From positions 9,610,001 through 9,674,000 of the forward strand of contig OZ281494.1 of the NCBI GenBank assembly GCA_965637545.1: a stretch of DNA of 64,000 nt, written 5' to 3'. The DNA comes from Phallusia mammillata. Lineage: Eukaryota. How positions within the stretch are numbered: position 1 is the first letter of the stretch; every line of letters starts with the position of its first letter. Below, one piece after another: positions 1 to 64,000 of the stretch. Made by a program: the position numbers and the translations under genes. The notes below the pieces were generated by a model, which worked only from the letters and a program-made list of their open reading frames with translations, made no database searches and was not told where the DNA came from.

Positions 1-66
1 CTTGTGCCATTATTAGGAAGTGTTTTGCCGAGTCTGGTTGGAGGCATAAGCAAGTTGTTTAAGTGA
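1..66 (+). CDS. C-terminal end of an upstream Polinton ORF (LVPLLGSVLPSLVGGISKLFK*), amphipathic, adenovirus pX-like tail
   Basis: Frame 1 is open from base 1 to TGA 64-66, which overlaps the next ATG (TGATG). The hydrophobic/amphipathic tail resembles protease-released Polinton core peptides. Confidence 0.55.
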   Translation, partial: LVPLLGSVLPSLVGGISKLFK

Positions 67-677
67 TGTCCGTGCAAAAAATGATGCTCATTGACCCACG
101 CATGTACCGCGATTCGACCACAAAAGTACTATCACGACTTGATGCTGACATGGAACAGATTTTAAATCGGAACGATTTGACGGATCAAGAAAAAATCTCG
201 CAATACCAGGAAGTGTTGGAAAAGTATTTGCTGTTTCACCAGAAACTCGAGAAGCCCCTGGCACTCCCTATCGTACGCAACCCCGCACCTGCAATTCAAA
301 ACAAAGCGCTGAAAACGGACAATCTCGCCGAGCAAACAACTCACTCTATAGCAAAGCCATTCGATGACGCAGCGGAAATGATTGTAACAAGCGCGCCCAA
401 AGCTCTGCAGAAAAAGGCTCGATCACTATTAGATCACTTAAAGCAGAACAACATAAATTGGGACGCGCACAAACAACTGATCTACAATGATCAAGTGATC
501 ACCGGAAGCAATATCGTCTTGGTTCAAGACGCTCTTCGTAAGCGTAAGAATGTAGATCCAATCGGTTGGAAAACATTTGCTGAAATCCTGAAAGAAACCA
601 ACACACCCGAATATATCGTCGGAAACAAAGACCGCTTCAATTTTACCAAAACGAATCCAAGTTGGAAAACCTATTAA
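66..677 (+). CDS. Conserved Polinton/Maverick protein of unknown function
   Basis: About 203-aa ORF inside the element. The pattern W...LIY...ITGSNI...DALR.RK..P.GW..F...L.E.N.P...VGN..R is recognisable from Maverick hypothetical proteins (recall, not searched). Confidence 0.7.
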   Translation: MSVQKMMLIDPRMYRDSTTKVLSRLDADMEQILNRNDLTDQEKISQYQEVLEKYLLFHQKLEKPLALPIVRNPAPAIQNKALKTDNLAEQTTHSIAKPFDDAAEMIVTSAPKALQKKARSLLDHLKQNNINWDAHKQLIYNDQVITGSNIVLVQDALRKRKNVDPIGWKTFAEILKETNTPEYIVGNKDRFNFTKTNPSWKTY

Positions 678-1708
678 TGGAAAAGATATACTACACACCC
701 TCTCAGGCGGGGAGTTTGGGCGGCGTTGATGCCTTGCATCGCTACAGCAAACAAAACCGATCCGATGTGAAACAATGGCTTTCAGGAAGCAGGGCTTATA
801 CCTTGCACAGAACTGCGCGACGTCACTTTCCTCGCAGAAAAGTGGTTGTAGGGGGAATGGGCCAACTCTTTCAAGCCGATCTAATCGATATGAAGCGATT
901 GGCTCGTTTCAACGATAATGTAAAATTTCTGTTGACCAACATTGATGTTTTTTCAAAGGTGGCGTATGTCATTCCTTTGCGCAATAAAACTTCTAGCTCC
1001 GTGGTGAAAGGCTTTTCCAGCATCCTTGAACAAACAAAGCCTTGCAAACTTCAAACAGACCTTGGCAGTGAATTCATATCAAAACCATTTCAAGCTTTGT
1101 TAAAAAAGCACGGCATTGGTTTTTACAGTACTTTTAACGCCGAGACAAAGGCTTCTGTGGTCGAACGTTTTAATCGCACAATTAAAAGCAAGCTATTTCG
1201 ATACATGACCGCGCAAAACACCCATCGCTATATTGATGTACTTGACGACCTTGTTCACTCCTATAATACATCCTATCATCGTGCAATCGGGCGAGCTCCA
1301 TTGGAAGTAAGTGACTGCAATCAGGAAATTGTCTTCCAGAAACTCTATGGCCATCCTGAACCTTTGACCCGACAACGATTTAAACCGGGTGATGCTGTTA
1401 GAATTTCTAAGTTCAAAAAGGTTTTTGGAAAAGGGTACGTTTCGCAGTGGAGCGAAGAATATTTTCATGTAAAACAGCGGCAGCCCGGCGAACCTCCAAC
1501 TTACACGCTATCAGATCTAAACGGGGAACTCTTGCAGGGGACGTTTTACGAAGCGGAACTGCAAAAAATAACTCCGCCGGAAACATTTCAAATTGAAAAA
1601 ATAATAAAGCGAAGAAGAAATAAATTATACGTTAAATGGAAAGATTATTCGCATGATTTCGATAGTTGGATCCCGGCGTCAAGCGTTCAACATGCCAGTG
1701 GTCACTAA
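677..1708 (+). CDS. Retroviral-type (rve, DDE) integrase with C-terminal SH3/KOW-like region and chromodomain
   Basis: Catalytic triad motifs QADLIDM, LQTDLGSEF and VVERFNRT are present. The C-terminal FQIEKIIKRR..LYVKWKDY..DSWIP is a chromodomain. ATG 677 overlaps the upstream TAA. Confidence 0.95.
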   Translation: MEKIYYTPSQAGSLGGVDALHRYSKQNRSDVKQWLSGSRAYTLHRTARRHFPRRKVVVGGMGQLFQADLIDMKRLARFNDNVKFLLTNIDVFSKVAYVIPLRNKTSSSVVKGFSSILEQTKPCKLQTDLGSEFISKPFQALLKKHGIGFYSTFNAETKASVVERFNRTIKSKLFRYMTAQNTHRYIDVLDDLVHSYNTSYHRAIGRAPLEVSDCNQEIVFQKLYGHPEPLTRQRFKPGDAVRISKFKKVFGKGYVSQWSEEYFHVKQRQPGEPPTYTLSDLNGELLQGTFYEAELQKITPPETFQIEKIIKRRRNKLYVKWKDYSHDFDSWIPASSVQHASGH

Positions 1709-1925
1709 GATTTGTGCATCTTCTGGTAAAATTGTCTTCATTTGCCAAATAATTCTAATTTATGGTGTTGTGATTGCCAGCATATTCAATATTTCATCGC
1801 CTCAGCAAACAGAAAAACAGCTTTGGATATCCTTGTTGTCGAGTTGCTTAGGTTACCTGTTACCGAACCCGAAACTGAAGTTCAAAAGGAATGCAGCAAT
1901 TCAACCTAGCCCTGCCGAGCAATAG
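1692..1925 (+). CDS. Small two-transmembrane Polinton protein
   Basis: ATG at 1692 gives 77 aa with two hydrophobic stretches (IVFICQIILIYGVVIASIFNI and LWISLLSSCLGYLLPNP). It overlaps both neighbouring ORFs. Confidence 0.7.
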   Translation: MPVVTKICASSGKIVFICQIILIYGVVIASIFNISSPQQTEKQLWISLLSSCLGYLLPNPKLKFKRNAAIQPSPAEQ

Positions 1926-2619
1926 CAGCTTGGATTTTTATCCGGATAATACAGTGACAAAATACACCACCCGCTTGCCTAGGTCGTTTGCACTACAAGG
2001 CGAGTGGGAACTCGCTCTGGACGAAATTTTTATACCGAAAACATGGAACACTTTTGCGAACGGAGAAGCTTGGCTCAAAATGAAAACTAGGGGTGGAACA
2101 CAGCGCTTGGTTCTTCCCGGGGGTCATTACACAGCTGCATCCTTCGTGCAGGGCTTTCGATCCCTTTTAAGCTTGTCCGAAACAGAATCAAATGTGAGCT
2201 ACTTGAGCATCACCAATCGACTACGTTTAAGCATCGGCGACAATTATCAAATCAAACTCAGCCCCAAGCTTGCCGCCATTTCAGGCTTTGATACCGGGTA
2301 TTTATCAGAAGGCGCTCATTACTCAACTCGACCGCTTGATTTGGCGCAAGGAAGACATCTGATCTCTGTGTATTGCGATATATTGGAGAGCCGAGTGGTC
2401 GGCGATGCGCATGCCCCTCTATTGGCCATCGTCGGAAGTGATTCGGTGCACTTTACAAAAATAATTCATCGCCAATACGCTAAACTTCGATTTCTCAGGG
2501 TACAAAGAAAGGTATTTGATTCTATTACAATTGATATCCGAGACTCAACCGGAAAACCAGTGCCATTTGAAAGTGGGAGCGTTGTGGCGAACTTGACTTT
2601 GCGTGCAATAAAATCATGA
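1891..2619 (+). CDS. Minor capsid protein (penton, single jelly-roll)
   Basis: N-terminal LPSNSS..YPDNT...YTT.LP....L.GEWE.AL.EI and C-terminal VYCDI.E...VGD..APLL...I.IDIRD..G..VPF motifs are typical of Maverick minor capsid proteins. Confidence 0.85.
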   Translation: MQQFNLALPSNSSLDFYPDNTVTKYTTRLPRSFALQGEWELALDEIFIPKTWNTFANGEAWLKMKTRGGTQRLVLPGGHYTAASFVQGFRSLLSLSETESNVSYLSITNRLRLSIGDNYQIKLSPKLAAISGFDTGYLSEGAHYSTRPLDLAQGRHLISVYCDILESRVVGDAHAPLLAIVGSDSVHFTKIIHRQYAKLRFLRVQRKVFDSITIDIRDSTGKPVPFESGSVVANLTLRAIKS

Positions 2620-3029
2620 ACGGTGTTTGTGCAACAGCTTGTCCTTATCAAACCTACTATTTGAATCAGGCGGGTAACGGCCACCCCGTGTTTCACGGAG
2701 CTTCCTATCAACGCGGGCACGGTTTGGGGAATTTGTTTGCGGGTTTGGCTAAAAGCGTGGTGCCTCTGTTAAAGAGTGGCGCTAAAACCGTTGGAAAACA
2801 GCTGATCAGGTCGGGTGTCGAATTCGCGGGCGATTTAATTTCAGGCGTCAATCCGAAAAAAGCAGTCATTCAAAGAAGTAAAGAAGCCGGAAAAAATGTT
2901 TTCGGCTTGGTGGCCGATGCTCTTCAAAAACCACCGAGACAACGCAATAAAAAACGTAAACGCGCGCCTTCCAAAGCCAGTCGCAAAAAGGCAAAGCGGA
3001 CGAAAGGACGTGACATTTTTAGTGGATGA
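2616..3029 (+). CDS. Putative virion core/DNA-binding protein with adenain-type cleavage motifs
   Basis: YY.NQAGNG and YQRGHG|LGNLFAGLAKSVVPLLK motifs, followed by an Arg/Lys-rich C-terminus (RQRNKKRKRAPSKASRKKAKRTK). Confidence 0.75.
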   Translation: MNGVCATACPYQTYYLNQAGNGHPVFHGASYQRGHGLGNLFAGLAKSVVPLLKSGAKTVGKQLIRSGVEFAGDLISGVNPKKAVIQRSKEAGKNVFGLVADALQKPPRQRNKKRKRAPSKASRKKAKRTKGRDIFSG

Positions 3030-4333
3030 GAATGACCTGTCACCCCAAGTCAGCAGAATGTGTTAAAAGCGAGTTGGATTTGTTTATGATTCCTCCGACA
3101 GATACAACTTGTACTGAAGGTTACTTTAGCGAATACTTACCCATCAGCACCATAGGAGAAGCATCTCCGATAGAATTCCACATTTCACCTACAACCGATG
3201 AGTACATAGACTTGTTTCACACCCATTTTCAAATCCGCGCCAAAGTCCTCAACGCGGATGGATCTGCTTTGGCGAATGACGCGGAAGTGTCGGTTGTCAA
3301 CAATTTTGCGCATAGTCTGTTTAGTCAAGTGGATTTATCAGTCAACGATAAATTGGTTACCTCTGCAACAAACACTTACAGCTATAGGGCGTACATTGAG
3401 ACTCTGATGTCATTTGGCCCGGCAGCGAAACAATCTTACCTAACAAGCGGTTTGTATTACAAAGATACAGCGGGAAAATTCGATACTATGTCAGGGGCAA
3501 ACGGCGGATATGCCAAACGCAAAGCCTTTATCGCCGAAAGCAAAACAGTAGATCTTTACGCGAAACCGCATCTTGACTTGTGTAACCAAGACCGTTATGT
3601 TTTGAACGGGGTTGGTTTGAAATTTCGTTTTCTACGCAATTCGGATGAATTTGCTTTGATGTGCGCCGATGACGCAAACTACAAAATTCGCGTGGAAAAT
3701 ATGTCATTGTTCATCCGAAAAGTGAAAATCAGCCCTGCCGTTCAAATAGCACACGCGAAAGCGCTACTCAAATCCAACGCCTTGTATCCGATACGACGAA
3801 CTGATGTGAAAATTCTAAGCATTGGAGCGGGAAACATGGATTTAAATCAACAGAATCTATTTCTGGGACAGGCTCCTAAAAGGGTTGTTGTTGGACTCGT
3901 AGAAAACAGCGCTTACAATGGAACGAGATCCAAAAATCCATTCAATTTTAAAAATTTCAAAGTGAATTTCATGGCCCTCCACATCGGAGCAAAAACTGTT
4001 CCTTCGAAAGTCCTAAAGCCTAATTTTGACGAAGATCTGTTCATGCGTTGTTACACCTCCATGTATACGGCCACTGGCAAGTTCTTTGAAGATCTCGGCA
4101 ACAACATATCTCGCAAGGATTACAAAAACGGTTTCGCGCTTTTTTCTTTCAATCTTTCGCCAGACTTAAATTCAGGAAGTCATTTTGGTTTAAAGCAGAA
4201 GGGGAACATACGCTTGCAATTGCAATTCGCATCGCTGCTGACAGCAACGGTGAACGTCATCGTTTATGCAGAGTTTGATAATATTTTGGAATTGAACAAA
4301 GACAGAACAGTGCTGTTTGACTACTCCGCCTGA
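3026..4333 (+). CDS. Major capsid protein (double jelly-roll, hexon-like)
   Basis: 435 aa. C.KSELDLF..PPT, PIEF.I, NNFAHSLFSQV, YRAYIETL, NPFNF and VIVYAEF motifs are characteristic of Maverick major capsid proteins. Confidence 0.9.
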   Translation: MRMTCHPKSAECVKSELDLFMIPPTDTTCTEGYFSEYLPISTIGEASPIEFHISPTTDEYIDLFHTHFQIRAKVLNADGSALANDAEVSVVNNFAHSLFSQVDLSVNDKLVTSATNTYSYRAYIETLMSFGPAAKQSYLTSGLYYKDTAGKFDTMSGANGGYAKRKAFIAESKTVDLYAKPHLDLCNQDRYVLNGVGLKFRFLRNSDEFALMCADDANYKIRVENMSLFIRKVKISPAVQIAHAKALLKSNALYPIRRTDVKILSIGAGNMDLNQQNLFLGQAPKRVVVGLVENSAYNGTRSKNPFNFKNFKVNFMALHIGAKTVPSKVLKPNFDEDLFMRCYTSMYTATGKFFEDLGNNISRKDYKNGFALFSFNLSPDLNSGSHFGLKQKGNIRLQLQFASLLTATVNVIVYAEFDNILELNKDRTVLFDYSA

Positions 4334-4774
4334 ATGGATTCTCTCACCATAAAACGCATTTTAAACGAAGATAAAAAAGCCAGACGCATCTTCCGCGGAG
4401 TGTATCCGAAAGATCAAATAAACGGCATCGAGGTTCATGCACCGGCCGCGTACGTTTTTAATACCGATGACCACGATGAACCCGGAACTCACTGGTGTGC
4501 TGCTTATTTCGACGACAGCGGCAAGGGTTACTATTTCGACAGCTACGGATTAATGATTTTTCCCGAATTTTACAACTTTATGTCCGACAACGCCACTCAG
4601 TGGACGTTCAATAATATCCAACTCCAAAGCTTTCAATCCTCGGTTTGTGGACATTATGTAATTCTGTTTGTATTCGCTGTATCACGAAACATCTCAATGG
4701 AAGACTTTGTAAACTCTTTTTCGTCCAATTATATAGCAAATGACTTGGTTGTACAAACGTTATTCGATGAATAA
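4334..4774 (+). CDS. Adenain-like (adenovirus-type) cysteine maturation protease
   Basis: Catalytic motifs GTHW, YFDSYG and Q....SSVCG (His-Asp-Gln-Cys) are all intact. Confidence 0.93.
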   Translation: MDSLTIKRILNEDKKARRIFRGVYPKDQINGIEVHAPAAYVFNTDDHDEPGTHWCAAYFDDSGKGYYFDSYGLMIFPEFYNFMSDNATQWTFNNIQLQSFQSSVCGHYVILFVFAVSRNISMEDFVNSFSSNYIANDLVVQTLFDE

Positions 4775-4775
4775 A
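4770..4775 (+). terminator. AATAAA polyadenylation signal overlapping the protease stop codon
   Basis: GAATAAA spans the TAA stop at 4772-4774 at the end of the co-directional cassette. Confidence 0.5.
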
Positions 4776-5024
4776 TTCTCCCCGAAGCGCTTGGCAATTG
4801 ACTGCGTCAAAACCGTCTTTGCAATATTACGTCAGAAAACAGGTCTGCAGGCGCGAATTAATTGGCTTCGCCAAGCCCTTTGATGGGCCTGGTAAACACG
4901 ATTGCCTAGCGTACAATTGTTCCCATCCAATTGCCCTCAATAGCAATGCAATTCAGGAAACAATTTCCGCAAGCGAGGCCAGCTCACCACAAACGTAAAG
5001 ATAATGCTATCTTGCGGTTTTTAC

Positions 5025-5527
5025 CGTTTAGGGTTATATCAATCTGGGCAACAAACTACCTAGGGTTATACCTAATACATACCAAATAGTTAGGAAAATC
5101 ATCCATAGGATTACATTCATTACCCTCTAAAGGGTTATAGTTAGAATTATTAGCATCTCAAATTAACGTCTAAACTTAGGGTTATTACCCTTAGGATTGA
5201 AGCTCCTAAACTTTGGGTCAGAGTCTAAACTTAGAATGATTACCGTCTAAACCTAGGGTTAGGGTTAGGGTTAGCATTTAAACCTAGGGTCTTAACTAGG
5301 GTTAGGGTTAGGGTTAGCTCCTAAACTTTGGGTCAGAGTCTAAACTTAGAATGATTACCGTCTAAACCTAGGGTTAGCATTTAAACCTAGGGTCTTAACT
5401 AGGGTTATAGTTAGGGTTAGCGTCTAAACTAAGGGTCTAAACTTAGGGTTAACGTCTAACCGTCTATAGGGTTAGACCGGAAGTAATTGAGCATACTTGG
5501 TGGGTCAAAGCCACAATATATACTACT
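5025..5527. repeat. Polinton right terminal (probable TIR) region with telomere-like TTAGGG/CTAGGG repeats and an internal ~114-bp tandem duplication
   Basis: CTAGGG(TTAGGG)2TTAG at 5253-5274 and 5296-5317, with scattered TTAGGG. AGCTCCTAAACTTTGGGTCAGAGTCTAAACTTAGAATG occurs at about 5201 and 5315. Confidence 0.75.
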
Positions 5528-6250
5528 CAAATTATGCTTCCTTGGTTAAAGATTAGCATCACTTTACGCCATGATGTGTTACATAACTTATGGCCCTAAA
5601 ATTCGTGCAACTGTTAACTTTAAAGTAGAAAAATACAGTCAATAAAGTTTCCCGAAAATATCTTAAAACATGGCAGTGCGGGCATTTCCTGGAGCAGCAA
5701 CCTGTCGTGCTGAAGATGGCTTCTTCCGTTGTTTGCACACTGGCGTTTGCATTCCACGGTACAAAGTTCGAAGTTACGGAAGCGACTGCTGGCTGGGTGC
5801 GGTGGCAGACGAGAGCGATGAGGATAGAGGTCAGCTCAAGAAACTATTTTTTCAAATGCTTTCAGTTTAAAGTATCCATTCATCATAACAACGATAACAC
5901 ATAGGACAGTTGCTTACTTTAAAAAAGTTAAATTTCAGAACCCTTGAATTGCACCGATGATGAATTTAAATGCCGCTCTCTCAAAAAGTGTGTACCGCGT
6001 TATCTTCTCAACACCAAAGAAAGCTGCAAATTAAACGAGGGCTTGATTCTTCCATGCAGAAATCAGACAGGTTGGTTGGTTGTTACTAAACTGCAACTTC
6101 AAATCCATTTATATTAGTAGTTTTTTATGGAAAGTTCCTCCTTTAACAATTCAAAACATTTTCATTCCTCCCTAATAAACTACACAGTAAATGTTTAACC
6201 TTACAAAGATCATTTAAAATTAGGTGCTTTTTAACTTTACGGTTTATATC

Positions 6251-6430
6251 CAGTGGTGGGTTTCATTTTTTTTGTCTGGCGGTTCTATCACAAAAGTCTT
6301 ATTTTTCAGCCGGTTCTGTTACAAATAGTCCATTGACAGTAACCAGTAATGCTAACCGGTTCGCTGATCTCATAAAATTTCGTGAGACGGTTCTATACAA
6401 CCGGTGCGGACCGGCTGAATCCCACCACTG
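6251..6430. mobile_element. Small MITE in GPCR intron 3 (also in copy 4 at about 60428-60606)
   Basis: TIR CAGTGGTGGG.TTCA / TGAATCCCACCACTG. It is absent at the orthologous site in copy 3 (about 53186-53195). The TSD is degenerate. Confidence 0.75.
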
Positions 6431-8094
6431 TTTACGTCCCTAGAACTATAAAGTGTTTGTTTACAAATAACGTGTACAAGTTAAAGTCAATTTCTCCCAT
6501 CAGGTTTCAAAATTTCCGGTAAGGTACCACTGCGCTATATGTAGACAAGTCACTGTTCCATTTATTGTATCATAGAATTCACGTGCAAACGCAGCAAGTT
6601 GTGTATTCCACGTTGGATGGTGAAGAACGGCAAGCGCAATTGTGACACAATGGTAGTGAAGGACGGAAGTGACGAAACCATCGATGTAACCTCATGTGAC
6701 GCTTCAGAATTTCCCTGTTCCAACAACACTTCCTCACCACTACAGTGCATTCCGAGGGCATGTGTTGGAGACGGTGTGAAGGATTGTGCAAATGGAAGAG
6801 ATGAAATTACGAACTTGACAAGTTGTTACAATGACACAGAGTTTCGGTGTAACACAAACGGACGTTGTTTGGAGCGACATCGAGTGATAAATAATTTTCC
6901 TGATTGTCCTGATGGTTCCGATGAAAAGTAAGCTCTTAAATGCATTCCAGATAAAGAGTTTCGATGCCACGACAACGGTCGTTGCATTCCGCGCTCGTGG
7001 CGAGGAAACACCTTCGTGAACTGTAACGATGGAAGCGACGAAATTCCATGGAGCGCAAACGAAACGTGCTTTGATGGCGAATTTCGTTGTCACAACGGCA
7101 AGCGATGCATTTCCATCTACTTGTTGTGTGACGGCATGGATCACTGCGGTGACTGTAGCGACGAGATTGAGAGCTGCACTGAACCCAGGATGCTTCGATG
7201 TCCTAACGAGCCGGGTACGTGTGTGCTTCCCACCTATTCCTGCGATGAGTTTGCAGACTGCCCAGAAAATACCGAATACGTCAAACATACCACTGGCTTC
7301 AAGTGTAACAAAGTTGTGGCCGGAATTGACAGTACTGTGTACTGCGTTCTGCCCCAATGGACATTAACTGATGAATATCCGATTTGCCAAGATTCGTCAG
7401 ATTTGTGTTTTGTCAACGGAACTTTCAACTGTCATCGGTGTTTGTATTCGGACATGATTATTTCACCCAAACAGTTATGTGACGGTATTTTTGACTGTCC
7501 TGACCTAACAGACGAATGCCTTTGCGCCCGAAATGTTCCGGGTTCGGCTTCGTCAGTATATCTGTGTGACAATGTGTGCTATGGTGATTCTGGCAACCCT
7601 GCTTGTTCGTTGTGCAGCATGGGGCAAGTAAAATGTGGATTGGAAGACGTATGTATTTCCAAATCACAAGTGTGCGACGGTAAAGTGGATTGTCCTATCA
7701 CAAAGCTTGATGAGCTTCACTGTGGCAGATCAACCAATCAGGACAACGTAATTAACTTAAAAAATTTTCATTGCGACCCCATTCCACAAGAAATAAGCAA
7801 AGTTATTCAAACAGTGTTGACCAAAGATGTCATAAACACCTTAGCTCCTTCGCAAGCTACAAAGTACGAGGCTGTTTGGCAATAGAAGAGAAGTATACGT
7901 ATTTCATGATTATGGTTTCTGTTGTTGCAGGTGTAACAACGTTGTGGAGTGTTCAAGATTCGAAGACGAGTGCAGCGAGAGAGCAAATTGTAGCATCAGA
8001 CATCCACTGTGCGACCAAATTCCTATGGACGTGGTAATGTTTTGACTGAGGGGTATTTCCATCCTTCATACTTCCTGTAATGTATAGTTTAAAC

Positions 8095-8679
8095 CAGTGG
8101 TCTTCAACCTGTGGGTCGCGACCCCAAGTGGGGTCGCCTAAACTGTTTCTGGGGTCGCCATAAATTCAAGTTATTGGCGTTTAAATTTATTACCTAAAAA
8201 AATGATACGTTTTCGTTCTAGTTCGCAACCTTTGCTCATGTTCTGCAGTATAACTTGGTAGCTCCAGTCACAATCTAATCATTGTGATGCAGTAATCCAC
8301 ATGAAACACAGTCATCTAACCCATTGTTACGCCATAGAGCCTCATTAATGACATATTGTGTCCAAAATAATACAGCGAGTACAGGGAAATATACATGATT
8401 TTACTGATTTCTGCAAACTGGTGAGCTTTAACGCGAATTAGACTGGTCAAAGTAAATAAAACGTTTGGGTTCTAACATTTAAGCGTAATAACGCACGCTG
8501 AATGTTAATAGTTAAAGTATACTGGAAAATTGAGCGTTCATGTTTACATAAAAATAGTTTCAGTTTTGACATTACTACAAACATTTTTCTCCCTATTGGA
8601 AAAAACGGGGTCGCATGTAAATGCTGATTTAATTTTCTTTTAAATTGGGGTCGCCTTTAAAAAAGGTTGAAGACCACTG
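8095..8679. mobile_element. hAT-type MITE
   Basis: TIR CAGTGGTCTTCAACCT / AGGTTGAAGACCACTG with an 8-bp TSD GTTTAAAC (8087-8094, 8680-8687). Empty site in copy 4 at about 62260. Confidence 0.9.
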
Positions 8680-9146
8680 GTTTAAACTATTGAATGTGGA
8701 AGCCTTGATTTGCATAAAGTTCGTGCTTATACTTCTCTTTTGACACTTATTCATCATCTATTGCCACTTAGTGCCTAAGTTAAGACAGTGTTACCATATG
8801 TTGACTACAACTGTGTTACGAAAATCTTGCGACCAATTTCTTCTTAGATGTTTATCTCTGGACACTTACTCGGTGGAGATCTACTGGCAGTGCAAGCACG
8901 AAAATGTCAACTACATTTTGGCTTCAGTTCCATTCTAGGTTCATCAATTTGCAACGGATATGAGGAATGTCAGGAAGGTTACGACGAAGCGATTTGCCTC
9001 GGTCGCTTTCGATGCGCAGCAGGACAAGTCGAAACTTTAGTTTACGGTTAATAGATTGTCATTCAGACCTAAAAAGGCTGTATTTGTTTGTTGATTATTT
9101 AGTTATGTGTTTAATACTTTTTGCATTACTACAAAAGCTGGCATAC

Positions 9147-9497
9147 TAGGGTTGTAAGTCGGGTCGGACTTTTCGGGCCTAGGTTTTTCAAATCGGGCCT
9201 GACTTCACATTCTGTGTACGCAACATTTTACAAATAAAATCCCCTAGCTAAATAGACTTTTAATGGACTAATGCCTAACAGCCCTAAAACGTCTTGTTTA
9301 AGCCAATGTTTGTTACTTTGCATTGTGCATGTCAACTTTACGATTTTCTGTACAGACGTACTTTTTGTAAGCTTTCATGTATTTGCCGGTCAAACAGTTT
9401 TGAGCCCTCTCAAAAACGATTTAGGTTCGGGCCGGGTTTGTATGCTTTGGTTCTGGCCGGATTTGTGCTAGAACTTCCGGCCCCGCCTAAAACTCTG
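9147..9497. mobile_element. Old degenerate MITE in GPCR intron 6, shared by all four copies
   Basis: TAGGGTTGTAAGTCGGG...AAACTCTG ends with TCGGGC subterminal repeats, related to the 30652-31059 element. A degenerate TSD (TGGTATAC/TAGTATAC) is visible in copy 4. Confidence 0.6.
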
Positions 9498-12400
9498 TAG
9501 TATACAATTTACATAAACCAATCTTTCATACTAAAGTGGATAACTTCGTTCAGGTGTTCGTGATCGTGTAAGCATCCCGGTCCAGAAAACATGCGACCTG
9601 GTCTCCGATTGCATCAACTCCACAGACGAACTTAACTGTTCCGAATCCACACACTTCTACTGCCTCAACAAGTCCCCTCCATATGTACCAATAACCAAAG
9701 TTCTCGACGGCGTTTCAGACTGCAGCGATTCCTCAGACGAATGTCCTCCGAACTACTTCAAAAACGACGCACTTGCCTCCAACGAGCAAATGATCAAAAT
9801 TCGAGCTCTCGAAATCCTGGTCTGGTTTATGGCAATATTGGCGTTGTTTGGCAACCTCGCAGTTATGATAAACACTGCGCTTTACTTTAAACAAACCAAG
9901 ATCGATCAATTACAAAACAAAGTAGGCTTGATCAACAACGCTTTGATTTTCAACTTAGCAATAGCTGATTTTCTCATGGGTATCGTTCTCCTGGTTGTTG
10001 GAATCAAAGCGGTTGAGTTTTCAGGGAGTTACTGTCTTTTTGACAAGTTGTGGAGATCTAGTAACCTGTGCAACGCAATCGGTGCCATGACAGTGATTTC
10101 AAGTGAAACATCAGTGCTTACATTGGTTTGCATCACATCATATCGTCTCTACATCATTTGTAAACCTTTCGAGTCTCGTTGTATCAGGGGCAGAATTGCA
10201 ATAATGTGGATCTGTATCATCTGGTTTGTCTCCTTTCTTCTTGCTTTGCTTCCACTTTCTACCGTCTTGTCTGGAAATATGTTAAACAGGGCTCAAATCA
10301 CGCCTAGTCCTTATTTCTATTCTGATCAAGTGAAACTTACCGACTTCAGGCAATTTGCTCTGCGAATCGCTGCTTTAGGCAACAAAACTCAGCAAAATAT
10401 TGAGTCATACAATTGGGACGAACTTAACGCTTATCTAACCTCGGAACAAAGCTCCGTGGCGCCATCCACTGTCGGTTATTTTGGTTACTACAGCAGCAGT
10501 AGCGTTTGCATTCCGCGTCTGTTTCGCATCAGCAAAAACGAATCGGGCGTCAACCCAATGTCGTCCATTGTAATCTCGTTCAACTTTGTGGCACTTCTTT
10601 ACATTGCTTCGTCTTATGTTGCCATTTACATCAAATCGAGTGGCAATGAGGTGACTAAATCCAACAAGGTGAAGAACAAACAGAATGTGAGCATGCAACG
10701 GAAAATCACATTGCTCATAGCAACTGACATGTGCTGCTGGTTACCGATTTGCATCATGACATTTCTTAGTATGTCAGGAGTTGTTCTGCCTCCGGATTCC
10801 TATGCAGTTTCAGCAGTGGTTCTCCTGCCCATCAACAGCTCACTCAACCCGATGATTTGCACCAACTTTCCACAGATGGTCTATTCCAAAATCCGATTTC
10901 TTATCAACAAAGCCAGAAGTTGCTTCAATTTCTCGCCATTGCGCAACGCCGTGCATCGACCATCAGCCGAGCTTGAAATGCCCAAGAAAAATGTCACTAA
11001 AGTGTAACCTTCCAATTTTTTAACGTAAATTGGCCATAACACCAAGAAAGGCACGCTACTCTTTGTGCCTAAATTTAGATAATTGTTGTCTATTAATTAT
11101 ATACGTGGCCTACCTTTTGTCTGACGTTTCTGTAAATAAAACCCTTGCGCTGTCAGTAGCCAGTGATGCCCTAAAATGTTTACGTTTATGTGGATAAGTG
11201 AAACTTTTACCAAGTAAAGCTGTATACGAATCCCCGCCACTTGACGCTTGTGCAACGGTATAGCTAAAGCGTGTTCGGCATCTTTTCACCATTTGCGCCC
11301 CTTTGCTGTTTGCGCTCCTTGCCGTTTAACGTTACGCAGCTTTATCCGCTTGGGTAAATGCTATAGCGCGACTGTGCTGCTACGATTTGTTCTACGAGCA
11401 AACGAAATTCAAATCAAGCACGTCCTTGAAGGAGTAGAGTGCTAAAAACATGATTTGCAGACACAAACTGTTGCTGTTGTGTGTTTTTGTACAGACGGCA
11501 TGATGTTGCTTACAAGTATGACATGTCTTGTTTGAAACTGAACTTGTTGACTTATTCCAATACCGTATTCAAGAATTATGCTTTAATATTTTTACTGAAA
11601 AAAATTGTTGTTTGAATATTACTGCCATTTGTCACTTCTTTCAATTACATTGTCGTTTTGCCTGGACGCAGCGACATGTTCATTATTTCCGCAACTCTCT
11701 CGATGTTAGAGTGTTCAGTTGTTTTCGCAACAGAAAAATTTAGTTAAACCCTCTTTTCTATTTTTTATTTCAAAAAACCGACCATTGTAACACTGCAGTT
11801 CTTTTCCTGGAATATGTATGTACTTACAATTTCGTTAGACGTCGCTTATGTGTTGTGACTAAAATTGCCTAATTTACAGCAGTGTTCAGTTTTCTGGTCA
11901 CTGTAGGCAATATGTAATGTACAACGGTATTGGTTCTCAGTTAAAGCGAACAGAAAAGCGTCACAATCATCTTGTAACAAAAAAAATGGCCAATAACCTG
12001 ACACAAAGAAACATGTGACGTTATAAGAGTCAACATATCTTAACTCATACACCAACATTGTCCTGACATTAATCTAAAATAATCGCACACAATCAAATTA
12101 CGTACCAACTTGTTAGAAATCCAGGTTTAAACTACAGACACTTTGACGGATGTTTAGCACTTTAAAATGAACAGGCATTCATGCTTTTATAGCTGCACAT
12201 AATACAAGGTATAATGTTAGAACATACATATTTCTAAACTAAAATAGTTCAATCACAAACTGCGACTCATAAAAAAGCTGCTCAGAGCACAGAAAGAAAC
12301 TGCAAAACGTGGCCTGCGCAACATAGCACTAGCAATGGTATCAGACGCATTGTTACGTTTTAGTTTTCTCCACCAATCATGGCAGGCGCTTTAATACGTC

Positions 12401-12668
12401 ACAGTAGGTATTGGCAAATCTCTAGCGTAAACTAGAAACAGGGAAAGAAAGCACATGCAAGCAACTTCTTGTTGTAACAATAAATGAATGCGAAAATCGG
12501 TATCTTTTTTACTATTCTATGTAGTTCATAATTCTAACGATTAAATGGTCGTTAGAACTGGTGTCAAAAGATAATAAAATGAAAGAACTTTAGTCTTTAT
12601 TTCTAACAGGTTTACTACGTGGCATGATACAACTAAATTAGAATGTGATGTTTATTATTAAACTGAGA

Positions 12669-15600
12669 CTAATTTGTCTGTCGTTGGAGTGCGTGTTTCA
12701 ACAAGACAAGCACAGGTGCAAAGATGATGAGTTGGTTGAAATACGTTGGGTGAGCTCCGTTGCCTGTGTTGCAGTCGTCTAAAATTACAAGATTTGGAAT
12801 TTAATTTCAAATTAGTAACAACGTTTTGATGAAAAAGTTGGCATATGGTCTCACAAGGTCATTTAAATATGTATTTTATTCCAGTATGTTACGTTCTACA
12901 TCACCACTGCCTAAGCCTATAAGCGTTCTGCTTTACCTGTGTCACATGTGTAGGTGCAAAGACTTCCCGTGAAGCCTTGAACAGTTCTGTCGGAACACCC
13001 GGGTTGTGGGTCGCCGCACCATCTCGTAATTATTGCAGCAATGTTGCCGTCATCTTCTTCATCGCCAATATCACCGTCATCTGAATTTGCGAAACTTGTT
13101 TATATAAGACACAGTTTAAGTTCGTGTAACGTCTGGTAACAACACATTGACATGTTAATACTTTTGAGGGTAAAATATATGATGGAAATTTAAGAGTAAA
13201 TTTGTTATCTGGGATCGACCTTTAAAAACGCAAGTAAGTTTAAAAGAGTATCTCACGCATAAAATATGCATAACTTTTTAAAACATAACATGCAACAAAT
13301 CCTTTGTTTTTCTTGTTTTTGAATGCCTAGTACTCTGGTAACTGGAAATGGCCTAATCAACTAGACTCTAGTAATAGATTAGGCCATTGTACCAACATGT
13401 TTTGGGCATCAAATACATACTTGAACTTGTAAACACGGTTGTTACGCATTTGTCGTCGTTTGATGGACATGTGATACTGTGGGATTGCGCCACATTCGGT
13501 CCATAACAGTCCATTGGTGCTGCAGAGCCTGGTAGGTCTTGAAATGTGCAACTGTAGCATTTCAGGTTTTCCTCGCTGCCGTCAAGCCATCCATTTCCCG
13601 TATTGCAGTCATCTGTGTAAAGGAAACTTACTCGTGTTGTAGCATTTAAAAAAAAACACGTTTACTGTAGGCGTTTCAAACAATGATTAAATCACACGCG
13701 ATACTTTCCAGTTTTTTGCATGAGATACGTTTGTGCAGTTTTCGGAAACATATAAGTTACCAAATGTTTGGTGTTTTAAACACTTTCATTTATTTAAGCA
13801 AGCCCCAAAACTTTCTTTTTCCGCAAATAAACTGCCTGAGGTTTATAGTAAAGTCTGACCAAACAATCGTTATGGTATCAATTTTACTAATGATAGTAGT
13901 TTACTGTTCATCGAGATTTTGCATGAAAAATCATGGTTTATCTACAATTGTACAAAAATACATAAACTGACTTTATTCAAATAGTATTTTTTACATTCTC
14001 GTCCAGTGTTTCGTAATGTCATGTCTTGATTCAGAACCATTTAGTCAATATCAGAATATTATAAATACATGTAATGTTCGGTAATTTCTACCTGTAGAGC
14101 AAGTGTAGGTGCACGTTGAGCCTTCATGATCTTCGTAGTTGGTTTCATTTACGCAACCGGTTTGAGGGTTTCCACATGATCGGTCAACTACAATAACATC
14201 TTCCCCGTTTGTGTCTGAAGTAAACAAGCAATATTCAAGCTGAATCGTGTTGAGATGAGGTAAACCTACTTTACTGGAAGACATAACTTAAATGCCCGCA
14301 CTAGGATGCTAAGTAACAATGTGAAAAGGTGTGAAATCACAACACACGTAAGATATGTTACAGCAAAATAATACAAACCAATAAAAGACTTTGTGAACAA
14401 CGTACACCATGTTTTTTGTGTTGAGATGAGATGAATCTACTTTACTGGACGCTATAACTTAGACCAGTGGTTCTTAACCTTTTTGTAGTCATGGACCCCT
14501 TTTATGAATTTTGTAAGTCTGCGGACCCCCAACGCAATTTACCATAAGTCGTTTTATGTTTCACGTTTCTTGCATTATAACCATGCGTTTAAAGCATTTA
14601 AATCCGCCTTCACAGTCCTTTAAAATCAATGATGTTTCTGTATTGTAGTGGCCAACACATCGAATTGATAATATTTCTGGTAAATATAACTTCACAAATC
14701 ACTTGTCCTATAAAGTCTATTGTCCATGTGTGTTATGATGTCACAATAGGGAAGACAATCACAAAAAGTAATTGTTCTCAATCAAGGTGTAATAAACAGC
14801 GTGCACCCGTATGCAGGATTGTAAACACTGTTAAGAAACTTAAAAATATTCTTCTGTTGGTTAATGATACTTAACATATTTCCATCCATGGACCCCCTGA
14901 AACCATCTCACGGACCCCTTGGGGGGTCCGCGAACCCCAGGTTAAGAACCACTGACTTAGAGCCACGCACTATGATCATTGCTACGTAACTGCGCAAAAT
15001 CAAACCGCAACATAAGTAAGAACGGTTATAGAAAACAATTTTGAGGTTTTGTGGATAAGGCACGGCGTGAAAAGTAGTTACCTACGTCTACTAAACATAA
15101 TATTCTAAAAACTTTAAGTAGACATGCGAAAAATTTCCAGTTAGCTATATGAGTTTGTATGCCCGTCAAATTATTTCTGATGGTTTACTTACTGTTGACA
15201 TATCTCCAATAGCTACGTTTGCTCATGGCGTTTAACCAGCTCGCGTAAAACTGCGTTGACGTACGCAAAGGGGAATTTAATATCGGGGAATGTCGAAATG
15301 CTACAGTCACGCCGAAGTTTTTGCACGCGATCGTTGGCACAAATAAAGGTCATTTATTTGATTTTTACTTTTTATCCAAGGTGTTCAAAGTTCAGGTACG
15401 GCACTTTTGTAAAATGGTACATTTATATGTTTCAGACTTGCTTAAAGTTAGATCAAAGTCGTTTAGTTTGTGATACATATATATATATGTACAAAAAACT
15501 ATACTATGTGAAATACTCTTGTCCAAAGATTATTGTGTTTTTTTCCCATACCGAGAAGGCACATGTAAAAAAGTTTTAACATTTGCTGACAATGCTAGTA

Positions 15601-18043
15601 GCCCAAACGTACTATCTAATAAGTTTTGTACGTGTAACAAGACTTATAGCCATCGGCGATGGGTCCACTGTTTTAGTAGTTGGGTTAGTTCTGTAATGTC
15701 CAAACACAGGAAACTATCAAAAAAGCTTGAATAAAAGTCCTTGTTCAGGTAATGAAGCATTACACTTACTTGAACTCGAAAACACGGATGTTACACATTT
15801 ATCATCTTTTGATGGACATGTGATACTGTGGGACTGAGCCACATTCGGCCCATAGCAATCCATTGGTGCTGCAGTGCCTGGTACATCTAGGAATGTGCAA
15901 CTGTAGCATTCCAGGTTTTCCTCGCTATCGCCAAGCCACCCGTTTCCCGTGTTGCAGTCATCTGTACAATCGACAGAAACTTTGTGCAGAGATAGTTGTG
16001 TTAACACATATAGCATGATGATAAGGCTTTTCTTTAGACCAGTGGTTCTCAACCTTTTTTACTATGCGACCCCCTTTAGAGATTTTCTAACACCACGCGA
16101 CCCCTATACACACGCACACACACAAGAAGTTTAACTACCAGCATGTGTTGATTGTGTTCATCACACATTTGCAATCTAACGTGGCTGCAATAGTTCGGCG
16201 TTTTGCTGTATTCCGGAAAACCCATATTTTTCAATAACTATTTCACTATTTCGTGTTTTTTTTATGTTAAGAAAAACCAAAACCCGCAATTGTAGAAGTA
16301 TACAATCGCAAATAATGTTGCGCCCGTTCTAAATCAAACGGTCGTGTGAGTTACTACATGCTAAACAAAAGTCACAGGGAAAGTTTTTTTGATACAGATA
16401 AAATAATTCCGTGTTCGGTTGCGTCTCCGCGACCCCCTCAAAAGTGCTTGGCGACCCCTTGGGGGGTCGCGACCCCCAGGTTGAGAAACACTACTTTAGA
16501 CAATCACTGACGTCTTAAAGCACCCATTGCCGTATTTAAACCTATAAACTCGAACAGATGTTGTTAAATCGTTTCGGGCAATTTTGCCGTGGCAATATTG
16601 CTTGTTCTATACTTGTAACTGTACTGTAATCAAGATTTTGTACTTATATTTGGTCAAATGTTTTATTATATCCTGGTCCATATTATTATGTTCACATGCA
16701 TAAATTCAGATGTTTTTTAAACGAGTCTACAAAAAGTTAAAAATGGGAATGTACAGCTTTACCACATTTTTCGTAAATGAATATAAGTTTCAATGAATAT
16801 TTTCTGACAGTTTACCGGTTGAGCAAGTGTAGTTGCACATTGAACCTGTGAAATCTTCATAGTTGGTATCATTTACACAACCAGCTTCAAGGTTTCCGCA
16901 TGATCGGTCAATTACAACAACATCTTCTCCGTTTAAGTCTAAATATTAAAGTTAAATAAAGTAAACAAACAATATTAAAGTTAAATAAAGTTTAATATTT
17001 AAATAAAAGCATAAACTTTGTTCAAATCACAAGCAATAAATGTATCAGAAAAACTGGTGTAAAGGGTAAGTGAGGGCAAACAATTTCAGTTTGTTGCATT
17101 GTGGGTAACGTGACGTCATTGTTGACAAAGCACTGGTGACAAAACGACTTCACACACCAACTACTCATATTTACATTAAAATACATCGGGAGTAATTGTG
17201 CAGTTAGCTATGAGTTTGTAGTCCAGTCCAATGTTTTTCTGTTGGTTACCTTAGTGTTGACATATCTCCAATAGCTACGTTTGCTCATGGTGTTTATCCA
17301 GCTCGCGTAAAACTGCGTTGACGTACGCAAAGGGGAATTTATTGTCGGGGGATGTGACATTACTTACATTACGACCAGCTTTTCGCACGCTTTTGTTAAA
17401 TAAAGGACACTGATTTAAATTCGACCCGACCTGTTTTGGAATGTCTTTCAATGTTTTTGACTTGCTTAAAGTAATGTCAATTTTGTTTAACTTAATAATA
17501 AATGAATCATGTTTGGCCAAAATTAAGCTATTTTACTATAAAACATGTTAAACTCCTGTTTTATTTATGCCAATGATCTTAATTTTTTTGCAAATCAACA
17601 ACTTCAGGCAATGTACAGTATGTCATTTACCTGTACCGGCAAAGACCAGAGTAACACATGTATCATTAGGCGATGGACAGGTTACACTACGAGCCTGTGC
17701 CACGTTTGGGCCGTAACAATCCTTTCTGGCACCGATTCCAGGAACATCCCGGTATGTACAATTGTAGCAGTCAAGGCCGAATCCTGAAATAAACAATTTC
17801 TTTGAATTTGAACCGATACTATTGCGATTTGTATAGTGACAAATAACTACAATCATACAAAATACTTCAAGATTATTACCCTCCTTTAAACATTAAAAGC
17901 AGACTCAAAATGCAATTTCCTCAATGAAGATTTACACTACATCAATTGTTGCTTGCAAATAACATAAAATCACACGAGGCAAACGTCTCACCTTTTGAAA
18001 CACTTACAATAACAATTACAAGTACACTGCAAAATCTCATCAT
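12669..18043 (-). CDS. Secreted, probably GPI-anchored protein with three Ly6/uPAR (three-finger) domains, about 362 aa; exons 18043-17992, 17783-17631, 16938-16816, 15961-15770, 14214-14092, 13612-13421, 13080-12937, 12778-12669
   Basis: Manual splicing gives an open frame with all phase-1 GT-AG introns. It has a signal peptide (MMRFCSVLVIVIVSVSKG), three L.CY.C...C..DDCN domains with 10 Cys each, and a hydrophobic C-terminal tail (LIIFAPVLVLL). Confidence 0.85.
14465..14954. mobile_element. hAT-type MITE in a Ly6/uPAR gene intron
   Basis: TIR CAGTGGTTCTTAACCT / AGGTTAAGAACCACTG with TSD ACTTAGAC/ACTTAGAG. Confidence 0.85.
16040..16493. mobile_element. hAT-type MITE in a Ly6/uPAR gene intron
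   Basis: TIR CAGTGGTTCTCAACCT / AGGTTGAGAAACACTA with an 8-bp TSD CTTTAGAC on both sides. Confidence 0.85.
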
Positions 18044-18637
18044 GCATGTAAGTAGCTAATACCAGCAGTCAGAACTAAACGTGAGCAGTACGTCGTACCT
18101 GTTAAATACCTTAAGTATTTGCTCACGGCCACGCGCTAAGTGGACGTAAATTGGATTTATAAAGCAAACACTTCAGAGGTTGTATTTTCGATTCCTGTTT
18201 CAATCGAATTGGAGGTTTGACAGGAGGCAAAAACCGACTAAAACTAGTTTGTAACTGGAATATTCCGGCGAAAAGTCACCCAAAACCGGAATTTTCTTCA
18301 ATTTTTTGACTTCTCAAAATCGAAAAATGGAAAGTTTTTTTTTTCGATAATCGGGTCGAAAAAGGTGATTTGACATTTTTTTCGTTTTTGTGTCGGGTTT
18401 ATGAGATTGCTGTAACCTGGTGTTGGTGGAACCGGGAGAACAAATTGGAGCCTGGAGAGCGAATTAAAGCGGGAAAACTTTATTTCAAATCAATGAAACT
18501 GAAGTTCTAAAACTTCCAACTGCAGCCAACTTCGACGGATTAAAAACACAAAATTGCGATGAATCGTAAAGGATAAAAAATTAAAAATTACAAAGGTAAA
18601 CATACAACTGTTTTACTTTGAATTTTGTCTGTTTTAG

Positions 18638-18724
18638 ACGATTGCAACACAGGTAACGGAGCGAGATTTCAACCAATTTATCGTCCTTGTACTTTTGCTT
18701 ATCTTGTTCAAACACGCACTCTAA
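18638..18724 (+). pseudogene. Orphan inverted copy of the terminal (GPI-signal) exon of the Ly6/uPAR gene
   Basis: ttttag|ACGATTGCAACACAGGTAACGGA matches exon 8 (12778-12669). It has an internal frameshifting deletion, and no upstream exons were found in this orientation. Confidence 0.7.
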
Positions 18725-20286
18725 CGACGGACCAATTAATCTCAGTTTAATAACAAACAACACATTCTGATTTAGTTTTAATCGGTCATATAACTATGAA
18801 CTGCATATAATAGTAAAAGACAAAGAAAGCGTTTTTGCATTCATTTATTGTTACAACGAGACGTTGCTTGCGTTTGCTTTCTTTTCCTGTTTCTGGTTTA
18901 GGCTATAGTGATTTGCCATTACTTACTGTGACGTAACAAAGCGCCTGCTATGATTGGTGGAGAAATCTTAAACGTAACAATGCGTCTGATATAGTAGTGC
19001 AATGTTGTGCGGACCACGTTTTACACTTTCTTTCTGTGCTGTGCCTGTGAGCAGCCATTTTAGTAGTCGCAGTTTGTGATTGAACTAATTTAGTTTAGAA
19101 ATATGTATGTTCTAACATTACAGTGTATTATGTGCAGCTATAAAAACATGAATACTAAAGTTGATTTTAAAGTACAGGTTAAAAAATCCTGTAGTTTTAA
19201 TCTGTACTTCTAACAAGTTGGTACGTAATTTGATTGTGTGCATTTATTTTAGATTAATGTCATGACAATGTTGGTGTACGAGTCACATGTTTCTTTGTGT
19301 CAGGTTATCGGCCATTTTGTTGTTTTCTATATTACAAGATGATTGTGACACTTTTCTGTTCGCTTTAACAGAGAACCAACACTGTTGTACATTACATATT
19401 GCCTACATTTACCAGAAAACTAAATACTACTGTGAATCAAATAATTTTAGTCACAACATAGGAACGTGTAACAAATTGCAAAATCGGTACATGTATCTTC
19501 CATGAAAAGAATTCCAGAATTACAATGGTCGACCTTGAAACAGTAAAAAAAACGAGGGTTTAAGTAAATTGTTCTTTTGGGAAAACGGGCAAACACATTA
19601 ATATCAAGAAAGTTACAGAAATTATGAACTTATCGCTGCGTCCAGCCAAAACGACACTGAAAATGGAAAAAGTCCAAAGTGGCAGAAACATTCATACAAC
19701 AGCATTTTCAGTAAAAATAATAAAGCATATTTCTTGAATACAGTCTTGAAATAAGTCAACAAGTTCAATTTCAAAGAAGACATGTCATCCTTGTAAGCAA
19801 CATCATGCCGTCTGTGCAAAAACATGCAACAGCAAGAGTTTGTGTCCGCAAATAATGTTTTTAGCACTCTACTCTTTCAAGGACGTGCTTGATTTGAGTT
19901 TCATTTGCTTGTTAAACAAATCGTGACAGCACAGTCGCGCTATAGCATTTACCCAAGCGGACAAAGCTGCGTAATGTTAAACGGTAAAGCAAAGGGGCAC
20001 AGATGGTAAAAAGATGCCGAACACGCTTTAGCTATACCGTTGCACAAGTGTCAAGTGGCGGGGCTCGTATACAGCTTTACTTAGTGAAAGTTTCACTTAT
20101 CCACATAAAGTTATACATTTTAGGGCATCACTGACATCTGACAGCGCAAGGGTTTTATTTACAGCAACGTCAGACAAAAGGTAGGCCACGTATATAATTA
20201 ATAGACAACAATTATCCAAATTTAAGCACAAAGAGTAGCGTGCCTTTCTTTGTGTTATGACCAACTTAAGTTTTAAAAATTGAAAG

Positions 20287-23200
20287 TTACACCTTCGTGA
20301 TATTTTTCTTGGGCATTTCAAGCTCGATTGATGATCGATGCACGGCGTTGCCCAATGGCGAGAAGTTGAAGTAACTTCTGGCTTTGTTGATAAGAAATCG
20401 GATTTTGGAATAGACCATCTGTGGAAAGTTGGTGTAAATCATCGGGTTGAGTGAGCTGTTGATGGGCAGGAGAACCACTGCTGAAACTGCATAGGAATCC
20501 GGAGGCAGAACAACTCCTGACATACTAAGAAATGTCATGATGCAAATCGGTAACCAGCAGCACATGTCGGTTGCAATGAGCAATGTGATTTTCCGTTGCA
20601 TGCTCACATTCTGTTTGTTTTTCACCTTGTTGGATTTTGTCACCGCGTTGCCACTGGACTTGATGTAAATGGCAACATAAGACGAGGCGATGTAAAGAAG
20701 TGCCACAAAGTTGAACGAGATTACTATGGACGACATCGGGTTGACGCCGGATTCGTTTTTGCTAATGCGAAACAAACGTGGAATGCAAACGCTGCTGCTG
20801 CTGTAGTAACCAAAATAACCGACAGTAGATGGCGCCACGAAGCTTTGTTCCAAAGTTAGATAAGCGTTAAGGTCGTCCCAATTGTATGACTCAATTTTCT
20901 GCTGAGTTTTGTTGCCTAAAGCAGCGATTCGCAAAGCGAATTGCCTGAAGTCGGTAAGTTTCACTTGATCAGAATAAAAGTAAGGACTGGGTGTGATTTG
21001 AGCGCTGGTCAACATATTTCCAGACAAGGCGGTAGAAAGTGGAAGCAAAGCAAGAAGAAAGGAGACAAACCAGATGATACAGATCCACATTATTGCAATT
21101 CTGCCCCTGATACAACGAGTTTCGAAAGGTTTATAAATGATGTAGAGACGATATGATGTGATGCAAACCAATGTAAGCACTGATGTTTCACTTGAAATCA
21201 CTGTCATGGCACCGATTGCGTTGCACAGGTTACTAGATCTCCACAACTTGTCAAAAAGACAGTAACTCCCTGAAAACTCGACCGCTTTGATTCCAACAAC
21301 CAGGAGAACGATACCCATGAGAAGATCAGCTATTGCTAAGTTGAAAATCATAACGTTGTTGATCAATCCTACTTTGTTTTGCAATTGATCGATCTTGGTT
21401 TGCTTAAAGTAAAGGACAGTGTTTATCATAACTGCGAGGTTGCCAAACAACGCCAATATTGCCATAAACCAGACCAGGATTTCAAGAGCTCGAATTTTGA
21501 TCATTTGCTCGTTGGAAGCAAGTGCGTCGTTTTTGAAGTAGTTCGGAGGACATTCGTCTGAGGAATCGCTGCAGTCTGAAACGCCATCGAGAACTTTGGT
21601 TATTGGTACAAATGGAGGTGACTTGTTAAGGCAGTAGAAGTGTGTGGATTCGGAACAGTTAAGTTCGTCTGTGGAGTTGATGCAATCGGAGACCAGGTCG
21701 CATGTTTTCTGGACTGGAATGCTTACACGATCACGAACACCTGAACGAAGTTATCCACTTTAGTATGAAAGATTGGTTGATGCAAATTGTATACTACAGA
21801 GTTTTGAGCGGGGCCGGAAGTCATACAAGCCCGGCCCGAACCTAAATCGTTTTTGAGAAGCCTGTTAACTGTTTGACCGCCCAATACATGAAAGCTTACA
21901 AAAAGTACGTTTGTACAGAAAATCATAAAGTAGACATACACAATGGAAAATAACAGACGTAGTCGTTTTAGGGCTGTTAGGCATTAGTCTAGCAAATGTC
22001 TATTTAGCAACGTTATTTTATTTTAAAAATATTGCGGAAACAAAGTGTAGGCCCGAACGTGCACGGAAAAGTTCGACCCGATATAAGTTACAAGTCTGAT
22101 ATATCAGCTTCTGTAGTAATGCAAAACGTATTAAAGATATAACTAAATAATCAACAAATAAATACAGCATTTTTTAGGTCTGAATGGTAAAAAAATCTAT
22201 TTACTGTAAACCAAAGTTTCGACTTGGCCTGCTGGGCATCGAAAGCGACCGGGGCAAATCGCTTCGTCGTAACCTTCCTGACAATCATCATATCCATTGC
22301 AAATTGATGAACCTAGAATAAAACTATAGGCAAAATGTAGTTGACATTTTCGTACATGCACTTTCATTGGATCTCCACCGACTAAGGATCCAGGGATAAC
22401 CACCTGAGAAGAAATAGGTTGTTACGCAGAGTTTCCAAAATTAGGTTGCAGGCAACATGTGGTAACCCTTTTTTAACTTAGGCACCATATGACAATAGAG
22501 GAAATCAAAGTTTTTCAACTTTCGATAGAACAAACTACACTGCAGGAAGTGTGAAGGATGGAAATACCCCTAAGTCAAAACATTACCGTGCCCATAGGAA
22601 TTTGGTCGCACACTGGATGTCTGATGCTACAGTTTGCTCTCTCGCTGCACTCGTCTTCGAATCTTGAACACTCCACAACATTATTGCACCTGACAACAAC
22701 AGAAACCATAATCATGAAATCGTATACTTCTCTTCTATTGCCAAAACAGCCTCGTACTTTGTAGCTTCCAAAGGAGCTAAGCTGTTTATGACATCTTTGA
22801 TTAAGATCGATTGAAGAACTTTCCTTTTATCTTGTGGAATGGGATCGCAATGAAAATTTTTCAAGTTAATCACGTTGTCCTGATTGGTTGATTTACCGCA
22901 GTGAAGCTCATCCAGCTTTGTGATTGAACAATCCACTTTACCATCGCACACTTGTGATTTGGAAATACATACGTCTTCCAATCCACATTTCACTTGCCCT
23001 ATGCTGCACAACGAGCAAGCAAGGTTGCCAGGGTCTCCGTAGCACACATCGTCACACAGATATACTGACGAAGCCGAACCCGGAACATTTCGGGCGCAAA
23101 GGCATTCGTCTGTTAGGTCAGGGCAGTCAAAAATACCGTCACATAACTGTTTGGGTGAAATAATCATGTCCGAATACAAACACCGATGACATCTGAAAGT

Positions 23201-25792
23201 TCCATTGACAAAACACAAGTCTGATGAATCTTGGCAAATTGGATATTCATCGGTTAATGTATATTGGGGCAGAACGCAGTACACAGTTTGTTCAATTCCG
23301 GCCACAACTTTGTTACACTTGAAACCAGTGGTATATTGGACATCCTCGGCATTTTCTGGGCAGTCTGCATACTCATCGCAGGAATAGGTGGGAAGCATAC
23401 ACGTATCGGGCTCGTTAGGACATCGAAGCATCCTGGGTTCAGTACAGCTCTCAATCTCATCGCTACAGTCACTACAGTGATCCATGCCGTCACACAACAA
23501 GTAAATGGGAATACATCGCTTGCCGTTGTGACAACGAAATTCACCATCAAAGCACGTTTCGTTGGCGCTCCATGGAATTTCGTCGCTTCTATCGTTACAG
23601 TTCACGAAGGTGTTGCCTCGCCACGAGCGCGGAATGCAACGACCGTTGTCATGGCATCGAAACTCTTTATCTGGAATGCATTTAAGAGCTTGCTTTTCAT
23701 CGGAACCATCAGGACAATCAGGAAAATTATTCCTCACTCGATGTCGTTCCAAACAACGTCCGTTTGTGTTACACCGAAACTCTGTGTCATTGTAACAACT
23801 TGTCAAGTTCGTAAGTTCATCTTTTCCATTTCCACAATCCTTCACACCGTCTCCAACCCATGCCCTCGGAATGCACTGTGACGATGAGGAAGTGTTGTTC
23901 GAACAGGGAAATTCCAAAGCGTCGCATGAGGTGAGGGTGATGGTTTCGTCACTTCCGTCTTTCACTACCATTGTGTCACAATTGCGCTTGCCGTTCCTCA
24001 CCATCCAACGTGGAATACACAACTTGCTGCGTTTGCACGTGAATTCTATGATAAGTTGACATAAATGTGAGTATCTTGCCTACTTGTAGGACAGTGGTAC
24101 CCAACCGGAAATTTTAAAACATAAAAGGGAGAAATCTACTTTAACTAAGTTAGTACACGTTATTTGTAAACATACACTTTAGCTCTGGGGATATAAACCA
24201 GAGAGTCGAACCGGAACTGAACCCGAACCCGCGAACTGGTTTGGGCGGTTAATTTCATTAAACCCGACCCGAACCGCGAACTGCGATTTTCTAAAAACCC
24301 GAACCGGAGTTGAACTCCATATTTTGTATGGCGTTGAACCCAAACCCGAACCGAACCAGTAAAAAACGCAGTATGTTTTATATTTTGTGATTTTTTTCAA
24401 AACAGCACACTGAAGAATTCACGAGATGACACTTACAGGGCGTGTCAAAAACAACAGTGCTCAGGAAAAAAAATTGAGTGTGATGAGGCCAGGTAGATGA
24501 TGGGTAGAATTAAATTAAAACAAATAAAAATTTGAACCGGTTTGAAAACCGCAAACCGGTTCGGACCGGATAATTTGCCCAAACCGAAACAAAACCCGAA
24601 AATATACATTTTTAAAAACCCGAACCGAATCCGAACCCTAAAAAACAAAACCAAGTGAACCCGAACCGAACCTGAACACATATGACAAGCGGTTCGACTC
24701 CCTGATATAAACCGTAAAGTTAGTAAAACACATAATTTTAAATGATCTTTGTAAGGTTCAGCATCAGGGAGGAATGAAAATGTTTTGAATTGTTAAGTGA
24801 GGAATTTTTCCATAAAGAACCACTAATATAAATGGATTTAAATTCGCAGTTTAGTAACAACCAACCAACCTGTCTGATTTCTGCAAGGAAGTATCAAGTC
24901 CTCGTTTAATTTGCAGCTTTCTTTGGTGTTGAGAAGATAACGCGGTACACACTTTTGGATAGAGCGGCATCGAAATTCATCATCGGTACAATTCAAGGGT
25001 TCTGAAATTTAACATTTTGAAGTAAGCAACTGTCCTATACAGTGCCGGATTAAGGATCGGCTGCCCTGTAGGCACGTTTCATAAGTGGCCTGAAAATCAG
25101 GGTTGCCAAATAAAAATTAGAATTATCAGTGTTGCCAAATCATTGTCACAAAGAAAAGTGGCCTGGATTTTTGACTGGCCTGTATAGGCACGTGTCTACT
25201 TTGCCTAATGGTTAATCCGGCACTGGTCCTATATGTTATCGTTTTTATGATAAATGGACATTTTAAAGAGTTGGAAAATAATTTGTTGAACTAACCTCTA
25301 TCCTCGTCGCTTTCGTCTGACAACGAATCCAGCCGGCAGTCGCTTCCGAAACTTCGCACTTTATAACGTGGAATGCAAACGCCAGTGTGCAAACAACGGA
25401 AGAAGCCATCTTCAGCACGACAGGTTGCTGTTCCGGGGGATCCCCACACTGCCATGTTTTAAGATTTTTTCAAGTAATTTTGTTGCCTGTATTCTCTACT
25501 TTAAAGTAAACAGTTGCACGAATTTTGGGGTCATAAGTTATGTAACACATCATGACGTAAAGTGGTACTAATCTTTAACCAAGCAAGCATAATTTGACAC
25601 AATTAAACGTTAACTGTCAAAAAATCTATGTGAGACGAAATTATACGTAATAATAAAACCAGTTACATTTAGCAGTTTATGAGTGAAATTTTGCCAACCT
25701 TGTTTCAAAGGACGATATACGCTTTTTCCTTACCACTTACCTTGAGGTATTGAGATCCAAGAAAGAACAACAATAAGTACAAGTGGTTCCAT
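20287..25792 (-). CDS. LDLa-repeat rhodopsin-class GPCR copy 2 (GRL101/RXFP-related, no LRR block seen), about 1126 aa; exons 25792-25741, 25448-25296, 25001-24870, 24045-22758, 22689-22587, 22403-22205, 21740-20287
   Basis: Signal peptide MEPLVLIVVLSWISIPQ, then roughly 13-15 LDLa-like C...C.DGSDE modules. The 7TM region has GNLAV, NLAIADLLMG, TDMCCWLP and NSSLNPMIY. Exons total 3381 nt with no stop found. Confidence 0.9.
24199..24704. mobile_element. hAT-type MITE with CCGAA/AACCG subterminal repeats, in intron 3 of copy 2
   Basis: TIR CAGAGAGTCGAACCG / CGGTTCGACTCCCTG with an 8-bp TSD ATATAAAC. Confidence 0.88.
25040..25225. mobile_element. hAT-type MITE in intron 2 of copy 2
   Basis: TIR CAGTGCCGGATTAA / TTAATCCGGCACTG with an 8-bp TSD GTCCTATA. 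It is absent from copies 1, 3 and 4. Confidence 0.9.
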
Positions 25793-26454
25793 TCTTTAGT
25801 TTGGCAAGATATGTTTCAACAAAATGCAAGTTTACGCAAAAAGTTATTAACATTCCTTTTATGCGGCGTTCGGTGGGCAAAAAGCAAAGTAATAGATTAT
25901 TTTTTCCAAATATTATTTTTAAACAATCAGTATTTTTGAACACGCACTTTAGCTTATCCTACATGCGTGTCACTGAAAATGGTGCTTTAATTAAGCTTCC
26001 TGCAATTTCAGGTATAAATGTAATCTTTGACAAAATACAGTCGATTTTTTTATTAAATCTGCCTTATTGATATCAAGTTGTTGTTTTTCAAACGCAAAAT
26101 TTTTCCCCGACTATTTCAGGTTTTTCAATCAAAATACTTCAAGTCTGATAGATTTGAGAACCAGAGGCTTACTCTTAACCTAATCTCAGCTATATAAGGA
26201 AGTGAAGCACTATTATGAGTCAAGTAGCGGAGCCGATTGTCCCAGCATATTCTGCTACACAAAAGTGAAAGTGATTGTTTTTTGTTAAGGTTTTATACAG
26301 GACACTATTGTCTATATTTAGGACCTACGTATAGGCTATACAAAGCAGGCTTGAAGAAGTGATTAAGTGGGTTACCTGTTTCCTACTATCATAATCTTCC
26401 TTTCATCACTAATTGAAATGAGCATTTTGGTGAACGTGTCTTGTTATGTTTCGA

Positions 26455-26930
26455 AAAGAGGCAGGAATCGGCTAAAACCAGTTTGAAACCGGAAAATTCC
26501 GGGAAAAAAAAGGCAAAAAGTTGCCCGAAACCGGATTTTTCTTCAAATTTTTGACTCCTAAAAACCGAAAATCCGAAAAGACTATTAGCCTTATTTTTGA
26601 ACTCAAAAATCGAAAAACGAAAAGGCTTTGGCATTAGTTTTTTTTTCAAAAATCGGTCAAACTTCTGGTTTTTAATTCCGGTGTAATCCCCTTTAAGCTT
26701 CCTATCTCACTACAGTGCTGTTGATATAAGGTAATTTAACCTTTTTCCGTTTTTTTTTTTCAGGTTCATGAGATTGCTGGTGACCGTGGTGTTGGTGGAA
26801 GCTTGGAAAACGAAGTAGAGCTTGGAAACCGAGGTAAAGCCGGAAAAATTTGTTTCAACCTGGCCAATGAAACTGAAGTTCTGCCACGTTTGCAGCTAAC
26901 TTCGACGGATCAAAAACGACAAAGTTGGAA
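26455..26930 (+). repeat. Dispersed repeat, with a direct copy at about 18220-18560
   Basis: Shared blocks such as AAACCGGA.TTTTCTTCAA.TTTTTGACT, ATGAGATTGCTG, GGTGTTGGTGGAA, CAATGAAACTGAAGTTCT and AACTTCGACGGAT. Confidence 0.65.
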
Positions 26931-28508
26931 ATTAGATAAAAGACGGTCTTATCAGCGGCATCTCGACCCACTAGGTGGCGCATCGAACCAGTTGTTAATA
27001 ACTTCATGGGTTTGAGATTAAGAAGCCAGGCAACCGGTAAATTTTAACGACCGATTTGCTGACCACACTATTCACACAAGATAAAACTTTGACACAGCTA
27101 GATATTTTTTATCCAGGGTTGCCACACCGTCCTTATTTCTAAGATTTGTCCTTATTTGAAGAGCAACGTCTGAGAAAAATTCATTGTCCTTATTTCTAAA
27201 AAAATCCCTGATTTTAATAAGATATTTTGTCTTATTTTTAACAATTATAAGTCAAATTCCTGCTACAAGTAAAGGAAACTTAGAGTGCTACAAGTAAGGA
27301 AACCTAGACCTGAGCTGTCGTGAGATGCGCTAAGTATTTTCTACAAACACGGACATGCTTAAACAGATTGTTTTCGGCTAAAAATACATGACATGTGATA
27401 TGTCATGGCTCGTAAAAAAAGCAAGATTTGTTCAAAAACGTTTGTTCGCTTCGTATGAAATTTATTTTTTCGGTATAACCGATCACCCTCTGGTCATTCG
27501 AACCGCCGAGATGTTACTGGGACAGCAGAAACGTAACTACTCTTAACTTGCAACCAGTAACACACATGGTCAGTAATATCCAATCTAACTCTGTGTTACG
27601 CATCTTTCAATCCTTGCTTCATTGCTGGTTGCCTAGCAACAAACAGGAAAAAATACAAACAAACTGCTGCATGTATTGTGTACTGAATGTTTTCCTTGTT
27701 TGCAAATTTACATTTATTAAAGAAGTTGCACTGTGTTGTAACAGGAGTGTGTTATTTTAGTTCAGAACTACTAGATAAACCCGAAAACAAATTGACGCAG
27801 AGTCCATCATAAAAATAAAGCTAGATTGGAAAGTGAATTCTTCCCTAGGTCTAGAAATTACGCAGCGCTACAGGTAGTACGCGGTGGCAACGAAGCCAAG
27901 TTTGAGGAATTATAAAGATAAAGGGCAAGCTAAAACCGATTTGAAACTCAAAATTAACACGTTTGCTAAAAAATCAACAAATGCTCAATAAAGTTTGAGT
28001 TGACAATTAGTTAGGAAAGCAAACTTTTTACTCGAACCACAATCATTAAATAATTATTATTTAACCACTACACACAAATCTGTTCTTAATTCTAATAAAG
28101 GATGTAACGGCCCAAATAGACGTAAAAATCGACATGCATTAATATTCAAACGCTCACCATCAGTGATATTACTATTTGTTTACGCCTCCTTTCTCCGCGC
28201 AACGCGTGACTTCGTCTTACAGTTTTTGATTAAGTGACTTTGATTTTATTCTACTCAATATATTTCCACTTAAAACTGCGAAAACGACACATTTACATGA
28301 AGCGAAGGTATAATGTTTACAAACTGGTTTAAGAGGTCGAGGGTCATGTCATATGCGTTTGGAAGTATTTTTCGAAACAACTCGGGGTCAGTGTATAAAG
28401 GTTATTATCAGCTTGTTTGTTAAAAAACGAATAGTTTATGTAGCTAACTGTGGTTTATATACCAGTATTAATATACGATTAATTAAACTTTAAACTCAAC
28501 CTGTAGTG

Positions 28509-29061
28509 CAGTGGTTCTTAAAGTATGGGTCGCGACCCAAATATGGGTCGCGCAGTGTCAAATAATGGGTCGCGCTACGGTAATTCAATTCTGCCCAAAC
28601 GAACTATTACTGAATTAAGTAAACACAAACGAATTTACTTAATGCAGTAATAAAGTCACCTCACCCAACCACATTCATACAATGACAAATTTTTTTTGGG
28701 ATTTGGGATTCACTTTTATCAATGATCATGGTGCTGTAAAGCTGCGATGTGTGCTGTGTTATGCAGTGTTGTCGAACAAATCAAGCTCGTTCAGCCTGCA
28801 GCCATTTTTACATGGCCAGACCCCTATGCGGCGACGACGTGGCCTCGAAATTGCTGTACGTCTCGTTATTGAACAGCACAGTTAAATATATAAATCATTT
28901 GTTTGTAATCACCACTCATTGTTTCATAGAACTGTGTACTACAAATGGTTGTCTGCGTCTTTTTCTATTTCATGCATATGAGAAATTTTTTAAGGTTTGG
29001 GTCGTGAGGTGTTCATAAAACTCAGATTTGGGTCGCGGTCAAAAAAGTTTGAGAACCACTG
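28509..29061 (+). mobile_element. hAT (Buster/Charlie-like) deletion derivative with a transposase zinc-finger remnant
   Basis: TIR CAGTGGTTCTTAAA / TTTGAGAACCACTG with an 8-bp TSD CTGTAGTG. The internal LGFTFI...RCVLCYAVLSN resembles a Buster transposase N-terminus. Confidence 0.85.
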
Positions 29062-30651
29062 CTGTAGTGGAAGATATATATATATTGTTTTCTCTTTCAA
29101 AATTAATCAGCGAAAATTTTACTCCCCAATTTTTTTCCCGCGCCACATCATCAAAACTTGACACGCTTGGGTGTGCGCAGCCAATCAGCGCTTAGTAAGT
29201 TTTTGGCGTGCCAAGAGCCATTCCAGACAAAGTCATTTGTCTCGTGGTGTTGCGGCGTGCGGAGGTGGAATTGTCAAGAAGTTACAAGGTAAATCAAACT
29301 TCTGTGTTTAACTATGCTACACAATAGGGACAGCTCTAACAATATTGTAGTGTATGCGGGCATTCAACCCATAACTAAATCATTTATTTGCCGTATTTGT
29401 TTGTTGTAAAAGACCTTATTGTGGAATCTTGACTAACTGACATTCTAGGCGAGTTGTAACGTTTACAGTTACACCATGCGGTTGTTGCAACGCATCGTGC
29501 TTTAGGCATTGTGACGTCATAGTGGGCGTGTTTTTTTAAAAAATCAGCGTGGCTTGTAAAATCTGCAACGCGCGTTGTGTAGTTTCAGCCTTGTTGGCCT
29601 AGATATATTATTACAACTTGCACAGCCCAGTGTTGCGCGTTACTTAATGTGTTGTTTTATTTGCAGAATCCGATGTTCTTCTGCTCGACGACCTCTTCCA
29701 CCATCGTCAAACCACTTCAAATATTTCACTTGTATGTAACAATAGGAGTCTGTCGTGGGTCAACCGAGATTGCGGAACCGATAGGACTAACATAGGTTAA
29801 TTGGCGCTAGGGTGAGTGAGCTATTCTTTGTTCGAGGTGAACCCGTAAAGGAAGTCTTCCTCGGTCAAAGAACGCCCCAAGTCTGTATGAGTGCTACTAT
29901 GTCAGCAAGTTGGCGCTAGGGCTACAGCTAGAGTGGCACTCTTTAACTAGGGGTAGGTTATAGTTAACATAGGTGGGGTACGTTTGGGATTCGCGCGCCA
30001 CGTAGGGACTCTAGCTTAGATCGATTTCTAGTTAAGTGTGGCGCGTTGCAAATGGCTTTAGCTAAAATAAGGTGCGTATAGAAACACGGCCTGGACATGG
30101 CCTCCATCGCATTGCATTGGCCGCGGTGCAGACGACACTGAGTAGGGACACCGCTATTCCAATGAAGGCTTTGGCTCGAAAGCCAGAGGAGACCGGCTTT
30201 GCATATAGCCCGAAAAGTTTCGTGATCCACCCTGGTAGGGCGCAAACTGTTGTTAATTGTTTTTCCCCAGCCCTGCGTTTGCGTAAAACATTTGGGTCCC
30301 TGCGGGGGGACTCGGAGGGCAAGGGACAGTAACGCGATGTTGTTGAGTTATACGCCTTAAACTTTACTGTTCCTTTAAAACAAATTTCTGCGCCTATTCT
30401 AACTGTAAAGTTAGGGATGTTGTGGACTTTTTTTTATCTAGTTTGACCAGCTTGTTTTATCCATTTTTGTACATCCGGCTCCAGGTTTCCTTTTCTAAAA
30501 AGAGGCCGCGAATTGGATATCAAACATGCGATGTAATATAACTCCTGTTAATCAGGTTGTCATTTTTATGCTAAAAATATCGGTCAATCTAATGCCCCAA
30601 ATTTCCCATTTTGCTGGTTAAACTCATTTTTATTTGTGGATTTAGGCTAAC

Positions 30652-31059
30652 CAGAGTTGCAAGCGGGCCCGAAATCTGAGCCCGAACCCGGCCCGAACCC
30701 GAAAGTATAAGCCCGAAGCCCGGCCCGAACCCGAAACGTTTTTGAGAAGCCCGTTTAGGCCCGAAATTTTGATTGACAGGCCTATCCACGAAAGCCTTGC
30801 AACAAAGGATGAGAAAGAAAAAAGATAAAGACAACAAACACAATGAACAATAGTAGACAATGAGGTAAACAATACGTTTTAGAGTAGGGTGGGCATTAGG
30901 TCAAAGCCAGAGAATTGTTACTAAAAAGTGGCGGCAACGGAACTTAAAGTAAGGCCCGTTTTGAGCCCGTTTTCTGACAAATACCTAAGCCCGAACCCGG
31001 CCCGAACCCGGCCCGAACCCGAACCCGGCCCGAAAAGCCCGGCCCGACTTGCAACTCTG
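30652..31059. mobile_element. hAT-type MITE with GGCCCGAACCC subterminal repeats
   Basis: TIR CAGAGTTGCAAG / CTTGCAACTCTG with an 8-bp TSD AGGCTAAC. Confidence 0.9.
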
Positions 31060-34000
31060 AGGCTAACTAACTTATCGTTTACTTCAGTTCCGTATTCTTG
31101 CTGACCCGGCCACCCAGTCACTATGGGGCAGTGACAATTGGGTGGTTGTAAAACACGACATACTCAACTTCTACTTTTCTAGGCTAATTTGCGACGGCTG
31201 TATGCAGAGCAGTTAGTTGAGGTAAGTTTGTGTACTTTTACGTCGCTCGCGTAGGGACGATGGCGGTTCCAACGTTTTTTCAGAAACCTAATAAACGAAG
31301 CAGACGAACAACCATTTTGCTACCTAATTCACCGATTCTGTTTTCAAATTAAAAGTTAATTATAGAACTATTATAACCTATAAACGAAAGCGTTACATCT
31401 CTCTGTCGTTTTCCTTTTTTCATCAACAAAACTGTGTGCGGAGTCCACTTTTTCTATCCTTTCATTTATTTTTAAGTAGGCCAGTTCTTGGGGGTGTTGT
31501 GCCTTTTTACATCAGCCGACAGGTCCTTTATGATGTTACTGTGTTTTTTATTGCCCGTCGCTTGCCCTAACCATGTGAACCGCCATCTTCAAGTGTTAAA
31601 AAGTTTAGTTGTGGCAGAAGTCGGGTTTTGCTGTTTTTCAATTTCAAGTCAACTTGCTAAATTGTAAGTTTTTTGTTGTTGATTCAGTTTCTTGTTTTAA
31701 ACCAATCTTGATTTTTTTTGTTTTTTAGGTTTTCGGTGAAAACATTTGTATTTTAAATATGGAAGTTGAAAAATGCAAAAATACATGCAAAACAAAAAAT
31801 TCAAAACCATGCCCTGCAATATACGATCCCGGGTATATTGAACATTTGTGTTTCGTAATCCTTATGTATTTTTGTTGTTGTTTTTTCTGCAGGAAATATA
31901 ACTTTTATATTTTCTACAGGTTTAAACTTATGTTTTATTTTTCAGGTTTTAATATTATTTTCTGCAGGATTAACTATTAATTTTTGTTTTTCAGATTCCA
32001 GGGGGCATCTTGAAATATTTAAATTTGCAACAATTTGTTTTGTTTTTCAGATTTTAGGATTTTGAAACTTGTTAGGTTTTTCAGATTAGGGAATCGTTAG
32101 TGACTTATGTTCTGTAGGTGTTGGAAAAAGTAGAGTTGTAATTTCTAAACAATAATTCCTTCTTTTCAAGCTTAACCTAAGAGGTTTTGTCTGCAGGTGC
32201 TTAGGAGCTTTAATACATTTTCAGGTGTTTTTGATAAATAGAACTTCGCGTCATTTGTTTAGTAACTTACACTTATTTAGAAAATGTACAAGGTAACTAA
32301 TTTAAGTTAACATTCTCTTTTGCAGGTTTGCCAAACTTTGTTTTGGTTTTTCAACTTTTTAGGTTTAAACAGTTTAGAAATTTAGGTTTTATGTTTCCAC
32401 AGTTTCACTAATTACAATTTTAATGTTGCAAAAGGAGGAATAACCAAGACAAAAATAGAACTGTCACTCGAAAAACACAACGTAAGTATTGCTCCACAGT
32501 TTTATTCCCCTTCAACACTTGGAAAATTTAGTTTTCTAACTTGTTATTCAGATGCTTCAACAAAGAGTCATTCACATCACGGTCCAGCAAACGACGGCGA
32601 CAGCAATGATTTCAACCGCAAAGAAAAAAGGTGATATTGTTTATTTCAAACACCAATAGATTTTGTATCTGAAAATTATGAATTGAATTGCATGACTTAA
32701 ATTGTCGTGTTCATATTTAGGTAATTTGTTTTTGAGTTAAATTTAACTGATTTTTTATATTTAAGACGTCGTCCTCACTTCATTGGTGTCCAACGCACGG
32801 CTGCCTTCAGCACGGGAGTTCCCCCGACATCATCGTTAATGACGTCATAACATTCCGTCAGATGATGTCACCTGACGCATAACATCGTCTCGTCATCACA
32901 CTGACGTAACGTCGTGCAACGTAAATTATTTAGTGCCGCCCAGACGATGACGTCACCACATTCCGTCAGATGTCAACACTTCACGTTGTCATCGCAACTT
33001 CATACGTCACACTGACGTAAAAGAGTACACGTCAAGCTGGGTTCCAGTCTGAGGTAAACCTGTTCCACAGTCAGCCCTCAGAAGGCGGTGACGCCCTACA
33101 AGGCTGGGGCTCCTACGTCGCTATGACCTAGATTTCTGACGTCATGATGCCATTCCACTGCCTGGTGGACTTCATATTCGGGAACTGTTGCCTCCCCCCC
33201 CCCCCCCCCCCCCCCTTACTTTTGACTGAACGATCTTGGGCAATATTTTTGTTTTACACGAAAACATGTACAAACCAACACAGCGTCACAGCGGCACGTT
33301 ACAATCGAGCGTGTTTAGTTTCAACAACACTGCGACGTGTAGAAAGAATTAATAAATCCACTCCTGCAACTTTTTTCGAGGTTTTGAATTATAATGCATA
33401 AGTCCATTGAACAAAAGCAATTTTCTTCTACGCGATATGCTATGCATCGTAACATGCTTTAAATGGACTGTCATGATGTTTTAGTTATATTTTTTGATTA
33501 TATACTGATGAATTTTACTCACAACATGCACCCATTCTCTCGTACTTCATAAACTAAGCTTACCCACATTCCTGGTTGCAAAAAGGCAATGTTTAAATAT
33601 TAATGTAAAAAGAGTAAAAGGCATTTAATTTTTTTCCGCGAAGTGGTACATTTTACACGCATAGTGTGCAATTTGCACCAAAGTCTTGTGTAAAATGGAC
33701 CACTTACTAACGGTAACAGCCTCAGATACCAACGGAAGCAGGATTTTTGAATTTTATTAAATGAAATCAAAACTGGGATAAAAAAATTAAAATGAAGGAA
33801 GTCTTTGAAGATAAAAAGGCCACAAATGGAATCACTAGGATAGCTGAAATAAAAAAAATTAGAAGAACACTTCCAAATAGCACTATGGCAAATTAAAACA
33901 ACAATTGAAAAGCAAAACACAATGAATGTAAATCCTGCATTGAGCCATCAACACTCGTAAATGAACGTGTTTGTCATCAAAATCAGAAAAAATAAAGAAA

Positions 34001-34369
34001 TTTCTTTCCTGAATGCATTTAGACATAAACTGTTTAGTCGTAAGCTAAGCCAACTTCTTTAAAAACTGTCAGAAACCTTCCCGAATGGTGTTTAAATAGT
34101 TGCTTTATTTTCAGCTGCCTGGTCCAAATTACACACTTTCACACGCAATATTTTACCCAACCTATTTTACTTTTGAAAAGTTTTAGCGGATTATTCTGTG
34201 TATGCTGAAATAATTGTACCTCACAAAAATCATACCCACTGAGATTTGCACTAATCAGTAGTAAAGAAATGTTTGATCCCTAAAAAAATTATCAAATTTG
34301 CAAAAAAATTTTTCTTTGAATAGCAAACGGAAAGTACAGCATCAAGTTTGGAGCTAGGCGGCCGTAAGC

Positions 34370-35991
34370 CAAAGTATATATAAAACACAAGTAGCCCAAC
34401 CCAGTGTTACACGATAGAGCAGGGGTGGGCAAACTTTTCAGTGCAAGGGCCGCATTCAAAAGTTCTTAATCTCAGGGGGCCGCATAGTATTTTACCAACG
34501 GCCCCCAATTGCTTGCTTGTTTTTTTTTTATATAACTGGTGTAAAGAATTAGGTTTGTATCCTATATATACCATTTAAAGCCGCCTAAAATGCTCAGATC
34601 AAAAATTTCTTACTTGACGCATAAGTTTAGCTAAACGGAGCTAACTGTTTATGACGTCATAATCTGTCTTGTGACGATTGCGGTGCCTGTTCTTTCGCAT
34701 TGTTTGCACACAATAAGCGGATAAAAAGCCTGGCGCAATTGGTTACTATGCTGGTAATCTTTTTCTCCAGTCTTACGAAATCTGTTTTTAGCAGTTTCAA
34801 AATCAAATTATTTGGCAAAATAATTTAGTTACGTCACCGCCGCCAGCGCGTGTATTTTTTGACATACATGGTCACCGCCTCACAAACTCGTCTCCGCGGC
34901 CGCATGTAGCCGTACGGCCGCAAGTTGTGCACCCCTGATTTTGCCCAAAGTATTAACGGAGTATATTTTCACCTATGTGCAAATACGTTTGTTGTCACTG
35001 AAATTATTGGACAAATATTGGTTGAAACGCCACAATTGCAAATGTTTCAAAATAAACAAGCATTTGTTGCAACATAGGCTACACCACGTCTTTTTGTCAA
35101 GAAATTATTGCGCCAACATTAATGTGTTAACGATTCTAAAGCCGTGTTTAATGTCCGTTTGCAAAGTATTGCAACGACCTAAACTTGATCCAATGTGAAC
35201 AAAGTTTTGGCGTCAACAGTGCAAAATGGGCTGTTTGAAAACGTGAATCGCTTTTACTTTTATTTACCTTTATCGAACAAAGAAATTTTGTCAAGTGACA
35301 ATTTGCAAAATAATGTGGCAGACACAACCGGCTATAAAGCACGTAAAAAGTGTCTGTGTTTAGTTCCAAAGTATGGTACGGGTACAGATACTGCACATGG
35401 TATAGGTATCGGCAAGTCGCAACCCCGGTATTTTTTAAAACTCGTCGGCTGTGCTCATAATACTATTCAGCGTTACTAACATTCTCTTTAAAATTCACTA
35501 ACATTTGGCGGGCCGCATGAACTCCTTTGCCGGGCCGCATGCGGCCCGCGGGCCGTAGTTTGCCCACCCCTGCGATAGAGCCTCATGGACGCCATTTTGT
35601 GTCCAATTTAATACAGCAGGTACAGGGAAAACACATAAATTGTCTGATTTTTACAAATGGTGGGCTTTAACGCGAATTTGATAGGCCAAATCAAATAAAA
35701 CTTTTGGGTTCTAACATTTCAGCCTGATAATCCACGCTGAATGCAAAAGTTTACATGAAAAATAAGCCGCTAAATTTACATGAAAAAGACAATTTAGCTT
35801 TTATTATTACGTTGAAATGTTATAACCCGAAATTTTCATTTAATTTGGCGAATCAAATTCGCGTTTATACTCTCCAGTTTTTGCTAATCAGACAATTTAT
35901 GTTTTATAAGTTTCATTTTGGACACAAAATGGCTCCATAGCCTTTATTGCGTAACATAGGGTTGGACAACTTGTGTTTTATATAGACTTTG
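34370..35991. mobile_element. Foldback-type element with long imperfect inverted arms, interrupted by a hAT MITE
   Basis: CAAAGTATATATAAAACACAAGT... pairs with ...ACTTGTGTTTTATATAGACTTTG. The arms continue after the nested insert (35581-35730 versus 35800-35940). Flanking direct repeat GCCGTAAGCC. Confidence 0.75.
34420..35572. mobile_element. hAT-type MITE nested in the foldback element, with a second internal right end at about 34895-34937
   Basis: TIR CAGGGGTGGGCAAAC / GTTTGCCCACCCCTG with an 8-bp TSD CGATAGAG. Confidence 0.88.
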
Positions 35992-37785
35992 CCGTAAGCC
36001 GTATATCAAGTTTTCTTTGAAGCTGTACAAACAATATTCTGCCACCTTGCGTATTTTCCGAAATATATGCAAGTTCCAAATTACACGACTTTCCCCCTAT
36101 ATACATTTTAATTACAATAAACTGTTTACTTGTAAAATCTAGAAACATGAATTTTAGCAATGAGTATAAACACGTGTTTGTGGAAGTGAATAACTTTGAA
36201 TAGGCGATATTGATGGAAAACAACCCATATTTGCGTATAACATAGGCTAGACTGAATGTGCAAACTGATGCATTTTTTTTAGGTGCAAAGTGGTTTAGCC
36301 TACTGACATACGAAAATGGTGTGATCAGAGAAAAAGCAATCTGCAGATTTTTCTTTTGATTGTTCTCACCAAACTCTGCGTTTCGTCTGGATTTTCTGTT
36401 TTCTAGGCGTTTTACCAGTGGTCATGTGCCCTTGTTTAGCCGTGTCCTGGGTCTGCCTCTTCCATAAGGCTTAACGTTCATTGGCTATATGGATTTTCTT
36501 CAGTTGTGTAAATCGTTTATCAACAAAGGCCAAAATCAGTTCAAGACCGTAGAGGCTAAAGAATGCTCGTTCAGTTGTCCAACAACACTGTTTCCTAATT
36601 GCGCAGCTTTTCGTCTTGTTTATTTATTGGCACACTTTTTTATGTTTTACGGACTCCTGACGCAGAACGCGTGACTGCTGTGGTAAGCAAAGACATACGT
36701 TTTCTCATTCAATTTCTTTAGGCCTTATAATTGGTCTTTGTGCTCCTGTGTGCCAAAGCAGTAGCCTAGTAGCCTACACCTAATAAAAATCATTAATATC
36801 TAATCCTAATTTTGGTACCTCCAATTTAAAAAAAACATTTGGCAGCCACAAGTAATCGTTTTGAGCTGTCTTAATAGACGCCAAAGAAATCATTGCGTAA
36901 TATTATGTCAAAAACTTTAATTACGACACCTGCCGAAATGCAATGCGTAAGTTTCAGTTCTGGTGAAACAAAAGCCTTTTGGATCGGGTTCACTTCTGGT
37001 CGAACAGACGGTTTTGAAACTTTACACTCCAGAAATAGCTCTACGCGACGGAAACTAACAAGTGGATTGTTATTTGAGATCTTCAACAATAATTGGGCTT
37101 TATTAATCTGTGACAGCTACATAGTCGCGTTCAGTGTTTTGTCGAGCTTTACAGGGAGCTGACAACTACGCCAGGGGTCACCAACCTTTTTTTGCGCAAG
37201 CCGGATAATTTTACGATTATCGCCAAGAGCCTGTAGTTTTTTTGCAATCTTGTTTGACAAACGGTATAAAAAATTGGTTTCTAGATACGCCGTATGCTAG
37301 AAAAGTTATGGAACTACTGGATTATTTCGTTCTACAGTTTAATTGTAAAATAATGCAGAATGAATCTTGTTTTTGTTTTGAAGCTTCAAAGAACCAGAGA
37401 CAAAAAATGACCGTCTGGGGAACCTCCTTGTTTTTGGTCCGACTCCGAATTTACTAATCTGCTGCGCCGTTTTCAGATTCAATAAATAAACTTGCCAAGG
37501 TGGGCATGATAGTAGCATTAAACCGGAGAATGTATTCAGTCCAGTGCAATTGAAAACTACATCTAAATTAAAACCGAGTAAAAAGAGGCAAAGAAATGAG
37601 TTAAATCTCATTCTTAGTTTTCAGTATGGTGAAACAGTTTCATTTTCAGAAATTTTCAGGTTTAGCTTATGACCAACAATATTTTATGTATTGAACAGCA
37701 AAGATAACATTATTGAGAAAAGTCAATGTTTACAATTATATCAATTAATTCAATATGTAATAATGTAACTAATGAAAGTGAACAT

Positions 37786-40483
37786 GACCAGCAGTAAAAA
37801 CAACAACGCAGTCTTAAATTCCACCTCTGAAAATGTACCAAGGATTTTAAAGACGATGTTATTGCTGATGGTGGATTTGGCACAGTTTATACAAAGGAAC
37901 ACCCGGAGTATGGTAACATTGTTGTGAAGCGATTTCGTTTATGTCATGCCTCTGATGAAGTAAGAAGCAGAACTTATTGAATGCACATAAAGCACAGTTG
38001 TTAAGAATAATTTGTCTCTCCATCTGTCTTTTTGTGAATGTCAAGTACAGGGGTTCTTAAACTGGGGGGCCTAGGGGGGCGTGAAGGGTTCGCAAGGGGG
38101 GTGAAGCACATTATGGCAGCAAAGTGAACGCTTCATTAGGCAGCAAAGTAAACGCTTCATTACTCTGAAATGGATGTCCAGTTGTACTAACTAAACTTTT
38201 TTTCCACTGCGGGCCGGATACGTTTATTCGCCCGTGCGGCATAGTTTACATGCCCTAGTGCCGTCTTCTCAAACTTAGCCCACGAGGCGATTTTTATAGG
38301 GGCGCCAAGATATGATCTTTTAGAAAACCCATTTAAAATCTGTTAAATTGTATAGTTAGTCTCATCTTACAAGAAATGCTTATATATTACGTCACAAGTA
38401 ACACAATAAGGCAATTGTTTGCGCACAATTAACACTTTTTGTTTTGTCTGTGACGTAATAAACTGGCTTTGGGTCAATCCTGGGCATTGCAATCCTATGA
38501 AAGTCGGTAATATTAATTTGGCATGTCGTAACAGTAAACTTTCGTAAGGAGTAGAATAATTTTTGACAGTAACAAAGTTATCAATACGTTTTGGCAAACC
38601 TAAAAAATGGGATCGCAGGCCGTAGTTTGGTGACCCCTGTAGTCCTGTACTATATAGTCGGCTGTACATTCTTTATTTGTTCGCAATTTCGCTTTAGAGA
38701 TTGCCTTGATTTTGGGTGAATCAACAATTTCTGGGCAACATATGCGTAGTTTACACGAATACTGACAACGTGGCTCAGTGCGCGTGCAAAAAAAACCTTT
38801 TTTCCCAACTTATCTGTGTTGAAGTGGCTTTTTCCAACGTTTGGAACTAACTTGACAGTAGCTAAGGCGGATCTATGATGTAGGTTGTTTTCAAAAAACA
38901 AGACAAGCATCATCAGTGCTAACGTTTTTAGGGGGGGCGTGAGAATAAATAAATCGTGTCAAGTGGGGCTCGACCGAAAAAGTTTAAGAACCCCTGGTCA
39001 AGTACATGTATGACTTCAGTATTATCCAAGTTTACTGTCTTTTATTATAAGTATGGACCACAATGGTTATAATGTTACATTAAAAAGCATTTTTTTGTGT
39101 GTAATTATGTCTACTTAACAATATTTTATTTACTGTTTTTGTTTTTAAATATGTTGAAGATTTGAAGAAACTGTAAAAGTTGCAGAAGTGGCAGAAAACT
39201 ATGGGAAAAGTTTAAACATATCTAACACATTTAAAATGGGTGATTTTTTTAAACAATGTCAAAATTTGCTGAAATACGTATAGAAACTAAAGGATTTGAA
39301 TCAGATTAGCATTGTTTGTACTTTTAGTAGCATGATTATTAAAGCCTTTTTCCCTTATTGGTATTTCTTCAAAATCCTTCGTTCAAAGAATTATATTTTA
39401 TGTCCAGTGTGGAAAGAGAGCATAAAATGTTGCACTTGTGTAATCATCCCAACATACTTAAGTGCTTTGAACGAAAAAAACTGTCGACTGGTTCTATTGA
39501 ACTCATGCTCGAACAGGCAGGTGGGGGAAACCTGCAGGATCTTGTGCTGAAATATGAAGAACTTGCTTGGGATGACCGATTTCATATTGCAATGGGACTT
39601 GCCAAAGGTCTTAGTTACCTACATTCAATGTCTGTTGTTCATGGCGATATTAAACCACAGAATGTACTTCTCACAGAATCCAAAGAGGTAAGAAACCTTG
39701 CTACTTGACAAAAGGCATTTAGGGGGTGTCTACAGCCTGATGCAGTCAGAAACGCATACGATTTCTGCTCTAAATAGGTCTAATAATTACAGCATCTGAC
39801 TTGGGCAAAATTGTAATGGCATGTTGGTTGGTTGAACCCCATACCTTGACTAGGTATTTCACTAGGGCTCCCCCATTAAGTGTGTCAAGTGTTTAAACTT
39901 TATGTTCTATTTTTTAATAAGGTGTGATGGTATTATGTGCTACCTTACCTTTAATACACATGTGGTTGTATTAGGTAAAAATTCGTGATTTTGGTTCTGC
40001 AAGAATCCTTGAGATACCATCTGCTTCTTGGGAGTCTATAAACAAAAAAAACAAAAAGATCAGAAAACCAATTTTTACTGTGCCCCAGAGCTCTATAAAG
40101 CACACCAAAATGAAGATGGCACCAAAGTGAAAATCATCAGAGATTATCCTATGGATGTTTACAGGTAAATTTACTTCTAGATAACCTTTTTTGCTAATTT
40201 GTTTTGCTGTTTGAGCATCAACTATTGTTTTCATTTTACAGTTATGCAATGGTGCTTTACGAAGTTATTACAAAGAAAGAAATGTATAAAGATGCTGAAC
40301 GCCATCCGCTTATTATCCAAAATGCCATTTTACGTGGTGAAAGACCAAATCTAGCTCCACTTACTGACATCATGGATTCCTTGCAACCAGAATCCAAGGA
40401 TTTTGAAATACTTCAACTTTTATGTAATATTATGAAGCAATGTTGGGATGCAGATCCGTTAAAGCGATTAACAATGGATGAAG
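37786..40483 (+). pseudogene. Tyrosine-kinase-like (RIPK/IRAK-like) non-RD protein kinase, frameshifted; exons about 37786-37959, 39408-39687, 39975-40164, 40242-40483
   Basis: Subdomains occur in order: IADGGFGTVY, VVKR, HPNI, GLSYLH, HGDIKPQNVLL, DFGSA, YCAPE, DVYSY and CWDADP..R. There is a frame change in the A-run at about 40040-40055, and frame and phase problems in exon 1. Confidence 0.8.
38048..38996. mobile_element. hAT-type MITE in a kinase intron, carrying internal remnants of other MITE ends
   Basis: TIR CAGGGGTTCTTAAACT / AGTTTAAGAACCCCTG with an 8-bp TSD GTCAAGTA. Confidence 0.88.
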
Positions 40484-40865
40484 GTAATGTGTAAAAATAT
40501 CCTAACTTTGCAATGGCCCATTTGACTGTTAACAATTTTATTGCTTCTTTTATTATGGGTCCTCTTCTATGAAGGGGACACATATTGTTTTTGTCCGAAT
40601 TTTTTTCTCTTTTTTTGTCTAACGCTGGTTTGTGATACGCGTTTGGTCAAGAAAGAGTGCTTCATTTTCCCCCAAATTTAGACACATGTTAGTAGTCATA
40701 GAAGTTTAACCCCAAATGACCCAGCGGTTCAACCACAGGCCCCCAAAACGTAATTTTTTAAAAACATCTGTACTGACTAAAGTACTTAATTTAAGGGTTA
40801 TATGCTTTGCTGTTTGGTGCAATATAAGGTATTTTAAAGAATTTTGTACCCTAAAAAAAGATTTA

Positions 40866-42153
40866 AGAGCTCTGCACACCAGACGCGGTTGACGGTTGCG
40901 GCTAGCGATGTCAGCGCCGGCGGTAGTTAGCAGATTTTCCGCGTAACATTTGGCGCGACGTTGGCCCTTCACACCGGCAGTGCAGTTAGCGTCAACGACT
41001 TTTGTTGCTAAGAAAACTGGGTCAACGTGCTCGACATATTGAGTGTTTCTACATCTTAAGAAAGTTGATACGAAATTCTGTTTAGTTTATTTTGTGACAA
41101 AATATAATGTTGATCGTCATCCCACTGTGTAATGTTTCCAAAATCAATTGCAACAGCAATATTGGATTTAGTTTACTTCTGTCATTGCTGTTGAAACACA
41201 CTTTCCTGTTTTACAGACACTTTATGTTTCAAAGTTGGCAATATAGAAGCAATACCTTAAATGAACACAATTTAGAAAACACAAGATTGCAGAAATGCAA
41301 AGAAAACAATCATATAACAACACACAAAAAAGCTTAAATGTAAGAAGATGCATGTACATAAACTTGCACATTGTTGCACAATCACAATGATGCTAGATGG
41401 TGTCAATTGTGAGGAATAAAAGTTGCATTCGTTGGCTTGTGGCATCTCTTTCTCTGAAGTTTGTAACTTCACCATTTTGCCATGTGACGTTTGATGAAGT
41501 TTTCATAGGGAAATTGCTTTCTATGGTCAGACAAACATGTCACAAATTTATGTCTTAAACTCTGGAAACATATGAAACAGTTGATTAGCAGAAACTACAT
41601 TTTTATTCAAGTATACCAACCTGGAAATCCATACACAACAATGACTAGTTGACCACCCAAGAATAATCAAAAAGCTGTAAACAAAAGTTCTTGAAACCAC
41701 TGGTAATAAAATTTTAGTATGTTTGTGTCCAGTATTTGATTTTGAACTGTTTACAAAAAAATTAAACGAGCATTACAAACTAATTTGCTAAAAACTTCCA
41801 AAAAACAATTAAAACAAGACAATTTGTACCAATACTATCAGTACTTCATTGACTCCATTCTTATTTTTCTGGTAAATAGCAATAAAACAATCCACCTACA
41901 AACAAAAAGACCGAAATCACGCAGAAATGTATCGTAAACAAGTCGAACATCCGCCGAATATAAAGTTTTTCATCCAGCAGTCTAGCGCGGCTGACGGAAA
42001 AGTTAAATCCGAGTTAACTTTGCCGTCAGCCGTTTCAACCGAGAAAATCACGCCGTCACGGCAAGTCGCTGTCTGGTGTGAATACCCCGTCGCTTGCTGT
42101 CGAACGCAAAAACATGTCGCTATCCGCCAACCGCGTCTGGTGTGAATCTTGCT
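40866..42153. mobile_element. PIF/Harbinger-like MITE inserted in the first HINE-like copy
   Basis: TIR core CACACCAGACGCGGTTG.CGG / CCG.CAACCGCGTCTGGTGTG with TTA on both flanks. The flanks rejoin to match the paralogous block at about 42435-42485. Confidence 0.7.
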
Positions 42154-44589
42154 TTACCCATTTTCACCTCTTAAACCCCCAAATATTCATTTGTGTCTAA
42201 TGCTGGTTTGTTAAATGTGTTTGGTCAAGAAAGAGTGCTTTTAATGTATTCAAATTTGCACAGATGTTAGTTATTAATCCAAATTTGATCCTCATAAAGT
42301 TTGACCCCAAACGACCCAGCAGGTTCACCCACAGCCCCTCCCAAAACAAAAAAATTAAAACGGCCGTACTGGCTAAAGTACATAATCTGAGAGTTTCATG
42401 CTTTGTTGGTTGGTGCAATGTAAGGTATTCTAAAGAATTTTGTAACTTTTTATTAAATTCACCCATTTTTACCCCTTAAACCCCAAAATAATAAGTTTCA
42501 GTTTTAGGCCAGAATTACAAGCCCTAATGTTCTGAAATGTTAAACATTTGTTTGCAGTAGGTTATTCTTTAGTATTTAAAATTTTGCCTTCATCGGCCAA
42601 ATAGTTACTTTTACAGACCATAATATGTGTACACTGTCAGTCAGATAGAAGTCTCAACCCCCAAGGGAGTAATTCACTGGTTTACGATTAAGGCCCAGGT
42701 GAATGCAGCGGAAGTGCTCAGCTTGACGTCCGGACAGACGTTTTACAAGACAGTCATGTCAGTGATTAGAAATCAGCTGTTTTGCGCTGCTATGCTATGT
42801 CATTTTATTAAGTTATCACACACATTTTTAGTTTTGGAAAATTGTTTTTAAAAACTGACCTTGAACGACAATATCAAGGTCAAAGCATGAGATTAAATTG
42901 AAAGTATTTTTCCCGTTCTTATTTACTGTTTTTTGTAATTTTATGACAATAATGATGCAAAAAGAATACGGACAAAACTTTTAAAGTTGGGTTAATGCTT
43001 TCTGAAAGTTTTTCTTTAAGAATCTAAAAATAACCGAAACATTTGTTTACTGTAAATCTGCACAAACGCGTGTGTGGGGACCCTTTCGTTTTTGCTTGCA
43101 AAAACAATCATATGTGTAGATCAAATGATGTATATAGTAAATTGGTAAATATCGTATAGAGCGGCTGTTGGTCCACACTAATGCTTATCCACAAAAGGAT
43201 GATTTTAAGTAAAACAATAAACATAAAGATAAAAATTGACAGTTATTGTGGGTCCCCTTCCCTAAAGCAGACACATATTGTTTTGGTCCGTGTTTACTTT
43301 TTTGTGTCTAATGCTAGTTTGTTATACACGTTAGGTTATAAACGAGTGCTTAACATTTATTCAAATTTACACAGATATTAGTTATTAATCCAAATTTGAT
43401 CCTCCTGAAGTTCGACCCTGAATAACCCAGTAGTTCACCCACAGGCCCCAAAAACGTAAAAATTTCAAAATGGCTGTTCTGACTGAAGTACATGATCTTG
43501 GAGTTTCATGCATTGTTGTTTGGAGCAATGTATGGTATTCTAAAGAATTTTGTAACCTTTAATTCGATTCACCCATTTTTTTTCAGAAATACAAGCTCTA
43601 ATGTGCTAAAATATAAACAATTGCTTGTAGTATCGTATCGTATTTTATTTTGTTCATGTGCACTTGAACGCGACAAGCATAATAACACATGACGGTAAAG
43701 TGGCATGAAAACATACGACACAGCTGTGATAACCTGGCGGTTGAAAATACACTAAAATAATACTAAGGGAGGGAGGGCAACGGTAAAAAAAACGCAGCAG
43801 GTGTTCCTGGTAACAAGAAAGGGGGCCTAAGAGGTTGTAATCTCGTTGTAGAAACAAGTGGCGCTAAGGCAACACGACTAGGTTTGACAACATGGGTGGA
43901 TTCCAGCCGGTTTAATAACTTTTTTTAGGTAGGTAAACAACGACCGAAAAAGAAACCCTACCCAACATCATTGAATCTTAATTGAAATGGCAAAAAAGTA
44001 ACAACACAAGACTACCGAAATGAAGTAGTTATTAAATATTTAATAAGTAAGAATTGAAACGTCAAGCACTGAATCAGTTAATTTCCCATGCTGTTATTAT
44101 GGGTCCCCTTCCTTGAAGGGGACACATCTTGATTTTACTCGATTTCTTTTTTTTTCTTTTTCTTTTTTTCTTCCCTGAAGTTTGTCCACCCCTTTTTGCC
44201 CTGAAATCTTTGATGGATTTGGATGAAACTTTCACAGATGGTAGATATAGTTATGTAGATGTGCCATCTGCTTCGTTTGAAATGATAACCCCAGTATTTA
44301 CCCCGCTAGCCCCAAAAATGTAAAATGTGGTTTGTGCACACCACAAACGTTAGTTTTGTGTGATGTTATAAAGGCAAATATATTCATTCCTAGTGTTTGT
44401 GGGTTGCTTGGTGGTTGTTTGTGCAGTTGACATTCAGGGGGTGTTAACAGCCTTATGACATCAGAGGCATCAACAATTGTTGCTCATAAGCCCCTCCAGT
44501 GGCCAAATATTTAAACATTTGCCGATTTGGACAAAAATTTACAGGACTGTGGATTGGGTTATTGTGATTTGATATTTTTTTAGTTTTAG

Positions 44590-45065
44590 AGTAGAAACCA
44601 ATTATTTACCCCACTAGCCCCCCCAAAAGGGTGAATTGTTTAAGTATTGTTCGAATGGGATGAAATTTGGACAGTTTGTTTATTGTGCCATTGTTAGGTG
44701 TTGATTGTTGTTTTCCAACCTGTAGCCCCAACATTTACCCGCTAGCCCCCTAAAAAAGGGGATTTTTTTAAACAATGCCTGAATTGGATAAAATTTGGAA
44801 AGCTTGTAGAGTATGCCATTTTTGGTGTTGATTCTTGTGTTCTGCCCTGTAGCCCAAACCATTACACCTGGCCCCCCAAAATAGGACAATTTTTTAAACA
44901 ATGTCTGAATTGAATAAAACTTGGGCAGCTTGTAGTGGGTGCTATCTATGGTTGTTGATTGTTGTTTTCCAACCTGTAGCCCCAACATTTACCCCACTAG
45001 CCCCCGATGGGTGATTTTTTTTAACAAAGTCTGAATTGAATGAAATTAGGACAGCTTGTGCCATT
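44590..45065. repeat. About 125-bp tandem repeat, roughly 4 degenerate units, inside a HINE-like element
   Basis: Recurring ATTTACCCC.CTAGCCCC, TTTTTTAAACAATG.CTGAATTG and TGTTGATTGTTGTTTTCCAACCTGTAGCCCCAAC. Confidence 0.75.
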
Positions 45066-47449
45066 TTCCAATAATAGCAGCTGATTGTTGTGTTTTAGTC
45101 TAATTTTTCGCTATTTACCCCTTCATTTTTCAGATAGAACATACAATAGAAAAACCTTTAAAAATACCCAAATGGAAGAAAATTTAGATAGTTTGTACTC
45201 CACATAGCATGTTTGTTTATGCTCAGTACCAATCATTGTGTTTGACCTTACAATACCAAACTTTCACATGGTTATTTCTTGAAATGCATTATTTACAACT
45301 TTGCATGTGTGGGGACCCATGAGTTTCTGCCTGCAGAAACAACTAATCTTATAAAAGACAGTGTGTGATATGGGACCCAACATAAAATAAGTGTAGGGAA
45401 TATATTATTTTTTTCAAATAGGTTATAGTGTATATGCAAGGGCAATATGTGCTAAGCCACCCTTCTAGTTTTAGAAAGAAAAGTGCCCACAGAGAAGAGC
45501 ATAATTACAAAAAGAAAACACTGATAAAGGAACAAAAGTAAAACACACAAGAGGGTTTTTAGCAACTATGTATTAATAGTTTTTTATTATTATTATTTTT
45601 TACCGATATAAACCAATGTTAGTTGGACATGTAAAAGCATATGAAGTTTTGAGTATTTTCTACAATCATTGAATAAGATGACTTTGATGATGCATCATCC
45701 GCACTCAAAAAAATAGTTGTCCATATTTTTGACTGTGGTTGTAATAAGTCCTTTTTTCCATTAATAGTGACTTTATGTAGTGTTTAGTATTTAAAATTTT
45801 GGCTTCATCGCCCAAATGGTTACAGCTCATAATAAGTGTGCACTGGACAGAAGCCGAATCGGAGTAGATCACTGGTTTATAACTGTGGTGACTTAATGCA
45901 TAGCGGGAGATCATTGCTTGACGGGTGAACAGGCGTTTTGCAAGGAATTCATTTGCTGTTTAGACATCAGCGCAGTAATGCTATGTGGTGGTTAGACATC
46001 AGCGCGTTAAAAGGTCATTTACAGTCGTTCTGCGACTCCATGGCGATAGGCTGCAGAAGAACACTTTGTTACACACACTTTTGCTGCAAAATATCTTTCT
46101 AATTTGTCACTGTATGTAATACTGCCTAGGTTTTCTAGGAAAAGTTTTACCTGCTTCAAAATCAGCCTTGCACAGCTATACCGAGTTCCAACCTAATGGT
46201 TAAATTCTCAGATTGGAAGTATTTTTTCAGTTTTTTTTGTGCTACTTTTGTAAATATATGACACTATACTGAAATAGAATATGGACAAAACCTTTTGTAG
46301 TTTGGGTTGATGCTATCTACTAATTTGTTTATCTAAAAAATAACAAAAAATATGGAATTTGAAAATCTTTTTACCATTAATTAACATAGACACAGGTGTT
46401 AAAGTTCATAATATAAGTCATTTCGAAAAATACCGCGCGGGCCACTCAGAACCTTCCTGCGGGCCACGGGTTGGACACCCTGGACTAAAGCATGTAAAGG
46501 TATCAGCATTTTAAAGCATAAAAATAAACACGTGTATGGGGACCAATTCGTTTTTCGTTACCAAAACAGTTGTGTGTGAAGATCAAATTGTGTGCATAGT
46601 AAACAGGTAAACATGATTTAGAAACTATAAAATGAAAATATATTGGAAAGCCACCTTCCTAGATTTAAATAGAATGAAAACTCGAAATACACTACACACT
46701 GTATACACTAGACATATGATACAGAATCTATAAAATAGACGTACATAAGCCACGTTTCTAGTTTTAATAGGTGATATTTATGGAAAACAAACCATCTAGT
46801 TACATTTACATATAACATAGACCGAATATGCAAACTAATGCAAAACTGTTGTTGTTGTTTTCAGGTGCAAACTGGTTTACTGCCGTGCAAATATGGTGTC
46901 ATATTAGAAAAAGCAATCTGCAGATTTTTCTTTTGATTTTTTTCATGCATTTCGTCTGGACTTTCTTGTTTTCTGGGCGTTTTACCAGTGGTCATGTGTC
47001 CTTATTCAGCCGTGTCTTTCGTCTTCCTCTTCAATACGGCTTTGCGTTCATTAAATATGTGGATTTTTTTCGCTTGTTTAAATCGTTTATCAACAAAGGC
47101 CAAAATCAGTACAAGACCGTAGAGGCTAAACAATGCTCGTCGACACCATAGAAAGAGCTTGCCCTGTTCGAGTCAAGGCCTGTTTTACCAAAAATTCTTA
47201 TAGGTCTGATTTATAGTATTTTTGCTTTTTTGCTCGCACTGTGACTCTTGCTTTGGCTCAGGTTCTTAGATATTTTAATGGTGTCGTTTAACTCTAATTG
47301 ACTGCCGTGTAAAATTAATTATTTGTACATTTTTTGTTTGTTCAGTTGTCCAACAACACTGTTTCCTAATTGCGCTTCTTTTCGTCTTGTTCATTTATTG
47401 GCGCACTTTTTTATGTTTTACGAACTCCTGACGCAGAATGCGTGACTAC

Positions 47450-47735
47450 GTCCGATTCGTTTTTTGCTAATGCGAAACAGACGCGGAATGCAAACGCTGC
47501 TGCTTCTGTAGTAACCAAAATAACCGACAGTAGATGGCGCCACAGAGCTTATTTTAACAACGTACCTGTTTGAGTTTTAGAATTGATCTGTCGGCCATGG
47601 TTGGAATTGTAAAGTTTCAAAAAGGAAATGTATGATTCGATCGTCACAATGAAAGTAAGGTCCATCTATTCCCCAACAAAGACTATGCGCAAAGCAAATT
47701 GTCTGAAAATAGCAAATTTTACTTGATCTTGACAC
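47450..47735 (-). pseudogene. Divergent fragment of the same GPCR family (ECL2 region)
   Basis: The reverse strand encodes QDQVKFAIFRQFALRI and SSVAPSTVGYFGYYRSSSVCIPRLFRISK, homologous to SDQVKLTDFRQFALRI...STVGYFGYYSSSSVCIPRLFRISK. Confidence 0.75.
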
Positions 47736-50700
47736 AGATTTTGAATTTAACGGGTGACGAGATTTTACACCAAAACTGAAGAGGCATTTTGGATATTTGA
47801 TACGTGAAGACAGATTTGTCGGTCACCACATCGTACTGATTCCTGTTATAGTCTGTTTCTCTCCTTACTTTTTTCCAACGAGTCACGATCTATTTTTGTC
47901 TCCATGTTCCAACCCAAATAGCGAACATTTACCAGGTATGACGACAGTACACCTTCGAAAAGTTTGTATTTAGGCTGTACAGCAATTGCCGTGTTAAGGT
48001 TTTAGGGTTTGCTTTACGTCATGAATCCCAATGCACAAACTTCTTGGAATTCCCACTTCGGCTTAGTCAGGGATGCTGTTTTTTTCTTGCAATCAGTTCA
48101 CTATTTTGTACCGACTTCTTGAGTAAGTTTAAAGAAAGAACACTTGTGGCAAATCATAACTTACATGATTATGATATAATATAATCATAATAAGCGCTCG
48201 TCGGTTTGCACAGCGAAGTCCCTTAGACTGAAAACAACTTTTGTAAATCGAATCCCTAATTTTAAACAAACTGTCATAGTTAATGTCAAGATTTTTGATA
48301 CGATTTTTATTCTACACTTCTTGTCGAAATCACAATTCAAAAAGGTATATGCGAGTAAAGTGACTGTAAAATAACAGAGCTTAGCTTGTTTCAATGTAGG
48401 TAAAGTGAAAAATACATCTCTTTTATATTACAATGTAAAACGCGTCGTTTTATTGTTTAAGGAATGTTGATTTTAAAAATGTGACCAGTTAAAAAATCTT
48501 TATTGACACGGCTTACAGTTGAAAAGCTGAAAAAGAACATAAATTACTATGCAGTCGTCATGACCTTACGTCGTGCAGCCTTCCTGTGCATGGAAACAGG
48601 AAATTTGATCTTATTGTTGGGATAAGTCACCATGAGGGCGGTTTTATGAACTCTCGACCTTAGGGAAACTTGGCCAAACGTTTTGAAATTTTCTTGTTTT
48701 TTGGGGAAAGGGATTTTTTTACAGAAACTTGACGAGGTTGGACTCTTTTGTTTACTTAGTGGCCTTTGCCTCTTACGTTACAAAGTTCTAGGTTGCATAA
48801 GAAATTGCTGCGTTAGGCTTGTCGTGCGGTGGAGGTGTCGACAAAAGAGGTCAATAAACATAAAATTGAAATAAATACCCGAAATTTGAAATATATATTT
48901 CAATAGTTCATCAACTTAGTTCTACACACAACGAAATTTAATCAAAACGTTGTACAATGTTATAATTTTATGCCGTACGTTGTTTGATCAGCAAAATTAT
49001 TTCAAGCCTGGGCGATACGCAGGAGCAGAGCAAAAAATGTTGCCAGCATTGCTAATGGTAAGGAATGAATTGAGTTAGATCCGTCTCCACAACCATGGTG
49101 CCATTAATCTCACGTTGTACGCATTCGTCTTTAATATCCTCACCGTTCTCATTGTTACAGTTGTTTGCTGAAACGTAGAGTCACACAAGCTTGGTGCTTA
49201 TTCGTACAGTTGACGCGATATTTTTTGGCCACGTCCGGTCCTGAACATTTCCCTCCCACCATATCGACTCCACCAACGGAAGAATAGGTGCGTTGGTAGG
49301 ACCGTATAAAGTTACCTGAAAATAATTTGGATCTATTGCCAACAGACACGGACTTAAAAAACCCAAAGTTGTTTTTCAACAAATATATATAGTTTAGAAC
49401 CATAAAAAAGACTTAATTGCAAATTATTTAAAAAGGAAACGTTTAGAAAGGAACATTAGCCCACCCACCCGTTGCCACAAATGAAGTAAGCAATAGTACC
49501 AGGACTTGATTTTTCATGTCGAAGTTGCAAACTAATTGGTCGTTCAAATTTGTTTAATAAAACGCTATAGTCGGTCAACGCAGAGAATAACTACCTCGCG
49601 AATTGTCAACGTATTTATTTAAAAAAAAAATTTCATTTATTCCCGTTTATGTGGAGGTTAAAAGCGAGGCCAGAACTTTTCCACTTGATTGTGGAACATG
49701 AACTCATAGGAAAAATGGAACAATAGCCATAAAAGTTCATGTATAGCTTTATCTTAACGTCGTGTGACCTTACTGTCATTAGGCAGGAAAATTGATTCTA
49801 TTGTAGCCGCGGGTGAGTCGCACGAAGATTGGCTTTACAAACTCTTGAACTGATTGCAGGGGCGTCCAAAGTGCAGCCTGCGATGGCATTTAACTTAACT
49901 TCTTAGAGTATTTTAAAGTTTTGTTTTTAACGTGGCCCACCAAGGTTAACTTGAACTTTTAACATAATGCGATTTAAAGCCAAAGTATTTCAATAAACCT
50001 TTGCCATATAGAAGTCGATATAGAAGAGAACATGATATACTGACAAAAACCGCTGAGTAGGTAGCGTAGTCATTAAGAGTTAACTCCATATTGCACGATG
50101 AGCATGCATGTAAGTATTACATTTTTGTTACATTTCGAAATATTTTTTAAGGTTGCGTTTCCTTTTTTAAAGTGAACCCTTACTGGCTTTAATCACATTA
50201 GTTATGCAAGCTGAATATCCAGTCGGACATTCGATTCTCCATTTTTCGTTTACATCTGGTCCTTCACATGAATCATCTAAGCAAGGCGTAGGCGACTCCA
50301 GCTACGGATTCATGTGTGCAATTGTAACACCAAATACAGATGCCTAAAAACAATAAAAACAGATACCAAAGCGCATTGACGTTATAATATAGCCTACCAA
50401 GAAACTAAATTGAAATAACACACTTTAAGAAAACAGTTTCGTATTAAGATTAAGATCCAGTTCGAGTCGTTAGAAAAAAGTCTTTACTTACCCTTGGCCC
50501 AAAAAGAGACAAACAGTAATACAACAAATTGAATTTTCATTTTTTCATAGAACGAGATTATATGGTGCTTACAATGACTTTATTTGGGAGGTTGGGAATT
50601 TGGATGCAATGCTTGCGTCACACAATGGAAACGATACTCGTAAAATGAAAATTCAAATCGATTGTTTAACTTGCAGAAAATCCCGGGTAGTCTGGTATAG

Positions 50701-50756
50701 TCGCAAGGTTTTACGGCATGCTTACTGGACCCAAACGAGGTAGTTATTCTCAAGAC

Positions 50757-51276
50757 CAGTGGTTCTTAACCGGTGGGAAATTTCCCACTAGTGGGAAATT
50801 TGTTGTATCCAGGGGGAAATTATGTAAGTCGGGAGTAACCACACTCCGGCCCGCCGGTCGAATCCGGCCTTGAATTAATTGTTAAAAATTAATTTACTAC
50901 AATTTTTTTCGCAACAGCATGTAAGATTAATTTCACCTAGTGTTAGAAGGCCGTTTGTTACATCACAAACATGCCTAAAATATCAATGCTTTTGTTATTG
51001 TGCGCGAATAAATGTCTTCCCTTTGTTGAATGTGGTCAAAAAAATGAGTAATGCAACAGAGAGGACACACTTTTACTCTAGCGCTATTCGAACTAAATAT
51101 CATTGCACTAAGCCTATATGGTCCCGACCAAGTCGCTTCACAAAAGTATTTCAATAAAAAAAATAAAAAAATTTGTTAGCGTCGAGCACATCTGTATTAA
51201 AAATAACAGAGGGGGAAATTCGAACTTGGTGATCGACTTTAGTGGGAAACCGTCCCAAAAAGGTTAAGAACCACTG
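50757..51276. mobile_element. hAT-type MITE
   Basis: TIR CAGTGGTTCTTAACC / GGTTAAGAACCACTG with an 8-bp TSD CTCAAGAC. Confidence 0.9.
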
Positions 51277-52280
51277 CTCAAGACAAACGGTTATACTGCG
51301 CACTAAAGCGTTCTGGCAAACTGAGTTATAACTTTAAAATAACCATGGCGTTGGTTTTATAAACCTAAACAGATCCGTTTGCAATTGATCAACGGCCTTG
51401 TCTCAAGGACCTATTTCGCTCCAGGAAAATATTTACCCTTAAAGCATAATCATCAAAAAATACTCTTTTGGATTTAGTGAAAATCTTGTCCAAGACTCTT
51501 GTTTCCTTCTGAGGATTGCTAAAAACACAGACGGATTGACATTCATTTTCGGACCAGCGCATATGTTTATTTGCGCAAGTGTATGTTGTAGCTATACAGC
51601 TGGTTGAATAGTTTGTAAGCTTTAATTTTTTTGTCGTTGCCGCTCTATATGTGGTAACTTACATAACAGAATACGTTTACCAAAATGCTTCTTAAACAGT
51701 GATGAAACGAAGGTTATGATTGCAGGAAAAAACCCACTCACTAAATCACTTCTTGGACATCAGCGTCCTGCATAAAACCTTAACGATAACAATCGCTTGC
51801 ACTTACGTGTAGCAGAATATACTTGGCACTTCCCTTGGCATTAAATTCGGCTCGGCTACTTGACTCTTAATGGTGCTCCATTTCCTGATACAGCTGAGAT
51901 TAAGTTTAGTTTAGTGATAGGGAAAAAATCGACAAAGTGCTTGTTTTCTATTTAAGTTTAAAGACGTGTGATAGAGTTCTTAGGTTAGAATTGAAGTCAC
52001 ATTTCAAAACTGTGTACATTGTGACCAAAATAAGAATTCGTCCATCTATACCCGAAATTGTAAAAAGTCCACCAGGAAGCCAAATTAAAGCACAATTTTC
52101 AGTGACATGCTTGTAGGACAAACTAAAGTGCATGTTAAAACATAATGTTTGTTTCAAAATAATATTTGGAAAAAAATAACCATTACTAAGTTTTTGGCCC
52201 ACCGAACACCGTATAAAAGGAATGTAACTTTTTGCGTAAACTTGCGTTTAGTTAAAACACAACCTTGCCAAACAAAAAGA

Positions 52281-55200
52281 ATGGTATCATTTGTGCTCTT
52301 TGTTGTTCTTTCTTGGATCTCAATACCTCAAGGTAAGTGGTAAGGAAAAAGCGTATACTTATTCTTCTGAAACTAGGTTGGCGAAATTTTACTCATAAAC
52401 TATCATGCAAATGTAACTGATTTTAGTATTACGTACAATTTTGTCTCACATTTCAGAGTAGATTTTTCGCCAGTTAACGTTCAATTGTGTCAAATTATGC
52501 TTGATTCGTTAAAGATTAGCACCACTTTACGCCATGATGTTTTACCTAAACTTATGACCCCAAAATTCGTGCAACTGTTAACTTTGAAGTAGAGAAATGC
52601 AGGCAATAAAATTACCCGAAATAATCTTAAAACATGGCAGTGCGGGCATTCCACGGAACAGCAACCTGTCGCGCTGAAGATGGCTTCTTCCGTTGTTTGC
52701 ACACTGGCGTTTGCATTCCACGTTATAAAGTCCGAAGTTACGGAAGCGACTGCTGGCTGGGTTCGGTGTCAGATGAAAGCGACGAGGATAAAGGTCAGCT
52801 CAAGTAAACATTTTTCCTAGTGCCTTTATTTGTCTATCCACCGCAATAACGATAACACACAGGACAATAGCTTACTTTAAAAAAAGTTAAATTTCAGAAC
52901 CCTTGAATTGCACCGATGATGAATTTCGATGCCGCTCTATCCAAAAGTGTGTACCACATTATCTTCTCAACACCAAAGAAAGCTGCAAATTAAACGAGGG
53001 CTTGATTCTTCCATGCAGAAATCAGACAAGTTGGTTGGTTGTTACTAAACTGCGAATTCAAATCCATTTATATTAGTGTTTCTTCATGGAAAATTCCTCA
53101 CCTAATAATTCAAAACATTTTTATTCCTCCCTAATGCTGAACCTTACAAAGATCATTTAAAATTAGGTGTTTTATTAACTTGATGGTTTATATCCCCAGA
53201 GCTAAAGTGTTCACAAATAACCCTTTATGTTTTAAAATTTCCGGTTGGGTACCACTGTCTTACAAGTAGCCAAGATACTGTCACATTTATGTCAACTTAT
53301 TATAGAATTCACGTGCAAACGCAGCAAGTTGTGTATTCCACGTTGGATGGTAAGCAACGGCAAGCGCGATTGCGACACAATGGTAGTGAAGGACGGAAGT
53401 GACGAAACAATCACTCTCACCTCATGTGACGCTTTTGAAATTCCCTGTTCGAACACTTCCTCACCGTCACAGTGCATTCCGAGGGCATGGGTCGGAGACG
53501 GTGTGAAAGATTGTGCAAATGGAAGAGATGAAATTACAAACTTGACAAGTTGTTACAATAACACAGAGTTTCGGTGTAACATAAACGGACGTTGTTTGGC
53601 GCGACATCCAGTGATGAATGATTTTCCTGAATGCCCTGATGGTTCCGATGAAAAGAAAGCTCTTAAATGCATTCCAGATAAAGAGTTTCGATGCCATGAC
53701 AACGGTCGCTGCATTCCGCGATCGTGGCGAGGCAACACCTTCGTGAACTGTAACGATGGAAGCGACGAAATTCCATGGAACGCCAACGAAACGTGCTTTG
53801 ATGGCGAATTTCGTTGTCACAACGGCAAGCGATGCATTCCCATCTACATGCTGTGTGATGGCATGGATCACTGCGGTGACTGCAGCGACGAGATTGAGAG
53901 TTGCACTGATCCCAGGATGCTTCGTTGTCCTAACGAGCCAGGTACGTGTGTGCTTCCCACCTATTCCTGCGATGAGTTTGCAGACTGCCCAGGAAATGCC
54001 GAGGACGTCCTACATACCACTGGTTTCAAGTGTAACAAAGTTGTGGCCGGAATTGACCGTACAGTGTACTGTGTTCTGCCCCAATGGACATTAGGTGACG
54101 AATATCCGATTTGCCAAGATTCATCAGACTTGTGTTTTGTCAACGGAACTTTCAGATGTCATCGGTGTTTGTATTCGGATATGATTATTTCACCCAAACA
54201 GTTATGTGACGGTATTTTTGACTGCCCTGACCTAACAGACGAATGTCTTTGCGCCCGAAATGTTCCGCGTTCGGTTTCGTCAGTATATCTGTGTGACAAT
54301 GTGTGCTATGGAGATCCTGGCAACCCTGCTTGTTCGTTGTGCAGTATAGGGCAAGTAAAATGTGGATTGGAAGACGTATGTATTTCCAAATCTCAAGTGT
54401 GCGATGGTAAAGTGGATTGTTCAATCGCAAAGCTTGATGAGCTTTACTGCGGTAGATCAACCAATCAGTACAACGCGGTGAACTCGAAAAATTTTCATTG
54501 CGACCCTATTCCACAAGAAATAAGTAAAGTTCTTCAAACGCTCTTAACCAAGGATGTCATAAACACCTTAGCTCCTTTGCAAGCTACGAAGTAGGTGGCT
54601 TTTTTGCATTACAAGAGAAATATGCATGTTTCATTAATTGAGTTTGTTTGATTTGCTGCAGGTGTAACAATGTTGTGGAGTGTTCAAGATTCGAAGACGA
54701 GTGCAGCGAGAGAGCAAATTGTAGTATGAGACATCTATTGTGCGACCAAATTCCTATGGGCATGGTAATGTTTTGACTTAAGGGATATTTTCATCCTTCA
54801 CACTTCCTGTAGTGTGTTTTATTGAAAAACTTTGATTTGGTTCAAAACGGTACCTAAGTTATAGTTATATGTTGCCTACAATGTGTTTTGTTGAAACCAT
54901 GTGTAATACGCAATTTTTTTAGTGGGTTATCTCTGGACACTTAGTCGGTGGAGATTTACTGCGAGTGCCAGCACGAATTTGTCAACTACAATTTGGCACC
55001 AGTTCCATCCTAGGCTCATCAATTTGCAACGGATTTGATGAGTGTCAGAAAGGCTACGACGAAGCGACATGTCCAGGTCGCTTTCGATGCGCAGCAGGAC
55101 AAGTCGAAACCTTGGTGTTTGGTGAGATTTTGTTTATCATTCAGACCTGAAAAGGGCTGTACTTGCTTTTAGGATATTAGGCAATGACTTTTATTATTCG

Positions 55201-57098
55201 TACAAAAGTTGTAGGTCAGGTCGCACTTTTCGGTTCAGGTTCGGGCATTTTTTAACAAACGGGTTTGATTTAGAACTGACTTCACATTCTGTGTCAGCAT
55301 TTTCTAATGAAATTACCGAGCTAAAAAGATTTACTGGACTTAAACCTAATGCCTAACAGAACTAAAACGCCTTGTTAAAGCCATTGCCCATCATTATGCA
55401 ATGTATATGTCTACTTCACTATTTTCAGTACATACGTACTTTTTGTAAGCTTTCAAATGGCCTGCCAATCAGTTTTTTAGGCTTCTCAAAAAGTAATTTT
55501 GGTACGGGCCGAGCTTCGGGATTGTATGTTTTGGTTCGGGCCGGATGTGGGATAGAATTTCCGGGTCCAGTTAAACTCTGTTGTATACAATTTACACAAA
55601 CCAATCTTTATTGATGGGTCATACTAAAGTGGACTTACTTCGTTTAGGTGTTCGTGATCGTGTGAGCATTCCAGTCCAGAAAACATGCGACCTGGTCTCC
55701 GATTGCATCAACTCCACAGACGAACTTAACTGTTCCGGATCCACACACTTCTACTGCCTTAACAAGTCACCTCCATTTGTACCAACAACCAAAGTTCTCG
55801 ATGGCGTTTCAGACTGCAGCGATTCCTCAGACGAATGTCCTCCGAACTACTTGAAAAACGACGCACTTGCCTCCAACGAGCAAATGATCAAAATTCGAGC
55901 TCTCGAAATCCTGGTCTGGTTTATGGCCATATTAGCGTTGTTTGGCAACCTCGCAGTTATGATAAACACTGTCCTTTACTTTAAACAAACCAAGATCGAT
56001 CAATTACAAAACAAAGTAGGATTGATCAACAACGCTATGATTTTCAACTTAGCAATAGCTGATCTTCTCATGGGTATCGTTCTTGTGGTTGTTGGAATCA
56101 AAGCGGTCGAGTTTTCAGGGAGTTACTGTCTTTTTGACAAGTTGAGGAGATCGAGTAACCTGTGCAACGCAATCGGTGCCATGACAGTGATTTCAAGTGA
56201 GACATCAGTGCTTACATTGGTTTGCATCACATCATATCGTCTCTACATCATTTATAAACCTTTCGAAACTCGTTGTATCAGGGGCAAAATTGCAATAATG
56301 TGGATCTGTATTATCTGGTTTGTCTCCTTTCTTCTAGCTTTGCTTCCATTTTCTACCGCCTTGTCCGGAAATATGTTAACCAGCGCTCAAATCACACCCA
56401 GTCCTTATTTCTATTCTGATCAAGTGAAACTTACCGACTTCAGGCAATTCGCTTTGCGAATCGCTGCTTTGGGCAACAAAACTCAGCAGAAAATTAAGTC
56501 ACACAATTGGGACGACCTTAACGCTTATCTAATTTCGGAACAAAGCTCCGTGGCGCCATCCACTGTCGGTTATTTTGGTTACTAAAGCAGCAGCGTTTGC
56601 ATTCCACGTTTGTTTCGCATTAGCAAAAACGAATCCGGCGTCAACCCGAGGTCCTCTATAGTAATCTCGTTCAACTTTGTTGCACTTCTTTACATCGCCT
56701 CGTCTTATGTTGCCATTTACATCAAGTCGAGTGGCAACGAGGTGACAAAATCCAACAAGGTGAAGAACAAACAGAATGTGAGCATGCAACGGAAAATCAC
56801 ATTGCTCATAGCAACCGACATGTGCTGCTGGTTACCGATTTGCATCATGACATTTCTTAGTATGTCAGGAGTTGTTCTGCCTCCCGATTCCTATGCAGTT
56901 TCAGCAGTGGTTCTCCTACCCATCAACAGCTCACTCAACCCGATGATTTACAACAACTTTCCACAGATGGTCTATTCCAAAATCCGATTTCTCATCAACA
57001 AAGCCAGAGGTTGCTGCAATTTCTCGCCATTGCGCAACGTCGTGCATCGACCATCAGCCGAGCTTGAAATACCCAAGGAAAATGTCACTGAAGTGTAG
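52281..57098 (+). pseudogene. LDLa-repeat GPCR copy 3; exons 52281-52332, 52641-52793, 52898-53029, 53306-54590, 54662-54764, 54923-55121, 55648-57098
   Basis: Full exon structure is retained, but TAC>TAA at 56583-56585 in ECL2 (plus a 3-nt deletion) truncates the protein after TM4. Confidence 0.85.
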
Positions 57099-59488
57099 CT
57101 TAATTTTAACGTAAATTGGCCATAACACCAAGAAAGGCACGCTACTCTTTGGGACTAAATTTACATAATTGTTGTCTATTAATTATATACGTGAGCTACC
57201 TTTTGTCTGACGTTTCTGTAAATAAAACCCTTGCGCTGCCAGATGTCAGTGATGTCCTAAAATGTATAACTTTATGTGGATAAGTGAAACTTTCACCAAG
57301 TAAAGCTGTATACGAGTCCCCGACACTTGACGCTTGTGCAACGATTTCGCTAAAGCGTGTTCGGCATATTTTCACCATTTGTGCGTTTTTGCTTTTTGCG
57401 CTCCTTGCCGTTTAACATTACGCAGCTTTATCCGCTTGGGTAAATGCCATAGCTCGACTGTGCTGCTACGATTTGTTCTACGAGCAAACGAAACTCAAAT
57501 CAAGCACGTCCTTGAAGGAGTAGAGTGTTAAAAACATGATTTGCAGACACAAACTGTTGCTGTTGTGTGTTTTTGTACAGACTGCATGATGTTGCTTACA
57601 AGTATGACATGTTTCGTTTGAAACTGAACTTGTTGACTTATTCCAATAGCGTATTCAAGAATTATGCTTTAATATTTTTACTGAAAAAAATTGTTGTTTG
57701 AACATTACCGCCATTTGTCACTTCTTTCAATTACATTGTCGTTTTGCCTGGACGCAGCGACAAGTTCATTATTTCCGCAACTCTCTCGATGTTAATGTGT
57801 TTACTCATTTTCGCAACAGAAAAATGTAGTTCAACCCTCTTTTTTGTTTTAAAACCGACCATTGTAACACTGTAATTCTTTTCCTGGAATATGTATGTAC
57901 AATTTCATTAGACGTCGCTTATGTGTTGTGACTAAAACTGCATGATTTGCAGCAGTATTAAGTTTTCTGGTCATTGTAGGCAATATGTAAGGTACAACGG
58001 TATTGGTTCTCTGTTAAAGCGAACAGAAATAAGTTGCAATCATCTTGTAATATAAAAATAGAAAATGGCCGATAAACTTACGCAAAGAAACATGTGACGT
58101 TACAATATACCAAGAAACTAAACTGAAATAACACAATTTAAGAAAACATTTTCGTGTTCACATTAAGATCCAGTTCGAGTCGTTCGAAAAAATCACTACT
58201 TACCCTTCGACCAAAAAGAGGCAAACAGTAATACAACAAATTGAATTTCATGTTAGAAGTGCGGAAAAAGCTTTAAACCCTATCTTGTACAAATCGTTTG
58301 TCAAAACACAAATTGATCAGCGTTAAGAGTGACCACGTGTTGGACGATTAACGCATTTATGCTAAATCATTTCTTTATGCGCTTTCTTTTTATGTCATGC
58401 GATTTTATGCAGGTAGAGTGAAATTCTATGGTGTTTACAGTGGCTTTATTTGGGAGGTGGGGAATTTGGATACAATGCTTGCGTGAAACAATGGAAACGA
58501 TACTCGTAAAAAGTAAATTTAAATCGATTGTTTAACTTCTCTGGTAGTCTGGTATATAGTCTCAAGGTTTAACAGATCCGATTGCAGTTGATCATCTGCT
58601 TTGTATCGGGTTCCTACTTCGCCCCAGGAAAATGTTCACGCTAAAAAAATAACTATCAAAAATACTCTTTTGAATTTAGTGAAAATCTTGTCTATGATTC
58701 TTGTTTCCTTCTGAGGATTGCTAAAATCACAGACCGAGATCAATTGTTTTGACATTCATTTACGGACCAGCGCATATGTTTGTTTGTGCAAGTGTTTATT
58801 GTAGCTATAACTGGTTTAATAGTTTTTATGCTTTACATTTCGATATGTAACTGTTTTTGTCGTTACCGCTTTGTATGTGGTAACTTAGATAACAAAATAC
58901 GTTTACCAAAAAAGCTTATCTTAAACAGTGATGAAACGAAGGTTATGATTGCAGGATGTAAGGTAACCCACTAAATCACTTCTTCGAGTCTGCTTTGCTT
59001 TCAACTATAGACAATAGCGTCCTGAATCGCAGAATATTCATGGAATTTCCCTTGGCATGAAACTCGGCTCCGCTACTTGACTCTTAATGGTGCTTCATTT
59101 CCTTATACAGCTGAAATTAGGTTTAGTGCAGAGCCTCTGGTTCGCAAATCCATCAGACTTGAAAGATTTTAGTTGAAAACCCGGAAATAGTCAAAGGAAA
59201 GTTTGTGTTTAGATATAAACATGATAGTTGTGACCAAAATTAAAATTCGTTCATTTATCCCCAAATATGCAAAAATTCCACCAGGAAGCTAACTTAAAGT
59301 ACCATTTTATGTGACACGGTATTGTATGATAAACTAAAGTGCATGTTAAAACATAATGATTGTTTCAAAATAATATTGGGAAAAAAACATTACTAAGTTT
59401 TTGGCCCAACGCTGCATAACAGGAATGTTAATGCTTTTTTAGTGTAAACTTGCTTTTTGTTAAAGCATATCCTTGCCAAAACAAAAGA

Positions 59489-62400
59489 ATGGTACCATTA
59501 GTGCTCTTTGTTGTACTTTCTTGGATCTCAATACCTCAAGGTAAGTAATAACGAAAAAACGTATATACTTACACTTTTAAAAGAAGGTTGGCAAAATTTC
59601 ACTCATAAACTATCATGCAAATGTAACTCATTTTAGTATTACGTACAATTTCGTCTCACATTTCCGAGTGGATTTTTTGACAGTTAACGTTTAATTGTGT
59701 CAAATTATGCTTGCTTGGTTAAAGATTAGCACCATTGTACGTCATGATGTGTTATATAAACTTATGACCCCAAAATTCGTGCAACTGTTAACTTTAAAGT
59801 AGAAAAATACGGGCAATAAAATTACCCGAAAATATCTTAAAACATGGCAGTGCGGGGATTTCCTGGAGCAGCAACCTGTCGTGCTGAAGATGGCTTCTTC
59901 CGTTGTTTGCACACTGGCGTTTGCATTCCACGGTACAAAGTTCGAAGTTACGGAAGCGACTGCTGGCTGGGTTCGGTGGCAGACGACAGCGATGAGGATA
60001 GAGGTCAGCTCAAGAAACTATTTTTTCAAATGCTTTCAGTTTAATGTATCCATTCATCATAACAACGATAACACATAGGACAGTAGTTGCTTACTTTAAA
60101 AAAGTTAAATTTCAGAACCCTTGAATTGCACCGATGATGAATTTGAATGCCGCTTTCTCAAAAAGTGTGTACCGCGTTATCTTCTCAACACCAAAGAAAG
60201 TTGCAAATTAAACGAGGGCTTGATTCTTCCATGCAGAAATCAGACAGGTTGGTTGGTTGTTACTAAACTGCAACTTCAAATCCATTTATATTAGTAGTTT
60301 TTTATGAAAAGTTCCTCCTTTACCAATTCAAAACATTTTCATTCCTCCCTAATAGACTACACAGTAAATGTTTAACCTTACAAAGATCATTTAAAATTAG
60401 GCGCAATTTAACTTTACGGTTTATATCCAGTGGTGGGTTTCATTTTTTTGTCTGGCGGTTCCATGACAAAAGTCTTATTTTTCAGTCGGTTCTGTTACAA
60501 ATAGTCCATTGACAGTAACCAGTAATGCTAACCGGTTCGCTGATATCATAAAATTTCGTGAGACGGTTCTATACAACCGATGCGGACCAGCTGAATCCCA
60601 CCACTGCTTACGTCCCTAAAACTATAAAGTGTTTGTTTACAAATAACGTGTACAAATTAAAGTCAATTTCTCACATCAGGTTTTAAAATTTCCGGTAAGG
60701 TACCACTGCGCTATATGTAGCCAAGTCACTGTTCCATTTATTGTATCATAGAATTTACGTGCAAACGCAGCAAGTTGTGTATTCCACGTTGGATGATGAA
60801 GAACGGCAAGCGTAATTGTGACACAATGGTAATGAAGGACGGAAGTGACGAAACCATCGATGCAACCTCATGTGACGCTTCGGAATTTCCCTGTTCCAAC
60901 AACACTTCCTCACCACTACAGTGCATTCCGAGAGCATGGGTTGGAGACGGTGTGAAGGATTGTGCAAATGGAAGAGACGAAATTACGAACTTGACAAGTT
61001 GTTACAATGACACAGAGTTTCGGTGTAACACAAACGGACGTTGTTTGGAGCGACATCGAGTGATAAATAATTTTTCCGATTGTCCTGATGGTTCCGATGA
61101 AAAGCAAGCTCTTAAATGCATTCCAGATAAAGAGTTTCGATGCCACGACAACGGTCGTTGCATTCCGCGCTCGTGGCGAGGAAACACCTTCGTGAACTGT
61201 AACGATGGAAGCGACGAAATTCCATGGAGCGCAAACGAAACGTGCTTTGTTGGCGAATTTCGTTGTCACAACGGCAAGCGATGTATTCCCATTTACTTGT
61301 TGTGTGACGGCATGGATCACTGCGGTGACTGTAGCGACGAGATTGAGAGCTGTACTGACCCCAGGATGCTTCGATGTCCTAACGAGCCGGGTACGTGTGT
61401 GCTTCCCACCTATTCCTGCGACGAGTTTGCAGACTGCCCAGAAAATGCTGAGGATGTCCAACATACCACTGGCTTCAAGTGTAACAAAGTTGTGGCCGGA
61501 ATTGACAGTACTGTGTACTGCGTTCTGCCCCAATGGACATTAACTGATGAATATCCGATTTGCCAAGATTCGTCAGATTTGTGTTTTGTCAACGGAACTT
61601 TCAACTGTCATCGGTGTTTGTATTCGGACATGATTATTTCACCCAAACAGTTATGTGACGGTATTTTTGACTGCCCTGACCTAACAGACGAATGCCTTTG
61701 CGCTCGAAATGTTCCTGGTTCGGCTTCGTCAGTATATCTGTGTGACAATGTGTGCTATGGTGATTCTGGCAACCCTGCTTGCTCGTTGTGCAGCATGGGG
61801 CAAGTGAAATGTGGATTGGAAGACGTATGTATTTCCAAATCACAAGTGTGCGACGGTAAAGTGGATTGTCCTATCACAAAGCTTGATGAGCTTCACTGTG
61901 GCAGATCAACCAATCAGGACAACGTAATTAACTTGAAAAATTTTCATTGCGACCTCATTCCACAAGAAATAAGCAAAGTTATTCAAACAGTGTTGACCAA
62001 AGATGTCATAAACACTTTAGCTCCTTCGCAAGCTACAAAGTACGAGGCTGTTTGGCAATAGAAGAGAAGTGTACGTATTTCATGATTATGGTTTTGTTGT
62101 CAGGTGCAACAATGTCGTGGAGTGTTTAAGATTCGAAGACGAGTGCAGTGAAATAGCAAATTGTAGCATCAAACATCCAGTGTGCGACCAAATTCCTATG
62201 GACACGGTAATGTTTTGACTTGGGGGTATTTCTATCCTTCATACTTCCTGTAATGTATAGTCTAAACTATTCAATGTGGAAAGACTATGATTTGCATAAA
62301 GTTCGTGCTGATACTTCTCTTTTGACACTTATTCATCATTTATTGCCATTTGGTGCCTAAGTTATGAAAGTGTTACCATATGTTGACTACAACTGTGTTA

Positions 62401-64000
62401 CGAAAATCTTGCGACCAATTTCTTCTTAGATGTTTATCTCTGGACACTTACTCGGTGGAGATCTACTGGCAGTGCAAGCACGAAAATGTCAACTACATTT
62501 TGGCTATAGTTTTATTATAGGTTCATCAATTTGCAACGGATATGAGGAATGTCAGGAAGGTTACGACGAAGCGATTTGCCCCGGTCGTTTTCGATGCGCA
62601 GCAGGCCAAGTCGAAACTTTAGTTTACGGTTAATAGATTGTCATTCAGACCTAAAAAGGCTGTATTTGTTTGTTGAGTATTTAGTTATGTGTTTAATACT
62701 TTTTGTATTACTGCAGAAGCTGGTATACTAGGGTTGTAAGTCGGGTCGGACTTTTCGGGCCTAGGTTTTTCAAATCGGGCCTGACTTCACATTCTGTGTA
62801 CGCAACATTTTACAAATAAAATTCCCTAGCTAAATAGACTTTTGATGGACTAATGCCTAACAGCCCTAAAACGCCTTGTTTAAGCCAATGTTTGTTATTT
62901 TGCATTGGGCATGTCAACTTTACGATTTTCTGTACAGACGTACTTTTTGTAAGCTTTCATGTATTTGCCGGTCAAACAGGCCGGGTTTGTATGCTTTGGT
63001 TCTGGCCGGATTTGTGCTAGAACTTCCGGCCCCGCATAAAACTCTGTAGTATACAATTTACATCAACCAATCTTTCATACTAAAGTGGATAACTTCGTTC
63101 AGGTGTTCGTGATCGTATAAGCATCCCGGTCCAGAAAACATGCGACCTGGTCGCCGATTGCATCAACACCACAGACGAACTTAACTGTTCCGAATCCACA
63201 CACTTCTACTGCCTTAACAAGTCACCTCCATTTGTACCAACAACCAAAGTTCTCGATGGCGTTTCAGACTGCAGCGATTCCTCAGACGAATGTCCTCCGA
63301 ACTACTTGAAAAACGACGCACTTGCTTCAAACGAGCAAATGATCAAAATCCGAGCTCTCGAAATCCTGGTCTGGTTTATGGCAATATTAGCGTTGTTTGG
63401 CAACCTCGCAGTTATGATAAACACTGCTCTTTACTTTAAACAAACCAAGATCGATCAACTACAAAACAAAGTAGGCTTGATCAACAACGCTATGATTTTG
63501 AACTTAGCAATAGCTGATTTTCTCATGGGTATCGTTCTCCTGGTTGTTGGAATCAAGGCGGTCGAGTTTTCAGGGAGTTACTGTCTTTTTGACAAGTTGT
63601 GGAGATCTAGTAACCTGTGCAACGCAATCGGTGCCATGACAGTGATTTCAAGTGAAACATCAGTGCTTACATTGGTTTGCATCACATCATATCGTCTCTA
63701 CATCATTTATAAACCTTTCGAAACTCGTTGTATCAGGGGCAGAATTGCAATAATGTGGATCTGTAGCATCTGGTTTGTCTCCTTTCTTCTTGCTTTGCTC
63801 CCATTTTCTACCGCCTTGTCTGGAAATATGTTGACCAGCGCTCAAATCACACCCAGTCCTTACTTTTATTCTGATCAAGTGAAACTTACCGACTTCAGGC
63901 AATTTGCTCTGCGAATCGCTGCTTTGGGCAACAAAACTCAGCAAAAAATTGAGTCATACAATTGGGATGACCTTAACGCTTATCTAGCTTTGGAAAAAAG
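59489..64000 (+). CDS. LDLa-repeat GPCR copy 4, 3'-truncated by the window; exons 59489-59540, 59851-60003, 60116-60247, 60752-62039, 62104-62206, 62430-62628, 63103->64000
   Basis: Same exon sizes and phases as copy 2. No stop codon was seen up to the window edge. Confidence 0.85.

Follow-up and report, generated by a model that had tools for sequence, protein, structure and literature searches.

Among the closest known relatives of the locus reported here are the Mavericks of vertebrates, which range from 12.7 to 24.6 kb, have terminal inverted repeats (TIRs) of 46–1447 bp and include 134 intact elements, 'intact' meaning that the core ORFs are free of stops, frameshifts and introns (PMC8097293). 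In papers on Mavericks of vertebrates and of nematodes, the core genes are described as lacking introns. The window that we analysed, 64,000 nt of the Phallusia mammillata genome, holds in its positions 1–5527 the right 40% of a 14,081-bp element, i.e. the end that carries the capsid and integrase genes (Table 1). We conclude, with a probability of about 0.82, that this copy on contig C1 is a young, polymerase-defective integrated member of a recently active Maverick/Polinton (eupolintovirus) family.

Table 1 Features of the element and its surroundings (plain positions are those of the window; C1 and C7 are contigs)
Feature	Position	Strand	Remarks
Maverick/Polinton element	C1:9601447-9615527 (assembly G000)		14,081 bp; ends AGTAGT..ACTACT
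Left TIR	C1:9601447-9602322		876 bp; outside window
pPolB	C1:9602377-9607406	-	3 introns, 2 frameshifts
193-aa ORF	upstream of window	-	
Small spliced gene	upstream of ATPase, outside window		one 59-nt intron
Packaging ATPase, 203 aa	C1:9609067-9609678	rightward	open; Walker A/B
116-aa basic ORF, 3' end	1..66 (stop 64-66; start C1:9609716)	+	PM-like by position after ATPase; QKGG motif
203-aa ORF	66..677	+	PZ-like by position
Integrase, 343 aa, retroviral-type with C-terminal chromodomain	677..1708	+	Pfam rve E 4e-9, Chromo E 1.5e-5
77-aa ORF with hydrophobic segment	1692..1925	+	hydropathy up to 2.3
Putative minor capsid protein (penton), 242 aa	1891..2619	+	position as in Mavericks
137-aa basic ORF	2616..3029	+	PW-like by position; Q-x-G-x-G motifs
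Double-jelly-roll major capsid protein, 435 aa	3026..4333	+	predicted fold; homolog P0004 has DJR-like_dom
Adenain-type cysteine protease, 146 aa	4334..4774	+	Peptidase_C5 E 1.2e-4, over cut-off
Right TIR	4703..5527		825 bp; ends ACTACT
Degenerate telomere-like array	5028..5451	+	13 YTAGGGTTR sites (8 TTAGGG)
Target-site duplication CAAATT	5528..5533	+	6 bp; present both sides of element
LDLa-repeat GPCR host gene of tandem array	6545..11007	+	outside element
Sister copy	C7:2215419-2229546		own target-site duplication; TIRs 926 bp, 100% identical

The ends of the element follow the Maverick/Polinton signature, (AGT)2//(ACT)2 or (AG)n, and its genes include pPolB (frameshifted), a DDE integrase, a double-jelly-roll capsid, a packaging ATPase and an adenain-type protease. 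The sequence CAAATT occurs as a single copy in four empty paralogous sites, which run through without the element. Termini, 6-bp duplication and gene set uphold the Polinton/adintovirus identity proposed in a first-pass annotation of the window. The youth of the insertion that it proposed is likewise supported, as the left TIR, now located, differs from the right by only 4 mismatches and 2 gaps, and the interior of the C7 sister copy is ~99% identical to that of the C1 copy. Both copies belong to family 1; the three two-ended elements in the genome each have a 6-bp duplication. By the vertebrate definition (PMC8097293) the C1 copy falls outside the intact class, with two frameshifts and three introns in pPolB.

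Within positions 1–4775, the seven whole ORFs have zero internal stops, as the annotation had read them, and most are coupled stop to start; a caveat is that the 203-aa ORF at 66..677 is one codon shorter than its counterpart in the C7 sister. The catalytic residues that the annotation had named can be read from the sequence as D68, D128 and E163 in the integrase, with D-35-E spacing, and as H53, D69, Q98 and C105 in the protease, whose H and acidic residue align with adenain 1avp, though at E 0.15 only, and whose final 23 codons fall within the right TIR. The major capsid protein is predicted to fold as a double jelly roll: the AlphaFold model built with a 109-row alignment reaches pLDDT 90 (29 from the single sequence), its top structure matches are double-jelly-roll capsids (Sputnik, E 1.4e-15), and it superposes on PBCV-1 with Z 28.9 and rmsd 2.8 over 352 aligned residues; a profile sequence search of solved structures with the capsid returned 0 matches. 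The putative penton has no Pfam match and scores 0.98 in the Atlas to unnamed clusters, the top two of which are commonest in Preplasmiviricota; by position and Atlas neighbours it is a candidate single-jelly-roll protein. Among the small proteins, the 77-aa ORF is conserved in all three Polinton families of the genome (36–64% identity), and the 203-aa ORF is 32–48% identical to its cognates in the two other families, with no Pfam match over the cut-off and no Atlas match. The Q-x-G-x-G motifs of the 137-aa ORF are presumably protease cleavage sites. The PM label of the 116-aa ORF reflects synteny with the Mavericks of PMC8097293.

Upstream of the window, where the annotation had proposed to look for pPolB, an ATPase and the left TIR, the TIR is present and the ATPase is open, its Pfam P-loop matches lying below the cut-off (Pox_A32 E 0.024), but pPolB is disrupted by two frameshifts, both at points where the frame of the C7 sister runs through. 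This is the outcome that the annotation itself had named as counting against its possibly virion-competent provirus, and the reading of the C1 copy as an autonomous provirus is not supported; with a frameshifted pPolB it is probably unable to supply its own polymerase. The pPolB pieces are 33–48% identical to PF03175-bearing homologs and hold exonuclease and polymerase motifs; the N-terminus has C2H2 zinc fingers, with no OTU domain match in the N-terminal piece at E 0.1, and a homolog profile search of solved structures gave 0 matches. A VDG..FHGCFxHGC..WEC stretch inside the polymerase, found here and in homologs and interrupted by a 705-nt intron, is what we take to be a candidate VSR. It could be argued that the C1 copy is complete and autonomous after all, as first supposed, and that the pPolB breaks are assembly errors: both lie at homopolymer runs (5 and 7 bases), where assemblies err, the remaining core genes are all open, just four substitutions separate the TIRs, and one break of the two lies outside the stretch compared with sequencing-run contigs. 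Yet a contig of DNA run X1 matching the C1 copy spans 10 kb including the upstream break with 0 gaps and 1 mismatch (this run may itself be the source of the assembly), X1 holds 1.00 of 791 words sampled from a stretch spanning both breaks, and a single break suffices to part the N-terminal portion from the polymerase motifs. Assembly error seems to us very improbable, and we retain the reading of a polymerase-defective copy.

An open capsid block beside a broken pPolB is not in itself surprising. If two frameshifts fall at random on the coding DNA, both miss the block with a probability of ~0.23 (rough lengths); the block is presumably still open because the insertion is recent, and an open capsid module is ordinary because such modules are common in Polintons, as in the 134 intact vertebrate elements (PMC8097293). 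Between the C1 and C7 copies we count 46 synonymous and 41 non-synonymous differences (pN/pS 0.24, p 1e-10), with 11 and 11 in the ATPase-to-protease block (ratio 0.28, p 0.004). Could selection by the host, through domestication or antiviral use, be keeping the capsid/integrase block intact while pPolB decays? The block diverges from the sister by 0.39% and the pPolB side by 1.38% (Fisher p 3e-8), and parts of it are covered by contigs of 2 of 3 sequencing runs labelled RNA by guess, both of one study. Synonymous sites, however, show the same contrast (0.9% vs 2.9%), which points to recombination between relatives and not to selection; the ~0.23 chance given above also speaks against the idea, as do the other samples holding most of the stretch, which share 0.71–0.78 of its words, near the 0.69 expected of a sister-type allele, so that the C1 insertion may not be fixed. 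Host selection, too, seems to us very improbable, and we keep to a young copy that has lost its polymerase. The annotation had also set the intact ORFs against a decaying host neighbour, and the LDLa-repeat GPCR gene does carry a premature TAA (6929-6931) at a codon that is sense in all three paralogs checked; however, because its 487-aa 7TM exon is open and further copies of the array also bear stops, such decay is not confined to the gene beside the element.

The pPolB of family-1 members is transcribed and is spliced at three GT–AG introns of 69, 71 and 705 nt. Two of their splice joints appear in contigs of 3/3 and the other in contigs of 2/3 of the RNA-guess runs (two studies, other samples than the assembly, and none recorded as RNA), and all are absent from the one DNA run, and the pPolB pieces abut on the intronless homolog P0121 at the intron points (704/705, 827/831 and 907/907). 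At all 30 substitution rows compared the RNA contigs agree with the sister allele, and their pPolB frame is open at the single break compared; being contigs, they are silent on source locus and transcript level, and blanks in their cover (the ATPase region, the interior of the long intron and, in one run, the capsid side) were not counted as evidence. Splicing implies that the family is transcribed in the nucleus and gives either host or element a step at which replication could be controlled. It also bears on surveys: one that demands long ORFs would class such a pPolB as a decayed relic, so that intact elements may be undercounted.

Are these introns a trait of the mobile lineage or, as in the dinoflagellate eupolintoviruses, did intron-making transposons insert them recently into copies already resident? 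Dinoflagellates do have full-length eupolintoviral proviruses populated by introners (PMC12166617), and in the present genome family 3 has an intronless pPolB frame of 1347 codons and the 71-nt intron is absent from the one family-2 copy checked. Against recent insertion, all four introns (including the 59-nt intron of the small gene) are common to C1 and C7, two independent insertions, and the 69-nt pPolB and 59-nt introns recur in family 2 at the same position and phase, despite differing intron sequences; the proteins of family 2 are 43–70% identical to those of family 1. At the codon of the third pPolB intron, family 2 has an insertion with a GT start and no evident in-frame AG. Recent introner insertion is, in our judgement, quite improbable, and we favour introns carried by the mobile lineage. 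Beyond this genome, we gathered 82 public capsid-bearing loci (2 viral contigs and 80 kept of 501 metagenome matches from an alignment search), a single-protein scan of viral contigs having found no relatives. A pPolB match, mostly of a distant type (21–30% to the homolog used), occurs in 14 of them; a single alignment spans the first intron position in 13 and the second in 7, none split, and none of the 14 is informative at the third.

The TIRs of family 1 hold a further feature. All 13 YTAGGGTTR sites of the right-TIR array are on the strand running toward the end of the element (0 on the other), and the six family-1 ends carry 13, 13, 16, 14, 14 and 10; shuffling gives a mean of <=0.1 and a maximum of 2, figures to be read with the provisos that the motif was picked after the array was seen and that tandem slippage makes sites non-independent. 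The three family-2 TIRs have 0 such sites each, the remaining 58 kb of the window contains 2, and the signal is local to the TIR: TTAGGG occurs 33 times in the whole window against 20.7 by chance, a count that 2 of 100 shuffles reach. YTAGGGTTR is the binding site of human TRF1 (PMC3241663), and both host contig ends that were read carry a TTAGGG telomere, with the TIR sites in the same orientation. A search for a host TRF-like gene with the TRF family gave no match, but its controls were also silent, i.e. the search was insensitive; nine stretches read, covering 11 of 16 Myb matches, held four Myb-like segments, none telobox-like.

What might the arrays do? By analogy, they may bind a host factor for telomere repeats and so shield or activate the ends of the free form, a tentative reading that we hold at somewhat under even odds; the alternative, to which we lean slightly, is that each array is a neutral product of slippage, or a site for an unrelated host factor, without a role in end protection. 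The neutral account fits the lack of arrays in family 2, which has nonetheless made many insertions, the modest perfect TTAGGG runs (at most 2 units in the C1 copy and 6 in the sister), the unequal site numbers at the two ends of the C1 element, and the finding of a similar cluster in 1 of 82 public capsid-bearing loci, on the opposite strand, most of these loci being without element ends. It is less at ease with the strand bias, which all six ends share, a solo end of 77% identity among them, and with the 66 AGGGTT cores, whose flanks match Y-T in 58 and 58 cases and A in 65, while outer positions vary. A scan of viral contigs for the terminal motif (14 specified bases) gave at least 120 matches, taken as chance. 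Arrays as a means of telomeric integration were rejected because insertions are internal with 6-bp duplications: the seven terminal matches in the genome all lie 1–10 Mb from contig starts, and the three two-ended elements have the duplications, a pattern other than that of the telomere-integrating herpesviruses (TMR). If the arrays do bind telomere proteins, this would explain how a free linear Polinton genome escapes treatment as a broken chromosome. The broader proposition, that an animal eupolintovirus lineage has come to depend on the spliceosome, its polymerase being produced only once long-conserved introns are removed, and on host telomere-repeat-binding proteins, drawn to its linear ends by TRF-site arrays beside the protein-primed origin, strikes us as unlikely.

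The C1 element is an integrase-type insertion with its 6-bp duplication. Its rightward genes encode the ATPase, small basic proteins, the integrase, a putative penton, the capsid and the protease, and pPolB runs leftward. In the life cycle that we propose from known Polinton biology, the family would replicate as free linear DNA, protein-primed from its TIRs; the ATPase may package this DNA into a double-jelly-roll capsid, which the protease would mature, and integration would follow again. With less confidence, the YTAGGGTTR array just inside each end might recruit a host telomere-repeat factor, much as TRF sites do at EBV oriP. Being transcribed, the family is a natural setting for a search for the free DNA and particles of an animal Polinton.

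How, then, does the element compare with known systems? Like vertebrate Mavericks (PMC8097293), it has pPolB, ATPase, integrase, major and putative minor capsid genes, protease and three small conserved ORFs, the gene order INT-mCP-PW-MCP-PRO, (AGT)2//(ACT)2 ends and a 6-bp duplication; its size and TIR length are in the reported ranges, and a defective pPolB is common there. Here, however, ATPase-PM-PZ lie on the capsid strand with pPolB pointing away, and pPolB has three spliced introns, whereas the intact vertebrate elements have none. With adintoviruses/Eupolintoviridae (PMC8502044) it shares hexon, a putative penton, adenain, FtsK-type ATPase, rve integrase and PolB, and with the Alpha class the PF03175 marker of its PolB homologs; the N-terminal OTU of Alpha adintovirus was not detected at E 0.1, and the N-terminus has C2H2 zinc fingers. 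The candidate VSR stretch, cut by the 705-nt intron, may be compared with the VSR insertion of marine pPolB2 Polintons (10.1101/2023.08.22.554363). As in the introner-bearing eupolintoviruses of dinoflagellates (PMC12166617), spliceosomal-type introns reside in Polinton-like proviruses; unlike there, the introns are few and lie in elements of an animal genome, two of them keep their positions in both family 1 and family 2, and RNA contigs show splicing. Neither a spliced animal pPolB nor telomere-like Polinton TIRs turned up in the literature searched, which was mostly open-access. In carrying host-type telomere sequence near its termini, the family recalls the TRF sites of EBV oriP and the TTAGGG repeats of HHV-6 and Marek's disease virus (PMC3533235); the latter two integrate at telomeres, whereas family-1 elements lie 2–10 Mb within chromosomes and have integrase-type duplications, and the array, as degenerate 9-mers, is closer to the monomeric oriP sites. 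Two features extend the first-pass annotation: the spliced pPolB introns and the TRF-site-like arrays in the TIRs.

At the level of sequence, what the element adds to an open capsid module is a set of RNA-supported, position-conserved introns and, at its ends, oriented arrays of TRF-site motifs. It is a Maverick/Polinton by the tests for that group, and two things, its frameshifts and its introns, set it apart from intact elements as defined in the literature. One stretch of its protein-primed polymerase (pPolB) may be a VSR-like insert of the kind present in marine pPolB2 (10.1101/2023.08.22.554363); a homolog-profile search of solved structures gave no confirmation of this reading. The PolB homologs carry PF03175, the Alpha marker (PMC8502044).

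The plus strand of window positions 1-4775 holds seven whole ORFs and the end of an eighth, mostly stop-start coupled and all open, as the first-pass annotation had claimed, and the catalytic residues that it described can be taken directly from the translations: D68-D128-E163 in the integrase (Pfam rve and Chromo matches) and H53-D69-Q98-C105 in the protease (Pfam Peptidase_C5 match). A 435-aa protein has 1690 homologs out of 6378 candidates, with 46-52% identity among the matches listed; six of the named ones are "F54H12.2-like" or uncharacterized animal proteins. Its predicted fold (pLDDT 90, with a 109-row alignment as input) matches the double-jelly-roll capsids of Sputnik, PBCV-1, faustovirus and mavirus. 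The minor capsid (penton) assignment is putative, based on position and unnamed Atlas neighbours, and the names PM, PZ and PW were assigned from gene position only. The neighbouring LDLa-GPCR gene, described earlier as decaying, does have a premature stop (6929-6931) that is absent from 3/3 paralogs checked, but other array members are likewise damaged.

Locations of the element, its relatives and neighbouring features (C, contigs; L, labels of DNA stretches)
Feature	Location	Description
Element	C1:9601447-9615527; right end, window 5527	14,081 bp; termini AGTAGT..ACTACT; target duplication CAAATT (6 bp)
Sister copy	C7:2215419-2229546	14,128 bp; TIRs 926 bp, identical to each other
Short element	C8:8763481-8767375 (L015)	family-1 TIRs ~1037 bp; own 6-bp duplication
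Solo family-1 end	C1:1055116-1056059 (L035)	77% over outer 288 bp; 10 YTAGGGTTR sites kept
Rearranged family-2 element	C2:8737200-8748071 (L027, L028)	long inverted duplication, 2.8-kb arms; 445-bp identical TIRs; 6-bp duplication
Family 3	C3:10.285-10.302 Mb; C7:17.45-17.46 Mb; C79	two copies 99.7% identical across 14 kb; inverted repeat just ~50 bp; long tandem repeats by one end
~7-kb unit, three copies	C1:23.81-23.95 Mb (L031, L032)	1.1-kb inverted repeats; inner family-1 TIR part in common; no AGTAGT end, no telomere-like array
LDLa-repeat GPCR genes	window 5528-11800, 19300-25600, 52400-58000, 59600-64000; C1:9.59-9.76 Mb	copies in tandem and inverted orientation, 88-97% alike; premature stops in several; birth-and-death family
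Tandem repeat, 126 bp	window 44604-45059	3.6 copies

The window corresponds to C1:9610001-9674000. Four paralogous host-array units continue through the insertion site with the 6 bp present once. The terminal inverted repeats (TIRs) of the element, 876 and 825 bp, differ by four substitutions and two gaps (53 nt in total), nearly all inside the repeat array. TIRs are near-identical within one copy, yet 83-87% identical between the two full copies, whose inner border differs too, a pattern expected if the ends copy each other during free replication. As lower bounds, the assembly has seven exact copies of a 26-nt terminal motif, which belong to this element, the C7 sister, the short C8 element and the solo end on C1, and the capsid has at least 30 matches, including two more families whose identity is about 62-70% and 46-47%. 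The short C8 element does not match the full element in its interior, where a 200-N assembly gap is flanked by a 692-bp duplicate. One of the ~7-kb units has a 425-codon frame that presumably represents a reverse transcriptase-like protein.

The first-pass annotation had proposed a young, possibly virion-competent provirus; its observation was confirmed, and its interpretation was supported in part. Upstream, the left TIR is present and the packaging ATPase frame is open, but pPolB is disrupted: this minus-strand gene is split into six pieces by three introns and by two frameshifts (near C1:9605680 and C1:9603000), both at homopolymer runs and both at points where the sister's frame is continuous. 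One contig of DNA run X1, possibly the assembly's own source, matches 10 kb including the first break with no gap and one mismatch; the second break lies outside this 10 kb. Because of the two frameshifts, the first of them supported by X1, this copy most likely makes no polymerase. A comparison of the C1 and C7 copies gives a pN/pS of 0.24 across all genes compared and 0.28 for the ATPase-to-protease block, which indicates that purifying selection acted on the mobile lineage before insertion. Their divergence is 1.38% on the pPolB side and 0.39% on the capsid side (p 3e-8), with the same contrast at synonymous sites, a pattern suggestive of recombination among relatives. Our data show integration with a 6-bp duplication, the gene content, the splicing of transcripts of the family and the fact that this copy is defective. 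From known Polinton biology, a free linear form would replicate by protein priming, the ATPase would package DNA into a capsid built from the major and minor jelly-roll proteins, the protease would mature that capsid, and re-integration would follow.

The three pPolB introns are GT..AG gaps of 69, 71 and 705 nt, all present in the sister (the long one as 676 nt), and on public homologs that lack introns the coding pieces on either side meet directly. Among contigs of three runs labelled RNA by guess, from two studies, the 705- and 71-nt gaps are skipped in 3/3 runs and the 69-nt gap in 2/3; DNA run contigs skip none. A 59-nt GT-AG gap in a small plus-strand gene is skipped in one run, at low depth. 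Transcripts, which the first-pass annotation had suggested seeking, are seen for the family; they derive from sister-type copies in other samples and not from this allele, because the RNA allele is the sister's at 30/30 substitution rows compared (from 40 of the 47 rows, leaving out nine around the frameshift and one from the DNA run). In family 2, the 69-nt intron has a counterpart of identical position and phase in two copies (both ends seen), as does the 59-nt intron in one copy; the 71-nt intron is missing from the one copy checked, and the third site carries an insertion without a clear acceptor. Family 3 pPolB is intronless. In the family-2 copy at C5:26.7146 Mb (L025/L026), a deletion appears to fuse the first pPolB intron with the third-site insertion. 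At C1:9607418 (L036:3718), contigs from two presumed RNA runs of one study end at an AG immediately upstream of the pPolB start codon, which hints weakly at another intron in the leader. Between the divergent gene blocks, at C1:9608195 (L036:4495), a presumed RNA contig departs from the element for 117 letters with no match anywhere in the compared stretch. Maverick transcription as such is already known (PMC5803895), no introns were seen in intact vertebrate Mavericks (PMC8097293), nematode core genes are called intronless with introns in cargo genes only (10.1101/2022.07.12.499685), dinoflagellate eupolintoviruses carry introners (PMC12166617) and protist PLVs carry group I introns (PMC12220804). 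We found no report of a spliced pPolB in an animal Polinton in literature covered in part, where supplements or Repbase entries may hold cases.

The same partial coverage yielded no report of telomere-like Polinton TIRs. The host telomere repeat is TTAGGG (2/2 contig ends read), and YTAGGGTTR occurs 10-16 times at each family-1 end, at distances of 74-552 bp from the terminus and always on the strand that runs outward to the end; shuffles gave at most 2, the element interior 1 and 3/3 family-2 TIRs 0. Two short CCCTAA runs in a public metagenome contig (L076:13180-13280) lie ~1.9 kb downstream of a related capsid encoded there, on the strand opposite to the family-1 arrays. YTAGGGTTR is the site selected, with free spacing, by human TRF1 dimers (PMC3241663), monomeric TRF sites at EBV oriP serve replication and episome maintenance (PMC3533235), and the terminal protein of adenovirus is not enough by itself to block the damage response to viral ends (PMC5580475). 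If the arrays have a function, it would more likely be to protect the ends of the free form or to activate its origin, but the perfect runs are short, slippage leaves the sites non-independent, the motif was picked after the array was seen, family 2 manages without an array, and an insensitive search did not identify a host TRF gene. HHV-6 and MDV use TTAGGG arrays for entry into telomeres (PMC3533235), whereas family-1 insertions are internal and carry integrase-type duplications, and herpesvirus-type telomere entry is therefore ruled out.

Follow-up and report, generated by a model that had tools for sequence, protein, structure and literature searches.

Polintons of Ciona have been catalogued since 2006. 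Intact vertebrate Polintons (Mavericks) are described as having intronless ORFs (PMC8097293, which cites Kapitonov and Jurka 2006 to the same effect), and the core genes of nematode Mavericks are called intronless as well (10.1101/2022.07.12.499685). A survey of pPolB2-type polymerases excluded Chordata and mentions no spliceosomal pPolB introns in its text, both of its uses of "intron" referring to group I (10.1101/2023.08.22.554363). In the literature searched, no report was found of spliced introns in the pPolB of an animal Polinton or of a Polinton in an ascidian GPCR gene, and an earlier mention is possible.

Here we describe a Polinton in intron 1 of a GPCR gene of the ascidian Phallusia mammillata. 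The window, a stretch of 64,000 nucleotides (G000:C1:9610001-9674000), was analysed together with the upstream locus L024 (G000:C1:9601001-9610100). The insertion is a clean Polinton integration with built-in empty-site controls, which makes it a marker and proof of recent mobility. A transposon in the intron of a redundant paralog is ordinary; the spliced introns in the element's pPolB gene are the less ordinary feature.

Insertion junctions and target-site duplication

The right 5.5 kb of the Polinton occupies window 1..5527 and the remainder lies upstream in L024. The left end, at G000:C1:9601447, precedes window base 1 by 8,554 bases, which gives the element a total length of 14,081 bp.

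L024:441-446, left target-site duplication (TSD), CAAATT
L024:447-1322, left TIR, 876 bp
window 4703..5527, + strand, right TIR, 825 bp, ending ACTACT
window 5528..5533, + strand, right TSD copy, CAAATT
window 59701..59706, + strand, empty site with a single CAAATT in the closest paralog
window 52491..52496, + strand, empty site in a paralog with its own stop in exon 7
window 25591..25596, - strand, empty site in an inverted paralog

An earlier note on the window had placed the right junction at 5527, and re-inspection of the sequence agreed: the Polinton terminates in ...TATACTACT at that base and is followed by CAAATTATGC. At the left junction ...TTCAGTTGTGTCAAATT is followed by AGTAGTATATATTG (also given as ...GTTGTGTCAAATT and then AGTAGTATATATTG), so that CAAATT directly precedes AGTAGT and a perfect 6-bp TSD stands on both sides. 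The note had predicted this hexamer for the left end, which lies outside the window; a match by chance has a probability of 0.0005 from base composition or 0.0008 from hexamer frequency in the window. Its predicted left-junction string was right in the duplication and the element end, and differed only upstream of the duplication.

The empty-site paralogs read AATTGTGT directly before CAAATTATGC at 59700/59701 and 52490/52491, as had been reported. The minus-strand empty site is also present, with its cut at 25597/25596, one base off the position first given as about 25597/25598. Empty sites exceed the three first named: 11 of the 12 gene copies found are uninterrupted at the site, and nine of those 11 show the hexamer CAAATT in a motif search. 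Among the contig matches listed for the four sequencing runs described below, none spans the left junction; such contigs show presence, not absence.

The ends AGTAGT...ACTACT are the motif given for Polintons (PMC8097293), and the TIR arms fall within the 100-1,500 bp expected of them. The arms differ by 4 substitutions, one 1-bp gap and one 52-bp gap. Both TIRs hold degenerate TTAGGG-like tandem repeats (window 5190-5475, L024:500-915), and this zone is the site of most between-copy differences and of the 52-bp gap. Perfect 6-bp TSDs flank all six two-ended elements (three of three in this element's own family and three of three in a sister family), each a different hexamer. No target-site preference was seen, the six TSDs having no common motif beyond AT-richness.

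Genes and copies of the element

window 677..1708, + strand, retroviral-type integrase with a C-terminal chromodomain (Pfam rve E 4.8e-09, Chromo E 1.8e-05)
window 1891..2619, + strand, candidate minor capsid protein, one gene before the major capsid protein (MCP), a position as in PMC4028283
window 3029..4333, + strand, probable MCP, from Atlas look-alikes
window 4334..4774, + strand, adenovirus-type cysteine protease (Pfam Peptidase_C5 E 0.00012, above cut-off)
L024:1377-6409, - strand, pPolB in four exons, frame broken near 4680 and 2000
L024:7565-7623, + strand, candidate GT-AG intron of 59 bp, within an unnamed gene that precedes the ATPase; a single contig of depth 3 skips it
L024:8067-8678, candidate packaging ATPase (A32/FtsK-type), a P-loop ORF with sub-threshold matches only

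The rve integrase, end motifs, TIRs, TSD and a flanking exon 1 (below) confirm the Polinton identity and the intron-1 location that the earlier note had proposed. The product of window 3029..4333 is probably a major capsid protein, as suggested by Atlas scores of 0.99-0.98 to clusters with 14-30% of members carrying PF21738 (DJR-like). The Atlas look-alikes of the candidate minor capsid protein are unnamed proteins, the best two with Preplasmiviricota as their commonest taxon. Neither candidate capsid protein has a Pfam or PHROG match, and PHROGs gave no useful match for the element proteins generally. A single query of viral_contigs, which covers close relatives only, returned no relatives with DNA context. 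The protease gene runs into the right TIR with its last 72 bp, and the edge of the shared stretch is covered by RNA-type contigs.

The pPolB pieces have no direct Pfam polymerase match, and are collinear over nearly their full length with homologues, one of which (P0006) carries DNA_pol_B_2 at E 9.4e-09. The named matches are Phytophthora proteins. A homologue also has a weak Vsr match (E 0.0065, below cut-off) where the alignment meets the third intron described below.

A second full copy lies on contig C7. It is 14,128 bp long, its two TIRs are identical over 926 bp, it has its own 6-bp duplication, and long internal stretches are 97-99% identical to the GPCR-intron copy. A shorter element of 3.9 kb on contig C8 (L027, G000:C8:8763481-8767375) also has its own 6-bp duplication. 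As the C7 and C8 copies carry their own duplications, the family has been recently mobile. The C8 element has TIRs of about 1 kb around a 1.8-kb interior that matches none of the family sequence tested, and it reads as a non-autonomous derivative. A lone diverged element end is found at G000:C1:1056059 (L028) with a weak integrase fragment nearby; the 16 kb upstream of it contain no partner end or other element genes.

The receptor gene and its array

L024:231-282, GPCR exon 1, 52 bp, coding MVPFVLFVVLSWISIPQ, with a GT donor
window 5534..5676, + strand, rest of GPCR intron 1
window 5677..11008, + strand, GPCR copy 1 exons 2-7 (5677-5829, 5939-6070, 6576-7863, 7931-8033, 8848-9046, 9554-11008)

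The earlier note had expected exon 1 beyond the left end of the Polinton, 160-170 bp before the junction. A 52-bp signal-peptide exon was found there, ending 164 bp before it. Without the element, intron 1 would measure 164 + 143 = 307 bp, compared with 310 bp in the paralog at 59.5 kb. The gene has seven exons and codes for LDLa repeats and a 7tm_1 domain; no LRR was found by Pfam in the large ORFs of four copies, and the named ascidian relatives list no LRR family. Its best database matches are ascidian proteins, most of them with PF00057 plus PF00001. One Phallusia mammillata protein shares 93% identity with part of the last exon and starts with the same signal peptide, which runs into exon 2. 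The border of exons 1 and 2 is supported by the named ascidian protein P0043 and by an RNA-type contig. A possible 15-bp micro-exon separating exons 3 and 4 was rejected, the named protein joining exon 3 directly to exon 4.

The 12 copies recovered for the exon 1-exon 2 region are distributed over three contigs: C1 has ten, in a span of about 165 kb, and C6 and a 5-kb contig have one each. The array (G000:C1:9592000-9756000) is built of three units, each with two copies in forward and one in inverted orientation, and of one further inverted copy. Its copies are 93-96% identical and their identity is patchy, which suggests gene conversion. Between copy 1 and its closest paralog, with the empty site at 59701, the exons are 96.4% identical. 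This divergence is far above that between the TIR arms, so the insertion would be later than the duplications. A partial extra duplicate of the last GPCR exon (L023:6779-9673) lies between the first copy and copy 1, and part of it is 100% identical in protein to a named Phallusia sequence. Intron 5 of copy 1 contains a 585-bp MITE (window 8095-8679) with a 15-bp TIR starting CAGTGG and the 8-bp duplication GTTTAAAC. It is present in copy 1 and absent from the paralogs fetched, and from its 8-bp duplication we take it to be hAT-like.

State of the interrupted copy

window 6929..6931, + strand, in-frame TAA in exon 4 of copy 1, absent from the ten others of the 11 copies

Copy 1 has also lost 136 bp, in a deletion ending 6 bp before the ATG. 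An RNA-type contig of a paralog reaches 41 nt into the stretch that copy 1 has lost, with exon 1 spliced to exon 2. An exon-by-exon screen of the 11 copies, which left out the 5-kb contig fragment (itself broken), found four with a stop and seven open. In 1,104 codons, the private coding changes of copy 1 are 8 synonymous, 12 non-synonymous and 1 stop; those of an open paralog taken for comparison are 7, 11 and 0. Relaxed selection on copy 1 is not detectable from these private changes. Since the two sets resemble one another, the decay of copy 1 would be recent; they do not fix the order in which insertion, stop and deletion came. Contig C296 was considered as an empty allele of copy 1 and rejected: it retains the 136 bp that copy 1 lacks, shows 84-92% identity and carries breaks of its own.

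The claim that the provirus splits a host receptor gene holds in the physical sense, and the loss is probably slight, the copy being broken in other ways as well and seven copies being open. We consider it very probable that host copy 1 is silent or truncated, and the consequence of the insertion for the host is probably small. The simplest reading is a tolerated hit on a redundant member of an array that evolves by birth and death.

Introns of the polymerase gene

L024:4255-4323, - strand, pPolB intron A, 69 bp, GT..AG
L024:3797-3867, - strand, pPolB intron B, 71 bp, GT..AG
L024:2857-3561, - strand, pPolB intron C, 705 bp, GT..AG

All three introns start with GT(A/G)AGT and finish with AG after a T-rich tract, and their GC content is 0.22-0.37 compared with 0.40-0.42 in the pPolB exons. 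The C7 copy carries the same three introns (69, 71 and 676 bp), so that both full copies have them. In collinear alignments with five intronless homologues, no residues are missing where the introns interrupt pPolB. Each of the introns, if retained, ends the pPolB reading frame.

Four sequencing runs from four studies (X2, X3, X6 and X11, of 24 listed) were compared with L024 as contigs, not as raw reads. In run X6, one contig of 2,810 nt skips introns A, B and C exactly. Two of the three are skipped exactly in run X11, and the intron A skip is not among them. For runs X2 and X3 no skipping joint is listed, and their contigs run through the introns (0/3). Runs X6 and X11 were assigned to RNA by a computed guess, and the skipping and the depth pattern back that type: in both runs, the TIR bins and the middle of intron C are without depth.

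As judged from these contigs and guessed run types, introns A-C are spliceosomal (U2-type), exactly removed in RNA and retained in DNA. The skipping contigs of X6 and X11 both differ in letters from the GPCR-intron copy (by 17-20 in the two long pieces of the X6 contig), which indicates that they come from other copies or alleles. Transcription and splicing of pPolB are thus observed for the family and not for the GPCR-intron copy. Given that every intron ends the frame if kept, we infer that the polymerase would be made only from a nuclear transcript spliced by the host. Nothing supports the introns acting as a switch. Intronless core genes are not a trait of this Polinton, and the trait is not required for membership of the group.

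Sister family and the age of the introns

The genome has 15 pPolB matches, of which four are weak fragments on C3 and only two are loci of this element's own family, both with introns; these counts are lower bounds. Seven further pPolB loci were examined. Four have no intron-like gaps, and three (L039, L040 and L042) form a sister family with about 48% protein identity to the own family in pPolB.

In two of the three sister copies there is a GT..AG intron at the same site and in the same phase as intron A; the third has kept the donor at this site and lost what lay between it and the interior of the site C insert. Intron B is absent from the sister family. At site C the sister copies have an AT-rich insert (L039 about 6547-6675, L040 about 6068-6180, L042 about 5670-5760), which opens with GT in copies that preserve its start. 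In none of the three is there an AG at the acceptor position expected. Site C is for this reason not established as a working intron there, and its insert may be either a non-canonical intron or a shared defect.

In a pPolB tree of 25 rows, built from the C-terminal part only, the own and sister families group together at 100/100; their stems measure 0.34 and 0.66 changes per site. TIRs and 6-bp duplications are present in each of the three sister-family elements, and both families have transposed. This points to intron A having been gained once, long ago, and carried through later transposition, and the site C insert probably shared that same single old gain. A common site A followed by later transposition argues against simple decay after integration.

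Proposed explanation and alternatives

We are confident of the account as a whole, which is that a recent Polinton sits in a redundant GPCR copy and belongs to a lineage whose pPolB has long carried introns. A mobile Polinton would have integrated by means of its own retroviral-type integrase with a staggered 6-bp cut, the junctions being observed and the enzyme presumed. A 6-bp stagger by the rve integrase is established for Polintons. The target would have been intron 1 of a single LDLa-repeat GPCR gene in a tandem array that evolves by birth and death, and integration would have come after the duplications that built this array. The hit copy is most likely dead, as a transcript that spliced out the 14-kb intron would still stop in exon 4, and the stretch that holds the 5' UTR in the paralogs is deleted. 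Broken copy 1 may persist because sister copies cover it. The pPolB of the element's lineage would have carried spliceosomal introns since before the split from the sister family, and its polymerase would come from a transcript that is spliced by the host, in the nucleus, with splicing seen at family level and obligate dependence presumed.

A different history for the receptor is that the insertion itself killed a working gene, with the stop, the 5' deletion and the 585-bp MITE arriving later, in which case the Polinton would be a driver of gene death in this array. We regard this as possible and would adopt it only tentatively. Copy 1 has no frameshift, its checked splice sites are canonical and it has few private changes. 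By rough arithmetic, 4 substitutions over about 824 bp of TIR give about 0.25% per arm, which translates into about 8 changes in 3.3 kb of exons since insertion, and these would give a chance stop in roughly 1/3 of cases. However, TIR divergence is a poor clock for protein-primed elements, and stops arose without a Polinton in three of the ten other copies. It seems quite improbable that the gene tolerated the insertion by splicing out the 14-kb element and yielding a short secreted LDLa-repeat peptide that ends at the exon-4 stop. A stop in exon 4 of 7 invites mRNA decay, the 136 bp deleted before the ATG include sequence that serves as 5' UTR in a paralog, and the intron, stretched to about 45 times the usual length, contains several genes on the same strand. 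In favor of such splicing, the donor and acceptor of intron 1 are intact, and the Polinton remnant in C. elegans eri-6/7 lowers the expression of downstream exons (10.1101/2024.01.15.575659).

The pPolB introns could in turn be decay insertions acquired after integration, with the skipping contigs derived from a DNA copy that has no introns. For endogenous giant viruses, introns have been interpreted as a sign of decay (PMC12768974), dinoflagellate introners enter Polinton-like elements mostly after integration (PMC12166617), and runs X6 and X11 are RNA by guess only. We nevertheless judge this quite improbable: the same introns occur in both full copies, on two contigs and each with its own TSD; site A is common to a family at 48% identity; the only two own-family pPolB loci among the 15 matches, a lower bound, both bear introns; and the missing depth of X6 and X11 over the TIR bins and mid intron C is as expected of spliced RNA. 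The locus itself could also be a misassembly or rearrangement that joined an element end to an unrelated paralog, given that the array is rich in repeats: it has three large duplicated units, and a piece of a paralog sits on a small unplaced contig. This is hardly credible, since the left flank is exactly the missing exon 1 plus the initial 164 bp of intron 1, the TSD has no mismatch, and a single 36-Mb contig carries both ends; misassembly was rejected on the evidence of this left junction.

Significance

A pPolB with three host-type spliced introns is unusual for elements described as intron-free. Spliced pPolB points to nuclear expression of a replicative gene, presumably spliceosome-dependent, in an accessible marine animal, and inherited spliced introns in the polymerase touch on the question of Polinton lifestyle, virus or genome-bound transposon. 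Intron-bearing and intronless families coexist in one genome, so the comparison is directly testable. ORF-based screens would score intron-bearing Polintons as degraded.

On balance we lean towards the wider claim that in an animal Polinton lineage the spliceosomal introns of pPolB predate the split of two families, which kept transposing, and that the spliced mRNA is expressed in the host. If so, the intron-bearing lineage would be tied to the nucleus and spliceosome of its host, and the positions of introns would serve as a heritable marker separating long-resident, vertically inherited Polintons from recent intronless arrivals in the same genome.

Comparison with known systems

The receptor resembles the Ciona LDLRR-GPCR family (PMC2396169) in its tandem LDL-A repeats on a rhodopsin-type 7TM, its lack of LRRs and its ascidian expansion, a likeness by domain architecture. 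Phallusia has at least 10 copies, 93-96% identical, in a single tandem array that spans about 165 kb. The insertion resembles C. elegans eri-6/7 (10.1101/2024.01.15.575659), where a Polinton also lies in a host gene, between exons. At eri-6/7, effects were measured and rearrangements followed across 550 strains, whereas in Phallusia there is one redundant, broken paralog with a clean TSD in one assembly.

The element has the TIRs, (AGT)2...(ACT)2 ends, 6-bp TSD and two gene modules of vertebrate Mavericks (PMC8097293). It has in common with them the core genes for pPolB, ATPase, integrase, capsids and protease, the capsids and ATPase being putative here. Unlike the intronless vertebrate elements (PMC8097293), the Phallusia pPolB has three spliced introns. 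With Phytophthora proteins as its named matches, this polymerase may be near the pPolB2-type polymerases of oomycete, mollusc and nematode Polintons (10.1101/2023.08.22.554363).

In having spliceosomal introns, the element is like the Polinton-like elements of dinoflagellates (PMC12166617) and the mirusviruses (PMC12768974), where such introns are read as a sign of nuclear transcription. Those systems have protist hosts, and the introners are mostly younger than integration (PMC12166617). The Phallusia element, in contrast, is an animal Polinton whose introns are common to dispersed copies, with one intron site common to two families.

Follow-up and report, generated by a model that had tools for sequence, protein, structure and literature searches.

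In a 64,000-nucleotide stretch of the Phallusia mammillata genome (hereafter the window), we found that the terminal inverted repeat (TIR) of a Maverick/Polinton carries a slippage-expanded array of mostly single, outward-facing YTAGGGTTR sites. Judging from the motif and its arrangement, the array may recruit a host TRF-type protein near each end of the element, a reading to which we assign a probability of about 0.5.

A Maverick/Polinton (adintovirus-type element) of 14,081 bp, spanning G000:C1:9601447-9615527, ends inside the window, where positions 1-5527 make up its right-hand part; it starts with AGTAGT and terminates in ACTACT. By searching the element's own genome, the left end was located 8.5 kb ahead of the window start. 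The right TIR (4703..5527, 825 nt) is partnered by an 876-nt left TIR beyond the window (G000:C1:9601447-9602322); their blastn alignment has 877 columns, 4 mismatches and 53 gap bases in two gaps, one of which is an extra 52-nt unit in the left TIR's array. The target-site duplication CAAATT follows at 5528..5533 (+), with an identical 6-mer ahead of the left end, and paralogous receptor-gene copies in the window carry CAAATT once, as an empty site. Two other copies of the same family (family 1), B and C, have target duplications of 6 bp each, AGTGTT and GACAAT. The end motif (AGT)2//(ACT)2 and a 6-bp target duplication belong to the Maverick definition in the accessible part of PMC8097293. 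The window element has both, together with long TIRs, an rve integrase, an adenoviral protease and a capsid. The labels PZ, PW and minor capsid are presumptive, being given by gene order. On the plus strand, an ORF at 63..677 (PZ by position) and two ORFs at 1891..3029 (minor capsid and PW by position) had no Pfam match and are placed by the gene order in the text available from PMC8097293; between them lies the integrase with a C-terminal chromodomain (662..1708; Pfam rve 4e-9, Chromo 2e-5), and after them the major capsid protein (3026..4333; 1689 homologues, of which P0004, 51% identical, has Pfam DJR-like_dom at 1.5e-7) and an adenovirus-type cysteine protease (4334..4774; Pfam Peptidase_C5 1e-4, over the cut-off), the final 72 nt of which lie within the TIR. 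The packaging ATPase gave weak P-loop/Pox_A32 matches, below cut-off. Long polymerase frames occur at the expected position, in five pieces in the window copy and three in copy C, as assembled; they open with C2H2 zinc fingers (Pfam 3e-9; L022:542-2668, L019:5652-7409) and are 22% identical (1e-12) to a 1164-aa frame of the Maverick L087, while Pfam pPolB gave no match.

The surrounding DNA contains four copies (one inverted) of a gene unit with LDLa repeats and a rhodopsin-type GPCR, at window 5534-11762, 19545-26002, 52073-57848 and 59226-64000, and the Maverick is inserted inside one of them. Short CCCGAA-rich repeats at 30668-31034 and a 126-bp tandem repeat at 44604-45059 were also seen in the window.

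The subterminal array (5028..5475, +) comprises 13 YTAGGGTTR sites (at 5028, 5060, 5176, 5253, 5259, 5265, 5296, 5302, 5308, 5368, 5399, 5411 and 5443), one ATAGGGTTAG (5466-5475) and nine CTAAAC, all outward-facing. The first-pass annotation had described TTAGGG, CTAGGG and CTAAAC repeats at 5025-5480, within a Polinton terminal repeat and with the G-rich strand pointing to the element end, and all of this was borne out: the terminus is at 5527, and the plus strand of this segment holds 8 TTAGGG (out of 33 matches in the whole window) and 16 TAGGG, while the minus strand has no TTAGGG, TAGGG or YTAGGGTTR. In 2000 dinucleotide shuffles of 5025-5480, the means were 1.28 for TTAGGG, 4.03 for TAGGG, 0.13 for YTAGGGTTR and 0.37 for CTAAAC, and none (0/2000) matched the observed counts. 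The mirror array to be expected in the left TIR was also found. Other details of the original description needed adjustment. Motifs do extend over the roughly 450 bp given for the array, but they are dense only at 5166-5475 (48% of bases in motifs), 5025-5165 having isolated sites (13%), and 52 nt separate the array from the terminus. The duplication reported as 114 bp has a period of 115 bp (5201..5420, +, 1.9 copies) and is present in both TIRs of the window copy and missing from copies B and C. Two CTAGGG(TTAGGG)2TTAG blocks exist as stated (5253-5274 and 5296-5317), but they lie 43 nt apart, essentially both in the first unit and not one per unit.

The recurring unit is a near-palindrome, CTAAAC-NN-AGGGTTA, followed by 0-2 additional hexamers, and the longest perfect run in this right-hand array is 21 nt. 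Ten of the 14 TAGGGTT cores in the window copy have no preceding hexamer, and five of those ten are C-led; decayed variants (TAGAA, TTTGGG, TAGGAAA) also occur. Outside the array, the conserved outer segment of 52 nt (5476..5527, +) contains ACCGGAAGT, which we take to be ETS-like, as well as GGGTCAAAG and the terminal ACTACT. ACCGGAAGT directly borders the array; copies B and C and a diverged single end, D, have it twice, and the outer segment of the window copy differs from that of D at one of 52 columns.

Seven family-1 ends were scored, namely two each from the window copy, the 3.9-kb deleted copy B and the 14.1-kb copy C, and end D. All seven retain the array, with 10-16 YTAGGGTTR per end and none on the inward strand. 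CTAAAC occurs 8-11 times per end, but only five times in end D, and the longest perfect runs range from 14 to 40 nt, the maximum being in copy C. Unit order and number vary among the copies, end D having a 19-bp unit repeated 5.5 times, and the suspicion that slippage was at work thereby proved right, the array being clearly built by it. In the array region end D is only 66-69% identical, and the sites are still kept, while the outer 52-64 nt are nearly invariant among the ends. An AGGG core is found in every amplified unit observed (13, 19, 25, 43 and 115 bp). Since unit order and number differ and yet the sites are kept, slippage appears to remodel the array quickly while motif and polarity persist. 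Between the window copy and end D, divergence was 3/68 in motifs versus 66/218 in spacers, and 14/90 versus 55/196, a comparison that leans towards motif conservation but is biased by the alignment. The composite pattern CTAAACNNAGGGTTA had 48 matches in the genome (control 10), 40 of them at family-1 ends or remnants. Old gene-less derivatives of family 1, split by small inserted repeats, form three repeats of a locus at G000:C1:23.81-23.95 Mb (L024, L025) and still hold TAGGGTTA/CTAAAC remnants. Contigs from four public sequencing runs, covering 4300-5750, included array length variants, gains and losses of sites and other insertion flanks. No telomeric tract was seen at the 20 contig loose ends shown out of 44, with repeats skipped at 5245-5283. 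Contig depths for the protease (33.7, 821) and a host TRF-like gene (24.7, 334) gave no sign that free copies are abundant, depth not being equal to copy number.

The array is not a general property of Mavericks in this genome. A capsid search identified two further families, with 70% (family 2) and 47% identity. The family-2 TIRs (about 1.1 kb; e.g. L064:7093-8201 and L067:8351-9520, with 6-bp target duplications in three copies) had no TAGGGTT site in any of six ends, and at the equivalent position they have a different, 32-bp array rich in GGAAGT/TCAAG words, with (GTCAAG)3 near the end. In one family-2 copy a cluster of three sites lies beyond the TIR, in an apparent inserted host repeat. 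Nothing beyond a word of 16-19 nt is common to the TIR DNA of families 1 and 2, which are sisters (support 100) in a FastTree capsid tree of 87 rows, from which L157 was left out as short. Family 3 (L072:2525 to L077:2058; three near-identical copies, 99.7-100%) has a TIR of 52 bp without the array, a polymerase frame at the right side with a weak DNA_pol_B_2 match, and tandem arrays of 141 and 258 bp. The proposed conservation across related Polinton families thus finds no support within this genome. Since families 2 and 3 are without it, the array is dispensable for Mavericks of the same host, and it would seem to be one of several alternative cis-modules kept by Maverick families at this position.

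Beyond this host, we examined 82 capsid loci, made up of two viral loci and the 80 best out of 544 loci confirmed when a third of a metagenome collection was scanned. These form 65 non-redundant groups, and 43 of the 82 have at least 350 nt past the annotated genes on a side. With the motif fixed ahead of the scan and a cluster defined as at least three same-strand TAGGGTT in 500 nt, clusters were found at four of the 65 non-redundant loci (L093, L098, L142 and L128), in each case in non-coding DNA past the gene block and directed away from the genes. L093 has an ACTACT end, with five CCTAGGGTTA at roughly 125-515 nt from it on the inner side and unrelated DNA past it; its cores are all non-tandem, C-led and A-ended (5/5 each), and this locus alone among the four displays the end itself. 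In L098 a 25-bp unit occurs four times where the contig breaks off, its core being TAGGGTTT in 4/4, T-ended and so off-consensus at R; in L142 four sites, all A-ended, follow the protease at a distance of about 440-520 nt. Both contigs stop before an element end. L128 has three weaker sites and no located element end. Neither L093 nor L098 has tandem hexamers. The capsids of the four loci are 43-48% identical to that of the window and are placed in another starred clade of the FastTree tree, and the motif is the sole sequence that the loci share with the window TIR. Among 5,644 7-mers with 15-60 total occurrences, TAGGGTT was the only one clustered at four loci; none reached three, and the mean was 0.057. 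A neutral preference for telomeric motifs in animal DNA survives this control. In 365 kb of host background, TAGGGTT occurred 36 times and formed one cluster, and CCTAGGGTTA showed no genome-wide enrichment (110 vs. 170 in the control).

No cluster was found in the remaining 61 of the 65 loci, many of which lack terminal DNA, nor was the array seen in L087, L104 and L130, related loci with recognisable ends. L164/L167, with three sites of mixed orientation, were excluded from the count. L087 is a complete 12.3-kb Maverick from IMG/VR, the TIR of which (L087:1-285) has four inward-facing CTAGGG words and no TAGGGTT. In IMG/VR, neither the capsid alone nor the exact family-1 pattern returned any locus; capsid and integrase alignments gave three distinct loci, none with the array, and the paired CTAGGGTTA pattern gave 121 loci, none of which encodes any of six Maverick proteins (tblastn; full flanks for 80 of 121). 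A PC4-like gene lies beside the TIR in many related Mavericks (L093, L098, L087, L128 and others), and none was seen in family 1. The outward-facing recurrence of TAGGGTT in distant Mavericks is new here. On the capsid tree, repeated gain and repeated loss of the array may each account for its distribution.

Candidates for the host side of the proposed interaction were also found. Contig C1 terminates in about 3.3 kb of TTAGGG, so that the host telomere repeat is TTAGGG, as assumed, and interstitial telomeric tracts occur at L026:6040-6169 and L086:4168-4257. Out of 16 host Myb matches two were of the telobox type, which supplies the TRF/Myb-type proteins that had been invoked. One is an intronless 429-aa frame at L300:688-1977 (G000:C8:14153432-14154721) with a telobox Myb (KDRWR) and human TRF2 as its best match (4e-12); the other is an exon at L297:1507-1644 (G000:C5 near 6.3255 Mb) best matching human TRF1 (1e-11). 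The C8 gene matches an uncharacterized P. mammillata protein in UniRef at 99% identity, lies on contigs of 1.5-2 kb in two runs that we guess to be RNA, and has relatives of which several carry 2-3 Myb domains. Its N-terminal domain was modeled as helical (mean pLDDT 79.7) with a structural match to TRFH (TM 0.57-0.69), and an Atlas lead of 0.84 also pointed to TRFH. The alignment behind the model probably contained known TRFs, as its profile matches TRFH at 1e-59, and a stricter profile matched no TRFH-only chain. Because the source alignment is thus partly circular and the stricter profile has no such match, the TRFH fold of the N-terminus is probable, not proven. Single-sequence AlphaFold gave a pLDDT of 39, phmmer with the N-terminus against PDB returned chance matches only, and Pfam TRF (PF08558) had no match in the genome, where the control was equally silent. 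The accessible portion of the survey in PMC8653790 lists no tunicate TRF ortholog and a single TRF per invertebrate. In contrast to the latter, two telobox Myb loci are present in this host, and the modeled C8 gene is a candidate for the tunicate TRF missing from that survey.

What the array does, if anything, has several possible answers. It could be a neutral telomere-like microsatellite, in which a short TTAGGG seed, arising by chance or where telomerase healed a broken end that the other TIR later restored, was expanded by slippage, passed from one TIR to the other and binds nothing relevant. The variable unit order and number fit this, extending even to the 52-nt indel between the two TIRs of the window copy, as do the duplication of degenerate units together with perfect ones, the array-less sister families and the interstitial TTAGGG tracts of the host; telomerase capture would likewise yield outward G-rich polarity in every lineage. 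We nevertheless consider this somewhat unlikely, as most sites are single nonamers within non-telomeric units, many of them C-led, the distant L093 and L098 arrays contain no tandem hexamers at all, the AGGG core accompanies every amplification, and no other comparably rare 7-mer recurs as TAGGGTT does. Another protein than TRF might instead use the array in the manner of an enhancer or origin, be it a host factor reading TAGGGTTA or CTAAAC-NN-AGGG or a protein of the element itself, for instance the one with C2H2 fingers opening the polymerase frame. Adenovirus ITRs bind host transcription factors. The alternative array of family 2 at the equivalent position, the adjoining ACCGGAAGT, doubled in three copies, CTAAAC being as regular as TTAGGG, and the CCTAGG-centred words that are present in L087 and L093 would all agree with such a binder. 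The word in common with the distant Mavericks is, however, (C/T)TAGGGTT and not CTAAAC, and it equals the TRF consensus, for which reason we regard a different binder as unlikely.

Structure in the DNA itself seems a far poorer explanation. A G-quadruplex or hairpin on the displaced single strand could shield the end or pace strand-displacement replication, and copies B and C do have canonical quadruplex motifs (4/7 ends; G4Hunter 1.56-1.76), the window copy a relaxed one, while the plus strand of 5160-5480 has a folding energy of -42.6 kcal/mol, 40 mononucleotide shuffles giving -28.6 +/- 3.9. Neither TIR of the window copy has a canonical motif, though, end D has none of any kind (G4Hunter 0.72), and in L093 and L098 long units separate sites of one G-tract each; the quadruplex suggested at the outset is accordingly not a conserved feature, and such a role is very improbable. 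Least probable of all, to the point of being hardly credible, is a true telomere function or telomere-targeted integration in the style of HHV-6 and Marek's disease virus, which the first-pass annotation had cited for their repeat-bearing termini; subtelomeric enrichment, which it had proposed to examine, is likewise not supported. Outward G-rich polarity, identity with the host repeat and the distance of two of four loci from a contig start, 1.06 and 2.2 Mb, speak for it. Yet for the other two the nearest contig end is 8.8 and 9.6 Mb away, target duplications of 6 bp flank all three two-ended copies in ordinary, non-telomeric DNA (that of the window in the receptor-gene repeat), and the array is internal to ends reading AGTAGT..ACTACT. 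The array was therefore rejected as a telomere or herpesvirus-type TMR, given perfect runs of 14-40 nt at most, a stop at least 52 nt inside the terminus and integrase-type insertions.

Recruitment of TRF remains the best reading in view of the Polinton TIR, the mirror array, retention in the family, TTAGGG telomeres and host TRF-type Myb genes. The human TRF1 consensus is YTAGGGTTR, and its dimers need two motifs at any spacing or orientation, according to the available text of PMC3241663. The leading C of many sites would not be written by telomerase and yet is allowed by that consensus. As human TRF1 accepts any spacing and orientation, host TRF dimers would bind pairs of array sites. The ends themselves would owe their formation to protein priming and integrase, telomerase having no part in it, and the bound TRF would act on the linear, terminal-protein-primed form, where it could damp end repair and end joining and/or aid the start of replication from the terminal origin close by, in the way that TRF2 works at EBV oriP. 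CTAAAC could have arisen by decay of a half-site on the opposite strand, or a partner protein could bind there. With the outward motif in both ends and in several distant Mavericks, such elements likely borrow the host telomere protein for their ends. That unrelated animal Mavericks have independently gained, or kept, outward TRF-site arrays, and that a shelterin cloak there blocks damage sensing and end joining, is a tentative and more doubtful extension of the sequence pattern.

The closest functional analogue, if the array does bind TRF, is EBV oriP, where three single TTAGGGTTA nonamers recruit TRF1/2 and replication is impaired on their loss (PMC13223232, PMC3533235, in their accessible parts). 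In both cases several, largely monomeric sites stand in a viral cis-element beside other protein sites, and the often C-led monomers next to a conserved terminal segment would fit the oriP design. Differences are that oriP has three sites and an internal, ORC-dependent origin on a circular episome, whereas the array puts 10-16 predicted TRF sites beside the terminal origin of an element that is linear, replicates by protein priming and integrates. Host-identical TTAGGG is also present near the genome termini of HHV-6 and Marek's disease virus, but in the available text of PMC3533235 and PMC5601938 the repeats are long tandem arrays that drive telomere recombination, as opposed to short interrupted sites in an element with integrase-type, non-telomeric insertion. 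A precedent for host telomeric repeats in TIRs does exist in the Oxytricha TBE transposons, likewise DNA transposons; as far as PMC4724952 is accessible, these are Tc1/mariner elements with one short tract at the very TIR end, unlike the dispersed array found 52-500 nt inside the Maverick. Adenoviruses, for their part, protect their ends by destroying MRN (PMC13685816, in the part available). Animal Mavericks in the accessible text of PMC8097293 and PMC8502044 resemble the window element in size (~14 kb), long TIRs, (AGT)2//(ACT)2, 6-bp duplication, integrase, capsids, protease, ATPase and polymerase frame; their TIR length and end motifs are described there, with neither cis-elements for host proteins nor a subterminal TRF-site array like that of the window element. 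The string 'telomer' has no occurrence in these two papers or in the coral survey PMC11131425. No report of such repeats in Mavericks was found in the literature as available, PMC13685816, PMC5544889 and PMC5601938 included, and Repbase entries and the founding papers of 2006-2007 may mention them. The term '19-mer' had no matches in the literature searched. The 19-mer repeats of Tlr1 are a possible analogue.

Lastly, the surprising part is the recurrence of the motif across Maverick lineages. An oriented motif that recurs and equals the TRF consensus would put a name to the host partner with which a linear virus that replicates by protein priming protects its termini. The analysis also brought up a probable TRF gene of an ascidian, where the accessible part of PMC8653790 had no tunicate ortholog. 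If the reading is true, the viral use of shelterin would be extended beyond herpesviruses, and the Maverick life cycle would gain in TRF its first assigned host factor, with telomere mimicry in a protein-primed virus lineage.
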